This document shows, piece after piece, positions 1 to 64,000 of a stretch of DNA of 64,000 nucleotides. The stretch lies in the NCBI GenBank assembly GCA_026025075.1, contig JAPEUI010000005.1, positions 124,001 to 188,000 of the forward strand, given 5' to 3'. The translations under genes were made by a program, and so were the position numbers. How positions within the stretch are numbered: position 1 is the stretch's first letter; each line of letters begins with the position of its first letter. The notes under the pieces are model-generated. The model was not told where the DNA came from. It worked only from the letters and a program-made list of their open reading frames with translations, and ran no database searches. Origin of the DNA: Vezdaea acicularis (lineage: Eukaryota).

Positions 1-2
1 TT

Positions 3-164
3 ACTGAGCCTGTCACTGCAACCACGACCTTGCTGACGGGTGGCCTGACGGGTGGCCCGACGGCGACGGCGAAGGTGAAGGATGCCCCAGCGGCGGCGGC
101 GGGAAAGCGCAAGAAGCGGCATCTGGCGCATCATAAGCATCATGCGTATGCTGTTAAGGGGTAG
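3..164 (+). CDS. 3' end of a gene entering from the left edge; Thr/Ala-rich tail ending KRKKRHLAHHKHHAYAVKG*, as seen at the C-terminus of some secreted/cell-wall fungal proteins
   Basis: Open frame from position 3 (TEPVTATTTLLTGGLTGGPTATAKVKDAPAAAAGKRKKRHLAHHKHH...) to TAG at 162-164, followed by T-rich 3'UTR-like sequence. Confidence 0.5.
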   Translation, partial: TEPVTATTTLLTGGLTGGPTATAKVKDAPAAAAGKRKKRHLAHHKHHAYAVKG

Positions 165-644
165 TGGCGGCTGGTACTGGTACTGGTGCTCGTGCTTTTT
201 CTTTTTTTCATGCTCGATGGCGGTGGTGGGGAATCGCTGCCGAGATGCACTCGGGGCACCGGGAAAGGGGAAGTGGTGGGGCTGGATCTTTGATTCTTGA
301 ATATACAAGCTTTTTTCACACTAGCACTAGTACCGGCGTCGCGCAAGCGGAAGCGTAGGGTGGAGCGGCTTTTCTCATTTCATTTGGTTTCATGCCACTT
401 ATCTCTTTCATTCTGTACACAGATACCCTTTTTCTCCCCCTACCTAAACTTTCTTGATTTGCTGCAGGAGTATATACGTTGGAGATGGTAGTGAGATATG
501 GTAGGGTTTGCTTGAACTGGATAAGTCGCTGTAGAAGACGCATAAGGAGACGCACAAGAAGGAGGAGAAAGTACGCAATCACACCCCCACTTTCCCACAT
601 TTCCCCATCTGATTTGTGCATCTGCTCCCTACCCTACCATCCAA

Positions 645-1090
645 GACCAGTCAGTCAGTCAGTCAACCTGTACTTTTAAAAAGTGCATGCAAGCAAGTGA
701 CATTCCTTCCCCCCCCTTACGCCACAAACCACACACCACACACACACCCACCCCTCCTTCCCAATCCTCCCCCTCCCATCCTCACGTACCTATCCCCTAT
801 AACCCCGCATTTTCATCTATCTATATCTATCCCCCCATCCCCAGCAGGACCAACCAACCAACCAACCAACCACCCGAACCACCCGAACCACCCCGACCAA
901 ACCAAACCAAACCAAAACACAAACAAACAAAGCATACAACCTACTTAACTTCCTACACCCCCACCAACCCGTACTGTTGTGAATGGATACACACACACAC
1001 ACATACCCCCGAAAAAGGGGGAGATGGATGGGATGAATGGATGAATGAATGAATGAATGACTATGACATGATGATATGATGATATGAATT
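645..1090. repeat. Cluster of simple sequence repeats: (CAGT)n, (ACCA)n, (ACCAA)n, (CA)n, (GAAT)n, (ATGAT)n
   Basis: Directly visible tandem units between two convergent 3' ends. Confidence 0.9.
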
Positions 1091-1296
1091 TCTGGATGCA
1101 TGTACTACCAACCCCCCTACCAACCGCCTACGGAAAGAGATATGACATAAAAGATGAACGTGACGGGATGCAAAAAGTAAAAGTATGTATATAAGATCGC
1201 CAGCAAAAAAAGCGGGAGCTATCCTATCCCGTTCCATATGTGTTTTATTTTAATTTTTTAAATGCCAATATCCCGTGCCCTGTTTCCCCACCAAGT

Positions 1297-1385
1297 CCTG
1301 CCTCTGTCCTGTCCTGTCCTGTCCTGGCCTGGCCTGCTCTGCCCCGATCCGGGCTTGGGCCTGGGCCTGGCCTGGCGTGGGCTGG
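1297..1385. repeat. (CCTGT)n/(CCTGG)n pentanucleotide microsatellite
   Basis: cctgtcctgtcctgtcctggcctggcctg... directly visible. Confidence 0.85.
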
Positions 1386-1630
1386 GGTTGTTGCTGTGTG
1401 AGGAGAGAAATATTTGTTTAGGTTTCTGGGTGTTTGCTTGGTCAGGGTTAAAGGCTGATGTTGGAGAAAAGGGGGGGGCGGGGGGGTGGATTTTTAGGAA
1501 AGGGTGGATGGTGGGTTTGGAGGAGGGATGGGACGGTGGAGTGTGTGTCTCGTTGCTCCGTTGCGTCCCATCAGGCTAGCTCCTCACAACACAAACCCCC
1601 CCCCCCCCGATTTCTTTCCCCCCTTTCCCT

Positions 1631-3654
1631 CTAACAAACGACCCCCCTCCCCCCAACCTCCCACCCATCCCCCTCCTCAAACTCCACCTCCACCTCCACC
1701 CTCCTCATCTCCGCAATATCCTTCTTCTCCCAAAAGGCCTCGAAGCCCTTGATCAAGCGATCCGCCATGGCCCCCACCTCCTCCTCGCCAACAGCCGCAA
1801 AGCAGACACGGAAGAACGACCAGCCGAGCCTTCTCTGCTGCTGGGTTGGACAAAAGATGGTTCCGGGCGCGACGAGCACTTTCCACGGGTTGGCCGTGAG
1901 ATGCACCCACAGAGCGCGCGCGAGCGTCTGCTGCGGCACGAGCCCGTACAGCGGGTGTGAAGACAAGTTCAGGCGTAGCCAGACGAACATCCCGCCCAAA
2001 GGCCAGCTGAACTCGAACATCGGCACGCGCGAGATGGCCTCCCATACGTCGGTGCGGTCGCGCGAGTAGCGCTGCGGGTGCGAGCGGAGGGTGTGGCGGC
2101 CGGCGTCGAGGGCGGTGCAGAGGGTTTGTACGCGCCGCTCGTAGGAGCCGCGGAGGCCCGCGAGCCAGCGCACCCAGCCGTCGACTTTCCATGCTTTGGT
2201 TGTGGTGGTGCTAGTGGCAGCGTTGCTGCTGCTGTTGTTGCTATTGCGGCTATGGTTGGCGTCGTGGTGGTTGTCAGACCCCATGAGGAGCTGAGCGACG
2301 AGCGCTTGGACGAAGCCGGAGGGTTGCTGGGTGGAGACTTCGGTGATGCGGAGGAGACGCTCGATCATGGCGGGCTGGGCGGTGATCCAACCCAGCCGGC
2401 AGCCTGGCCCGATCGTTTTGGAAAAGGTGTCGAGGCGGAGGACGCGGCCGTCCGGGTCGAGCGAGAGGTACGAAGGCACGAGCGAGTCGAGAAAGGTGTA
2501 CCCACCGCTTTTGCGGTTGGGGAGGTCACTGAACTCAGGAAGGGGGAGGTTGTTGGCAGCGTAGGAGCTGGGGTATTGCAATGCCCAGTAAGGGTCGTCT
2601 TCGATGATTAGAATGTCGTATCTTTGGCACAATGAGTAGATTGCTTGGCGTCGCGCAACGGAGAGGATCCCGCTGGTAGGATTTTGGCCAACGCTGTGAG
2701 GGGAGTCAGTTGGATGAGTTTTTCCTCGGGAAAAAGAGGGAGACAGACGTCACAGTATACATCAGATGCGGCCTCTTCCCCTGCTTCTCGTCCCAATCTT
2801 CGAGCACGCGTTCTAGGCCCCCCTCGGAGTCCACCCGCATGCCTTCCGTGTCGACTTTGACGGGCACGATGGCCAACCCCCGGGGTCGCGCTGCCTGGAT
2901 AGCACCCATGTATGCAAACTCTTCACACAGGATCGCCGGTCTCTCTTCTACCGCATCGTGGGCCTCGTTCCACTCGTTCGAGAGCGCTTCGATGCACTTG
3001 GCAAACCCATCAGTAGAGCCGCACGTCATGATTATGTCGGGGCCATGCCTATACGGGCAGTTTGGGTGCATGTTCTCGCGCGTGAATTGGCGCACGAACG
3101 AGAAAAGGGGGGGATAGCCCTCGGCACGGCCATATTGCAGAGCGGTTGTAACATCGATTCGCCGAAGGTCATCAGCTGTGTCCGCGGACCGGGGAACGAC
3201 AATACGTTCACTCTGGGGCCCTTTCTTTCGATGTGATAAGGCGCCATGTGAAGTGCCCGAGGTGTTTCCAGCGCCGGAGCTCGGCTCGAAACGGTCAGGG
3301 AGGGACACTTGTGCTTCGAGAGTATCGAACGGAAAATACCCCGCGTTCGGCAGGCCTGTTCCAACAGTGTCAGTACACAGCAGAGGCACGAGAGGCTGGC
3401 GAGAAAAAAAGGATATGAGGCATACCTCCGGCAAGATTGCCGATTCCGGGTATGGAAAAGTACTTGTAAAAGTCCTTGATCTCGCTCTCATGGCGATTCA
3501 CCGTTGTGCGCGAGAAGTGGTGAGAGAGATCCAGCGGCCGGGGCCTCTTGTCTTCCACGTCTCCTTCCATGATGCGCTCGAGCATCTGATGGTATTTGAA
3601 GGGGACCGGAGAGCTGGAGCTGGGCGCAACCGCGAAACCTGCGAATTCCGTCAT
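1631..3654 (-). CDS. ARO8: Aromatic amino acid/2-aminoadipate aminotransferase (class I PLP enzyme), 3 exons
   Basis: Motifs LDLSHHFS, GNLAGGLPN, ALQYG, GQNPTSG, IIEDDPYW, RLDTFSKTIGPGCRLGW (PLP lysine), GGMFVW; introns 3356-3425 (GTATGC..CAG) and 2694-2748 (GTCTGT..CAG) join the ORF pieces in frame. Confidence 0.9.
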
Positions 3655-4281
3655 TACAATGCCGTGGTGGAGAGCTTGCGATAAGGGCAGATCCCTGCGA
3701 GCTTGTCTTACTTACAAGGCGGACCCCGTCCAATCGGGACGCTAGTATGGACAGCCGGACCAGATGCTACGGCTGAGAAACCATCACCTCTTGTTGTTGT
3801 GCGCTGCACTCGGGCTCGATGTGCTCTCGAGATGCTTTTTGGTTTTATCAGATGCAGCCTGCATGGCGATAGGATGCAGGGAACGCGAATAGACTTCACA
3901 CAGGGTACTTAATCAACGTGGGGGGTGAGGGGGGATGCGTCCAGTGGGAGCCTGATCCGTGCACAGGCTCCTTCGGCTATGCCCCCCCCCCCGTCCTCCC
4001 ACCATCGGGGGGGCAGCCTCAACAATGTGACGGATCCCGTTGATACTGGGCGTCCACGAAGCATGTGGAGCTGATATAAACGGCACTGATAGATGTGGAT
4101 ATGGCCCAGCTGATGCACGATTGCACCGGAGGGAGTCTTGCGTGATGACCTATGCGTTCATGCCACATCCTGTGCTACTCTATGCCATCGAGCATTCGTC
4201 AGCTCGTCTCATTCAAATGACTAATCCAAACACCCCCTCTATATGCACCTTCGGCCGTGTCTTCTTTCAGCCAGCCACGGC

Positions 4282-6237
4282 TTATGCAAAACTGGGGCCT
4301 TCCTCCATCTCTCTCCAGGATCCGTCGCCCTCCCAGACTCCAGCCTTAGTATAGTCTCCCGCTCCACTCCCCAGCAGCAGTCCGAATCTGAAGTAATAAT
4401 TCCTCTCATCGTTCGACCTCCGGGTGAACGTCCACTCGTTCAGATCATACCCTTCATAGCTCCTCCAGCGCTCGACGTCGTTTACTAATACGCTGGTACC
4501 CTCCCAACCCCTAGGCGGAGGCTCCCAACTGAAGGTGATGTTATCCGCATACGCCACAGGCGCGTGTAATATCGGCAGCGGGCTGAAGAACTGCCCGTCT
4601 CCCTGCAACGCCGCGGGCGTCTGCAAGATACTGTCGAATCCCCAGCGCGCAACGCCGTTGATGAAGAACCCCACCAGCAGCCCTTGATAGATGAGGCTTG
4701 GCCGCGTCTGAAGCGCCGTGCCTGGAAGGAGGAGAAGTGCAAGGATATAATGGTGGATGCGCAGATTCAGCCCCGGAACAGCAACGAAGATCAGCAGAGT
4801 GCCGCAGATAAGCGCGTACAGCGCCAGATACCGGGGCAGCTTCCCGGCCAGGCGCAGGGCGTATATCTGGCCAAAGACGATTAGCCAGATGACGGTCACG
4901 ATGATGGCCAACGCGGCTTTTGCGCCGGGCTGCTGCGCCAGGTCGCGTGGGGTGAGGCGCGCTATAGGAATGAAATCGAAGGTGTAGTTCGTAAGCGCGC
5001 CAACCCAGCACATTCCGAGCCAGAGGACGGTCTTTTCAATCTGGGCTTCGAGACCGGTCAGCGCGGGGCGGATGCAATAGCGGTAGAAGACAAAGGCGCA
5101 GAAGCAGCCTGGGAGGAAACGACCGAGGATCAGGGATATGATATCGTAATAGGACCCTGCGTTCGGGGGATCCGAGGCGAGGCCCACGTGGAAGTACATT
5201 CCGATAAAGATACTGCTGAAGAAGATGGCAGGAGAGCGCGTGAAAAGGCTAATGAGGGCCGTAAAGATGACACTTACGGCCAGCAGGGGCCAGCGTAAGT
5301 CCTTGCATTCGGAATTCGTACCCTTGGCGAAACTGAAGGAAAGGGGGAAGCTGGAGTCAAAGGCCAGGCTCTCGATACCGTTCCGTTTTGTGGAAGGGAA
5401 CGAGTCGTGCGTCCCCACGAGCCTGACAACGCCGCATCCGCCTTTCGAGTTTGATACAAAACCCGAATGGATTGCGGAGGCGCAGATAAAGCTGTCACCA
5501 CGATAGATCCCGTCGCCGTCAAAGGCGTGGCCAGATGACTGCGGGCCGCCAATAACAAGAGGACGGTATTCGGCGTTCTGGTCGCCTACAGCATGCGGGT
5601 TCAGCTGTTGTGTCCTGCGACAGTCTGCTGGGCAGCGAAAGGCGAAAGTGCTGTTACTGAAGGGGCGGCAATTGTTACCGTCTATGCCGCAACCGTTGCC
5701 TCCAGCCCTAGAAGATGTTTAGAAGGGGGCCAATTAATGGGGGGAGGGAAAGGGGGAAATGGCATACCAGTAGCTAGCTCTGCATGATATCTGTCTTGGG
5801 CTTCCATACCCCTCGATGTCCCCAACAAAGATAGAATGGTGCAAGACGCCAACGAACGTCGTGAGCCAGATGAAGTAGAACGCAAGCAAGAGCAGTATCT
5901 TATGCTTCCTCTTGGGTAGAAACCTGTCTACAAACCGCAAGGGCGCATTCTGTATCGACGGGAATAATGGGTTGATCTTCAGCACAAGTGGAGGATCTGG
6001 ACCTTTAACCCATTGTGCTATTCCCGATCCCACCGTTCGAAGCGGCTCGGGTATTTGCTTGCGGAGCTCATGGAGCTTCCAACGCCTCGATGAGGGGCGC
6101 TGAGGCAAGCTATCATCGGCGTCGTCTTGTTCGCCGCGGATTGAGAAGGCCGAATAGTCTTCGGAGGTGTCGAGGAGACGGGTATTTTCGTCCGGCTCGT
6201 GCGTCAGGCCGTTTTCTTGATCATGACTACCAACCAT
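4282..6237 (-). CDS. LCCL-domain integral membrane protein, 2 exons
   Basis: Spliced product contains GIYRGDSFICASAIHSG...GGCG (LCCL motif) followed by several TM helices and LRIHHYILALLLLPGT; intron 5708-5767; first ATG at 6237. Confidence 0.85.
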
Positions 6238-7016
6238 TGGCACAACTGAGAAGGGAATCTATGATATATCCTGGAGACTCTGGCAATTGGTGAAGCTTGC
6301 TGTCTATCTGTCGCTGACCATTGAAGGCACCTCAGTTGATTATGGCGCCGGCCAAGAGCAGGTCGAGTACCCAAATCTTAGAACACTTGATAGTTTTAAA
6401 GTATACCAGTACAAAACGTCTAGAATGTAGAAGATACGCAAAGTGATACCGTGCGATCCAGTCGCGTAGCCGCTCAGATGCTGACGGTCAGGGTTGAGAT
6501 GCGCCGCAATACCACGGATTTGGCCCACCTTCGCCAAGCCGCGGGCTCGGCAGGATCCAATGCCATGCCGAACGCCTTAAGCTCCGTTATTAAGGTCGCT
6601 GGCAACTTTAACGACTTCTTTAGATTGGCTCTCTAAACGGACCTTTGGACGTTATCGTTATATTCTGTCATGTGGGATTGGCGGGGGCACTGTCGCACGC
6701 GTCCTTGCGTCCTGGCTGCCGGTTACAGTAAGGCGCGATTTATGCCCGTCAGAACTCAGTGGTCGATGTGAATCTCTACTTCGCCCCGGCTGTCCTCGAT
6801 CGACAGGGCGAGTCACCACCAGCTACGGCTCAGCTATTAGGCTACCACCAACTTCGATACCTCAATACAGCCTCAGTTCTACGTATGTCTGCCAGTTTGC
6901 AACTTCTCCGAGGTTCCACGGCGGTGACCAGGGATTGGGGGCGACGCCAAGCAACAGCCACCTTATCCAAGTTACCAACGTGAGCGTTCAAGAACTTACT
7001 CCTCTATGATATCAAG

Positions 7017-8313
7017 ATGGACTCTACGCCTCCAGATGTGATGGCAGAAATACCGGAAAAGAAGCCTTACGATTCCCCGCCAACTTACCGGATCGATCTG
7101 TCTTTGCCTCCCTATGAAAGGTACGCAAAGGTCGCGGCCGACTTTGGCCTTCAAATGCGCGACCTCACCTCTCTCTTCGACGAGGTGATACAATGCGTAG
7201 TACCTTGGGCGCCCATGAGGCCCATCCACGCGATCTCGCGCGCGATGCTCAGACGAGTATATACCCAAGAGGAAAACGAGGAGCTTCGGGGAATCGCAGA
7301 TGTGGCCGGCATAGACATGTATCTCCTCGTAGCCTTCAACGTGCTTCTAGACTCCTTCATGGGCTGCACGTCTGGCGGCGTACGAGTCAGACCAAGAGAT
7401 GGAAGTAAGAAGCTGGCATCTACGCGCATGATGCATTTCCGAACGCTGGATTGGGGCATGGATAGGCTACGAGATATGATTGTTATTCTGGAGTTTGTGA
7501 GATCGAGTGGTGGGGCCAGCAACATCGTCCTCGGACGGAGTGTGACATATGCCGGTTTCGTTGGGGTCCTTACAGGCGTCAGGTTCGCACTTTCCATCCG
7601 CTATCCAAGAACTCCTACTAACCTCAACATCCAGACGCGGCCTATCTCTCTCCCTCAACTTCCGTCCAACCCACTCCTGCTCCACCATCCGCCTCTTCAC
7701 GCACCAACTGCTCGTCCTCCTAGGCTTCCGACCCTCCATCGCCTCCCTCCTCCGCGCCTCCCTCTTCTCCGAACACTCTGAAGCCGTCCTCCGCAAACAA
7801 GGCCCGCCCCTCGACCTCGCCTCCGCCGTGGGCTCCTTCCCCTCCAAAAAGTCCACCGTCTGCTACGTCATCTTCAACGACGGCCACGGCGCCGTCGTCA
7901 TCGAGAAAGACCACACCACCGCCCAAATCCGCACTTCCTCCGACTTCATCGCCGCCACCAACCACGACACAATAGCCGCCGACGCCACCTCCAGCACGAA
8001 CACCCACGTCGGCATGTCCGCCCTCCTCGAAGAATCCGCAGAGCGATTAGACTATATCACGAAACGATGGACGACCTACCAGAAACGGAATGCGGCGAGA
8101 CAGAAGCTCGCCGCCAATGCGGGTACTGGTGCTGGTACTGGTACTAGTACAAGCCTAGAAAAAGCAGTCCCGGAAAGCATAATCGTCAAGTGGATGGGAG
8201 CGTATCCCATTACGAACGAATGTACGCATTTTGCCTGTCTGCTCGATCCCGAGACGGGGACGATCCGCTGGTTGAAACGGAGTCGGTTGGAAATGGTCTG
8301 CATCGATGACTAA
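7017..8313 (+). CDS. Acid ceramidase/NAAA-like Ntn hydrolase, 2 exons
   Basis: PPTYRIDLSLPP.ERY N-terminus, MG-CTSGG autocleavage nucleophile, HFRTLDW, TYAGFVGVLTGVR..LSLSLNFR, TNHD; intron 7583-7634 (GTTCGC..CTAAC..CAG); no signal peptide seen. Confidence 0.85.
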
Positions 8314-8654
8314 ACGCATTTTCCAAGGGGAGCAAGCATAAACCGGCGCCTGGTGGATAAATCTTGGGGATGGGGGAAGGGTGGGGGCGTTTCTGTATAT
8401 ACTTGTCCCTACTGGCGTGACTGGGCATGAGCGGAGCTTCTGGCGATATAAAGCAGTGTATATAACTCTCAACTAGTTATCCGAGATTCAATTACTACCT
8501 ACGGCACGAATCCGGACAAGAAAAAGGAGCTACACTGCCGCCAACACCGAACCCGCAGGAAAAAACACGAACAACCATCCGATTCCCCGCGCCGCCAAAC
8601 CCCATAAAACCGCAAAGACCCAAACCCGAGACGACACAAGAATAACCCAGACAA

Positions 8655-10196
8655 TCAAGCCATGACGGTATCCACCGCTTCCACCAGGATTGCCGTATCC
8701 CGCATCCCTCCCTCGCCAGCGAACCCATCCATTTCCGTCTCCGCATCCCCCTCGGCCTTCGCACTCTCACTCTCCCAAATCTCCAACTCGTCCTTCTCCG
8801 CCAACGCATCCAGGGTGTCCGGGAGCGGAATATCCCAGGGCGCGGGAAACGTCGCTTCAGCCACTTGCTCCGGGAGAGCGTCCTCGAGCTTCTCGACGGG
8901 GGACAGGATTTCCTCCTCGAGCAAGACCGGAAGCGGGAGGGAGGAGGAAAGGGGGAGCTCGCCTTTCCCGGTCAAGGGGCTATTGTCCACATCGTCTGCT
9001 TCTAGCGGCTTGATTTCTTCCGCTGTGGTCTCGCAAGCTTTTTCTGCTGCTACGGCTGTGACGGGGGCCTCGGCTGGCGCCTCAGCGTTGTCGGTGCCAG
9101 CGGGACTAGACTCATACTCGCCCTCGACCAGATCGCCGAGCGGAGCGCGCACGTCGAGGGATCTCGCGGCAGCGACTTCAACTCTGGGTCTCTTGGCGCG
9201 GGGACGAGACTGGTCATCATCGCGCTCGACAGTGACAGTAGCTAGCACGCCATCGCGGCTGACAGACGCGTTGGTGGTGGAGTGAGCAGGCGTGTTTGTC
9301 ATGGGTGGGACGTTCTCTTTGCCCCGATCGTCGCGCGCACGGATGCTTGATTCGTCGTCGGAGGATAGGTCGAGTGTTGATGTCGTGTGTTGCATCACTG
9401 TGGTCAGGCGCTCTTGTTCGCTGTCTTCGTAGATGTCGAAGAACCAGCCCCTTTTTGCGCCTGTGGTGACAGGGGCGGGGACAGGCGTCGGTGTGGGTGT
9501 TGTGGGCGTGTATGACGGGAGGGTTCCGCTCAGGGCGGCGTCGATGGAGAAGGGTGGGGCGGAGGCGGAGGGGAGGGATGAGGGGGGTGAGATCCGGGTG
9601 AAGGGTGAGGAGGTGGTACGGGCGCGCGAGAGGATCCCTATCCGTTTGCTCTTCGGAGAGCGTCCTGCTGGGGCTATGGAAGGCGTGTTGTTAGAGGCCA
9701 CGATTGCGCTTGGTTTGCGGGGGGAGAGCATGGGGCGATTGTGGATAGTGCGAGTGAGAGTTGGTGAGGATGGAGGAGCTGCCACGGGTGCGGATTTGGA
9801 CGTGTTGCTTGCAGTGCTCAGATAAAATTTCTTGGGTGTGTTCATGGTCTTTGAAAATGGCTGCTCGGAGCATCCTTTCGCTTTCTTGGATGGCGAGGCA
9901 AGCAGGCTCGGATCAACGTTCTCGCTGTCCTCGTTGCTGTAATCATCTTGGACATGGCGGCGTTTAGTTGGGGCGTTGAGCTTGGTTGGGATAGCTGTAA
10001 GAGTCTCGTTAGCATTCTAGTCGACGCGTGGTTCTCGGTAGATCTAGAAATTGCTCTCCGAGGGTAAAGGCAACGAAATAGTTGCTGGGAGCATACCATT
10101 TTGACGATTCTTCATGCTCGTCAAGCTCTGAAGTCGTGAGTTATCCAGCATGCCAAAAGGCCGCCTAGCGGGAGACTGAGGAGCAAGTGTCGTCAT
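8655..10196 (-). CDS. Disordered protein with ABBA, KEN and D-box degrons; candidate Acm1-like APC/C-Cdh1 inhibitor, 2 exons
   Basis: ATG 10196 (MTTLAPQSPARRPFGMLDNSRLQSLTSMKNRQN); intron 9995-10096 (GTATGC..CTAAC..CAG) joins in frame to ORF 8655-9845; motifs FDIYED, GKENVPP, RAPLGDL. Confidence 0.8.
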
Positions 10197-10599
10197 TGTA
10201 GTGAGATACTCGACTGGTGGATAGATGTAAGAGTCAATTTTGGTCCAGCTTTGTGGTGAAGCTACCAATTGGTATAGGCAGGGCTCCTAGAACAATCCCC
10301 GGTTGTTGTTGATGCACACAAAGCAGCACAACAGATCAACACAACAACAATTCAAACCAGCTTCCAAGTGAGGAGATATCCTATTGCTTTAAGAGGTGTA
10401 AGAAGCACGAAAGCAAGACTGAGGCTTGAGCTCGAAGACTGGGGACAACAGAGGGTAATATTCGAGGTCCGTTTCGCAAGCAAGGACAAGAGTGTGGCAA
10501 GGACCGGCCGGCAAGCTTGAAATGAATGGGCGAACACGGTCCGCAGCTGAGGAATGAGATCTGACGAGGAAACGGGCTCCTGCAGACTGGTGCAGGCAC

Positions 10600-10975
10600 T
10601 AGATACGCGTTGAAGCGTGTGTTGTTGGTGAGACGGTCCAATGGCGGTGCGCTGAGATGAGGATCGCGGATGTCGCCCTCCAGGCAGATCAAGGAGAGCG
10701 ACGCGGTCGACTGGACCGAACCGGAGCGACAACTGATGCGCCCGTCTTGAGGGATCGGACGTGGTGCCTGAGGACGCAGGGATTGCGCCAATGCGACGGT
10801 GTTCACGTCGTGTCGTTGGTCGGTCGGCTGGAGCTTGCGACGATTTCGGCCTAGAGCGACGCAGGAGCGCGCAAACGCTCAGCACGTCGCGTTCACGGTC
10901 AAGTCGCGAGTATAAAATGGGCGACCTCCCGCGTCCCCTTTCTTCGCGCACCCAATGAACACGATCCGCGACTGC
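10600..10975. promoter_or_regulatory. Cluster of MCB-like (CGCG-core) elements upstream of the 8655-10196 gene
   Basis: ACGCGT 10605-10610, ACGCGG 10701, TCGCGT 10887, TCGCGA 10904, CCGCGT 10929, TTCGCG 10943, CCGCGA 10966. Confidence 0.5.
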
Positions 10976-11150
10976 TCCCATGAGCCAGTGCTTTGATTGC
11001 CAATTCGATCGCCATTGGGGTCAGCTGACTCGTCGGATATGCTTGCCTGTCCTCGGCTTCGCTTCTGCACGCATTCAAGGCAGTTCACGTCTCATTCGGG
11101 ATCCATTGGCTGACGATGACCCTTTTTCTTTCAAGCAGCTCCCATTTCCG

Positions 11151-12134
11151 CTACCCATGAAGCCTCATGCGCTTCTGTACGTCATCCAGCCATGGAATGG
11201 CAGACTGCGCTCCATTACACTGGACAGTGATCGCTGCCGCTTTATTCGACCACTCAACCGCTTCACGAATATCGAAGCCGACGTCTGCAGCTGCTACCGA
11301 CGCGGCGTACATCCCGACGAATGTATCACCAGCCGCAGTCGTATCGACCACGTCCACTTTCTCTGCCTTGACCAGTCCGTACTCGCCTCCTTGAGTGGCG
11401 TAGAAGGAACCCTTGCTACCCAAGGTGATGACCACGTTGGGCGTCCCACGCCTGATGAAGCATTTAGCTGCCAGGTGAAGATTGTCCATCTCAAGATCCT
11501 CAACGGATGTTCCTGCTAAAAACGCAGCCTCGGATTCGTTGACGATGAGATGCGAGACCATTGGGTAGACATCGTCAGATAGTGAAACAGCGGGGGCTGC
11601 ATTCAAAATAACGGGGATCTTATGGGCAGCGGCCACCTTCAGGATCTGTACGACGGTGTCCAGTGGAATCTCTAATTGAAGTACGATGAGGCTCGGTGTT
11701 GGCGAGGGTAAGGTTTCGAAATGCTCTGGGCGTAATGTGTGATTTGCACCTGGACTCAGTAGTATCTGGTTCTCTCCCGTCTCGTCGTTGACGATGACAC
11801 AAGCAACACCTGTTTGAACGGGCTTCGGTCGTCTCAGAACATCCCCGACATTGACTCCATCTTTTATTAAGATCTCTGTTGCAACTTGACTAAAATAGTC
11901 ATCTCCCACTGCCCCAACCATGAAGACATCATAAGCCAATTCCTTCTCGGTAGGACCAATTGGTCTCGAGTGTGAAAGTCGCTGACAAGCGAGAGCTTGA
12001 TTTGCACCCTTGCCGCCAGCCCCTATCGTAAACGACTCTCCAGTCACTGTTTCCCCGGCTGAGGGTAGCCGTCTGGTTCGTGAGATGAGGTCGACGTTAA
12101 GTGAGCCAATGACTGTGATAATTTTGGCGGCCAT
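11151..12134 (-). CDS. RBK1: Ribokinase (PfkB family), intronless
   Basis: VIGSLNVDL, PSAGET, GGKGANQA, GAVGDD, LQLEIP, LNAAPA, VNESEA, VDTTAAGDTF signatures. Confidence 0.93.
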   Translation of the reverse strand: MAAKIITVIGSLNVDLISRTRRLPSAGETVTGESFTIGAGGKGANQALACQRLSHSRPIGPTEKELAYDVFMVGAVGDDYFSQVATEILIKDGVNVGDVLRRPKPVQTGVACVIVNDETGENQILLSPGANHTLRPEHFETLPSPTPSLIVLQLEIPLDTVVQILKVAAAHKIPVILNAAPAVSLSDDVYPMVSHLIVNESEAAFLAGTSVEDLEMDNLHLAAKCFIRRGTPNVVITLGSKGSFYATQGGEYGLVKAEKVDVVDTTAAGDTFVGMYAASVAAADVGFDIREAVEWSNKAAAITVQCNGAQSAIPWLDDVQKRMRLHG

Positions 12135-12406
12135 AGCTGTTGTACGAAGGATGGTGCCTACGGCGGGGTACCGCTATTTGATGATGGTGGGGGTATTTGG
12201 TTTTGAGGAAGCGAACTTTGTGCCCCTCAAATTCAAAAATTTGATATCTTAGGCCGATAATATCCGCAGATACTCATACAAATGCATACATTCTTCTCTC
12301 GAAAATCGTAGGGTTCATAATAACATGCAACTCCAATGACATGCCTACCTCACTGTAGCTGCAGCTAAATGACAGGCCTGCAATTTTATTCCCTTTGTCG
12401 TAGGAA

Positions 12407-15400
12407 ATGAAGTTCCTGGTCATTCCCGGGGAGGATGCCTTTTCTTCTTTTAGGATTGCCAACCTTCTGCGCTCATTAACCAGTAAGAGTCCAACTCACA
12501 AGCCGAAAGACTTGCGGGCGATCTGGATACACTATGTGAGCGTGGATGAAAGCTTGAAAGATGGAGATTCTCAGGATCAAGACTTGCGATATCTTTTGGG
12601 GGTCCCCACAGAGGATGATTCGGGAAATGACAGGCTCAAGCTAGAACTCCTAGCCACTATTCAAGGCTTAAGGGCCCCGGATGAAAATACCAGAGTCTTT
12701 TATATCTGCCCGCGGATCATCTCACCATGGAGTTCAAAGGCGACCAGCATTGCAAAAGTGTGCAACCTGGATTCCGTAAAACGAATCGAAAGGGGTATGG
12801 CTATTGCCATTGAGTTTGAGACTCCAATGTCCCTTGAAGGGGACATGCCCTTTGCAGAAGATATGTACGACCGTATGACCCAGACTTTCAGCCCCTACCC
12901 GCCAGACTTGGGAGCTATGTTTGCATCTACCCTGCAACAGGGGCCTCCTGCTCTTAAGATACCCCTCGGAGCAACAGATTCGACCGCTCGAGAAGCCTTG
13001 AAGAAAGCAAACAGAGATTTGGGACTTGCATTGGATGGACTAGAGATTGATTTCTTGGTCAAAGCCTACACTACTGTGCTTGCCAGAGATCCGTACGATG
13101 TGGAGCTTTTCATGTTCGCACAGGTCAATTCAGAGCATTGCCGTCATAAGCAATTCAATGCGGACTGGACGATTGATGGGATGCGAAAGGTGGATACCTT
13201 GTTCCAGATGATCAAAATGACTCATAAGTTGAACCCAAAGTACACTATCAGTGCCTACAGCGATAATGCAGCTGTGCTGCAAGGTGAGCAAGGGAGTCTC
13301 TGGGCTCCAGATCATGCTACGAGGCAGTGGTCCCAAAATAAAGAGGTGGTTCACTACTTAGCCAAAGTGGAGACCCATAACCATCCCACAGCGGTATCCC
13401 CCTTTCCTGGCGCGGCAACTGGATCTGGTGGTGAGATCAGGGATGAGGGCGCTGTTGGGAGGGGATCAAGGCCAAAAGCTGGATTAGCAGGCTTTTGCGT
13501 CTCTAACCTCCATATACCGAGCCTTTCGCAACCATGGGAGATCGATGTGGGAAAACCAAACCACATCGCCAGCGCCCTGGATATCATGCTTGAAGCACCA
13601 ATCGGGAGCGCCGCTTTTAACAACGAGTTTGGCCGACCTTGCACGGCCGGGTTTTTTAGAACCCTTCTGACCAGCACGGTCGTGGACAGGGATGGGACAG
13701 AAGAGTTCAGGGGCTACCACAAGCCTGTCATGATTGCCGGTGGACTTGGCACAGTGAGGCCGCAACATGCGTTAAAAGATGCGAATCTAGTCCGGCCCGG
13801 AGCATACATTATCGTTCTTGGTGGACCAGCAATGCTGATAGGGTTGGGTGGTGGAGCAGCATCTAGCGTCACCTCAGGAGAAGGCTCTGTGCAGTTAGAC
13901 TTTGCCAGCGTCCAAAGAGGCAACCCGGAGATGCAGCGAAGGGCTCAAATGGTGATTGACGCCTGTGTTGCAATGGGTGCTCAAAACCCTATCAAAATGA
14001 TACACGACGTGGGTGCTGGAGGTCTTTCGAACGCGTTGCCAGAACTTGTACACGACGCAAACTTAGGGGCAGCCTTTGAGCTACGGGAGATTGATAACGC
14101 AGACAAGAGTATTAGTCCTTTGCAGATCTGGTGTTGCGAGGCGCAGGAGAGATATGTGATGGCAGTTGGCCAGGAGGGTATGAATGATTTCGCGGCGATC
14201 GCGCAGCGAGAAAGATGTGGATATTCATTGGTCGGAAGAGCTGTCGGAAACGAGGGGGAAGAGAAGAGACTCATCTTGACAGATAGAGACTCTATTGAGG
14301 CTATGAAGCCGATAGACTTGCCCATGACCACGTTGTTCGGAGAGCCTCCAAAGATGACCAGGATTGTAGAGACGAGAAAGATACAGCATCTATCCTTTGA
14401 CAATAGTCTAGAGAGTTATGTGCCAAAGGGATCGATAGATAACACGCTCCTCCAAGAGGCCATCAATAGAGTTCTATCTATGCCGTCAGTTGGCTCTAAG
14501 TCGTTTCTCATCACAATAGGAGACAGAAGCGTTGGAGGGCTAGTCGCAAGGGACCAAATGGTCGGACCGTGGCAGGTCCCTGTCGCTGATTGCTCGGTCA
14601 CAGCAACATCTCTAACGCCAGGTATAAGGACAGGCGAAGCAATGAGCATGGGGGAAAAGCCAACGCTCGCATTAATATCTGCTGCTTCTTCTGCAAGAAT
14701 GGCTGTCGCGGAAGCATTGACCAACTTGGCGGCAGCCGATATCAAGGATGGGCTGGAAAGGGTACGGCTCTCGGCGAACTGGATGGCGGCAAGCAACCAT
14801 CCCGGAGAAGGGGCGGCTCTATATGAAGCCGTCGAAGCGATAGGAAGGCACCTTTGCCCAGCGTTAGGAATCAGTATTCCAGTGGGAAAGGACTCTATGT
14901 CTATGAAGATGAAATGGACAGATCCCGAGACGAAAAGGGGCAAAGAGGTCACAGCCCCGTTGACAGTTGTCATCTCAGCGTTTGCTCCAGTCTCCGATAT
15001 TACAAAGACGTGGACGCCAGTATTGAGAAGAGTAGAGGATGTTGGCGAATCTGTCATACTATTTGTTGACTTGGCCTTGAAACACCAAGCGATGGGCGGA
15101 TCTGCTTTAGCACAGGCCTTTGGCCAGCTCGGTGATGAAGTGCCAGACGTCCGAGATGTGCAGCTTCTGAAAGATTTCTTTGATGCGATTCAGCAACTCC
15201 AGGAGCAGGGACTCGTCCTTGCCTACCACGATCGGTCCGATGGAGGTCTGTTCACCACACTCGTCGAGATGATGTTTGCTGGTCGTTGTGGCCTTGATAT
15301 CGTCTTGGATCAATTGGCTTCAAACAACTCAACAGAGAACGTTGTCAAGGCTTTATTCAACGAAGAGCTAGGAGCTGTCTTCCAGGTTCGTGCTTCCGAT

Positions 15401-16507
15401 GAAGCAGACTTCCATAGATGCTTTGCCACCTGCGGACCGCCACCAGGCCTAATCAAGAAAATCGGTCGCGTCACGGGTCGCTCCCAGCAAACAATAACTC
15501 TTCGATATGGCTTGGATATCGTATACACTGGGACCAGAGCAGGTCTACAGCAACGGTGGGCGAGCACCTCTCATGCCATGCAGAAGCTTCGAGACAATCC
15601 TGCCTGCGCGGACTCTGAATATGCCACTATTCTCGATGATGCCGATCCCGGTCTTAGCTTCTCTTTAAGATATAAGCCTTCTGAGACTATTCTCCGCCTA
15701 GCAACTGCCCTCACAGCGGCTCTGACCCGGAGGCCGCGCATTGCGATCCTTCGTGAACAAGGTGTCAACGGTCACGCCGAAATGGCCTATGCCTTCAACT
15801 CTGCTGGCTTTGCAGCAATCGACGTCCACATGACTGATCTATTCCGAGGAGACGTAGACCTTGCTTCGTTCGTCGGGCTTGCGGCTTGCGGTGGGTTCTC
15901 CTATGGCGATGTTCTGGGAGCGGGACAGGGCTGGGCAAAGAGCGTCCTCCTCAACGCAAAGCTAAGCCGAGGCTTCCGCACCTTCTTTGGGCGCCCAGAC
16001 ACATTCACCCTGGGTGTCTGTAACGGATGCCAGTTCCTGACTCGTCTCCAAGCCCTCATTCCCGGGACGAATGGCTGGCCTACCTTCGAGCGCAATGCTT
16101 CAGAGCAATACGAAGCTCGCGTCTGTATGGTTGAGATCGATTGCCCGGTCTCTGCTGCCCGGCCTTCAGTCTTCTTCCACGGCATGCACGGCAGCCGTCT
16201 CCCTATAGTTGTGGCGCATGGAGAAGGTCGAGCTTCTGCCATACCCAGAGAAGGATTGGTCCCAATGCGGTATATTGATAACAGGGGACGAGTGACTGAG
16301 AATTATCCCGCGAATCCAAATGGTAGCCCAGGAGGGATTGCTGGCGTGCAGACTCCTGATGGAAGGGTGCTTGCGATCATGCCACATCCAGAAAGGACCG
16401 TACTCGCTGGTGTATCGAGTTGGGTGCCTCCTGGAAAGTGGGGCGAATGGGCCGATCATGGGCCATGGCATAGAATATTTGCGAGCGCGAGAAGATGGGT
16501 AGGTTGA
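12407..16507 (+). CDS. ADE6: Phosphoribosylformylglycinamidine synthase (large-type PurL), intronless, 1366 aa
   Basis: [86 protein letters not shown]. Confidence 0.98.
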
Positions 16508-16585
16508 ACTTCTGGCTCACCCCTGCTTGCCGTCCTAGCAGATTGCTTTTTTGGGGTGGATATCCAATTTGAACCGTTTTGCTCC

Positions 16586-17444
16586 TCATATAACCAGGAC
16601 GAGTATTAGCAAGATAATGAGCGTCAGGATTAGAACCCCGATGCAACAACTCGACATCGTATCTACCACCCATTAGCTTCTTTCAACGCATAATATATTG
16701 TGCATCTTGACTTACCTTCATTCTTCTTGATTACATAACCCATCCTCTTAAGCCCCCCCTGCAGTTTCCCGCCCACCCTATCCGCCAACCCGTCCACGTC
16801 CTCCAGCAACTCATGCTGCTCCCCCAACTCCCTCCCCATATCATCCGCCTGCTGCCTCAAATTCCCCACCGTCTGAAAGACTCCATCGAGGGCCTGATCC
16901 TGCTCTTGCATGATCTCCAACTGTCTCTGCTGCTCAAACGCGCCATACTCATCACTGCCCCTACCCTGCTCCAGATCCGGACTCTCGAAACTATCCGGGG
17001 CCGGCAGCGCACCTTTCGCCGCTGCTCTCATCCCCTTGTCCGTTGCGTCCGCTACCGTTTTCAAAAGCTCTTCGCGCATATCTTCGACCTCGCCGCCGAC
17101 TTCTTCGACGAGGCGTCGGCGCCGCGAGACTTCCTCAATGTCGAGCCCATACCGGAAGGGGTCGTGTTCGATGGCTTTCACGCTGTCGACGAGGTCCGCG
17201 AGGTCGGTGGTTAGTTCCTGTAGTGTGGCTTCTAGTTCGGTGCGCGCTTGCGAGAGTTCGGGACTTGTGGAGGACGTGCTGAGGCTCCGGATGCGCAGGT
17301 AGGAGGTGAAGAGTGGACGGGTCTGGTTGAGAGCGGATAGGACGTCACTATGGACCTGGTTAGTGGTCGAGCTTCCAACGAGGATCAGGGAGCGTACGCC
17401 TGTACTTGGAGGAAAGGGTCGGCTTCTCCGGTTGAGGACATCAT
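16586..17444 (-). CDS. TLG1: Syntaxin-6-like Qc-SNARE, 3 exons
   Basis: DPFLQVQADVL N-terminal domain, EQDQALDGVFQTVGNLRQQADDMGREL SNARE motif, C-terminal SSCCIGVLILTLIILLILVLVI anchor; introns 17348-17397 and 16663-16715. Confidence 0.92.
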
Positions 17445-17903
17445 TTTGAGAGCTTGATTGTAGATTGCTCGTGCTTGGCAAGGCGTTCTCGAAATGTCGG
17501 ATGGCTGTATAGAATGTCGAGGACGACGCGCAATGCTGTAGAGAAATCCTGCGGCTGCCGTAGGGCAATACGGCGACCAAAGCGGCCAACCGAGGCTATC
17601 CCAGCTTCGGAAAGCCTGAAAGCTTAAATTTACACGGGCAAGCTTAACTGCAAGTTTCTCCCACAAATATCTTGCGACTTCCTTTACAATCCTACAGCCA
17701 CCATATAGAGCCAACTTTTGACTACTAGGAGTTACAAGATATACCTATTAATATTAATTTCAGCCGCTGTACGGACATCAGAAGCTAGCTTCCCCAATCG
17801 ACGCTTTCCTCATCTTCGAAATTTGCATTCTCGGGAGCCCGGTTCCACTGTCACAATTGTGCCCTAGGAGATTATTTGAGTCGTTCCGGTCAGATCAATC
17901 ACT

Positions 17904-19057
17904 ATGGTAGAACCAGGGATCACGACGTATGAACAGCTTTCAGAGTTAGAGCGGAAGTTCGACAAGGTGGAGTTGGAGATGAGTACGTTACGACCGCACT
18001 CTTCTTGACTAACCACAAGGAGCAATTGAAGCTTACGAACTGGCAAAATATAGTAAAGACCCAGAATCTACTAACCGCGGACCTCTACAATCAACGGCAA
18101 GAACTAGTGTCTTCGATTGACGGGTTCTGGGCGCTCGTCTTCGAGCAGGCATCGTCCGATATCGACACGTACATTCAAGCCGCCGACTCTCAAGTTTTTG
18201 CAGAGGCACTTGCGTCGATCGATGTCAAGCGCTTTGAAATCCCGCCTTATCTCCCTAGTGGCCAAGAAGAAGGGAGTCCTCGCAGTATCAAGATCTCCTT
18301 CCATTTTAAACCGAACAAATGGTTCCACGACGCTGTTATCGAGAAATATTTCTGGCACCGCCAGGGCAAGACCGGCTGGGTCGGGCTTGTCAGCGAGCCC
18401 GTAAACATACGTTGGAAGCAGGGAATGGATCTCACAGAAGGCTTGCTTGACGCGGCTTTCAGAGCTTACAAAGCTGAGGTGGATGCCGGTGTTCAATGGA
18501 AAGTGGAAACCGATGTCAAGAAGCCCCTACCCGAACAGCTTTCCCTTACGAAGAAGATCGAAGCCATTCCGGATGGCGGAAGAAGCTTTTTCAACTTTTT
18601 TGGTTTCCGGGGGTATCGTGTTAGTAAAGAAGAATCCGCTCATGTCGAGAAGAACGGCCCGGACCCAGATCCAGAAGAGGCTCCAAGTGAAGGAGAGGCT
18701 GTCGACGACTTTGACGATGATAACAAGGATATGCCTCGCGAGATTTTCCCCGACGGTGAAGATTTGGCGATTGCCATAAGTGAGGACCTGTGGACAGATG
18801 CTTTGAAGTATTTCAGTGAGCTCACCCTTTGCCGTAAACGCTGGCAACGTGCTGGCTGTTTGGAGTAAAGCTAACACCGCCTAGCGGAAGCGCAGAATGA
18901 TTCCGGTGAGCATGAAGAGGGCGATGAGGATGAGGATGATGACGAGGACGACATCGATATTCCGGCATTAGTCGCTGCTCCTGCGAAAAGCAAATCGAAT
19001 AAACTGAATGGGAATCATAGCGATGATGATCGGCCACGCAAGAAGCAAAAGGCCTGA
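17904..19057 (+). CDS. NAP/SET family histone chaperone (Vps75-like), 3 exons
   Basis: IDGFWALVF, FHFKPNKWF...KYFW, SEPVNIRWK, SFFNFF, LAIAISEDLW; acidic tail plus RPRKKQKA NLS; introns 17983-18053 and 18816-18884. Confidence 0.88.
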
Positions 19058-20313
19058 AAACGGGATATCTGCGGCGTTGCTTGTACACATATTTCATAAT
19101 TTGCAGGTAATTCATTCAGCTTCTGTCATAGCATGGCATTCTTGATTGGAGATTAGCGGGCATTAGGGAGGCGTTTTCGGTTTAGGGCCTGGCCTAGTCA
19201 CTGTTGCGCATAGCTGATATAACAAGTCCCTTTTCGCGGTTTCCATTCCCTCGTCATACTGCACTGCTTCACACCCATTTACCCAGTGCTCACATGCACT
19301 AACAGCGAACTCCACCCTGGAACACGTAGCCTTTACATTAGATCTATAGGTCGGAATTAATGAGAGCCTATCGGAGTTACCCACCTCCTGCCGAATCTTG
19401 GACTTATCTTGGCTCGAGATCGAAGGATCTCTCATCCCATATAACGGGCGCCTCTACGTAAAACGAGGAAAGGTACATACCCGTTACGCAACCCATTCTG
19501 CGAGACCCTCCAACTCCAAAATTTACGACTGCGTGTTCATTGTGAACATAGGCCATATTCCCTCAATTTCCTTGACGTGGCTGCCTCAAAGCACCGCATC
19601 TCTGTTGACTTCGCTGGTCAAGAGAGACACTAGGGGATGAAAGACGAATACTCTGTAGAGCATGCAGTTTTCTTTAGGCCCGACTAAGATAGTCATAATG
19701 GTTAAAGCGTCTGTCTTTTTTTCTTTTAGTGAGTATATTGCAAGAAGGGGGTATCCACGAGAAGACTAAGGAAGTTGCGGGGATGAGCTTTACAGTGCAA
19801 GGAACTTATAAGCTGGGGTGGTTGGGATTTACCATATCTCGAGGGCGTGTATTCGTCTTGGGTTTTGCTTGGCCACTTTGTAGGGGATGTCCCATTCTTG
19901 CTGTATAGTTACCGAGGCGTGTACCCCTTAGCGGTTCATTGCATGGAAAATCCCCTGGTTGATTGTAAGGGGTACGAACCTGTGGACCGTAGGAATATCT
20001 CTGCTCAAGACCTGATCACGTCGATTGCGAGTCTGGCTCCATTCACCGTATCCTAAGCTGAAAGGCATGACCGGCCTTGGTCAGTACTATGATTGCATTT
20101 CAATTACATACGCTGAAGTTCTAGAAAGCATTGAACCTTTTACTTGAAGGGAATCGTGATTCCGACCATGTGCCGTACTCCATCCCAGGTTTTAAAGACC
20201 GCCCGTTCCATCCTCGCTATGCAATACCATAAATCCCACCCAAATGCGCTACAAGAAACAAAATAAAGAAACTCTGCCCCTCCCCGTCTGGAGCCCGTCA
20301 TGCCCTAAGTCCT

Positions 20314-23300
20314 CTATAGATAAGGCATCCAAAGAGCATCACTCATCGCCAGTTTTTGCGGCATTACCGCCGAGGAGATCAGATCGATAACAGTCTGATT
20401 CGCTGGTAAGTTCCCTACGGGCGGCTGCGCAAGACTCATCGCCTTCTTGACCACGATGTTAGAGTTAAACACCACCGTCTCCCTTAACTGGTGTTCCTGT
20501 GCCCCCCCACCTCTACTTTGCTGCGTGAACCAGAAGTTCATCTCATCCCTCACAAACAGGCTGAGATGCTGCTCAAGATCGAACTCCGGCTCAGTCAAGC
20601 ACCTTGCGATAGCCATGATTGCGCAGCCGAAGATGCCCTCGGTTGCTAGCGGGCCCATGAGCGTTTGCAGATTAGGCGTTAGCCGGAAGGGAACGGGCTC
20701 TGGGTTATGGAAGACAGCTTTGCCGGCTGCCATGGCCGGGATGAGTTCGGAACCCCAAATATTGCCGCTGGAGCGCGCTATGGACATCTTGTGTGGGTAG
20801 CGATTGTTCATGTGCATGACGTAGGTCATGAACGTTAGCGCAGCCATCTGGTAACTGAATTGACGGCGGAAAAGCCAGAAATCGGCGTAGGACGGGTAGG
20901 TCGCTTGAAAATACTCCAAGGCAATGGTAGATGGAACAAGCTTCTCCTGGATCGCGGTGTACGCTTCCATACGGACTTGTTGAGAATCGGGATATTTCTG
21001 TAGACTTGTCTTAGCACTTGCATGGATACTAGTAGGATCTGGTGAGCTTACAGCGTTCTTCATATCAGCCAAGGCACGAAGCTTCTCCATTGTAAAGAGA
21101 ACAGGTTCGTCCTTGTTCATGCCATTGCGTCTGCAGTGATCCTCATATACCCCTTGCAGCGATATATAGGAAGCATCGTCTTGAACTAAGCGAATGTGCG
21201 GAGCCAATGGTACCATCAATGGTAGATGAAAGTTGAGATTGCGACGACGGCTTTCCTTTCTCTTTGCCAGAATACCGTTGAAAATCCTGAATAGTTGCAG
21301 GATCCTTTCTTCACGACGACAGTGACGTGCTGCAGGGTGCTGAATTGCGAAAGGATGGATGCTCCCATCATGACCCCGAATCTTGAGCCTCCGGTGGCAG
21401 ACTCCAATGCTCCTGACTAAGTCTACATTGGGTAAGAAACATTCGATTCGGACAAAATCTGTATGCTTGTCTCTGAGCTGCAGATATTGACCCGGAACGT
21501 CCACCTCTTCAAACTTTTGAAATCGGAATTCGCTCAAGTGAGGGCTATACTGCTCCAAGCTTTGTGTGGACGGCCGGCGGTCCAGCTTCTCCTCAAACTT
21601 GTCTCGCCAACGACGAAGCTTCTGGATGTATTCATGCATAGTTGGTTTCTTGGTCACAAAGTCGGCCTCAAATGATTTGCGGATGTGAGCTGGCAAGACA
21701 GTCTCAGCGAAGCGAGTAATGTTCGCTTCTGTCGCCGGCGGTAATTTAACATCTTGAGCGTATGATGTTGGCATTCGACCAACGTATGACAGTCCATCGT
21801 TGAGTAAAGCCACGATCAGGCGATATGCATCCTCGTCTGGAGGGCACTTAAAGTGCTTCTGGATCTGATCTACCATAGTCTCCATCGAGAGAGCGAGTAG
21901 TGGAAAGGCTGCCTTCAGGATGGATGTAATTTCATCAGTATATTCCCAGGCATTTCTTCGAGCAGGTTCTTTGTTTGCCTGTTGCGATGAAGCTTGCGCA
22001 GCTCCACTCGGACTTGGCTGCTTCTGGCCATTTGGCTCCTGCTTTGGTGATATGGAGTTGTTCGGCTGGCCATTTACCTCGCCATTTGCGGTGTTGGGTC
22101 TCGACAAATTCTCTGCCTTGGTTTGCGGTGTTTGATTCCCTGTTGAAGGCGAGCTTTGCTTAGCAGAAGGGGATCCTTGACCGGCCCTCTTAGCCTTCTC
22201 TTGCTTCGCCTCCTGTTGCTTTTTGATAGTCAACATATCCTCACGGCTTGTCCGAAGAAGAAAGTATAGAGCCTGAGGATAGGCCTTGGCAATCTTGACG
22301 AGTACTTGCTTGCAGAGCCTAGCCTCTCTATGTGACAACGATACAAGAAGTTGAGGGATAAAGGTGATCCAGTACCAAACCGGAGTTTCGCCTTTGAATG
22401 CTTCGTATGCATCGGCGATGGTACTATTTGCATCATCTAGACTCAATAGCCACAGGATCCGGCTAAGGAGTTTTCGGGACTTCGAATTCTTGAAGAGTCC
22501 TGCGGCCTCGAGGTAACAACTGACAGCGGCTGCTCCGTGAACAATGTCATTTGGCTTCTCTTTGAAGAGATTGTCATTGTAGTGGCCCCATTCAGCCCAG
22601 GCCTTTGGAAGTTTCAGATCGTAATAGAGTGCCAATCCATAGGCGTCGTTAGCTTCCTCCTTATGATCAAGTTTGGCGAGGAACATTCCCTTGAGTGTAA
22701 AGAATTCGGCCTTTTGCTGTGCTCCGAAGTAGTTCAGGTTAGTGTTATTGATTACATCAAGTCCACTATTAAGCTCGGCCGGGTTTTGATAATGACATTT
22801 CGCTTGCTCTCTTAACTTCAGGAATGCTTCTTGAATCTCGATATTCGGCAGTGTGTATATCCTGCCGAGTTGGTTGATGCAGACCTCAGGCAATTGATGC
22901 TTACGGGCAACATGTGCAAATCTATTAATGATCCAGGCAGTCTCGTGATATCCGCGGTACGCAAATGAGTTGCTGGCTGCGGCACCACCTTGCTGTGGTA
23001 TGAGATTCAGGTAAGTTTGGTTGACGATGCTGAAGATATGCTGTCGCCAAGTCACAAGATCCTGCCAGGCATTAATGTCATCCCAAACATTTGGCAGGCG
23101 GTCCCGCCATGTGCCAAGGAGCAGCTTCAACTCTTGCGACTTGGTGTCCAAATTTTGCTGGTTCGTCTGCGCCAGACTGGAGCAGATTAGACTGGCATCG
23201 TGAAGCTCAACGAGTTGTTGGAAATTTTGCAAGATGGGAATGTGAGCATTGGTAATTCGCTTCGGTAACTGATGCCATTTCCGGATCGATAGCTGGATTG

Positions 23301-26300
23301 CCTCATCACAGAGCCGGTTGAACTCGGGAACGGTCTCGGTCTTCCCATGAAGCCTCAAAAGAGACATGAAAGCCTGGAAGAAAGCTCGTCTCGGAGTTGG
23401 TGCATCCATCAGGCCCTTGATAACCGAGTCAAGCTGCTCGCGTGTCTCATTGCCTTGCCAGAGCTCCTGCTGTCGCCATGCACATTCCAGGAGGAGATCA
23501 TTGAAGTTTTCATGCTTGGCGAAGTCATTAAGGATATCCCATTGTTGGAGCTTCTGCGCACATATGACCCAGTGATCTTCCCAGAGCATGTATTCACCCT
23601 GCGAGAAAGGAATGGCTCCTGTTCTAGCCTTGATTTGTGCGGCCTCGTACATCTGTTGCGCTTTATCCCAGATCCCGTTCTGTTCATAAGACAAAGCGGC
23701 GTTGGTCTCGACGAACTGGCAACGACGGCGCCAGGTGCCATAGAACAAGTCATCCTCGCCTAGTCCAGCATAGACTTCGACCAGTGCGTCAAGATTGCTC
23801 TCGCGGACACTTGAGCTATCAATGTTTGGCTTGATGGCTGCCTCCTCAAGCATACACGTAGCTGTATACCACGCATCGTACGTTTTACTAACAAACTTCA
23901 GGACATGAGGAGGTATCTTGAAGGTCGGACGTGATTTTGCTACCCCGTCGAGAAGAGTCTGAATCACGTTTGGCCGCCTGTCAACCTGTCTGTTGTGATG
24001 GTCTTTCGTGATAAGCGTGACTATGCCCCGTTCAAGCTCCGCCCTTTCCTCTTTCGACATTGCGGACCAACATAAGGGGAATAGGTAAGTCCAGATATCA
24101 TGAGAGACGGTTGGGTCTAGATGCTGGAGTTGACAAAGCGGCTCGAAGATGTCACGGGCTTTAACTTCTCCAAGCTCCTTGCAGAAATCCCTTTCTTTGG
24201 CTATGCATTCCTCATAAGTCTCTTCCAGCATCAGTTCGTTCTTGCGGGGATCCTTAGCATAGTTACTGAACATTGCTGAGGCAGGAAACGTGCGGAAGTC
24301 TTCGTGATGAAGCTGCACTGGCGTACCCATCTCAACAGAGCCAAACATAAGTTGCGTTGCTTGGTGAAGCCAAAATGATTCTCCAAGAACATCCCAATGT
24401 TGAACAGTAAGGATATAGTTCAGTCTTGAAGTAGCCGTCTTAGTCAGACTCTTCTCAAAGATGGTTAAGAATCGATTACGCATCTCAACATCCTGAGCTC
24501 GAGTACCAACCAAGAACGCATGTTCTAAGCGCACAGTGAGTTCAGAGCGTTTAATCTTGTTGTCCTCGTAGATACGTAGGACAAGATTCAAGAACCGTGT
24601 CAATAATGTCTGATCAGGTCGCTGCTCGAATAAGAGCATTTTAAGGAGGACAGCAGTCTTTTCCTTCAGGGTAGGGAAGGGATCGTTAGACGAAAAGATC
24701 CAAACCTCCACCATGTCAAGGATCTTCATACATAATGGGGTGCTCTGAGACTTTTCGACAAGAGAGGCGAGGACGGAAAGAAAGGGTCGTCGTTGATCAC
24801 CTAGAGCAGACATTCGAAGCGCAACAAGGTCCACCGTTTTTAGTATCAGCTCCGTCTGTATCTCTAGCTCCGTTTGATCAGGTGTGGGAGGCGCAGGAGT
24901 GGGAATACCTCCTTGATGGACAGGTGGTGCGCTGTGGGCCGCTACATGATCCCGAGCAAGTTTTTGTTGAAGTGCCTTCATGACGTGGGGAATATGCTGG
25001 TCCATCTCTGACGGCTTGCGTTTCGAGAGGGTCCAAAGAATATTGATACTCGAGATGTGATTTCCTGCGGATAACGTCTCTGTTGCAATGGCGGAGAGGA
25101 AAGTGACGAATTCAGACGTAGGGGCCTCAGCATCTGGCTCCTCTTCATCTTGGTTCTCTATTGGCACAGCATCCAGAATCCGTTTCACGATTGGCTTCAG
25201 CTTTCGACTGTCTTCAACGTCTTCTGCAGCAGTATGTAAACAGTCTTGTATCTCTGCATTGTCTGAACGAAGGGGCTTCTCTAAAAGCTTCTGGATCTCC
25301 GGAAGATGGGAAACAATCCATTCGTCTGTTTTCGTATTCAGGATAATTCGCATTACTTGAAGGATATCCATGACTCGAGTCGTATGTCTTTCATCAGGCT
25401 TTTCCGCCTTGTCGGACCACAATGATTCAAAGACTTTGCTGTCTAATTTGATGTCTAAGTCGCTCCAGTAATCTGCACTTAGCAGATCTTGGAGAAGCTG
25501 AAGAGACTTGTTAATCATTTCGGTAGAATTTGCTGCCGAGATTGGCCCATGATTCTGAGTCTTTTCTCTTATCTTGCTAGATGGAACAGGATAGCGTTCT
25601 GGAAGCATTGAGACGAAGCCTATTAGATATTTGATGAGGCTTGTCCTCAGTGCCACTGGAATGACATACTCGGCCTTTTCGTTATTAAGCGCTGATGATT
25701 GAGATGTCGCGGATGGCGAAGCAGAGTTATCATGGGAGGCGTCCAGCTTTCTTTTCTTAGAGTTCGGACTGTCCGAAGCAGCTGGCACAGCCAGCCCCGT
25801 CCCTTTTACTCGCCGTTGCTCCCAAATCCAGATTAGCCGGATGACATTGAGAGCTAATTTCTTAGTTTCATTCGAAGGGGTTGGGGGAGAGGCAATCTTA
25901 GGGAGCGACTGTATCAGAACGAGGACGAACTGTTCCCGTGAATCGTAGAAAAGCGCAGGATGCCGCACGAGAAACTGAAAGATGGACATCATTTGCTGAG
26001 GATTCGAGCTCTCTTCAGACAGAATTCGTCTCGGTAGTATAGCCCATCTCGGGGTTCTATTGTCAGCGGCACCTGCAAGGCGTTGCGGCAGAACTGGTGC
26101 GATCAGCTCTAGAGACTGGGTTACCAAAGAACGCCCCTCATTCTGATGTGCACGCAGTAACGCCACATAGATCTGAAGAGTGATCTTCGGAGGCGTTTCA
26201 AAGTGTGCTATGAAATAGCTAAGAACAACGTAAGCAGCTTGCTTGTTAATGACGTCCTCAAGCTTGATGTACGTCCACCCAAACTTGATAAATTCTTTTC

Positions 26301-29300
26301 GGGCATCTTGCAGTAGTCGGTGATGGTACTTGATAGCCATAGCAGACATCTGCAGCAACTCCATGCGAGAATGATCTACGCCAATCTGGCTTGAATCGTC
26401 TCCCGGCTCAATCATAGTAGTCTTCCAAATCTTTTGGTTGATTGTTTCTGTCATATTCCTATCCATCAGCCTAGGACTTGTTGGTGTAAGCTTCTGAGGG
26501 GGGTGCCGCATGATATCCATGGCAAGGATAGGGTTGACGAGATAATGAAAGGCGAAAGTTTTGGACTTCTGAGACACACTCGGTTTCCCATAAAGATCAA
26601 GACATCGCGTGACGATACCACGCCAATAATCTATAGAATCATTGCAGACTATGTGGTCGTAGATGTACTTAATGAAAGTATACGACGTCTTGACTTGTTC
26701 ACTCGTCCGGGCTTCGATCATCTCAAAGAGAAAATCCACATTCTGAGGCGCGTGAATGAGATATCCTGTTAATATCTCGACAAGCTGCTGTCCTGCCTGC
26801 TCTACTGCAAGTCGAAGATGTTTTTGCGTTGTATTCTTACGCAGGTTACCTTCAAGAACTTTGCCCGCACTGAACAGCTGCTGCCTCAGGTTATCCTGCG
26901 AGACTAGCCATTTACTAGTTGCCGGCTGTATGCAAATGGAGTGTACGACATGAATTGCATTGACTGTTGCTGCATTTCGGTGTTCTGGATTTGTTGGCTC
27001 CATAAATGCCTTCAAAATCTTGTCCGGGCTACTTGTAACTGTTACACGCAGCGCATTGCTTGAGTCGTCTTGAAGTATTTGAGAGAAAAACCTTCCGTAC
27101 TTCATCTCATGAAGTCTTGCGGAGAAGAAGTCCCATGTTTCTTCGGGGTAACGATTCAGGTACTTGACCAATGGCTCTCGAAAGGGGCTATAGTGCGTTC
27201 TCCGAAGCTTTTCTTCCAACTCTAGAACATTGTCTACTAGCTTCGGGAGGAATGAAATCGCTTTATCTGGCAGGAGATAGAATATGTTGAGGATAGCAGC
27301 CACTATTTTCATGCCCTGGTTTTGTTCTACAAGGTTGAAGGATATCTTTTGCAAGGCATTTGGCTCGGCAATTGTCTTCATATGGTCGAGTAACCTCCAT
27401 CCAATCTCAACTTTGAAGTAGTTGGTAAGCAGCATCAAGAGCCTTGCCAGACCGTCCAGACCGGCAACCGTTAGTCGTTTCGGATCCTGCAGGTTCATGA
27501 GAATAGGTCTCAGCCCATTTTGGAGTAGTTCTTTCGGAAGTTTGTTAGTCGTTGATAGAACTGCCTTTAATCCCAAGTTCGCAGCATCGATCACATCCGA
27601 ATATTTCGAGTAGAGGGACTTAAAGAAGACTGATATAATACGAGAGCGACTATGATTCTGAGGCGAATTCCCAAATTCAGCGAAGCTCATCGCCATCGAC
27701 AAAAGCCGAATGCATGCCACACGAAGGTTGACGATGTTGTCAGCCGTACGATATTCGATGAGTCTGTTGGCAAGAGTTTCATCCTCAGATTCGGCTAAAA
27801 CAAGGGTCTCGACCAGAAGTCGATTGAGCGGCTCGTTGAATTCCACTAGATCGTGTCCTAAGCTCAGACAAAAGGTAATCGCATCGATATAGCCTATTTG
27901 GATAGGGTGTGGTAATGCACGGAGAGGTTTATTATATATTGGACCAAGCAGACGTTCCTTGACTGGGGTCATCAAAACATAAACTTCTGTCCCTGTTACT
28001 TCGGCAATGATACTGAATGCTTTCTGTGCCGCTTCCCTTACATGTCTGTTCATATGAGCCAGCTCATAGATCAAATATCCGCAAAGGTTTAAAAGTCTTG
28101 GAACCGGCTTCCCATCTTTAACTTGGTGTTTATTGCAACGCCTTAAGAGAACCTCCAAGGTGGCCTGTGATTGTATTCTGGTCTTGGCGGGAAGGTCTTG
28201 AGGCATGTCTTTCATTACATATAGCAAAGCTCGGACGAATTCGGTTTGTCGTGAAGCCATCCATACATCTCCAAGATCTAGCTCGGTGGCGTAAATATGG
28301 ATACCGTAGCTCCCGCCCGCCTTTGTGAACCACTCTTCTTCATAGCAGCTGTGACAGAATGTTCTCGCAAGATGACCGAAGAAGGGGAGCATTGACGCCT
28401 TTTCCTTAGACCCGAATATCAAAGAGACTGATTCGTATACCGTCTTGATAGCCTGCTCAGCAGCATCTCGTACCTTCACAATATCTGAGGCGAAGCTTTC
28501 TACAATCGCATCAGCCAGTACACGACTGTCGATGAAAAGCGGTCCCTCTCCAGAGTGGACATTAAATGTCTTCCCTTCCTGTTTTAGCTGGGCTAAAGAC
28601 CGGCCAACCTCAAGCACCGTAAGATGACGGCACACTTTTGTTAGAAGAAGGCTTGCCTCTTCGCTGAGGTCTGGAATAGATACCGCGAATATGCATGCTT
28701 TCAGCAGCTTCTTAACATTATCCTGCTGATCGTCCTTTTTGACAATAGACTTCTCTCGCTCGGACTTCCCCATATAGTCAGCAGCAGAATCATACTTAGC
28801 TTCTACTAGATCGTTTGCTTGCAATCGTACGAGTTGAGCAAAATCATCGGGCAGGCTGTCGAATCCTATCGAAAGCTTCAGCTGAGCACTGATCAAGCGA
28901 AACGCCTGTTGCTTGTAGAAGCCATCCGACTTTTTCGCTGCCTGAGCCTTAGGGGCTTCCAACAGTTTGCTGATCGCAAGTTCAGTGCCGAGGGTAGCTG
29001 GAAACGGACGTTCCTTGGTTGACCCAACCAGTTTCAGGTCGATGCTGCTTCTATCATCTGCATATTGCTCGAATGAGAGAGCGGGAGGACCATTCAAGAA
29101 CTTCCGATTTCGTCCTCCGAGTTTCCCCAGGATACGCATAGTGGTATGCGAGTGAAAGTGCGTGTACGGCGCAGGTCGTAGATGTTCCCAAAGGGCCGTC
29201 ATGAGCTCATCCATTACAGGAGCCATGATTGGATCTAGATAGTCGGCCGTAAGATTGTCGACACACAGCTCTAATGTTCTAAGACCCTGGCTAACAAGAT

Positions 29301-31958
29301 CTGATCCAGCCCTTAAAGCAATGACTAAGGGTCTCATGAGATAACTCAAATGTGGCAACAGGTTGCTTAAGCGCGCAGGCACTGTCAGGCAAAGCTCAAC
29401 GTATAAATCTCTTTCCGTGGGTTTCCTAGCCGCTAGGAGTAGATTATTGAGCACTTCGAGGAGCATCTCTAATAAAGGTAAAATCTCTTTGTATAGGTGT
29501 TCAAATCTTCCCCCACCAATGCTTCTGAATAGCGAGCGTAGTAGGAAGAAATAGTTCATTGGCTCTTCCGCAGTGGTCGAGAGCTGGATCGACTTGGTAA
29601 CAATTTTCGTGACATGCGGGAGTAGTACCTGCTCATTTTGATTTGAAAACAGTGTTACAGCCATGAAGGACAGCTTGAAGAGTCGTAGTAAGATGGAAGA
29701 CTTCTCGATGTTCTTGCTTCCTACTTCATGGATCCGGTCCATGAGAAATTGTAGAAGCATGCCAGCAAAACTCGGCGATGTTGACTCGCAAGCCAAGAAA
29801 AATTGGGGTACGTGGAGTAGAGCCGTATGCTCAAACATCATATCGTACAATCTAGGGATCTCGGAATGAAACACTTCATGGAATGTTGCAGGGTCAATGC
29901 AATGAAAGATGGTCGCAAACGCTTCAAGAAGATCTTTTTCTTCTTTGCCACTATTGACCATATAGTGGTTTGCATAGAATTCGACAGGTGACGAGTAATT
30001 CGATTCTGTGGGCGGTTTTGCAAGGCTATAATATCGAAAGACATATGCTCCTTCTCGGAACAGTTTTGTAATCACTTTCACCTCCTCAGCGTTGTAACCA
30101 TACGAAACTTCCTTCCAGTTTGCAGGAGCGTTCGTGGCATCAATCGGTTGATCAACCGGATTACAAGCTTTCAGCTGGTAAAAGATATTCTTGAGTCCAT
30201 TTACTAGGTTCTTAAATAGAAATTTATTCTCAGCAACTGGATTTGCGCTTCGGTCTCGAGGATTCGACGTTTTGATGGGTACTGCCGTGAATATGTCTAT
30301 TTCATCCCAGTCAGCCTCACCATCTTTCGGAGCAAGAAAGTTTTCGGGGGCTGCATCAATAGTCTGATTTTCGTATTGCTCGGTGAGTTTTACCGCATTC
30401 GGATATTGCCGGTTCATCGCTGCAAACTTATCTCCAATGGCATCGAGGATCATTATCAGGAAATGACGCGCATCCTGCCTGTCATCTGGCTTTTCGTTTA
30501 GTTTTGCGATACAGTCCGCCATATTAAGAAGAAGCTTAGCGCTCATGGTCTGAAAACTTGTTCCAGGAAAGTCGTCATGCAAGTTCTTCGTATAAACCTC
30601 AACCGTCTTTCGTATCTGTTCTGGCTTAAGGGCGTCTCGGACGTGGTGGATTAGATCTGCCAACATGCTGTATGCTAAGGGTCTCATTGTTTCATATACG
30701 GTCAATCCATCCCCTATGAGTGTTCTCTCCTCAAGCAATGCATCAATTTTCCTTAAAAATATCTTCCGGAAATTGAAATTGATGATGTGGCGTATTGCAA
30801 CTAGCAACTCCTTCCTAGCACTTGACTTCTCTCGTGGACAATCTTGCAAAAGTCGCACAACGATATCCGGAAGAGTCGGGAGGAAATCTTGAAGTTGATG
30901 AGCATAGACTCGTAGGAGATAGGCGAGGAAGCTCATAGTCTTCACTTGCGCAGTAATAAAGTCTCCAAAGGCGACTCGGTTCTTGATCTCAGGGCTTACT
31001 CCTGCGAATACTACTCCTTCTTGCTGAGCTTTCGTGTGGGCATTTTGCTGCGGTTTGGCCTGCAGCAGCAGAACGCCCTTTATGAGTGGTACGAATAGAG
31101 ACACATTCCTCTTGACAAGAGCCCCGTGCTTTTGGAAGAGAGAGACAACTATGATTGGGCATTCGGCAAGCACCTTGAATGATTGCATCCCGGGGAGTAA
31201 TTTCCTGTTAACTTGCTGCTCGCCTCCAAGGTCGGTAGTTGTTGTGGTAGGGGAGCTCGGTCGAGGTGATTGGAAATTTGTGGCATTAGGAGTCGAGGGC
31301 AAGCCAGAAGCGCTTCCCTGGGCTGGTATATCAAAAGTATCCACGACAGCCTTCTCCATCATCTCAAACATCTCCATAATAAGATCTAAAAATGGTTGAA
31401 CTTTGTCGCCAAGTACCTTCGTTTGATTTCGTTGAAAGTCCATGATGATCTTCATTATTAGAACCGCATTATCCTCGTTCTCTTTCCGAACCAAGTCCAT
31501 CAGCTTCGCTACAACTTCCACAGCGTATGGCTCCAGAGCCTCAACGGGCTGGTGGGGAAGGCGGTGCAGGATCTCGAATATACAGTTGCGTAGCCTCTAA
31601 TGTTCACTGCGTCAGAGTACTTTCTTCGCATTATATCGACAAGTCTATCATACCTGTCTGGGGACCATGCTATTCCATTCCACCAAGCCATCTAATAGCT
31701 TCATAAAGACGGGCATAAGTTTCTTGAGAAAGACATTATAGAGTTGCCCTTGCGCCATATACTCTATGTTGTCTCGAAGATCCGTAGCAATGACAACCTT
31801 ATTTTTCAAATCTAGAACGCGGGGTGAGAATTAGTTGATATTTTGATCTTCAAAGCCACTCCATAATTGATGTTTGAAGGGTATAAGGTTGGGAACGTAC
31901 CTCCATTTGGGTCACCAAGCTTAGCCGCGTAGACATCAATGTTCCTTTCGTGAGACAT
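20314..31958 (-). CDS. TRA1: TRRAP/Tra1 PIKK pseudokinase, subunit of SAGA and NuA4
   Basis: >3700-aa ORF with HEAT repeats ([13 protein letters not shown]), FAT domain ([21 protein letters not shown]), pseudokinase region and FATC-like end ([10 protein letters not shown]); ATG 31958; introns 31812-31900, 31597-31653 and probably 20998-21051. Confidence 0.98.
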
Positions 31959-33216
31959 GATTGCGCCGGGTCCCTTAGCAGGCGCTCTAGAGATGGGATG
32001 ATCTTCAGAGCCAGGCCTTAAGGCCGGCTGGATGCGCTATGGATGGTAATACGGCGTGGCCTATAATAACTTCATGAAGGGCAGGCCGAGAGTTTCGTTC
32101 ACGGTCCCTGAAGGTTATATCGTAGTAGGTCCGGCCAGAGAAGTGCGAAGTGTAAGAGATTGGGATATCATTTAGCGCTGCAAGTTCAAACAGCATTAGG
32201 AATTGAAACAAAGCGCGAGTAAAAGAATCATGAGCCGCCACGGACTGTTCTCGTAAAGCTAATGAGTTGCTGCAACGCTGCTGAGCACCTCTGTACGGGC
32301 GGTTTCAGCGACCCAGACGCAGTCGGGAACTTTACAAGGCGGGCGTCTCGAAGACTCTGAAAAACCTTGATCACGTGGGAGACAGGGGTCTGATGCCTCT
32401 TAAGCTTCCCATGTCGGTTAGCCTTGCCGCACCTGCTATGACTATTACAGCATTCGAGTGTGCCCGTGCCTGTTGCTTGACATGCGTATGTTATCACAGC
32501 CAAGCTTGTGATATTTAATGTGACGAATCTAAATGTTCTCACAACCCACAATAGCATGAAACCACATGAAACCACAATGGCAACCAATGCAGAGGTCTAC
32601 TTTACTATCTTCGTAATCCGAACTCGCGCCATGTATTCGCGCATCGTGAACGCGCTCGCTCAAGATATGAGACTGATGGAAGGAACCAAAAGTGGAGGAA
32701 AGAAACCTAGTACAACATGTGAGGGCCTGTCCCGACCTAAGGGTGGTTGCAGAAGACAGATCCTTGAGCCCTTATTCCAGCCCCATCTCCCCTATCATCC
32801 CTATGAAAACTTTAAGCCTGAGTTATAGGAGAAGATGACATACGCCTGCCAAAGTATTGAACCTTCTTCAGCTAATTTTCCCTGATGCCCGTCGCCCAGG
32901 ACTATCTTTTGTAGCGTCATGCAAGTTAAGATGCTTGAGAGAGCCTCCAGACTCACTCCGAGTTCGACCAGAGGCTTCCATAGAAGCAGGCTTGCTAGAA
33001 GCCTTTTGACCTGACGAGTCACCGACGCGATGACGACGCCTCTGTCACAGCCAATTAGGGTTTCAAGTTAGAAATACGTGCCCGCAAAGGTAACGAAAGT
33101 GAGAAACGAATATGATGGGAGAAACAAATGCGCCCGACCACTTTAAGACACCGTCGGACGTGATTATACCCCCAAGATGCATGCAAGTAGACATGGTGTA
33201 GAAGATGCAGTCAAGA

Positions 33217-35700
33217 TCACCGCTGGCTGCCTACCGAGTTCTGTCTCTCATGATCCTTACGCCGCCCTCCATCTCGATACTCCTTTGGTGCCCCATCATC
33301 CTGGAGTCGTAGAGCATCCAAGCGTTTCTGGCTATCTTGTGTTGCCGGGTCGATCTCATCTATGCGCATAGGGGAGCCTACTTTGCCGGATCGCGTTGAG
33401 CCAGCGCTTCGCATGCTAGTGAAAGTTGCCCCCGCCTGCACCTGTTTTGCACGATCTGCGACCTTCTCCCACTTGCTTTGACGTTCGCTTTGCACTTGGT
33501 CCACGTTGTTCTGGACCTCGGTGTAATCGTGAGAGCAGTCATCGAAGAGTTGTGGGTTGATCTCCATGAATAGCTTCATAGCGTTGTAAACCATACCATG
33601 AATTGTCCTATTAATGATAAGCCACAAGCCGTATTTGTGCATAACCAACGTTTTTTACATACCTGTTCCAGTGACCCTTTGAGTTTTCGTACAAAGGGGC
33701 GAACATGATTGGTAAAATGACTTCCACGTTGTCGCTGACGAGATTACAAAAGTACTCATTATTCCAAAAGTACAGAGCCCGCTCGGCAACCTATGGTGGA
33801 TTAGCCTTGCATGACGAAGGGGGCGAATGATCTGTACCTGGAAGTGAGGGCTGGCCACGGACTTGGCCAGCTGGTTGAATAACGGCTCTTGCACCTTCGC
33901 AAACTCCGCTGGGTCCATTACTTCAAAGATATCCTCCACCTCATTTAGAAACATGACCTCCTTTGTGCTATTTGTTTTAGGCCAGTATCGTAAAAGACCT
34001 AGTACAACCTGCTCTGGGTTAGTCCGTTCCACCAAAAACTCAAGATATCAACATACGTCCTCTGTCAACACAGCATCCTTCTCCAAGAACTGGACGATAC
34101 AATATGCAAGTTGAGGATGATACATGCTCAGGCTCTTGACTTTGTGAAGTGGGAGCAAGACTCTTGTGAGGAATAGCTTATGCTCTTCTTTGAGTGGCAG
34201 AGCAAATCCGTTAATGATTGACCCGAGGATCTCCAAGAGCTCGGCAATTCCATTGAATCTTTCTGTTTCATAGACGAATTGAAAGAAGACGTTGTTTATC
34301 GACCGTCGAATATACGAGCGAAGGTTGAGGAATTTGCCGTAGATGCGATGAAGCGTCGTTTTGAGAAAATCTCTTTCGCGAGGGTCTTCCGAATCGAAAA
34401 GTTCAAGAAGCTGAACTCCTGATTAGTTGCGGGACTACCAGGCCGAGTAGAACATACTCACTTGAAGAACAAATTGATGATCTATATATTGTTTTGCGAT
34501 ATTAGTATTGAAGTCTTGGCTTTCAATGAATCTGAGAAAAAATTCATAAACGACTTGAATATGTGGCCAGGCCACTTCAAGAACCGGCTCATCTTCTTCT
34601 GGATCGAATGCCTCGCCTTGTGGGTTCACGGGAGGTGGTATAGGACGAAACAAATTCTTGCTGAACATGTCGACAACACGGGGATACATCGATTCGGTAA
34701 TGACTTGACGGTTGTTCGCCACATAATCTAGCAACTCATGAAGCGCGAGTCTCTTGATTTCCTTTGACTTCATATCACCACTTGCATCGTTGAAGTCGAA
34801 AATTATATTGCATTGGTCAATCTTTTGCATGAAAAGTTCTTGTCGTCTGTTAGGTGGCACTTCGTGAAATCCTGGGAGCTTTTCTAACTCTCGTTGCGGG
34901 GAAATGTCGAAACGAGACGAATGCTGGCGTTTTGGGGTTCGGATACCTTCTGGAACATCTTTGGGAGTGGCCTGAAGACGATCGAAAAGCAGGGTCTTTT
35001 GACCTGCCTTGGGGGGTGCGAGGTCACCAGGCATCGTTTCTGTAGCTCCAGGTTGAGGAATATGCTACGTATCGAAAACGTCAGCTTCAACTTGATGGGG
35101 TCGACAGATCTATGTTCTAACGCACACATGGTTACGCGTCTCAGCCAAGGGGACAACTTACTGGTGCACTGGGGCTGATTACAACGCTTGGAGCCAAAGG
35201 GCCTTGTCGCATTGGCGTTGTCGAACCCGAGGAGTTAGGCATTGCGCTCACTCCATTGTGAGCTTGAGGCAAGGCTGATTGGTTTGGAGCGAGCGGGTTC
35301 AGGTGACTTGGTGGAATTGTATGAGGTTGGCTGAGATGGTTGTTTGGTGCTGCAGGTTGATTGTTATCTCCCGGAGGCAGAGGCTTATTCCTCACATCGT
35401 TTAATGTGGTTGTTGATGAGGTGGGCGTTCCATGATTTGAGCTTGCCGGAGACTGCGACCGTACTGTTGAGCCTGCTCCGGCACTTACATTGGACGGAGA
35501 GGAAGTGCCAGATGAGTCTTTATTCTTAGAAGATTTCTTAGAGTCTTTAGTGCGAGACAGCTGTTCGTGCTGAGATAGTCAGCGCTCATTCACAGTTATG
35601 ATCGTGTGGTGATGCCTCTTGAATCAGAACGGATTATGCTGGCTGAGGATTCAAAATCACGGATATGGTTACTTACCACTCTCTGCCTGAAGCCCTTCAT
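33217..35700 (-). CDS. RTS1: PP2A regulatory subunit B' (B56), multi-exon
   Basis: MKGFRQRV start, [64 protein letters not shown]; several GT-AG introns; a possible extra 3' exon ends at 32868. Confidence 0.95.
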
Positions 35701-36511
35701 CTTGTCCATGAAATGCGTATACAAGCTCCAGTACGGATGTCTTGGGCTCTACAATGAGAGCAAAGATGAGTCCTCGGACGCCCTAAGGCTTCTCCCAACG
35801 CTCGATATTGAGGAAATATTGTCCAAGTGCTTGGTTCAAGTAGTACTAGTCGTGCTGATGGATGCAATCCTATTTCTGGGGGCTTGATTTGTGACGAGGC
35901 AGAGAGTTGGTCCTTAGGGGTTCGAATCGTTGGCCTCTCTTGTGAATTAAGAGCGTACGTTTCGTGAAGCCTCTTAGTGTACCGCCTCCGGGAGCTAGAT
36001 ATCCGAAGTGTCTAAAGGGAAATTCTCAAGTGACAACGACGGTTTGGGAGACAGGTGAGGCTAGCAGGCAGCTTGTTAAGGTTCAAGAATAGATGGATTG
36101 TTGACGTTAAGCGACGCAGTCGGTGCAGGTCGGTCTCTGCGGGGCGTCCTCTAATTGCTGCCGAGAAAAGTACGTGCCGACGACTGAACGTGTCGAGATT
36201 GCACCGACGTTGTAGCTTCCAGGCTTCACAAGCTTCTGACAGGCAGGAGAGAACGTATATAGTATGAGCACAACAACAGATAAGAACTCACTGCGAGTGG
36301 TATAGCATTGTGGATTGTGCATTAAAAGATAAATTATTCGATCTTGCTGGAACGCGTGTGAATTGCTTCCGATCGCAAAGCTCGCTAAAGATTCCAGGTG
36401 CAAGCCCCACCACTAACAGCACAGCATTATGAATACCATAATCGAGAAACAGGTGCCTCCTAATCAAGTATTCGGTGCCAATACTTGCAAAATCTTAGAT
36501 TTCCCTTTGTA

Positions 36512-38791
36512 ATGATGGATCAATCAACTCCATCCTCGTCTGCTGTTCCACATCAAAGGTTTGGCAACTCGGGGTTGCCACGGTATACCGTGCCTCGCTC
36601 GCCCTTCCTTAGCATAGAGCATCCCTTCGTTGTCAATAATATTGAGAGGGGTATTCAATTTTTGGGCGGCGAGAAACGTGTCATTAAGGTACGAATATTC
36701 GACGAAAAATTCGGAAAATTTGGATCAATCACCTAACTATCTCATAGTCTCTCAAAGCTTATCAAGATCCGGAGTCAAAGATAGGTCTCTTGCTGCAACC
36801 GGACGATCCCCTCTGTCGACCAATTCCTTCAACCCACGTACAGACTGGAGATGTATTGATACGCGTTTCATTTCCTGCCAGGACTGGCCGTAAACGTAAA
36901 AGAGGATCTGGTAACCCTTGGGTTGAAAATGCTCTGGAGGAGTTGCCCGAGCAAAATGGACTCCTTTCTGAGTCACGGCCATCAACAGCTGTCGCTTCAA
37001 ACATCCTGCAGAAATTGCGAGATAATGTCGGACGGATCTCTATTGATCCCATTGGTACTGTCGAACACACTTATCGCTTTCAAGGTCAGTCAGTATGGAA
37101 ATATGGGACATTTAGCTATTTTGTTGCGTTATTTTTGTTTCCTTCCACCTGGAGGAACCTGTTTCATTGCTTTCCCTTCTCCTGGCGCACTTCTAAGCCA
37201 CCTCTTTTACCAGTCCCTCATTATCAATGACCTTGGCCGGGCCGGAAGCTGACTAGCCAGAACTTTCTGATTTCCAATACTCTACATGTGAGGACCCGTT
37301 GGTTCGAAAGGTAGAACAAAGTATCTTGGATCTTGACGGTGTGCATAAACTGTCAATTGCGTTATCTTCAAGTTTCTGACATATGATTAGTTGAGAAGTT
37401 GAAGACATTTGAACTCAGGAAAGATTCTGATTCGTTAGGTGACACCTCTCTCGTGCCTCCGCCACATTTTACTCAGATCAATATACCCTTCATATATGGG
37501 TTAGTCCAAAAGTGTTATCTCCCGTCTGCTGCGGGGTACTGACTGTGATGTTATAGATATCACCAGAACCACTCCGTAGCACTAAATATAGATACTAATG
37601 GTCAGCCATTTATGGTCAATATGCAACAGCCTCAGAAGCTGTACACTATTCGAGTTCGCTATGATGTCGCTGAAGTGCCTGAAGGGCCAGACCCGTATAC
37701 GCCTGAGCTCAGCGAACAGGATAAGGAAGTTCAAAGTACTGTTCGTGATATACAGCAGTTAATGAAAGATCGACCGATTTGGACACGACGTGCTTTATTT
37801 AATCGCCTAAATTACCGTGACCGATTTTTTAAGATTCCAGTTCAGTATGTTGGTTATATGTTCCTTTCTGGCCCCTGGAAGGACTCGATCATAAAATATG
37901 GTCTGGATCCTCGGAAAGACCCAAAGTATAGTATATATCAAACACTCATCTTTCAGCTGGTGGATAACCAAGGGAAACCAATAAAGGCAACGAACGGAGC
38001 AATATCTCGCAATAGGTCAAGCCATCTATTTGATGGCCTTACAGTAGCCGGAGACGGAAGAGTTTGGCAGATCTGCGATGTAACCGACCGCCTCCTAACC
38101 CAAATGCTCTCTGGGACTCGTTTGAAGAATGTGTGCGATGTAAGTAAACATTTTGGTCCATCTTCTTACGACTGTAACGGTTCTGACGTTTGCTAGATCC
38201 AACATGACGGGTGGTACGAAAATGGGTTGATGGCCAAGCTCAAGACCATAATGCGCCAGAAGATCAGGACAATAATCGATGGCGCAAAACCTGACGACTT
38301 TGATTACACAAAAGTTATAGAAATACCAGATAATGTTGATAGCTTAGCTACGTACGGTAGATTTCTTAATTTCCCGAGGTCCAATAACAGGGATGTCAGA
38401 CGGAATATCTGGAACGCCTCGGCCTCTGCTTCCGAAAGCATAGACCGTGATCTTGAATCTTTTAGGGAAACCGCACCTCACACGCAGAAGAGACGGAATA
38501 CCGCAAAATCTCAGGCTCAGCAGGATCAAAGGGTTGCCGAGGTTATGTTGGAGCTACAAAGGAGAGCAAGAGACTTAGGTAAGCCCAACCATCGAGCAAC
38601 TTTTCGCTTCATAAGGGATCTAAGAGTTTTCCAAAATAAAAGGAGTCGACGAGTCAGACGCGGCAGAGGATCAGGGCGAGGACGGCGACAGTTCAAATGA
38701 GCTTGATGACGATCAAAATTCCTTAGAACGGAGCGAAGATGGCGAAGAGGACTCTTTAGACAATAGCGAAGATGGCGAAGACGTAGATTAA
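36512..38791 (+). CDS. TFC1: RNA polymerase III factor TFIIIC subunit tau95 (Tfc1/Sfc1/GTF3C5), multi-exon
   Basis: SIEHPFVVNN...LGG, LQPDDP..RPI, YRF...DFQY, RPIWTRRAL, VGYMF.SGPWKD..IKYGLDPRKDP, GWY; acidic terminal exon after intron 38579-38642. Confidence 0.85.
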
Positions 38792-38906
38792 GTTGGCGTG
38801 CCTTGATTCTGCAGGCTATCCCGAGCCTCAATGTTTCTGCTGTAGACCCTGCGGACCCTTTATAGTGTTTGCTTCACAAGGGAAGGTCAGGTTGGAGAAG
38901 AGATAT

Positions 38907-39701
38907 CTAGACTAGAGGGCCTTTCTTCTTAATGCCTAATAAACTAGCCTTCTTCATCTTCTTTGTCCTTCCGAAAGACGGTATAATCAGTGGTGCTTCT
39001 TCCTCAATCATGAGCAGTTTCGAAGATGATCCATCTTTATCTATCACCTCCTCATCCACTACTTCCATATCATCCACGTTCTTCATGAACGCTGCCCTTG
39101 CTGCTTCCTCATCTTCTCGCTCTAATCTTAACCTCTCTTCATCTTTATCCTCCAATACGCCTACAACTCCATCCTCCTTGTCTGCCCTCTCAATTCTCGC
39201 ATTTCTCGTCCTAATCTCATCCAAGGCGTCTGAAATCTGCATTTCCGTCTTTGCATCTAGCGTCTTTGTCTCCAGCTCCAACATAGCATCTCGTTCCTCC
39301 TCCTCCCTTTCCAGCCGATCTAGTCTCTCCATCTCGCTCTCCTCCTCGCCCCCTGCTGTCCTCCATGGCTCGAAATTTCTCTTCGCTCCATTCTCACACG
39401 CATAGTCCATGTTCTTCGGGTCTGTCTTGAATGTGATTTCGCCTGAGCACCGTGTGCACCTGATATAGAAACGATATATTGTGATAGCATAGTACTTCTC
39501 CTCTGTGGTCTCTTTGCGCGCGTTAAACTTCCGCCCCTTATAGATGTACTCGCCGCACCGGGTACATTTCATACTGAAGGGTGCCATTAGACGGACTGTT
39601 TGTACTTTAGGACCGACTTGTTTGGGACCCCGAGTGCGTACGATTTTGGAAGGATCGAAGTCGGGGGGATAGTATTTGGTGAGAACTTTTCGTTCGGACA
39701 T
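38907..39701 (-). CDS. YJU2: Splicing factor Yju2/Cwf16 (CCDC94), intronless
   Basis: MSERKVLTKYYPPDFDP, VRLMAPFSMKC..C, KFNARKE, FYIRC..C, KTDPKN.DY. Confidence 0.96.
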   Translation of the reverse strand: MSERKVLTKYYPPDFDPSKIVRTRGPKQVGPKVQTVRLMAPFSMKCTRCGEYIYKGRKFNARKETTEEKYYAITIYRFYIRCTRCSGEITFKTDPKNMDYACENGAKRNFEPWRTAGGEEESEMERLDRLEREEEERDAMLELETKTLDAKTEMQISDALDEIRTRNARIERADKEDGVVGVLEDKDEERLRLEREDEEAARAAFMKNVDDMEVVDEEVIDKDGSSSKLLMIEEEAPLIIPSFGRTKKMKKASLLGIKKKGPLV

Positions 39702-39888
39702 GTCGCAGACTTATGGGGCAATCGTGGACTTGGGAGAAGTGATTCTGAGGTATTAAAGCTTTGGCCGTGCTGTTAGAGGTGATAGGCAAACTTGGGGTAA
39801 CGCCACTATGTTGAAGTGAGAGTGGGATGTGCGAAATGGCGGGAATCGGGAATCATAGCCCCAGATGTTCGCTTCACATCACATATCA

Positions 39889-39896
39889 TTTCGCGT
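39889..39896 (-). promoter_or_regulatory. ACGCGAAA MCB/SCB-type element in the YJU2-CDC16 divergent promoter
   Basis: TTTCGCGT on the + strand in a 363-bp intergenic region. Confidence 0.35.
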
Positions 39897-40064
39897 CTTC
39901 CTAGAACACGTCTGGGAAACACTAGCTTTTTGCAAATGTCCTGCGAGATTTGGACAGCAATAGCTGACAGCAACCTGAAACAAGTGGTTCTCCAATAATT
40001 CCTGGTAATTGTCTTGTAGCTATCGTTGTATATCCTACATCATCCTAATGAGAACGTATTGAGA

Positions 40065-41972
40065 ATGGAGACCTTTCTGAGGACTTGGAGGCAAGATGCC
40101 ATAAACAAGCACCAGTACGACTCTGCCATTTTCATCGGTGACAAATTACTTGCCCTCACAAGTGCGCAGTACTTTACATAATGCTGGAGCCCCGAACTAT
40201 AATGCTGACATGTGCTCACCTCAGACGACGACCAAGACGCATTCTGGCTTGCTCAAGTACACTTTTCTACTGGCAACTATACACGCGCTCACGGCTTTCT
40301 ATCCAGGCACGGCCTAATTGGACGAAGCCCATCGTGTAAATACCTTGCATCGTTGTGCTTGATAAAACAAGGGAAATATGAGGAGGCCCTCCTGATCATG
40401 GGCGAGAAGAGCCCCGTACATCTGATCCATCGGCCCAACCACAGTCGTCGGAAACTTCAACACGCGGATGGAAATGTCCGAAATGGTGCTTCAAGAGGCG
40501 GAAAGACCTTGTATAAGAATGCGCCAGAGAGGAACGAGGCCAAGGACAAGGAAGAAAAAGACCACATTCAATTTGAAGCCGCAACGTGCTTTCTCCGAGG
40601 ACTATGCTACGCTAACCAAAATGCTTTGGATCGAGCAAAAGAGTGCTACAAAGATGCTGTTCGGATAGATGTCCAGAATTTTGATGCGTTTGACCAGCTG
40701 ATGAAGAATTGTCTAATGTCTCCAGATGAAGAATGGGAATTCCTCGAGTCCCTTGACTTCGATGTCCTGACCGTTCCGGGCGACGCCTCAGCCTCACAAG
40801 AAGCGGCCAGCTTCACTAAGATGCTCTATATCACCCGACTCTCCAAATACAAAAACTCAGATGCCTTCGCAGCTGCCACTGAAGACCTATCTACGCACTA
40901 CAATTTGGCCAATAACGCCGACCTCCTCCTGTCGAAAGCCGAACTCCTCTTCACCCAATGCCGCTTCCGCGAAGCCCTTAGTCTCACCGAATCAATTCTT
41001 AGCTCCGACAAATACAACTTCAGCGTCTATCCTCTCCACCTGGCCTGCCTACACGAACTGAACCAGAAAAATACTCTCTTCTTGATCTCGCACGATCTGG
41101 CAGATCACCACCCAGAGGAACCCTGCACCTGGCTCGCCGTAGGCATATACTATCTCACGACCCGCAAAATCGCTGAAGCGCGCCGCTTCTTCAGTAAAGC
41201 CTCGATGATGGACCCACACTTTGGGCCCGCCTGGATAGGGTTCGCGCACACCTTCGCAGCAGAGGGCGAACATGACCAAGCCATCTCAGCCTACAGCACG
41301 GCCGCGCGCCTCTTTCAAGGAACGCATTTGCCGCAACTCTTCCTGGGAATGCAGAACCTTCAGCTGAACCAGATGACCCTCGCCGACGAGTACCTGAAAT
41401 CCGCACTCTCGCTATGTCGCGAAGACCCGCTTCTGCTGAACGAGATAGGCGTCGTGTACTACCACCAAGAACATCATGCCGACGCCATCCGCGCCTTCAG
41501 CCAGGCCCTCGCCATCGCCGACTCCATCGACTCCGAGAGCCGCGCCTGGATCCCAACGCGCGCCAATTTGGGTCATGCATACCGCCGAGCGGGCCAGCCC
41601 ATTCTTGCACTCGAAGCCTTCGAGGAGGTCCTGCGCCAAGGCGGGCGCGACGCCGGACTTTTCTGCGCAAAGGGACTGGTGTTGATGGAGCTGGGGAGGA
41701 GTTGGGAAGCAGTCGTGAGTCTGCATGAGGCGCTCGCCATCAGCCCACAGGATCCTGTCGCGACAGATCTGTTAGGACGGGCGCTGAGTGAGAATGCGGG
41801 GGTTGGCCTCCTGGCTGCGGGGGAGGAAGGGGGTGTCGAAGAGGAGTTCGAGAGGGAGTTGAGCTTTCGGAAGAAAGTCGTAAAGACGGGTGGTGGGCGG
41901 AGGGACAGGGGACGGAGGAGTAGTGCGCAAGGAGAGGCTAGTATGATGGTTGTGAGTGATGAAGAGGAGTGA
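40065..41972 (+). CDS. CDC16: Anaphase-promoting complex subunit Cdc16/Cut9/APC6 (TPR), 2 exons
   Basis: LRTWRQDA..KHQYDSAIFIGDKLLALT, DAFWLAQV, ARRFFSKAS.MDPHFGPAWIGFAHTFAAEGEHDQAISAYSTAARLFQG; intron 40162-40224. Confidence 0.96.
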
Positions 41973-42309
41973 CTGGGATAGATATTAAGGGTGTTTGGGC
42001 GTTGGTCAACAGAAATGGCGCATCATTGGGGCATCCGGGGAGTACACTTTTAGCAGGAATTGGAGTTGGAACTGCCATTTTCTACAGGGATTTGATGAGG
42101 CTTCTATAATCACTAGCTCACAACTTTTGAAAGCGGCAGCTCGATGTATAGCCCCTCCTGAATGGCAAGAATCGAAATTTGCATACTAATACTTTTATAA
42201 GCCCGCTTGAACCCCTTCTTACGCCATCCCTCCCCTTCTTTGACCAACCCCTAAGCGCTGACTCCGTCTGCAAAGGCATCTCTCGTCTCTTAACTCCTAA
42301 AATCATCTA

Positions 42310-43315
42310 TCACCTGTCCATCCACGTCCTCCCATTCAGCCTCTCCTCCACAGGGAAGACTTCCCGTGCATACTCCTCCATGCCCCGATACCCCTGCCAG
42401 AGCTGCACCGCCTCCCCGGGTGCTTGTAGTTCAGGCCCGAAATATGGGGCGTTGTAATGTCCAAAGAGCAGTGCAATCCCTTCAAGCTGTTGGCGGTAGC
42501 CGGTAGGAATGGAAACCTTTACTTCGACATCCCGCGTCTGGACATAGCGAACGGGGCGACCCAGACCCCTGCTGAAAGCGGCGCAAACAGCCGGTGGCGT
42601 CAGGAGCTCAAAGGCAAGCGCGATACTGACGATGTTAGCCAGACTAGAGAAGGCGGAAGGGGCCAGAAGAAGCTTACCGGTGCCCATTCCACCTCCACGG
42701 GCCGTCCATGAAAAGCTGTAGAACAGCCGGTCCGACGTCGTGCTCAGCATCAAGGAAGGGAAGGGGTGTGTCTGCGTGAAATGGTGCTCTCCACTCAAAA
42801 CTGCCGTCGGCTTGTGGGTCCATGCAGAAGAGCGGATAAGGGAGGGAGGTGAAATTATTGTTGTAGATCCCGGTATAAACGAAGGTTGCGGGGAGGCCGA
42901 GTTGACGGATGTAGTTCTCCACCGTATACTTGGGAGCCCATAGAGGAAGAGCAGGCCAACCGTGCCCGTAGATAGAGTGATCGGGCATAGAGCTGTAGAT
43001 ATAGTGTTTAATGCCAGCCTTTTTGGCAGCGTTGGCAAGGGACCGCCCGACTGCGACTTCATCGCCCCAGAAGGTAGTGTTGATGAAGGCAAGCTCTGCG
43101 CCAATGAAGAGCCTGGAGACAAGCACGGGATCTTCCAACGCACCTCGAATGAGGCTAACATTTGGGAGCCCAGCCAATTCCTTTACAACTAATCCATTTT
43201 CCTCCTCTGTTCGCACTTGCGCGCGAACGTTATATCCTACCGAGGAGGCATATCGGACGACGCTCGCGGCCTGGCGGCCGGTGCCGTTGACAACGACTAT
43301 GGTTCTGTTGGGCAT
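42310..43315 (-). CDS. nmrA: Nitrogen metabolite repression regulator NmrA/NMR1, 2 coding exons
   Basis: VVNGTGRQAAS, HYIYSSMPDH, PKYTVENYIRQ, GIYNNNFTSLPYPLF, LDAEHDVGPAVLQ, YAREVFPVEE..NG.TW; intron 42626-42677. Confidence 0.93.
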
Positions 43316-44848
43316 GCGGAATGAAGTGGTACGGCTCTGGAAAGACAAGAAGAAAGGAACAGAAGTAAGTTTTGATATAAGGGGTGGTTAGCAGTAAGCC
43401 AAATAAGCTTTTTTGAAAGAATTATCTTTCGCCGATACGATTTGGCAATTGGGTTCGCGTCGAGCTCCGAGCGTCGATAGATAACCGGCGGCCGTGACAG
43501 CCGATCCGGGCTTTTCAACGCATTTGCGCGGGTTTAAACGTAAGCTGCAGCCTCTTCGTCGATATGTAAAGTTAGTCGAAAGACATTCCGGGAGCTTTGA
43601 CGCTGCCGCATTGATGATCAACCGTGGCTCGTGAAAGTTAGGAGATCGAAGGTTTGATAAGAAGCAGCTCGGAAGAGGAGCGCCAGAATGAGAGAATCAT
43701 CATCACGTCAGAGCACGCAATTACAATGACACCAGACAAAGAAGTGTGGAGGCGGCCAGATAGCTAAGCATCCAGCCATCTCGCACTGAACGGACGATGT
43801 GGAAGGTTTTGAATGGTGGCTGCGGATGAGCGGCCCCTCCGTGGTGCAACGAATCGACTCGGATATCTGCCCTACGTTTGGCGAGTCAGCCTGTCCAGAG
43901 CCGGGGACGATTCCTCATGGGCTAGTGATTGGCATCAGAGCCTTCACCTTACGTGATGGAAACTCTTAGCCAGGGTCCTCCTAGAGAACTAGATGAGAGA
44001 AACGGGAGATAGGGCAGACATTTCCTCGGGGCGGGGAGAAACGGGCTCAGAAAAATAAGAATAATGTCATGGCAATTGGAAATGTGGGGAAAACTGAGGC
44101 CTTGCTGAATAGCGTAAGGCGTATCTGTCAAACCGCTTCCACAGAGCTTCGGTGCAGTTTGCCTAACGGGAGTCGTCCCAGGGCAGAGAGTTGAGACGAT
44201 GTGTTTTCTAAAGCGCTCATTGGACGTCTTACAGGCGATGATCAATTACATCTATCGTCGTGAAAGAGTTGGCGCTCTGGCTGGATGCTTTGGTGCTCTG
44301 GCTTCGTCTTTCGAAAGCTGCATTGGGCTGAGATCTTTCGATAGGGGAAGTTGTTGTATTCACTTCGCATGGTTCAGAAGGAAATCACGTCATCTAGCCA
44401 GCGTTTGAGTGATCCGCAATCTAGTAGGAAGCAAGTACGTACAATGATTGTCTAGAGGGAAGATAACAGCTAGGCTCGGAGCTATGGTGTCGACGGCTGA
44501 ACGATAAAATGTTCGGGATGAAAGGTTGATGAAAAGGAAGAGATCGTGGTCCACGGAAGGCGGTGAGGGGCATGGTGGTAAGGATTCGGCTTCTAATGTA
44601 TGAACATTGAAACATGCCGGGAAGTATTTTCTGGCTTGCATAGACTTCTTCTCGATAGGAAGCCTGCATCATGCATTGTTTCCCTATCTTAACTATCTCA
44701 TTTCGTCAATCTAGCCTTACAGTACAAGATCTCCGAGGAACAATTCGTGACTTTGAGACCTGCACCAGCACTTGGTCATCCGAAATAGCTACTTTCTATA
44801 AGACTGACGCTCGTAACGATCGATGCGGACAGAAATAGCACAGCAAAT

Positions 44849-46773
44849 CTAATCTTTGACAGGCTCAGCTGGAAAGTGCTTGGCCGAAATCCCAGCAGCA
44901 GCCCAGACCTCGGGTTCTGATCTTGCTTTTACAGTCGCGATAGCCAGCTCGTCCGCGTTCAGATGAGCGCCCGATTCTCGAAGCAGCGAAACGTGTTCTT
45001 TCATGCCAGCGCTTGCAGCTAGGAATAGAGGGGTTCGTCCTGCGCGATTGCGCAAATGTACTGATGCGCCATGTGAGAGAAAATCTCGTAAGATCTGGAG
45101 ATTCGGCCCGGTAGCCGCCATGTGCTGGTGTCAGAAGAGTCAGCCTTTGCAAGCACATTCTCCTACTTGGAAAGGTAGCAATGGCGATAAGAAAGACACC
45201 CTGGCACAATAGAGGAAGGTCAGGTGTCGTCGGAATAAGCTGTGGGGAAACCCTGCAGCAAAAGTCCCGATCGGCTGAGAAAAAGCAACACCTTGCCGAG
45301 CAGGTACGAATTGAGATAAGACATCCAACATCATTGGAACACGATGCGACTCAATAGGATTTCAATTGAGTATCTTGCACCCTCCCTTATCGTAGACTTA
45401 CCATAGGCGTGTTTCCCGAATAGTCCGATTCGTTTAGCAGCCACTCCGATTCACCTTTCATCACAGACTTTACCTCGTCGTGGCTTCCCTTGGTGATGGC
45501 GTATCCTAAAGCGGAAAGGCTTGCTAACTTTGACGACAAGTGGCTCGCTTTCGGATGTTGGAACAGCGTCTGAGTTTGACCATTGAGCTCCCCCCGAAGA
45601 GAAATCGACATCTGTCTCTTAATATCTTCTGTTGAAAGGTTTGGCAACGCGAGCAAGTATGATAACTTAGTCAGAGCAGCTTCTGACGTCATATCTTGAC
45701 CAAAAACTACACCCGCTTTTCCAAGGGCTGTTCCTGGGGCGTATAGAGGACTGACACTGCCCACCATACATTGAGTAACATTGATGATAATGATACCCCT
45801 GATCACAGCGTTCTTTATTACTTTCGTCATAGCACCATCGGGACCTTCTGGCGCATTACCTGCCCCAAATGTCTCCAAGACAAGACCCTTAAGGTCATCC
45901 ATTTTCAATATTCTATCCACCATCTCAGGTTTAATCCCTGGAAAAATTCGAAGACAAGCTACATGAGCAGTATCCAGGTTCGTCTGGATTGAGAATGGGT
46001 GAATATTCGTCGATCTAAAAATGAGCGGCCACTTAACATCAGTATTCACAGAAGTGATCGTGGCAAGAGGCGGATGATTTGGTGAGGAGAAAGCATCAAA
46101 GTCGCTAGCAGAAACCTTTGTCGTCCGGTTACCTCTAAATAACTTGTAATTGAAGAACAGACAAACTTCTGGAATCATGAAGTGCCCTGCAACGACTAGC
46201 GATCCTAAAAGATTATCCGTGGCATCATTCTGAAGTTCAAGCATGGGAGCTTGTGACCCTGTCAATACAACTGGTTTCCCTAGATTTTGTAACATGAAGC
46301 TCAGTGCTGAGCAAGTATATGCAAGACTATCTGTCCCATGGAGGACTATGAATCCATCGAATAGCTGATAGTTTCGATAGATTGCTTCGGCGATCTCGGT
46401 CCAACCTTTTGCATCGATTGAGCTACTGTCAAGCAGTTGGTCAAACTCTAAGACAGCATAGCGTACGCGTCTTTCGTAGGTACTGATAGGCGTTCGTAAA
46501 CTTGGGAGACTCCTCCTGAACCCACCCTTGTCAATGACATCGATATCTGCCGGGCTCGAACTATCGTTGAAGGAGGGCCTAGGTTCCAGTCCAGCCTTTA
46601 AGAATCCCCTTGCCTGTGGTAGTCTAAGTAAGAGTCTAATGCTTAGTACACCAGATTTTGGTACTTACTGGGATGAACCCATTGGGTGAACGTCTCATAC
46701 AGATCGTGCCACCAGTCATGATGATGAGGACCCGGGACTCCGGCACAACTATTTCATCCTCGACTTTGTGCAT
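44849..46773 (-). CDS. Type I L-asparaginase/60-kDa lysophospholipase with C-terminal ankyrin repeats, 3 exons
   Basis: IIMTGGTICM, LLDSSS, VLHGTDSLAY, LGKPVVLTGSQ, RGNRTTK, ETFGAGN, DMTSEAALTKL, ankyrin GNTPMH and GRTPLF; introns 46614-46668 and 45125-45401. Confidence 0.93.
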
Positions 46774-47799
46774 CTTTGCGGTTGATAGATTTGCACAATT
46801 TCCCAATTATTGCAGAAGTTTATAAATCTTTTACATCTGAGAACTCCAATAGCTGATGAAGATGTCTCTGGAGCAAATGAAAAGCGATTATTCATGTGTT
46901 GGAAACCAACACGGCAAGAGAAAACAAAGAACCGCCGGGTCTATAAGCATATGGGTAGGAACGAAAGAAACCCTTTCATTGGTTTATGGCAAAGAAGACT
47001 ACAGCACAAGGAGAAAAATTCTTAGTCGGTCGCCTATCTCCGGAGGTGGGTAAAGTCAAAATAAGTGCTCCACCCGACACGCACATGCGGACCAACTTAT
47101 TACCCCATCACAAGCACAGATTTCGTGCTAGTGGTACCACGTTGCCAGCATGACTTGATCATGGCGAATGAGATTTATGGCCGCAGTTGGCCTAAGAGTC
47201 ACTCCATTCCGGCAATCCTCATGATAGCGCAGACGACCGATCAAAAGGACGAGGTTGATACCTATGCGTAACTTCCGATATCGTCTAAACATAGCTCCAT
47301 GATGTCAAGATATCTTACCAATGACTATAACTCTCTTAACAGCCCCAAATGACGTTGAACTTTTGTTATTCTGGAAATGTGTTGTCACTTTTGGATTGTG
47401 AATACCTGGATGTATTCGAATTTTGGAGTTTGGCGATGAGTTTGTGTCCGCTCGAGGGTTAGATTCAAGGCGCGAATCCAGGTGTAATTCAATGTAAGTG
47501 ACTTTTGTCGACGAAATCCTACTCACCACTCTACCTCTTACACTCATAAATATGCCATTTTCAATTGAAAATCCATCGCCGTCCTTTTCGTATGTGCATA
47601 ACATGTGATTGAATGATCTTGTTTGACTCAGATCCTGCCTGTACTTAGTGGGCGAATCTTAGCTGACCTATTGTCCTCATAGCTGATTATGTCCCAGGAG
47701 AGAAGCCTTCCCCTTCTTTACACGTAGTTCCGGCTATGATGGATCTCTCTAGCGAATAGACCTAAAAGCTCTCGACAGGACTGTCATTTGAATCGCAAA

Positions 47800-47829
47800 T
47801 GTGGCATCGTGTGACATCGTGTGACATGC
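47800..47829. repeat. Three near-identical tandem 10-bp units (TGTGACATCG)
   Basis: tgtggcatcg tgtgacatcg tgtgacatgc. Confidence 0.7.
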
Positions 47830-48822
47830 ACCCCTGTTTCTAGTCCACGGATTTGCATGCTGTGACCGGGATACTTTCTAGCAACGGTGATATTCGTACA
47901 TCAAATTTCAGAAGCTAAGAAGTCAATAGATCTTTACGTGGGAAACGTTGCTTATAACTGTTTGGAAGAACCTCGTGAAGGTTTGGCTATTGCAGCTAAT
48001 ATTGGGGTGCCACTATGTCTATCCGTCCGGTCCATTAATCACCTAAAGCCGTGTTGACGCCTCGCAACTACCAGCTGCCCTGGTGTTAGTGATGTCCGAG
48101 CCTACTTTTTGCTGTGCACGTATTGTCAGATCCAGTGTTTCTTATCGTCCTAGCACCTCGGAATTTCACCGGTCAGCCTTGAAATGATGTAGTCATATAT
48201 TTCCAGTATCAAGCATTATAGTCGCCTAATTCTCCGCTCTTGCTCTGTTGAATTAGGATATTTGTGCTGGGAATTGGGGTACTTGGTTCCCATTGCCGGT
48301 GCTCTGCCTCCTTTTCGACCAATTCATACGTTTCGCTCGATCTACTCAAGAGGTTTTATAAAATCTTCTTGTCCATTGAGCTTTATTCTCTATGCCTAAG
48401 TGAAGCCACGATAACATAATGTTGTGGGGCGACCTTTGGGTCTCCTGGAAACAGGCCATTGCCGGCAGGATTACCTTGATATCTGAGTAGTTTTACACGC
48501 TGAAGACCTCCATTGTTCCAGATTTATATGGGATCTTCTTCATCATAGGGTCGTCGATATTTTGAGTCCCATTAAGACCTTCCCTAGATAGCAAAGTAAC
48601 AAGTAATCGGTGGTCTGTGCCCAATACGAGGTAATTCTGGAACCCTGTGACGCTTGCGCGATTAACAGAAGCAGGAGGAACCAAAAAAAACCTCGCACTG
48701 AGTCTACTTCATCTACAGCTACCTCTGAACTGAAAAGGCCTCGCTTGGGGATATATAAAAGTCCCAACATTCAAAGGGATTGCTCAACATCTCGAGAGTC
48801 CGGTTGCTCCATAATCTTTGCC

Positions 48823-49284
48823 ATGGCTGGCTTAATACGCTTCTCCACACTAAAAGTTCTAGTTCTCTTCATTTCTATCATGGCAGCTCCACTTTATGCT
48901 CGCCAGCTTCGGTCTACTCCTAATCCCCGCATCGACCCATATTGCCCAGGATACGCGACGGCTGTAGAAGGCGCAGAAGGCGTCAAGGGCTACAGGGAGG
49001 AAGTGGAGATCACATTCAAAGAGCTCTGCATTCGACGTTTCAGATCCGGACGTTACACCCTTCAAGTCGACTGCTCGTGTCGCAATGACGGCGTAATGCA
49101 ATGCAAGCATGGAGACGGTTCTCAATTGTGGATGGCAGAATTGTGCGCGAGGGTGTGTGATTGTCCACTGCCACCAGGTGTTCGAAACGATGAAAAACAT
49201 GTACAACTACTCCAAACAAAGAATATGGCAGGTAGTCGGGGTACCGATCTGAGAAGATTGTTGGAAGGTAGTGGCGGAGATTGA
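48823..49284 (+). CDS. Small secreted cysteine-rich protein, 153 aa, 8 Cys, no family recognised
   Basis: TATATAAAA at about 48752; good start context GCCATGG; signal peptide-like MAGLIRFSTLKVLVLFISIMAAPLYA; C-x27-C-x14-CxC-x7-C-x13-C-x3-CxC. Confidence 0.75.
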   Translation: MAGLIRFSTLKVLVLFISIMAAPLYARQLRSTPNPRIDPYCPGYATAVEGAEGVKGYREEVEITFKELCIRRFRSGRYTLQVDCSCRNDGVMQCKHGDGSQLWMAELCARVCDCPLPPGVRNDEKHVQLLQTKNMAGSRGTDLRRLLEGSGGD

Positions 49285-50092
49285 TGGAAATCGCCTGTAG
49301 CGATGGCTTAGCGGTCTCAACAAGGAATTCCGCTCTTGTGAACGCACTTTGGACACTCCATTGCCTAGGGGAATACTGACCTTACTCACTCACTCAAACC
49401 GGACAATCAAGACCAATTAACTCGTTATCTTTCATTCGTAAGCCCGTGAGCCACGCCCCTCTAGTCGGGTGTCTTGGTTTTACAGTCGGTGGTCACAAGT
49501 AAACGGACACTTTCAACACTGTGTATATCCACCACAAGAAGCTGAAACCGTTTATGATCGTGCAGGCTTACTTTCAAGCAACATGTCTACAAATTCTGCA
49601 TCAGTCATATTCAAAGAAGATTGAATTGTGCGACTCAATCACGTTTCCAGAGCTGTTTTGCCTCTCTTTGCTTCTCCAATGCTTGGATCCGCCACCCATA
49701 GGCCCCTCTTCAGCGGCGATTAAAATCCGGGGAATGGAGAGGCCATTTCATGAACTTGAAATTATGTCTAAAACCTAAGCTTTGATTATCTTTGCGTCGT
49801 GAATTCTTGCTTTATCCTCTGTAGTCATTGAGGGCAGGGCTGCAAGGGTGTTCGTTTACTTATGACCACCGAATGTAGCACAGGCCGCATTCCAACTGCA
49901 AAGGCTAAACCGATCTGGTGGAGCAGCCTATAGTTGCCTCCTCTCCGTGATTGGTAGTGCTTGGCAACAATGATGATCATAACCCTGGGTGCATTTACTT
50001 TCTCTGTGGTGTGAACGCCCTCTGCCCATGATGTCTATTCTGGTCCATCACCTAAATGCTGCACAATCCGTACCATCAACCAATATATCCAC

Positions 50093-52441
50093 ATGGAGTC
50101 AGGACAAAGGCCACGCCGAGCTGTAAGCGTACCTCCTATCTTCAGCGGAGATAATTGGTTTATGATTGATGACTGACCAGACTTTTCTAAGTGCCTCAAT
50201 TGTTACCAGAAGAAGGTCAAGTGTGACTTGTCGGCACAGGACTTGAGTTGCTCGCGATGTGCCGAGCAAAAGCTAGAATGTCTTCTGCCGGATGGCTCTC
50301 AGACAACGCCTCGGCAATCCATGAGGTAAATGGCACGAACTCAACTAAATAACATAGCGCATACGCTTAATAGCTTTTAGAGAAACACTGGAAGAATTGA
50401 GTACTCGTGTGCGTAGCCTAGAGGGTGCCGCTTCATCCTCCATCAACTTCCGGACTGCCGTTCGTGCTGCTTCTTCCCCTAAAAGCACTTCAGGTAGACC
50501 GCTCTTACTAGGCGAATACGCCCAAAGCCCAGTCTCAAGTCATCAAAGAGACCAACGCCACTTGGCCGTTCAGTCCGCTTCTGTAGTTACGACATACCGA
50601 GGTGAGACTTCGCCATGGACGAAGCTTGTGAATGGCACAACGGAGTCTTCCGATTCGACATCCCTAGGTACATTTCACCAAACTGCGGTGGAGATATCGA
50701 ACGAGGAACACACTACGATATTACCTTTTCTTTCTTTAAAGGTTGACCTGCTGAGAGACTTTCCACACCTGAGTGAGGACATAGTATTTGCCTACGTTCA
50801 GGATTACGCAGTGACTGCACCGTACCCGATTGTATATTGGCCATACGTTCGTGACGTTGCCAAGCAAGGGCTACAAAGAAAGGAATATGCGAGATGGGGC
50901 CAGCTTGTCTGCCTATTAATGGTGAGTCCAGAAAGCCATCTGAAAATACAGATTGAGAGTGAAGGAAACTAAAAGACGATCGCAAAGTACATGGCATTTG
51001 GCTGCGCCCATTCAAACTCTGTAGAGTCAAGCATTTCTCCTGTAGCAGAGTCGGGTATGTACTTTCGAAAGGCATGGGCCGCTTTGCCGCATCTGTTGAT
51101 GGACCATGACCTCTGGGCTTTGAAGGGTATTGTTTTGATTGTCAGTGCGCCCCTAAGACCCAACTTAACTTTCTGTCGCCGTTTTTGGATAGTGATGCGG
51201 ACGTCTGCTCTCAACAAGATCCAATACTCCTCCAGCAGTCAATCACCAATTGATGTGGCGCTAACTACAGCGCCCATTTCAGGTCCATTATCTACAAGCT
51301 AGTTCACAACCAGAGCCATGTTGGTCACTTCTTGGAGCAGCTACTAGGATGGCAATCTCCCTGGGCTTTCATCAAAAACGCTTGGTCAACAGTCAGTACA
51401 CTGTCACAGAGCAGGAAGAAGGCACACGCTCGTGGTGGCTCTGCTTTGTCATGGAAAAGTATGAAATTAGAGCACTGATGAGATGTTCTCACTGACCTCC
51501 CCAGGACGTTCTCTGTCATATTTGGCCGACCTGGCGCTATTCAAAATCATATGGAAGTTGATCGACCAAAGCCATTTTACAATGACCAGACACCTCCTGG
51601 CAGGATCGAAGACGACCTCGAGGCGGTCGAATTCTTCAATGATATGATAGACCTTGCGTATACTCGCGATAACCTTTTAGCGCAGCCTCCTTTGGAGTAT
51701 ACACGCTCTACGTCTGTTTCTGAGCTTTTGAGAGGGACTCTGCGAACCGGAGACCAACTGGACTACGAGCCGTTCTCGATCAACTCTTTGCGAGGGACAA
51801 TAAGTGATCTTTCGCATTTCAATGCCGTTCAAATAATTGATGGTCATCTGCAAGCTACACCTGTGAGGTCAAAGGAGAGCGTGCTTGCAGCGCGTGCGAC
51901 GCTACAGATCCTTACGGAGACGCAGAGCGCCGGCAAAACTATGTGTTTGTGGTAAGTATTGCTTTCGGTCTGAGCTCAACATGCTGATAGCTACAGGATG
52001 TGGCTATATTACGCTTTCACGAGTGCAGTGGTCCTTTTCCTAAACACGATCGTTAACCCGCTTCACCCTGATGCAGCCCTCGACCTTGCCATGATATCTG
52101 ACTTGGAAAGCCTTGCAGCAAACCTAGCAACGATCTCTGAGGGTTCTAAGCGGATTTTAGCGATTTGTAGAGGCATGAACAAAGTTGCCTTCGAGCTTAT
52201 GAAAGCTGCTGCCAAAAGGAAAGCAAAGAAGAGAAGTGCTGGCGTCGATAGAGAGGATGGGAGGCAGAAGATAAGGCGCGGTAAAGAGGGGGTTCCTGAG
52301 ACCTTCAGCGGTCTATCAGCACGGACTGATGTTGCCACTACTACGGAAGATTCGGCGGGTCAAAATATGCTTGCCTCCGTACCAGGGAACTTTGCATGGG
52401 GTGAATGGGATCAATGGCTTGAAGATGTTGCATTTGAGTGA
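50093..52441 (+). CDS. Zn(II)2Cys6 transcription factor with fungal-specific middle homology domain, 7 exons
   Basis: Spliced RA-CLNCYQKKVKCDLSAQDLSCSRCAEQKLEC, coiled coil LEELSTRVRSLE, CWSLLGAATRMAISLGFH, RSWWLCFVMEK..SVIFGRP, acidic/aromatic tail; introns 50123-50191, about 50326-50380, 50922-about 50987, 51141-51282, about 51459-51504, 51952-51996. Confidence 0.9.
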
Positions 52442-52884
52442 GTTGTGTAACATATGCAATGGGAAGGTAGCCACTACTAGCGCCACATAACAGTCGGACA
52501 CTGCAAATGCTTCTGTTGTCTGTTCGGAGCGGTCGCGTCCCGAATTGATTGAAGTGGAATCTTCTTGGTCTACTCATCACTAAATATAGGGAATACGCTT
52601 ACCATATTAGAAAATACCTGTATTCTGGAGGGAACAAAATCGCCCCTTTCTCCACAGAGCGCGCTCGCCGGGGTCAGCATTTCCACAAGATGAAGATCTT
52701 CTAACCTATGACTATGCTTAGCAAGATCACCAAAGGAACTCAGTTTTCCAAAGCTTTTGATATATGTATTGCGAACTATGCTATCTTTTTCTTCGGCTTT
52801 TATCCCCCCCCTGTTGCGCATCGTTCTAACCACTAAATGCATTGCAACCACTACGGTGCTTGCTCAGAGTTACAACTTGCCAGT

Positions 52885-53777
52885 CTAGGCCAGCAGGGGA
52901 AACGCAATCTGGCCGGCCTCAGTGGACCAGTCCTTGATCAATTCCGTGATAACTGCGTTAGTCGACGTCACCGGGATTCCAGCTTGCTTTAAGCGCTCCC
53001 AGGATACCTGCTCCGCCAGCTGGGTTGGACTACCACCCGCGTCGAGAACACACTGCAATTACCACTCAGATATATACCAGTCAGGACAAAAGTTGAGCAC
53101 TCACCTTGATATGGTACCCTTCTGCCTGCATTGAAAGAGCAGGGGGGACGAGGCAGACGTCAGTTGTCACGCCAGCAACAATCAAGTGCTTGCGACCAGC
53201 AGCTCTAACTGCCTTCTCGAAGTTTGGGTCAGTGAAAGCATTCACTACGCCAAGTCTCTTAGTTCTCTTCGCATATGCCTCTGGCGCTGCCTCTTGGATG
53301 ACGTCCAAGAGCAATCCTTGTACATTGTCCTCCCTTGGATTAGCTGTTAGCTAACTGGCCACTTTAACGAATTGAAATTTTCTGACACTTCTGGGTACAG
53401 GATACTTTCAGAAGTGTGGATTTGCAGTCTGGTCTAAGATTATTTGGTCGAAGAGTGCCTTACATGGAGGAAGTCAATACAAGGGGCATCTTCAGCTTCG
53501 TTGCGAAGGTGGCAAGGATCTTGACATTCTTTTCGAGCAGGGCAGCATCGATAGAGTGAACCCAGCCACAAGTACCCTTTTGGTGGTCTATAAGTACAAC
53601 GGCGGTATCTTCGATGTTGAAAGCCTTCGTGAAGTGGTCTTTGTCAGTGATAGCGGCCATAGTTGGGGCTCGAGGCTTGGTGTTTCCTGGCGGAGGCTGA
53701 GACGAGCTACTTGAAGAGAAAAATCGGGATAGTCTAGTAAGTGAATTGGAGATCTTAGTACTCAAAGTTTTGAACAT
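52885..53777 (-). CDS. YcaC-like cysteine hydrolase (isochorismatase superfamily), 3 exons; two in-frame ATGs (53777 and 53660)
   Basis: LIDHQ (catalytic Asp), KRLGVVNAF (Arg), AGVTTDVC (nucleophile Cys), VLDAGGS, EL..DW; introns 53334-53463 and 53053-53104. Confidence 0.92.
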
Positions 53778-53835
53778 TCCTGGACATGCATTTTCACTTT
53801 TACGGTGCTGTTCCTTATCACTAATTATTAGAGCA

Positions 53836-53900
53836 CTCGGCGCCGAGCTCGGTCCACAGCATTGGTCAATTGGTACTAAGCGAAGGCCGAAGCGGGACCG
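53836..53900. promoter_or_regulatory. Overlapping CGG-triplet palindromes (candidate Zn2Cys6 binding sites) in the hydrolase/SNG1 divergent promoter
   Basis: CTCGGCGCCGAG 53836-53847 (CGG-N2-CCG) overlaps CCGAGCTCGG 53843-53852 (CCG-N4-CGG); a further CCG-N3-CGG at about 53887. Confidence 0.55.
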
Positions 53901-54074
53901 ACGTGCCGTCCTGCAAGATTGCCGATGAATGGCATTAACAATTCGATCTACCCTGGAGCTGTCCAGTACAGCAATCGCATTTTTCTTTTCCCTCACAATT
54001 TGTTTACTTTGCAACTATTTTTACGGACAAATTTCTGCGTGACGTTGCTCCTGTGCTCGTGACTCTGCACCACA

Positions 54075-55523
54075 ATGGGTGAAGAGGAAACCACAATGGC
54101 TGGCGCAAAGGAATCGGGAGGTGCTCTCACGCCTCCGCCCGACCCAGTGCCAACTCCAGCTCCAGCTCGCGATCTCTATAGTCTATCCTTCTGGGACAGT
54201 GAATTCCGCGAGACTCGCAAGGTTCTAGGGAAGACCCTTGCGCTTCCACTTCTCTACACCTCGCTACTCATGTGGGCTTGCTTAAGCTTGTATTGGGGGT
54301 CACTACTCTCGAACAATAGTCTTGGAAAGCTTCAGGTATACGCTGTGGACCTTGACGATGGCTTCCTAGGAAAGCAGATCATCAGCGGTATTCAAGAAGC
54401 CATTGCGACCACGCCCAATCACCTCAATTGGCGGTTTGATACTTCAATCACGAGTGATGCTTTGTCGAGAGGCTTGCTCACGGATCAGCGAGCTTGGGGC
54501 GTTGTGCAGGGTGAGCTCTACCCTTGAGTACTGTGCAAGAGCTCTGACCTTACCAAGACCAGTATCTCCCAATGCTTCATCATCTCTGGACAATGCCCTC
54601 CAACACGGCGTAGCTTCCTACAACCCCCTATCGGCTGTCACCATCTACTACCTCTCCGCACGTAACCAGATCACGACAAGTTCCAAGGTCGTTCCAGCAA
54701 TTCTTGCAGCAGTCAATCCGCTCCTTACCAAAGCGAGCATCGCCCATACGGCGGCGTTCCTCGGACAGAACGCTGGGAACGAAAGCATCCTCAGGACTGC
54801 TGGCGCGTGTCCGCAATGCCTTGCGTCCCCCTTCGCAGCTTCCCAAGAGGACCTCCTCGCCTTCGACTCTCCCACGGCGATGGGTACCACCATGGTCGGT
54901 CTAATCTTCCTCCTGACCTTCACCTTCAGCATCTTCCAGCTCCTCCACGCGAACGCCCTCATCATCGGGGCAAAGCTTAACATCCGTTCCGCCTTGTTCT
55001 TTCGAACTTTCAATGCGCTTCTTGCATACTTCTTTCTATCACTATGGTATTCTCTGATCAACCTAGCTTTCAAGGTGCCTGTGACTCGCCATTATGGCGG
55101 TGGAGGGTTTCTACTGTTTTGGCTTTTGAATTTCTGCACGATGACTTCTGGTAAGGCTCCCCATTCGCCGTGTTTACCAGCATCTCTTAACCTCCTACAG
55201 TCGGTCTTCCCATGGAATCTATCTTCACCTTCCTTGGCGTCCAGTGGGCTGGCTACTTCCTGCCCTTCTGGATCATCGTCAACGTCGCCGGTTCATTCAC
55301 CTCGTTCGAGCTCATGCCTGGCTTTTATAAGTACGGCTACGCCTTTCCGTTCTACCACGCGATCGAGGGGACGCGTACGATTGTCTTTGGGACGAAGAAC
55401 CACCTAGGAAGGAACTTTGGTGTTCTGATTGCTTGGACGGTGCTGGGGTTGATCGGCATGTTTGTACTCACAGTGTGGCAGCTGAAAAGGAATTTGAGGA
55501 AGGGGACGCATGCTCTGCCCTGA
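54075..55523 (+). CDS. SNG1: SNG1-family (DUF3533, nitrosoguanidine-resistance-like) multi-pass membrane protein, 3 exons
   Basis: SLYWGSL, VYAVDLD, AWG.V.VSPNAS, ARNQ, FLPFWIIVNV, PGFYKYGYAFPFYHAIEG.RTIVFGTKNHLGRNFGVLIAW; introns about 54511-54561 and 55151-55200. The symbol denotes family membership, not proven orthology. Confidence 0.85.
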
Positions 55524-56955
55524 AACTGTTGGTTTGGTGTGCTCCATGCTGCGAGACCACGCTAGATAGTCGTAAAGAAAAGTGGTTGGCCGTACTATAG
55601 AGTATCTATGGTTGAAAAACAATTGCTGAGATCGCATCTTGCACTGGCACGATAAATGGAGAAGTAGTATTCTACTCTCAAGGACTTCAGAGCCGGCACC
55701 ATATAAAGCATGCCCCGAGAAAGAACTGAAGATTATTGCTTTCTGAACACTGCCTGACTTTGGTTTGGGATATCCTGCTCTCCCCCCCTCCCTCCCATTA
55801 AGACGCCACGGAAGGAAGGTGATTGCTGCCTCCAACTGGAAGTGCGCCACTCCGCAACCCCTTGACGACTTTATGGGCTCCGCTCATCGACGTGCGAGGC
55901 TCTTAGGCGCAGCAGTTCGAGAATCTGTACGTCGTCCACGCTAGACGACCTTATGCGCCGAGCGAACAAGACGCGCGCAGCCGTGGACTCGTCGACCAAC
56001 GGATCCAAAGGCTCATGGATGCCTTCTTGGACATACTAGATAGTAGGCTGGATTATAAGGTTGGAATTCAGAGTAAAAGTGACAAGCCGAATGAGTCATT
56101 TGGGGGGTTTACCCATCAATAATCGCGGGTTGATTGGCATGCCCTTTATGTGGTTGGCCCCCTCATCTTGCAGATACTCAACGAGTGATTAGACGCCAAC
56201 TTCTTTTATGGCCTTGAATACCTTCTAGAGGCTATTCCGACGTGCCAGAGTCCGTGAAGAAGCTATATTTGACACAAATAGGGAATAGACAGAGTCTACC
56301 TTTTCGGCGATATCAAAGTGACTGGTACATTACCAAGTCTTACTATCGGCGGACCATTGGGCACTGAGAATCCATTCGGCGAAACATCTAAAACCTCAGA
56401 CGTAAGACCCCTCCCTAGCCAAGCCCCACCACCAAGAAATTCGATCACCAGCGTTCACGCCCAGTGAAGGGGAGCTTGTCCAAAAGCTATGAAAATGATG
56501 CAATGACCAAATTCCCCGGGATTGCTGTGCCCCATGCGCGCATATTTCTGGTGGACGGGCGATTGTTCAGGTACCGATCCGGAAGGAAGCCGCTCAGGGC
56601 AGGGACAGAACAGGTATGAAAAACAGCGCGGAATATTAGAGGACGATCGTGGATGCGAGAGGAATGGTTCCCAGATGCGCTATATCTCTACGCGAAGAAG
56701 CTGCGCGCGGGGTGCTCTGAGAGCGGGGTGTGATGTTATTGAGGAGCCTGTGAGCTAATCATTGATGTTAGGATTCATTGAGAGAGAAGATGTCATAGAT
56801 GAGATGGAGGTTCAGAAGAGGCCGTTTAAAAGAGCGCAAGGGCGCTGCTTTGGTTTCTCGAACTCTTTGAAATTTCCGAAACATTCTCTTCCTTGCCCAT
56901 TTCTCCCATATACGTGTCCCAGTCCTTCCTATTGCCCTCGCCAGACATTGAAAAT

Positions 56956-58042
56956 ATGAAGTCTTTCCTCTTCCTTACGCTGGCAACAGCAGTCCTCAGC
57001 CAGTCTCTCCTCGACGCCATCAACGCTATCCCGGACCTCTCCACTCTCGCCGGCTTCATCGAACGTGACCCCACCATCAACGAGACCTACAGCACTGCTT
57101 CAAACGTGACTCTGTTCGCCCCCTCGAATGAAGCGTTCGCAGCGGCGGTCGCCTCTCCTGTAGGTTACTTGCTGAACGACCCGGACATTGTGCACCAGGC
57201 GTTGGCGTATGTCCTCGTCAACGGGACGTGGCCATCTACTGCGTTCAGTACGGTGCCGAGCTTTTATAGCAGCTTCTTGACGAACAGCAGCTGGACGAAT
57301 GTAACGGGAGGTGCGCCGGTGGAGGTGGTCGTCGAGGGGAACGATACAGTGTTTAGAGGGAGTGGGGCGTTTCCGGGGAGTAAGATCGTGAGCGCTGTAA
57401 GTCATTCCTGTGCTCCTTTGCCCTTCCCTTGAGCTCTCTTGTAGCCCACCCACAGGCCATCTTCTTCAGCAGGAAAAGTATACGTAAGATGAGGTGACTG
57501 ATTAGCCTAGGACCACGCCTTCCCGGGCGGCGTTGTCCACGTCATTGACTCTCTCACCAACACCCCCGCGAACATCTCCTACACCGCCGCGGCCATCAAC
57601 AACACGGCTCTTCTCACCGTGGTGAATGCCGGTCAAATCGGACCATTTGAAAGTCCGCACGACGTGACGTTCCTCGGGCTCTCGAACGATGCGTTTAGCG
57701 AGGTGATAGATCGGTATTATGTGAAGAAGACGCTTTCTTATGACGATCTGCAGAAGATCTTACTCAGCTCTCGAGTTGAGGGCCAGGTGATCTTCTCGAC
57801 GGGTTGGACGACCGAGGGCGTGAGTGTAGAGACGGCGTTGGGGACGAATGTGACGCTCAAGATTGTGAATGGGACGAACTATGTAGACGACGCGCCGGTC
57901 GTGCAGAAAGACCTGTTAGTTGCGAATGGGGTCTTGCACTTATTGGGAAGGTGAGTAGAATGACGGGAAGGGGCCGATGGAGCGCGAAATGCTGATGTTC
58001 GTCGATAGTGTGAATTATCCACCCGGTGTTGCATCGCAGTAG
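56956..58042 (+). CDS. Secreted fasciclin (two FAS1 domains) glycoprotein, 3 exons
   Basis: Signal peptide MKSFLFLTLATAVLS, TLFAPSNEAF (H1), GGVVHVID (H2), TFLGLSNDAF, DLLVANGVLHLL; many NxS/T sites; introns 57397-57510 and 57951-58008. Confidence 0.9.
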
Positions 58043-59624
58043 ATGCGCCACGGGCCAAGAAGAAAGCTGGATGTCAGGAATGACTCCACTTTTATGGTCC
58101 CGTACGGGCTAGGCGGAGCTGGCAGTTATATCGCTTCTGCTAAAAACCGTATGAGGGAGATGAGAAGCCGAAAATAGCAACGGAGATCCTCCGAGGGCGT
58201 TGCGTGGACTCGGAGGCGATTAAAATGTAGAGTAAAAGCGGTCCGGTGTACGAGTACAAAAGTACAAACATGATATGATTTTGAAACCCCTTGGGCAATT
58301 GTTTTTAGAGAACGGGTCCATCGTAGTACCATAGTACTATGACATCCCATTGATACGACATGATACGCAGAATGAAATGGAGAAGTACAGCTACTTCTCG
58401 TGAGCGGCGCAAGAAAAGATGAAAAGAGAAATGTCTATGCTAGGTATAGACACGGTAGGAGTAAGCTAATTAGCCAGCCCAAGAGGGCTCAGCACGCCAG
58501 TCTCTGAGCTTGACCTCCCGTCAGCCAGTGGAGTACTCGCCCATCCAACCCAGCAACACCCCTCTCACCAACCAAAGGCCGTCACGCGCACCGGACAGTA
58601 CCGTTCTTCCCCTTCCTTCCAGAACGTCGAATACACCGTCTCGCCGCACCTCTTATCACTCTACCAATCCACCAATTCATCACCGCTCCCCCCCCTCCTC
58701 TGGCCGAGCACAAGATTAATTCATCCGAGTCCAGGATTCGAGACTAGTTCATTCCAGATCCAGACGCGCCTCACCCCTCGGAAGTCGAACTCAGCCAAGC
58801 CCAGTTCGGTGCATGAGCTTAATCGCACTCCACCTCTATCTCCCATGTTGCTCTTTTCTTGGCTTTTTGGCTGGGCTTCTCCCCTCAATTGCAGATCCAA
58901 CGGGAAGTGTTGTACACAGCTCCTCCCTCCATTGTCAGATGAACCCACCGACCCGTCATCTCTCCCCAACCCTCCCCCCTCGCGGCCTGGCCGGAAGACG
59001 TCCAAACAAGAGTCGTAGGTGAAAGCCAGCGGATGGATGTCATGCATGACCCCCCGGCTTCCACCTTCCCCTTATCCACCAATACACCCATATCCGCCCA
59101 CCCACGCTCCTCACCAGCAGCTCCCCATCCCACATCTCTCATCCCCCCCAAAAATCTTTCCCAAAAAAGAGAAAAGAAAGCCAAAAAAATCATCCTGCAC
59201 ATTTCCCCATCGCAAGAGAAACTTCCCCTCATCCCCATCTTGCCGTCTCTACGAAACGGAACAGAACCGCGCCTAACCTCCTCAGACTCAATCTAAAAAG
59301 GTCCTATCGCTTCCCATTCCTCAAGAGCCCTAATCTCCCCAAAAAAAACTCTCTATTCTTCCTCTCTATACCTCTCCCCACGCCTACCGATAATACCCGA
59401 ATAAACCAAGCTCCACCTAGCGCCACCACCCCGCGCTTACAAGCTATCCTTGCGCCTACTAGTCCCCATAACAAAGCACATCCAAGCACCATCCAACCCC
59501 CATCCTAGCTTCCGGTCGCTCAACCATCCCATTGGTCCGAACAGAGTCTACCGATAACGAAAGATTTGATGGGCTCGCTTCGGTTTGATTCGGGGAGAGA
59601 GGGGGTTCTACTGGACTGGTTAGA

Positions 59625-59800
59625 GATGGATGGGATGGAGGTGTGAGTAAACATGAAAAAGGGAAAAGGGGGGAAAGTGTTTTGGTTGGTTGGGTAGTTG
59701 GGTAGTCGGTTGGTCGGTTAGTTGGTGGGCCGGTGAAGAGACAGACAGACAGACAGACAGCCACATAGGCATACAAGACAAACAAAATAGTGTGTGTATA
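59625..59800. repeat. Microsatellite cluster: (GGAT)n, (GGTT)n, (GACA)n, (TG)n
   Basis: Directly visible tandem units. Confidence 0.85.
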
Positions 59801-60573
59801 CTGTACTCGGGAGAGAGCGGCCGGGTTTAATGCAATATAGAAATCTTTTCTCTGTCGTGCGTACTCACTCCACCTGCTATGCGCGTAGTAAGAGGCGGGG
59901 AGGGGTGGGGGGGAGTGTGGTACAGAAAGCAGCACCAAGAAGTGGGGCGAGATGGTGGAGAGGGGGTTGGTCATTACGCTCGTGAGTTGAAGGGATGAGT
60001 TGTGGGGAGGTGTGAGGTGGGGGGGTGAGGAGGTGTGAGATGGGCAGCATAGAATCGTGCGCGTGTGATGATGGGAACGGGGGGGATGCAGGGGCTGGTT
60101 ATGTCTAATGTATATATAGCACCGTCTCCCTTGGGAAATGACGCGGTTCAGAGCTCTCAAGGAGCTCAAAAAGCTCACGTCCATCGCCTACATAATCACG
60201 CAGAACATATCAATGAAGAAGAACGGTACTGCTGCTGCAAAAGGAGGATAGGGGGGGGTATATATATGATTTCGAATAGAGGTGTTGGTGATTTTTCTAA
60301 ACGTTCAGATTTGATTACATGATAAGACAGTTAAAAGACCAGCCGCGAAAACCATGCTTGCTTGCTTTGCTCGCACGCCACTCCGGAGAGAACCCACAAC
60401 GACGGCAACGACGACAGCACCAACGCGCTCGCTCTCACATACTCACACGCACGCACAAGCACGGAGAAGGAGGGAGGCTGCTTTGGTGGGAAAAGAAAGA
60501 AGAACCCAGAGCAGCACCGCCCTCAACCGCACGCGCGTGCGCGGGGGGAGAGAGAGAGAGAGAAAGACATTTC

Positions 60574-62046
60574 CTAAACAACAGGTTTCTCGTTGACGGG
60601 ATGGATGCCCTCGCCGGTGCCGGAGGGCAGTTCGGTCTTGCCGTTGCTGCTGCCGGCGGGGTCCTTGCCGACGAGGATGCCAGACATGCCCTCCTCGCCG
60701 TCGCCGTTGAGGTTATGGCGCATCTTGCGATCGATATCGATGAGGTTGCGGTTATAGTGGGCGAAGGTATAGGGTTCCTCGCCGTGGACGGCATAGTCGC
60801 CGATGAGGAGGTCGGCCTCGGACATGCGCAGGGGGACGCGGCAGACGTACTTGATGAAGCACATGATGAGGGAGGTCCAGAGGATGTTCCAGCCGATGAT
60901 GAAGAGGGCGCCGACGATCTGGAGCCAGACCTGGCGGCCGTTGCCGTCGATGGCGCCGCCGGGGTTGGTGAGGCCGAAGGCGGCGCAGCCCTCGGTCGTG
61001 GCGAAGAGGCCGGTGCCGAAGCCGCCGACGAGCGCGCCCACGAAATGCGTGTGGAAGACGTCGAGGGTGTCGTCGACGACCTTGAAGAGCGTGAGCTTGC
61101 GCCCGGCGATGTTCATGCTGAGCCAGGGGATCGTGCCGGAGCCGACGCCGAGGATGATGGCGCCCCAGCCGGCGACGACACCAGCGGCGGGGGTGATGGC
61201 GACGAGGCCGGTGATCATGCCCTGGATGGCGCCGATGACGGACGGCCGGCGGTAGTAGATCAGATCGCAGGTGACCCAGGTGAGGGAGCTCATGGCGGTT
61301 GCGATGTTCGTGTTGAGCACGGCGACGCCGGCGTCGGGACTGGCCGTGTACGGATCACCTCCGTTGAAACCGTTCCAGCCGATCCACAGGATGCCCGCGC
61401 CCACCAACATCAGCAGGATGTTGTTCGGCTGGTTGTCCTTGAGGTCCTCCTCGATCCGGGGCCCGATCCACCAGGCGCCGACGAAGCCGGCGGTCCCCGA
61501 CGACAAGTGAATGACATATCCTCCCGAGTAGTCGATGACGCCCTTCTTGAAGAGGAAGCCACCGCCCCAGATGCTGTACGCGCCGATGCAGTACGAGAAG
61601 GTGAGCCAGAGCGGCACGAAGATCATCCAGGCGTAGAAGTTCATGCGGCAGAGGTAGGAGCCGGCGGTGAGGATGAGGGTGATGGCGGCGAAGACGAACT
61701 GGAAGTAGACCATGGTCGCCTGGGGGAAGGCCTGCATGACGCCGGCGGAGGGGAGGTTGGATTGCTGCAGTTGATAACTCATGCCCAGCGCCGTGCCGGG
61801 TCGACCGGCGAAGGGGAGCATGTACTCGCCGAAGCCGACCTTGTAGCCCCAGATGACCCAGCAGATGAGGACCATGGCGAAGGCGTAGAAGGCCATGAAG
61901 GCCGAGTTGATGGCCCACTTGTGCTTGACCCAGCCGGCGTAGAGGACGACGAGGCCGGGCACACTTTGCAGCGCGACCAACGAGGCCGCGGTAAGCTGCC
62001 AGGCGTTGTCGCCATTGTCGAGCCAGTCTGGTTTTACAGCAGACAT
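60574..62046 (-). CDS. Ammonium transporter of the MEP-alpha/plant AMT2-like clade, intronless, 490 aa
   Basis: WLDNGDNAWQLTAASLVALQSVPGLVVLYAG.VK.KWAINSAFM, FQFVFAAIT, IDYSGGYVIHLSSG and DDTLDVFHTH (twin His), WNGFNGG, LRMSE..LLIGD.AVHGEE.Y; the ORF-track start at 62202 is TTG, and the first ATG is 62046. Confidence 0.96.
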   Translation of the reverse strand: MSAVKPDWLDNGDNAWQLTAASLVALQSVPGLVVLYAGWVKHKWAINSAFMAFYAFAMVLICWVIWGYKVGFGEYMLPFAGRPGTALGMSYQLQQSNLPSAGVMQAFPQATMVYFQFVFAAITLILTAGSYLCRMNFYAWMIFVPLWLTFSYCIGAYSIWGGGFLFKKGVIDYSGGYVIHLSSGTAGFVGAWWIGPRIEEDLKDNQPNNILLMLVGAGILWIGWNGFNGGDPYTASPDAGVAVLNTNIATAMSSLTWVTCDLIYYRRPSVIGAIQGMITGLVAITPAAGVVAGWGAIILGVGSGTIPWLSMNIAGRKLTLFKVVDDTLDVFHTHFVGALVGGFGTGLFATTEGCAAFGLTNPGGAIDGNGRQVWLQIVGALFIIGWNILWTSLIMCFIKYVCRVPLRMSEADLLIGDYAVHGEEPYTFAHYNRNLIDIDRKMRHNLNGDGEEGMSGILVGKDPAGSSNGKTELPSGTGEGIHPVNEKPVV

Positions 62047-62129
62047 GATGGATGAGAGGTCGTCCGAGTCGTCGTCGGAGAATTGGAGAGCTTTCAGAGG
62101 ACGTACGCGTCGAGAGGGATGCGACAGCT

Positions 62130-63160
62130 CCGTGTTATATACCAGCCCGGGATTCCCGAGGCCATGTCCAGGGCGCCGGACCTCGATTGGGCCAGGCTTC
62201 AAACCCTTATCTTCTGCAAGCGGGATCTATTATTGACGATCATTACGAGCGGAAGGGGGGGGGGGGAGGCCGGGGGTGGGGAAATTTGTGGGCCGCAGAA
62301 AAAGAAGCAAAGATGGGGTTGAGGATGAAGGAAAAGGCGCGGGCGCGCTGGGCGAGCGACGGTCGTGAAGCTTATCTTCATCTCGCTATACGACCTTGAT
62401 GGATGGGGGCCAATGGGAGAGGATGCCACGGGGGCCAGCGCAACATCGGGCCTAGTTCTTTTTTCGACAGAAGCAAAAGACGGAGGGGAGGTCGCAGTGG
62501 TGCGCGGTGGTCGCAGTGGTGAGCAGCAGATGGGCAGAGCTTGTCGAAGCTTGAGCGTCGTCGCGTAAGGCTGGGCCCCTGCTGGTCCGTCCGCCGGTGC
62601 TGGGTCGCGTCCGCTCCGATGGAAGCCTCTCCTTGGCGCGGGACCCCCCTTCATGCGGTTGTAGATAAGAAGCTCGGCTCGGCCAATCAGCGCCGCCTTA
62701 TACTCTCCAATTTCGATGCTGCAACGCCGTTTTGCTTTGCCCGTCTCGATCGCCGGCCTGATTGGACCTCGAAATCATCGAGCGCGAACTGTCAGACAGC
62801 GCAAGGTCCAGAACGCGTCAGGTCGCTACACATTTCCGCTTCAAGGCCGGTTCGCGCTGCGATCCCGCGCAACGGCCAGCAGATGGAGGGGGACCGCCGC
62901 GCAGGGGAGCGGCAGCCCCCCCATTCGCCGCCCCCCCCCCCCCATCAGGAAAAAAAGCATCTGAAAATTTTTCGAGAAGCCGTGAAAATCTTCGACTCGA
63001 TGCTCCCGTTCGCGAGCTGACGCATCCGTAGACGTCCGATGGATGGCGGGGGGGGCTTCTCTCGTCGTGCCAGAGCGGAGGTCGTTTCATCGTCGAAGCT
63101 CGAGCGAAGCTACGCGGATGCAGGCCCTTCGCTTATCTTTCGGCCGCGCGGGCCAATGGG
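62130..63160 (-). promoter_or_regulatory. Ammonium transporter promoter: TATA box, four AGATAAG GATA sites and neighbouring CCAAT boxes
   Basis: TATATAA at about 62135-62141 (minus); AGATAAG/CTTATCT at 62206, 62371, 62663, 63132; CCAAT/ATTGG at 62186, 62410, 62683, 63153. Confidence 0.65.
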
Positions 63161-64000
63161 GAGCTTGGGTTGCCCCCCGGTCCGTCATCTCGGTCGCCCT
63201 TAGTGCGCCAAGATTCGCCTAACGCCATCGGGCGAAGAGCTCGATGTGGAAAGTTGTCGTGCCGGACCCTGGCCAGTCGTGCCTCCCCACCACGTCGGTC
63301 CTGTGCACGGCCGCCACTATCTCAGCGTCGACCTCGAGAGTCTTGACGTGAGCTGGCCCCCTCCTTATAACCCTCTCTGCGGACCTTTGGAATGCTTCTC
63401 GGCCAATAAATGCGCCCTCTCCGCGAAAATGAGGATGGAAGCTGATCAAGTCGAGCTGCGCCCTCTCCGCCGTCTTCTCGATGCCGCGACATCCTGTCGA
63501 TGAAGGGGGCGCGACGGGAGCGAGCGCACGAGCTCTGGAATGCATTGTCTACTTAACCGCAGCGTTGGTGCCGCTTGGACTTAACGAAGGGATCGACACG
63601 TGACCGTCGTTGCTCCAGCAAGAAGCGCAGGAATTTGAGCAACTATCTCTTGGCCTGCATTTCCCATTTGAAGGATCGTTGAAGGAAGAGCTTGCGTTGA
63701 ACTTTCCTCAGTGAGTACGGGAGCCCCGGTTTCGATGCCCTATGTCGAGGTGCACACCCTCAACGAGACCCACCCATCTAACACCACATCCGGGAGGTAG
63801 ATAATTTGTCATGCGAGACGACAAAATCATTCGACCGACCCCGTGGTGATTGATGGGAGAAACCCGGTGGTTTTGAATCCTTCCCGCTGGTCAGAGCTCC
63901 AGCGCCGCGCTTCCAGGCTCCGCCATGTCCCGGAATAAGCTCTCGCTCGCTTCATGACGTCTCGTCGGTGAAGCGACGCGCCGATAGTACAGTAGCCTCT

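Follow-up and report, generated by a model that had tools for sequence, protein, structure and literature searches.

A conserved disordered protein of filamentous ascomycetes with the degron order of Acm1, a candidate modulator of APC/C coactivators

The 64-kb window, i.e., the whole stretch of 64,000 nucleotides analysed here, carries on its minus strand (10196..8655) a gene of two exons, which after splicing gives a disordered product of 479 amino acids. Along this protein an ABBA motif, a KEN box of the form KENVPP and a D box follow each other in this order, and further downstream an ABBA-like LEIWES is found. The protein is conserved across the filamentous ascomycetes together with its motifs, their order and the ABBA-to-KEN spacing, in a family that is either without a name or mislabelled as 'thymidylate kinase'. 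The protein may well be a multivalent binder of APC/C coactivators whose main role is to modulate or inhibit them as a pseudosubstrate in the manner of Acm1, a reading to which we give slightly less than an even chance. The gene and its motifs are located as follows:

10097..10196, minus strand: exon 1, 33 codons plus 1 base, with the ATG at 10196.
9995..10096, minus strand: intron of 102 nt with donor GTATGC, branch site TGCTAAC and acceptor TTACAG.
8655..9994, minus strand: exon 2, with the stop codon 8655-8657 included.
10140..10166, minus strand: N-terminal D-box-like RRPFGMLDN with R at P1, F at P4, L at P7 and N at P9, adjoining the CDK site SPAR.
10164-10175, minus strand: full CDK site SPAR, a consensus match.
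9909..9929, minus strand: DSENVDP, a KEN-like xENxxP motif with E24 and N25 invariant in both alignments (A1 and A2).
9876..9896, minus strand: SPSKKAK, the full CDK site SPSK (9885-9896) with a basic, NLS-like patch.
9828..9839, minus strand: full CDK site TPKK, a consensus match.
9714..9725, minus strand: full CDK site SPRK, a consensus match.
9582..9668, minus strand: conserved basic/SP block AGRSPKSKRIGILSRARTTSSPFTRISPP, with R145, S146 and P147 at 0.98 and R167 and P170 at 0.97.
9522..9557, minus strand: conserved motif PPFSIDAALSGT, with S183 at 0.99 and A187 at 1.00 (374 sequences).
9423..9446, minus strand: ABBA (A-motif-like) WFFDIYED, with FDIYED at 9423-9440 and the core F219-x-I-Y-E-D.
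9384..9422, minus strand: post-ABBA segment with a predicted helix, residues 226-237.
9348..9374, minus strand: acidic/serine block LDLSSDDES, with L241 at 0.97, D242 at 0.99 and D246 at 0.99.
9303..9323, minus strand: KEN box GKENVPP of the KENxxP form, the KEN itself at 9312-9320, with K, E and N at 1.00.
9114..9149, minus strand: D box RAPLGDL (9129-9149) with the conserved extension VEGEY, together RAPLGDLVEGEY.
8757..8786, minus strand: ABBA-like LEIWESESAK of the C-terminal region, with LEIWES beginning at 8786.

Exon 1 translates to RRPFGMLDNSRLQSLTSMKNRQN and is supported by the alignment of this peptide to the N-termini of homologues; the reading frame across the splice, KNRQN-A-I, matches the homologues as well. 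SPARRPFGMLDN occupies residues 8-19 of the 479-amino-acid protein. A single ACGCGT box lies inside the intron at 10024. Within the 64-kb window no gene for Cdh1 or Cdc20 was found. Pfam returned zero families for the 479-amino-acid product at E<=10, neither a TPR nor a cyclin box among them. The AlphaFold2 model of the 445-amino-acid product of exon 2 reaches a mean pLDDT of 48.5, pointing to a disordered protein. It contains just two helices, 192-203 right behind the ABBA motif and 215-221 (445-residue numbering), and the post-ABBA region is its best-scoring segment, with a mean pLDDT of 80 over a 10-residue block.

Recomputed positions of the ABBA motif, KEN box and D box equal those given in the first-pass annotation, and the order of these motifs and the four full CDK sites are present as it had described them. 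The LEIWES it had placed at the C-terminus exists too, but is not terminal: it ends at residue 442 of 479, and 37 residues lie beyond. Other candidate motifs did not hold up: 'EEEILSP...LPE' as a separase pseudosubstrate and 'SEQER' as an ExxR site were unconserved, the former in the alignments, and KRIGILS fitted a Mad2-interaction motif only in part. To regard RRxxSSP as a putative 14-3-3 RxxSxP site was speculation, and this idea was abandoned as well. Acm1 itself has a 14-3-3 site and a K motif.

Relatives were collected by three word-index searches, one of them restricted to a region (50 candidates), with a length window that began at 244 amino acids, above the size of Acm1, and by an HMM search without word index, which gave 631 representatives, relatives being drawn from the best 150 of these 631. 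Those with names belong to the Sordario-, Leotio-, Eurotio-, Dothideo- and Lecanoromycetes and to other classes. The first-pass annotation had held that its proposal would fail if homologues did not conserve the motifs; we found ABBA, KENxxP and D box in this order in 407 of the 420 fetched relatives and KENxxP in 420 of 420, although, because the relatives are kin retrieved by similarity, such counts are not independent events. The newly found HMM matches among the best 150 of the 631 representatives gave the same picture, with KENxxP in 133 of 133 and the ordered triplet in 126 of 133. An alignment of 26 sequences over about ten classes contains 13 invariant columns, eight of which are degron-defining residues: F and I of the ABBA motif, K, E, N and P of the KEN box, and R and L of the D box. 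In the alignment of 374 sequences K, E, N and the D-box R reach 1.00 and the D-box L 0.98, while the ABBA W, F and I reach 0.97, 0.99 and 0.98. The ABBA core follows the pattern F-x-I-[HY]-E-D. The spacing from ABBA to KEN is conserved as well, the KEN K following the ABBA F after 35-47 residues (median 40, n=397). From the KEN box to the D box the distance varies from 13 to 75 residues (median 35).

The D box has the family logo R-x-P-L-G-D-L-x-A-x-D-F-Y-A-E-G-C-D. At P9, A, V, T, P and S are commonest and Asn lies outside the top eight states (409 of 420), and an acidic-aromatic pair occupies +10/+11 in 380 of the 420 relatives. Towards the N-terminus, an xENxxP motif of the DSENVDP type occurs in 361 of 420. 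The N-terminal family consensus reads RQPFAxLDxxRLxxLxSxKNRQN; its motif R-Q-P-F-A-x-L has F and not L at P4 and is preceded by an S/T-P site in some members. Among the 420 relatives, 197 show this box pattern before residue 41, and the first exon is missing from many of the gene models. The C-terminal ABBA-like motif, with the logo I/F/V-x-I/V-W-E-S-x-S-A-K, is found in 352 of 420; it starts a median of 31 residues before the C-terminus, and about 25 residues follow it (median). For Acm1 the first-pass annotation gives a terminal FHVYEDE.

The first-pass annotation had suspected that the family is hidden among unannotated or mis-annotated proteins, and this was borne out, as its members are labelled 'hypothetical' or, for many UniRef members, 'thymidylate kinase'. 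The latter label finds no basis: no such Pfam match exists in the protein or among the families listed for 30 members, and the AlphaFold2 model is disordered. Full-text searches of the available literature with locus tags of the family from Neurospora, two Chaetomium species and Glarea delivered no paper, and those on Acm1 homologues or Acm1-like proteins gave nothing relevant outside budding yeast. The supplements of Cromer 2019 and Thomas 2021 were searched as well and contained no matches.

From here on we infer that the protein binds coactivators, that it inhibits instead of simply being turned over, and that CDK regulates it. The protein would dock on the WD40 propeller of Cdh1 and/or Cdc20 with three motifs simultaneously: the ABBA motif and the helix behind it would occupy the inter-blade groove, KENxxP, some 40 residues further, the top face of the propeller, and the D box the D-box receptor shared with Apc10. 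The CDK sites and the weaker N-terminal degrons (RxxFxxLxN after an SP site, and SENxDP) might regulate this binding. That such a binder would be mainly an Acm1-like modulator or inhibitor is suggested by the D box, in which Asn is rare at P9 and the acidic-aromatic extension is conserved, as in DB3 of Acm1. In the supplementary table of He et al. (2013) DB3 reads RIALKDLSVDEF, V occupying P9 and E-F the positions +10/+11; it is also written LREGGRIALKDLSVDEFKG. Both RIALKDLSVDEF and KENLSP, which the first-pass annotation had quoted for Acm1, agree with that table. According to PMC12401543, the function of Apc10 is reportedly blunted by residues C-terminal of the Acm1 D box (the 'DBE').

One might go further and regard the family as a true orthologue of Acm1; the inhibitor would then be older than the separation of the budding-yeast and filamentous-ascomycete lineages, and budding yeast would have kept no more than a shortened core. 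We consider this doubtful. The first-pass annotation had proposed an Acm1 counterpart; the conserved, Acm1-like degron architecture speaks for that proposal, but neither sequence nor profile searches led to Acm1. In searches of all PDB chains with phmmer and with the family profiles A1 and A2, the Acm1 chain of 4BH6 was not among the matches at E<=10, whereby the HMMER filters may conceal very weak matches. The PDB matches obtained were at chance level only, namely an NADH dehydrogenase subunit (E 0.52) and polyubiquitin (E 0.59). If orthology were true, the family would represent the missing direct APC/C-CdhA inhibitor of Aspergillus, Neurospora (NCU07771) and their relatives, and the N-terminal RxxF box, the SEN box and the C-terminal ABBA-like WES motif might engage a second coactivator molecule, as in the mitotic checkpoint complex.

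The main rival to an Acm1-like modulator is an ordinary APC/C substrate, whose degrons would serve only its destruction at mitotic exit or in G1, while the conserved N-terminal motifs would do the real job by binding a further partner. This is a serious possibility, a little less probable in our view than the modulator. ABBA motif, KEN box and D box coexist in the substrates cyclin A and Clb5, and thus the motifs alone cannot separate an inhibitor from a substrate. Lysines occur around the degrons in the translation, and the non-degron motifs are as conserved as the degrons themselves (S183 0.99, A187 1.00, R145, S146 and P147 0.98). These conserved elements (GRSP..., R-x-x-PP and FSxDAAL) suggest an additional partner or function. 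However, the protein possesses no folded or catalytic domain, the tight spacing from ABBA to KEN suggests a high-affinity clamp, and the non-canonical P9 and the long D-box extension resemble the sole known inhibitor D box that is so extended. Far less probable is a conservation of the motifs that has nothing to do with the APC/C and is owed, for instance, to a different partner of the WD40 or kinase type, with the resemblance to degrons being a coincidence. Short motifs are degenerate, and 20,000 shuffles of the 479-amino-acid protein contained the ABBA pattern in 7.3%, the KEN box in 5.5% and the D-box pattern in 32.7%, i.e., about 33%, of cases. All three degrons came together in 0.085% of the shuffles, and in the observed order in just 0.005%. 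In addition, the three degron classes are invariant at their defining residues and stand in canonical order and spacing, and the conservation among relatives makes a chance origin of the motifs untenable.

It is also unlikely that the family represents securin. According to this proposal it would be the securin, or a second securin, of filamentous ascomycetes, destroyed by way of its KEN box and D box and with the C-terminal (E)IEIWES patch blocking separase as a pseudosubstrate, and we regard this as highly improbable. A KEN box, a D box and a patch with a near-invariant Glu do fit the per-clade securin profile (Cromer 2019), ELEIWE of the window loosely resembles human EIEKFFP, and in the nearest named Atlas cluster by language-model features 55% of the proteins carry Pfam Securin (scores 0.77-0.78, a match at the level of a lead only). 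Yet the Chaetomium globosum member of the family, CHGG_10777 (XP_001226044.1), differs from the published securin of that species, XP_001225358.1 (Cromer 2019), and PF04856 (securin) matches 0 of 30 members at E<=1. Furthermore, the securin pseudosubstrate motif comprises an acidic P6, Glu at P4 and a large hydrophobic residue at P1, whereas in the pattern-anchored logo of the family just 57% of members have Glu at the would-be P4, and at the would-be P1 Glu is invariant. Finally, the human separase-interacting segment extends about 83 residues beyond the motif, against the median of about 25 in the family.

According to a paper on Aspergillus cyclins (PMC6078057), the known Cdh1 inhibitors EMI1, Acm1 and Rca1 are without obvious homologue in Aspergillus nidulans, which leaves the cyclin PucA as practically the sole off-switch for APC/C-CdhA at G1/S. 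The present family, which spans the subphylum, provides a concrete candidate gene for the question of APC/C-CdhA inhibition. How an extended D box converts a degron into an inhibitor could, moreover, be studied here in a second and independent case. The filamentous ascomycetes comprise the models A. nidulans and Neurospora crassa as well as many pathogens.

Several known systems share parts of this architecture. Securins (Pds1, Cut2, PTTG1 and the Chaetomium securin) are disordered APC/C clients with a KEN box, a D box and a conserved acidic patch too; in C. globosum, however, securin is a distinct gene, and the family has neither PF04856 nor a long separase-interacting segment past the patch. 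The N-terminal region of cyclin A and Clb5 likewise bears D box, KEN and ABBA on a single disordered segment, while the family protein lacks a cyclin box; PF16500 (Cyclin_N2, the APC/C-binding region of cyclin A) gave weak matches in 2 of 30 members, the best with E 0.027, below significance. Mes1 of Schizosaccharomyces pombe and OSD1 of plants, both pseudosubstrate inhibitors of the APC/C, combine KEN or GxEN with a D box placed for simultaneous binding (He et al., 2013), an ABBA motif not being mentioned for either in the passages on them. In Mad3/BubR1 the KEN box is flanked by Cdc20-binding ABBA-type motifs (PMC5179498), which recalls the series ABBA, KEN, D box and ABBA-like motif of the family. 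In contrast to Mad3/BubR1, the family protein has no TPR or other Pfam domain, and its second ABBA-like motif is much farther away, about 94 residues beyond the D box.

The closest resemblance is to Acm1, the APC/C-Cdh1 modulator 1 of S. cerevisiae (Q08981, structure 4BH6), from which the family nevertheless differs in several respects. With 479 residues it has about twice the length of Acm1, whose approximately 209 residues correspond to the CIR 59-128 plus 81 C-terminal residues (He et al., 2013). The linker from KEN to D box is longer and more variable (median 35 against 21 in Acm1), and KEN[IV]PP has no overlapping SP site, whereas the KEN box of Acm1 overlaps SPAK. The SEN box of the family lies N-terminal of the ABBA motif, the NEN of Acm1 between ABBA and KEN, and the N-terminal box has F instead of L at P4. 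The equally conserved GRSP-basic block, RxxPP, FSxDAAL and LDISSDDE have no entry in the anatomy of Acm1 given by He et al. (2013). On the other hand, in both proteins the coactivator-binding parts lack any folded domain, and the degron order of ABBA, KENxxP and D box is the same. An F-x-x-[YH]-E-[ED] A/ABBA motif precedes a helix, here a predicted one; in Acm1, F61, Y64, E65 and E66 contact Cdh1 and behind the A motif a helix reaches to residue 80 (He et al., 2013), and the text of that paper agrees with the A-motif residues recorded for Acm1 in the first-pass annotation. KENxxP stands 35-47 residues past the ABBA F here and 37 in Acm1 (F61 to K98; He et al., 2013). At the motif level only, both have an RxxLxDL D box in which Asn is no common P9 residue and [DE]-F stands at +10/+11. 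Degenerate xEN boxes are likewise common to both, NEN in Acm1 and SEN in the family, and NEN and GxENxP bind via the KEN receptor according to He et al. (2013). Finally, both have CDK sites. At the N-terminus of Acm1 an SP site precedes the Cdc20-specific D box DB1, SPSKKRTILSSKNIN (He et al., 2013, supplementary table), whose conservation in Acm1 orthologues is stated in PMC4114781; in the protein described here a D-box-like motif follows an SP site and may be its counterpart.

The candidate Acm1-like protein is encoded by a two-exon gene, whose spliced product comprises 479 amino acids. The predicted splice is supported by homologues, whose N-termini align with the exon 1 peptide and which show KNRQN-A-I at the junction as well. 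Gene and motifs are arranged as follows:

10196 (-): ATG, gene start
10196 to 10097 (-): exon 1, encoding MTTLAPQSPARRPFGMLDNSRLQSLTSMKNRQN plus one base
10096..9995 (-): intron of 102 nt with GTATGC donor, TGCTAAC branch site and TTACAG acceptor
9994 to the stop at 8655 (-): exon 2
all within residues 1-127: CDK sites SPAR, SPSK, TPKK and SPRK
9423-9440 (-): ABBA motif FDIYED
9312-9320 (-): KEN box
9129-9149 (-): D box RAPLGDL
from 8786 (-): LEIWES

On recomputing coordinates, the ABBA, KEN, D box, LEIWES and SP/TP sites were all found where the first-pass annotation had placed them. It had also described LEIWES as C-terminal; the motif is present but not terminal, as 37 residues come after it. 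Shuffling the protein 20,000 times gave the ABBA, KEN and D box patterns jointly and in the observed order in 0.005% of cases. The Pfam search gave no family at E<=10 and the PDB sequence search no match. In the AlphaFold2 model of the exon 2 product, helices are found at 192-203 and 215-221, while the protein is otherwise disordered (mean pLDDT 48.5); the segment following the ABBA motif contains a predicted helix and is the highest-confidence part of the model.

A public ENA gene model of near-identical sequence (P0003, 8655-9392 (-)) begins at an internal Met (MQHTTS...) and comprises only 246 aa, so that neither the N-terminal motifs nor ABBA are included; one residue difference to our product was seen (EEEN vs. 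EEEI). An antisense Ser-, Ala- and Gly-rich ORF of 207 aa overlaps the gene (8662-9285 (+)) and is most likely a by-product of sense-strand composition, not a gene. The MluI cell-cycle-box-like sequence ACGCGT occurs 13 times in the window. Two sites lie at the gene's 5' end, at 10024 in the intron and at 10605, some 410 bp before the ATG, compared to about 0.24 expected in this 1.16-kb span; this pair is a weak hint of G1/S-type transcription. Housekeeping neighbours are a PfkB-family sugar kinase (11154-12173 (-)), FGAM synthase (12404-16504 (+)) and Tra1 (3760-aa ORF, 20317-31596 (-)). At 34438-35064 (-), an exon-sized ORF gave a match to the regulatory B56 subunit of PP2A (E 1.2e-52). The ORF at 40209-41969 (+), 30 kb away, encodes an APC/C TPR subunit of Cdc27/Cdc16/Cdc23 type, with an ANAPC3 domain and numerous TPR repeats; nothing connects both genes and their closeness may well be coincidence.

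The word-index search for relatives of the window protein (8,000 scored) delivered 191 proteins at E<=1e-3 (best 120 listed); a profile of 30 relatives, searched without word index, gave 631 representatives at this threshold (best 150 listed), 360 of them at E<=1e-30; and a Remersonia query gave 668 matches at E<=1e-3 (best 120 listed). Names are known for part of the matches, taken from the best-scoring ones listed, and all names seen belong to Pezizomycotina: Leotiomycetes, Lecanoromycetes, Dothideomycetes, Geoglossomycetes, Lichinomycetes, Arthoniomycetes, Coniocybomycetes, Eurotiomycetes (Emmonsia, Fonsecaea, Helicocarpus, Polytolypa, Pyrenula, Penicillium, Endocarpon, Phaeomoniella) and Sordariomycetes, the latter including Neurospora crassa NCU07771, Chaetomium thermophilum CTHT_0050460 and C. 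globosum CHGG_10777. Members are labelled 'hypothetical', and UniRef calls many 'Thymidylate kinase' (e.g. P0009, P0189, P0335, P0353, P0364). Such a Pfam domain was absent from every member scanned, and the window protein is modelled as disordered; the label appears to be an annotation error that has been propagated. The deposited model of CHGG_10777 (P0335) lacks the N-terminal RQPF box and shows unrelated residues at the ABBA place in the 26-sequence alignment (A2); it is probably mis-spliced. Comparable N-terminal gene-model errors were seen in several further members (P0053, P0010).

Within the named classes, the 26-sequence alignment contains 13 invariant columns. Eight of these hold the residues that define three classes of APC/C degron (F and I in ABBA; K, E, N and P in KENxxP; R and L in the D box), and a further two belong to an N-terminal SENxDP (its E and N). 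The second, larger alignment comprised 374 rows, namely the spliced window protein and 373 relatives of 330-520 aa, excluding other lengths and the sequences P0001-P0003. Here, conservation reaches 1.00 for K, E and N of the KEN box and for the R of the D box, 0.99 for F of the ABBA motif, and 0.98 for both its I and the D-box L. Among 420 relatives, fragments included, KENxxP was present in all 420, a D box downstream of KEN in 416, and the C-terminal ΦxΦ[WFY]E[SD] motif in 352. The ordered triplet of ABBA, KEN and D box, which the first-pass annotation had noticed in the window protein, is conserved in 407 of the 420; since these relatives are kin found by similarity, such counts describe conservation and not independent events. 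The 133 proteins that only the search without word index had added behaved alike (KENxxP 133/133, ordered triplet 126/133); the other seven comprise four without the ABBA pattern, one without the D-box pattern and two that contain all three out of order.

Because the degron residues are conserved, the protein very probably binds APC/C coactivators multivalently, and a family whose motifs have no link to the APC/C seems improbable. Its sequence is compatible with either inhibitor or substrate as the main role. The protein would act as an Acm1-like pseudosubstrate modulator of the APC/C, a reading we hold tentatively, at nearly an even chance; it is favoured by the extended D box with non-canonical P9, the ABBA-to-KEN clamp of fixed spacing and the lack of any domain. 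That it is an ordinary substrate, a client with its own function, is quite possible, if somewhat doubtful. Known substrates combine all three degron types, and the family has extra non-degron motifs (AGRSPxxKRxGILSRRR, R-[IV]-[DE]-PP-x-F and PFS[IL]DAALxGT; 9522-9668 (-)), which reach the conservation of the degrons (0.9-1.0 across 374 sequences) and resemble no motif we could recognise.

Securin identity is highly improbable. The family loosely fits the securin profile of KEN, D box and a conserved patch with Glu, and Pfam Securin occurs on 55% of members of the nearest named Atlas cluster, at scores of 0.77-0.78, which make it no more than a lead. However, Pfam Securin (PF04856) matched 0 of 30 members, and the C-terminal patch behaves as an ABBA-type motif (I/F/V-x-I/V-W-E-S): Glu occupies the would-be P4 in only 57% of members, the would-be P1 carries Glu instead of the large hydrophobic residue of securins, and the sequence behind the patch is too short for a separase-interacting segment. 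According to Cromer et al. (2019), who report homologues across Pezizomycotina, the C. globosum securin is XP_001225358.1, whereas the family member is XP_001226044.1; no second C. globosum protein stood among the 120 best-scoring of 668 matches of the Remersonia query. As both were compared by accession, they may still be distant paralogues.

Within the literature covered, full-text searches for NCU07771, CTHT_0050460, CHGG_10777 and GLAREA_04728 found no paper naming them, and 'Acm1 homolog', 'Acm1-like' and similar phrases gave nothing relevant outside budding yeast. Since, in addition, Paolillo et al. (2018, PMC6078057) report no obvious A. nidulans homologue of Acm1, EMI1 or Rca1, the family appears to be undescribed. 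For this inhibitor gap it represents a testable candidate.

The first-pass annotation had proposed a filamentous-ascomycete counterpart of Acm1, which is partly supported. Two family-alignment profiles, searched against all PDB chains, did not retrieve the Acm1 chain of structure 4BH6 and gave chance-level matches only (E 0.52 and 0.59); thus the resemblance is one of architecture and motif detail, not of demonstrated common descent. A weak match to Pfam Cyclin_N2, which in cyclin A is the region that binds APC/C, was found in 2 of 30 members (best E 0.027). According to He et al. (2013, PMC3690534), Acm1 contains the D box DB1 (SPSKKRTILSSKNINQKPR) at its N-terminus, an A motif spanning residues 61-70 (F61, Y64 and E65 contact Cdh1, E66 contributes too), a helix extending to residue 80, NEN at 90-92, a KENxxP (98-103) overlapped by an SP site, DB3 (LREGGRIALKDLSVDEFKG, R119), a 14-3-3 site and a K motif. 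The family comprises an N-terminal box [ST]P-x-RQPFAxL plus SENxDP, an ABBA consensus W-x-F-x-I-[HY]-E-D-T with a conserved segment behind it in the logo, GKEN[IV]PP, and the D box R-x-P-L-G-D-L-x-A-x-D-F-Y-A-E-G-C-D. It differs from Acm1 in being about twice as long, in its longer and variable KEN-to-D-box linker (13-75, median 35, vs. 21), in a KEN box without overlapping SP site, in a SEN box upstream of the ABBA motif, and in the added AGRSP-basic, RxxPP and FSxDAAL motifs. It resembles Acm1 in the predicted helix behind the ABBA motif and in the spacing from ABBA F to K (35-47 residues, median 40, vs. 37). In Acm1, the residues behind the D box (the 'DBE') are reported to blunt the function of Apc10 (PMC12401543). 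The D box resembles DB3, which has V at P9 and E-F at +10/+11: the commonest P9 residues of the family are A (196), V (104), T (51), P (31) and S (15), with Asn outside the eight commonest states that cover 409 of 420 relatives, and an acidic-aromatic pair occupies +10/+11 in 380 of the 420.

Follow-up and report, generated by a model that had tools for sequence, protein, structure and literature searches.

The window, the whole 64-kb stretch of DNA analyzed, carries three adjacent genes encoding a Zn2Cys6 transcription factor (TF), a YcaC-like cysteine hydrolase and a membrane protein of the DUF3533/SNG1 family. On balance, we favor reading them as a small unit of three genes that has been conserved within the Pezizomycotina, in which the hydrolase and DUF3533 genes form a divergently transcribed pair adjoined by a dedicated Zn2Cys6 factor. 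The two genes of the pair are neighbors in genomes of three classes of fungi (Lecanoromycete-like, Leotiomycete-like and Dothideomycete), and a TF of the same family adjoins it in a second, distant lineage. Because the genes stay together in distant fungi and a motif in the shared promoter is conserved, the three probably work as one unit. A full-text literature search found no description of a cluster with this gene combination, in line with an earlier note on this DNA that knew of none.

Gene models and protein families

All three gene models were hand-built from the window sequence (Table 1). The genes are intact and intron-bearing, and the models and their Pfam matches bear out the families that the earlier note had named. 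The TF and hydrolase genes are convergent, and the hydrolase and DUF3533 genes are head-to-head and divergent. An in-frame ATG upstream of the hydrolase, at 53777, would reduce the spacer of the divergent pair from 414 to 297 bp, but this start was rejected: the extension is absent from relatives, with homologs of 192-197 aa and, in the fungal metagenomic locus L003 described below, in-frame stops upstream. The head-to-head promoter described earlier is real, but its proposed size of ~300 bp, which needs an ATG that is not conserved in relatives, gives way to 414 bp.

Table 1. Positions of the three genes and the elements between them, in window coordinates
Feature	Position	Strand	Description
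Zn2Cys6 transcription factor (TF) gene	50093..52441	+	Hand-built model, 7 exons, 645 aa; Zn_clus and Fungal_trans
TF exons	50093-50122, 50192-50325, 50381-50921, 50976-51140, 51283-51458, 51505-51951, 51997-52441	+	Without internal stop
TF/hydrolase spacer, convergent 3' ends	52442..52884	.	443 bp between stop codons
YcaC-like isochorismatase-fold cysteine hydrolase gene	52885..53660	-	Hand-built model, 3 exons, 197 aa; PF00857
Hydrolase exons	53660-53464, 53333-53105, 53052-52885	-	
Bidirectional promoter common to the hydrolase and DUF3533 genes	53661..54074	.	414 bp, ATG to ATG
Overlapping palindromes TCGGCGCCGA and CCGAGCTCGG	53837..53852	.	Inside the shared promoter
Second CGG-N2-CCG site CGGGACCG	53893..53900	.	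55 nt from the first site
DUF3533/SNG1-family membrane protein gene	54075..55523	+	Hand-built model, 3 exons, 448 aa; PF12051
DUF3533 exons	54075-54510, 54563-55150, 55201-55523	+	

The TF is of the Zn2Cys6 (Gal4) type, which is defined by the motif CX2CX6CX5-12CX2CX6-8C and a fungal-specific middle domain. Its translation contains CX2CX6CX8CX2CX6C (CLNC-YQKKVK-C-DLSAQDLS-C-SR-C-AEQKLE-C), and single exons matched the Pfam profiles Zn_clus (1.8e-6) and Fungal_trans (2.2e-7). Residues 173-644 are collinear with a homolog (P0173, 39% identity), the sole irregularity being a 4-residue gap at the junction of exons 3 and 4.

Exon 2 of the hydrolase matched PF00857 (8.6e-9), and the model as a whole matches its homologs across both splice junctions. 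When a profile of these homologs was compared with solved structures, 1yac (5e-47) and 4wgf (1.8e-44) came far ahead of other isochorismatase-fold entries. In exon-level alignments to these two structures, Asp25, Ser65, Arg92 and Cys126 align with YcaC Asp19, Ser59, Arg84 and Cys118, the active-site residues whose roles and numbering are given in the available excerpt of PMC4519933; D25, R92 and C126 are invariant among eight homologs. The Trp of a 'KDW' motif, at a position outside the alignments, appears to correspond to YcaC Trp176, which according to the same excerpt reaches into the active site of the adjoining subunit; YcaC proteins assemble as octamers, built of two stacked tetramers. 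By sequence, the hydrolase is assigned to the YcaC subfamily of isochorismatase-like cysteine hydrolases, for no member of which that excerpt gives a known substrate.

The three DUF3533 exons matched PF12051 at 1.1e-5, 3.1e-32 and 1.7e-26, respectively, the first value, for exon 1 scored alone, being below the Pfam cut-off. Together they cover profile positions 3-95, 99-290 and 299-379 of 380, so that the match to the family spans the whole protein, and two full-length homologs (P0025 and P0028) matched the profile at 5.9e-76 and 3.2e-79. The closest named relative is from Lepraria neglecta (66-68% identity). Membrane proteins of the ABC-2 type have an N-terminal helix, an extracytoplasmic domain and a C-terminal helix bundle but no ATPase domain. 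An AF2 model of P0028 (pLDDT 77.8) has a helix at 36-71, an alpha/beta domain at 80-237 and helices at 243-437. Searched with Foldseek, it gave five matches with E<=1e-3, all of them ABCH-9C, followed by ABCG1/2/25 and, at rank 40, the ABC-2 extracellular domain 3cni; TM scores were only about 0.3. This resemblance to ABC-2/type-V transporter membrane domains, those of ABCH and ABCG proteins, agrees with the placement of the DUF3533 family in the ABC-2 clan in the available part of PMC9408558. Judged from the model, the protein may be a permease of the ABC-2 type that lacks a nucleotide-binding domain; no ABC_tran domain was detected among the scanned ORFs of the window.

Upstream in the window, a housekeeping block spans 12-42 kb (FGAR amidotransferase, syntaxin, NAP, Tra1, PP2A-B56, TFIIIC Tau95, Yju2 and a TPR/APC subunit). 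It is followed by NmrA-like and asparaginase genes, 3.4 kb with a single unassigned ORF, the three genes, a fasciclin gene and an ammonium transporter gene. With these neighbors, the term gene-sparse, which the earlier note had used, applies only mildly to the surroundings of the trio.

Linkage of the genes in other fungi

A synteny check linked hydrolase and DUF3533 homologs in three sources. In the Dothideomycete Recurvomyces mirabilis, LTR86_007341 (P0013, 72% identical to the hydrolase) and LTR86_007340 (P0031, 46% identical to the DUF3533 protein) bear successive locus tags on a single contig of 638,761 nt. A metagenome scan for the hydrolase returned eight loci, four of them fungal (L001-L004; introns present, GC 42-46%), and a DUF3533 gene stands head-to-head with the hydrolase gene in all three that reach far enough upstream (L002, L003 and L004), L001 being too short on that side to show this neighbor. 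L001-L003 share one sequence type, of which L004 is a near variant, and the four were counted as one lineage. Finally, a contig of run X6 matches 49876-55608 collinearly at ~92% identity and covers the whole trio. In a DUF3533 tree, the window sequence groups with Lecanoromycetes and the metagenomic lineage with the Leotiomycete Hyaloscypha variabilis. Clustering of the pair thus extends beyond close relatives, to R. mirabilis, the Hyaloscypha-like contigs and the window lineage, effectively only three independent lineages plus one close relative; the TF is linked in the window, the ~92% relative and L003.

For Lepraria, Thelocarpon, Xylographa and Pleosporales, which have named close relatives of the DUF3533 protein, no hydrolase orthologue was present among the best 120 hits. 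This hints that DUF3533 often occurs without the hydrolase, a weak inference because the Hyaloscypha hydrolase is likewise absent from the named hits.

The TF part of L003 is a contig end encoding the C-terminal 123 aa, tail-to-tail with the DUF3533 gene. It is 34-38% identical to the window TF, far below the 81% identity between the two hydrolases. The C-terminal exon of the window TF has just 32 relatives (E<=1e-3) among 1.84 billion representatives, and because the L003 fragment matches 29 of these 32, sequence similarity places the same narrow TF family beside the pair in both lineages. The low conservation of the TF would also suit a possible, if unlikely, alternative, in which the hydrolase and DUF3533 genes are truly co-regulated but the adjoining factor is a bystander and their controller is encoded elsewhere. 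Outside the ~92% relative, the linkage comes from the single L003 contig end, and there the pair has the reverse orientation with respect to the TF, which lies on opposite sides of it in the two lineages. Moreover, the sequence preceding the TF gene (49000-50092) contains no CGGNNCCG (CGG-N2-CCG) site; because of this absence, the self-regulation suggested in the earlier note is without support. What speaks against a bystander is that the C-terminal family is tiny and yet present beside the pair in two fungal classes, so that chance adjacency is unlikely, and that the conserved element of the shared promoter is an inverted CGG repeat, the type of site bound by Zn2Cys6 dimers.

The shared promoter and the origin of the unit

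Both overlapping CGG palindromes reported earlier are present in the shared promoter, TCGGCGCCGA at 53837-53846 and CCGAGCTCGG at 53843-53852. The core CGGCGCCGAG (53838-53847) is kept in L002-L004, whereas the second palindrome, CCGAGCTCGG, is not conserved. The distance from CGGCGCCGAG to the hydrolase ATG is 178 nt in the window and 154 nt in L003, and apart from this word and a second CGG-N2-CCG site (in L003, CGGGGCCG, 64 nt from its CGGCGCCG) the two promoters are unalignable. CGGCGCCG occurs three times in the 64-kb window compared to a shuffle mean of 0.88 (at least three in 7 of 100 shuffles). Two of the three CGG-N2-CCG sites of L003 lie in its promoter, and 2 of the 11 CGGNNCCG sites of the window lie in the 414-bp one. 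We know of no characterized factor for the CGG-N2-CCG spacing. Based on its conservation, CGGCGCCGAG is a conserved promoter motif and a candidate TF-binding element.

Ancestral microsynteny retained without functional coupling, with the shared CGG word a chance match or a general-factor site, is in our judgment distinctly unlikely. Only about three independent lineages were seen to carry the pair, several named genomes appear to have a DUF3533 orthologue but no hydrolase, 146 of 1,000 shuffles give the window and L003 promoters some word of at least 10 nt in common, which is no rarity, and CGGNNCCG is not enriched across the window (11 observed versus 13.5 expected). Yet the pair is kept across three classes while the flanking genes differ completely (2EXR and HET genes in L003; fasciclin, asparagine and ammonium genes in the window, none of these nitrogen-related neighbors being seen beside the pair in L003), and it was inverted as a unit but stayed beside the TF. 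Spacer size is also kept (414 bp in the window versus 409-411 bp in L002-L004), and the palindrome, to which attention had been drawn in advance, is met again at a comparable position: CGGCGCCG arises in 5 of 1,000 dinucleotide-preserving shuffles of the L003 promoter, and a shared 10-mer within a 30-nt offset in 23 of 1,000.

That the unit is a detoxification cassette of bacterial type, acquired recently and spread between fungi en bloc, is very unlikely. In its favor, the best hydrolase relatives beyond the small fungal clade are bacterial (189 aa, 50-58% identity), and the available excerpt of PMC4519933 describes the YcaC subfamily as highly conserved yet patchily distributed in bacteria and fungi, with horizontal transfer suggested. 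Against it, a quick tree puts the hydrolases of fungi in a single clade next to those of bacteria and not inside them (SH-aLRT 90 and 89), and branching among the DUF3533 proteins agrees with the classes of fungi (a subfamily specific to filamentous ascomycetes, with basidiomycetes as outgroups). In addition, the window and L003 have in common the positions of hydrolase introns 1 and 2 and of both window DUF3533 introns, none of the four bacteria-like contigs has DUF3533 beside the hydrolase, and ordinary chromosomal genes flank the window locus. At most, the hydrolase alone may have been acquired, once and anciently.

Proposed mechanism and comparison with known systems

If the three genes do form a conserved unit with a dedicated regulator, a TF dimer would bind the CGG-N2-CCG palindromes of the shared promoter and, on a small-molecule cue, switch on both genes of the divergent pair at once. 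The DUF3533 protein could then move the small molecule or its product across the plasma membrane, or keep the molecule out, and the hydrolase, presumably cytosolic, would cleave it at an amide- or ester-type bond, with a thioester at Cys126 as the intermediate. That the substrate is nitrogen-rich and toxic, as proposed in the earlier note, is a guess.

Overexpression of SNG1 in yeast gives drug-resistance phenotypes, to nitrosoguanidine and 6-azauracil. The window protein belongs over its full length to the same Pfam family as Saccharomyces cerevisiae Sng1 (PF12051), a comparison at the family level only, and differs in being paired with a hydrolase, no such pairing being known for yeast Sng1. 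In the available portion of PMC6723945, Sng1 is an integral plasma-membrane protein tied to sphingolipid and TORC2 signaling (Nce102/TORC2-Ypk) and not to transport.

Like YcaC of Escherichia coli and Pseudomonas aeruginosa (1yac, 4wgf/4wh0), the hydrolase is a single domain of about 200 aa in which the active-site residues are present. Unlike its bacterial counterparts, to which it is about 45-54% identical, it is encoded by a fungal gene with two introns that has genes for a Zn2Cys6 factor and a DUF3533 membrane protein as partners, whereas the bacteria-like homologs examined sit behind two alpha/beta-hydrolase genes.

Pathway-specific clusters of fungi, such as those for proline, quinate, purine and nicotinate utilization, combine a Zn2Cys6 regulator, an enzyme and a transporter with bidirectional promoters. 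The window unit differs from them in having just three genes and in drawing both its enzyme and its membrane protein from families to which no biochemical function has been assigned. It resembles them in that the Zn2Cys6 factor gene adjoins its presumed targets, in its divergent pair with a short shared promoter containing inverted CGG triplets, and in clustering that persists from taxon to taxon even where genes have been rearranged locally.

Gene models and chromosomal setting of the trio

The interval 50093–55523 holds three intact fungal genes, all with introns, modeled by hand from the sequence: a Zn2Cys6 transcription factor (TF), a YcaC-like hydrolase and a DUF3533/SNG1-type membrane protein, the latter two hereafter called the pair. 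The TF translation contains CX2CX6CX8CX2CX6C, and Pfam finds Zn_clus (1.8e-6) and Fungal_trans (2.2e-7) on its exons. Its model is collinear with a 478-aa homologue (P0173) over residues 173–644; of the four exon junctions covered, three are crossed without a break, and the one between exons 3 and 4 shows a gap of four residues. The hydrolase aligns to homologues of 192–197 aa through both splice junctions. Together with the Pfam matches on the exons, these models bear out the intactness and the family names given in the earlier note.

The TF and hydrolase genes are convergent, with 443 bp between stop codons, while the hydrolase and DUF3533 genes are divergent, with start codons 414 bp apart. 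The head-to-head promoter described previously is therefore real, but its proposed length of ~300 bp fits only an upstream ATG at 53777. We rejected the resulting 236-aa hydrolase as the main form because homologues have 192–197 aa and in-frame stops lie upstream in L003, a Hyaloscypha-like metagenome locus. The in-frame extension (53661–53777, minus strand) would add 39 basic, Ser-rich residues, none acidic; these resemble a targeting peptide and could be one, yet are absent in homologues.

Features in the window and in the bacteria-like metagenome loci L005–L007, with positions in the respective sequence.
Feature	Position	Strand	Description
Tra1	20317–31596	−	one uninterrupted 3760-codon ORF, single exon
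NmrA-like gene	42313–43387	−	within 10 kb of trio
Asparaginase gene	44868–46664	−	within 10 kb of trio
ORF without Pfam match	48607–49281	+	between asparaginase and trio
Zn2Cys6 factor		+	7 exons, 645 aa; hand-built model
YcaC-like hydrolase		−	3 exons, 197 aa; PF00857 match
DUF3533 membrane protein		+	3 exons, 448 aa; PF12051 match, profile positions 3–379 of 380
Palindrome TCGGCGCCGA	53837–53846		in shared promoter
Palindrome CCGAGCTCGG	53843–53852		overlaps TCGGCGCCGA
Second CGG-N2-CCG site	53893		in shared promoter
Ammonium-transporter gene	60577–62226	−	within 10 kb of trio
Abhydrolase_3, Abhydrolase_1, YcaC-like hydrolase (L005)	2558–4535		GC-rich, intronless contig
Same order (L006)	4092–7755		GC-rich, intronless contig
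Same order (L007)	5887–8656		GC-rich, intronless contig

A housekeeping block at 12–42 kb (FGAR amidotransferase, syntaxin, NAP, Tra1, PP2A-B56, TFIIIC Tau95, Yju2 and a TPR/APC subunit) is followed by the NmrA-like and asparaginase genes, 3.4 kb with a single ORF, the trio, a fasciclin gene and the ammonium transporter. The trio therefore occupies an ordinary chromosomal site; of the gene-sparse accessory stretch suggested earlier, only a mild paucity of genes remains. The NmrA-like, asparaginase and ammonium-transporter neighbors lend the surroundings a nitrogen-metabolism flavor. No such genes were seen beside the pair in L003, and the nitrogen link is therefore not counted as evidence. Within the housekeeping block, the Tra1 ORF carries Tra1_central, Tra1_ring, FAT, PI3_PI4_kinase and FATC domains and is unusually free of introns for its length. 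The single ORF upstream of the trio is cysteine-rich, with a signal-peptide-like hydrophobic start from an internal Met, and may encode a small secreted protein. The region 48951–49876 is variable, with several skips and joints in a ~92% identical relative on a contig from sequencing run X6.

Linkage of the pair and origin of the hydrolase

Co-location of the hydrolase and DUF3533 genes in other fungi, which the earlier note had proposed to look for, was found in both Recurvomyces mirabilis and Hyaloscypha-like contigs. In R. mirabilis, homologues of the two (LTR86_007341 and LTR86_007340, respectively) lie on the same 638,761-nt contig. A metagenome scan with a close hydrolase homologue yielded eight loci, four of them fungal (introns, GC 42–46%) and four intronless with a GC of 60–62%. 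DUF3533 stood head-to-head with the hydrolase in all three fungal loci with enough upstream sequence, with spacers of 409–411 bp; the fourth, L001, was too short upstream to show this neighbor. Because L001–L003 represent one sequence type and L004 a near variant, we counted them as one lineage. Placement of the DUF3533 proteins used a tree of 25 rows (window, L003 and 23 of 38 matches, namely those of at least 300 aa, with 15 shorter matches left out). The L003 protein fell beside Hyaloscypha variabilis (Leotiomycetes) and the window protein grouped with Lepraria, Thelocarpon and Xylographa (Lecanoromycetes), with Pleosporales and R. mirabilis separate and basidiomycetes outside. Based on the placements of R. 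mirabilis, the L003 lineage and the window, the pair is linked in three classes, represented by few independent lineages.

The run X6 contig is collinear with 49876–55608 and keeps the whole trio; over these 5.7 kb it differs at 477 letters and has 40 gaps. Just 3' of the DUF3533 gene, 738 nt (55608–56347) are replaced by 650 other letters, so that the collinear block ends here on its 3' side. All sequencing runs covering the trio stretch are DNA and come from metagenomes of moss and soil and from one named organism.

A profile of close hydrolase homologues matched the YcaC structures of Escherichia coli (1yac, 5e-47) and Pseudomonas aeruginosa (4wgf, 1.8e-44) far above other isochorismatase-fold structures. 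In alignments of the window exons, D25, S65, R92 and C126 fall on YcaC positions 19, 59, 84 and 118; the accessible part of PMC4519933 describes Cys118 as the nucleophile, Asp19 as its activator, Arg84 as a salt-bridge partner and Ser59 as ligand-binding, and gives the function of YcaC as unknown.

A small fungal clade is 72–81% identical to the window hydrolase. Outside it, the best of 5,469 matches are bacterial 189-aa proteins with 50–58% identity. A quick 41-row tree placed the eight fungal hydrolases in one clade (SH-aLRT 90) beside, and not nested in, the main bacterial clade (89); the 33 non-fungal rows of the tree comprised 12 chosen matches, a random draw of 18 from the other listed matches and three metagenome loci. 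Intron positions are common to the window and L003. This pattern is consistent with the hydrolase having arisen in fungi once and long ago, possibly via transfer, which the accessible text of PMC4519933 proposes for the distribution of YcaC-type proteins. It does not agree with recent movement of a cassette. Joint transfer of the pair from bacteria was rejected, as none of the four bacteria-like loci had a DUF3533 match, with Abhydrolase_3 and Abhydrolase_1 genes upstream instead.

In all three bacteria-like loci with enough flanking sequence, the hydrolase follows those two genes in an arrangement that looks like a conserved hydrolase operon. The gene set often includes a zinc alcohol dehydrogenase, and anthrone-oxygenase-like and cupin genes lie downstream in L007. 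Separately, the deposited R. mirabilis hydrolase (P0013, from LTR86_007341) diverges from all relatives exactly at the three intron sites of L003 (after SSM, after HIK and after LIK), and the public annotation has probably spliced wrongly or retained intron sequence at conserved sites.

The shared promoter and its proposed regulator

Overlapping CGG palindromes had been noted in the shared promoter, and we located them as TCGGCGCCGA and CCGAGCTCGG. The window and L003 bidirectional promoters do not align apart from a common word, CGGCGCCGAG, whose distance to the hydrolase start is 178 nt in the window and 154 nt in L003; CCGAGCTCGG is not conserved between the two. Among 1,000 dinucleotide-preserving shuffles of the L003 promoter, CGGCGCCG was present in five, and a common word of at least 10 letters arose in 23 within a 30-nt offset and in 146 anywhere, so the weight of the motif evidence comes from a palindrome singled out in advance and not from word length by itself. 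A further CGG-N2-CCG site is present in both promoters, at a distance of 55 nt (window) or 64 nt (L003) from the first. The promoter thereby contains two of the 11 CGG-N2-CCG sites found across the 64-kb window and, in L003, two of the three found in 13 kb. Our literature search on CGGCGCCG with binuclear factors returned nothing relevant. Upstream of the TF gene (49000–50092) there is no CGGNNCCG site, so the self-regulation proposed in the earlier note is without support.

At its end, the L003 contig carries the 3'-terminal 123 codons of a TF gene placed tail-to-tail with DUF3533, and this fragment is 38% identical to the window TF over 130 residues. Among 1.84 billion representatives, the C-terminal exon of the window TF has 32 relatives at E ≤ 1e-3 (27 at 1e-10), one of which is the window's own fragment. 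The L003 fragment matches 29 of the 32; thus, members of one narrow TF family lie next to the pair in two classes, as seen, outside the close relative, at one contig end. The TF faces the hydrolase 3' end in the window and the DUF3533 3' end in L003, and the far-side flanking genes are wholly different (2EXR and HET in L003). Judged from gene order, the pair is inverted as a unit relative to the TF, with the three genes remaining together.

Proposed working and relation to known clusters

An AlphaFold model of a DUF3533 homologue (P0028, pLDDT 77.8) consists of a single N-terminal helix, followed by an alpha/beta domain and a bundle of C-terminal helices. Structural matches to this model were led by ABCH-9C (five at E ≤ 1e-3), followed by ABCG1/2/25, and the isolated ABC-2 extracellular domain 3cni ranked 40th; TM scores were low, at ~0.3. 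These ABC-type matches agree with the listing of DUF3533 in the Pfam ABC-2 clan in the accessible part of PMC9408558. No ATPase domain was found among the ORFs scanned in the window. According to the available portion of PMC6723945, yeast Sng1 resides in the plasma membrane, interacts with Nce102 and has links to TORC2-Ypk signaling.

Given that the genes are intact, belong to the families named, keep the active-site residues and are linked, and that the motif is conserved, we lean towards regarding the trio as a functional, co-regulated module. The TF would bind the inverted CGG sites and drive both divergent genes, the ABC-2-like membrane protein would handle a small molecule at the plasma membrane, and the cytosolic hydrolase would cleave that substrate through Cys126. 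The evidence points to no nitrogen-rich toxin in particular as the substrate. A bolder and rather doubtful reading is that the hydrolase and the ATPase-less, ABC-2-like DUF3533 protein are obligate halves of one system, which a Zn2Cys6 sensor of its own turns on via CGG-N2-CCG sites and which serves the uptake or exclusion, and the cleavage, of small amide or ester xenobiotics of a single class. If true, this would provide the first physiological role for YcaC, whose structure is solved, and would give SNG1-type drug resistance a biochemical basis.

The value of the trio lies in function discovery and not in a new principle. YcaC-like and DUF3533/SNG1 proteins are widespread families without an assigned biochemical function; their conserved pairing offers a route to one and, with a dedicated regulator and candidate binding site, an entry point for experiments that is lacking for either family by itself. 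Overexpression of the regulator should turn on both genes, the inducer should indicate the substrate, and the pair could be tested jointly in yeast.

As the earlier note supposed, our literature search found no report of DUF3533 joined with an isochorismatase-fold enzyme, nor, among the papers listed and in part going by title or abstract, of such a fungal cluster. Mini-clusters of a regulator, an enzyme and a membrane protein are an ordinary arrangement in fungi. The trio resembles them in having a Zn2Cys6 regulator together with genes for an enzyme and a membrane protein that share a bidirectional promoter, but differs in its new composition, which combines DUF3533 with an isochorismatase-fold enzyme.
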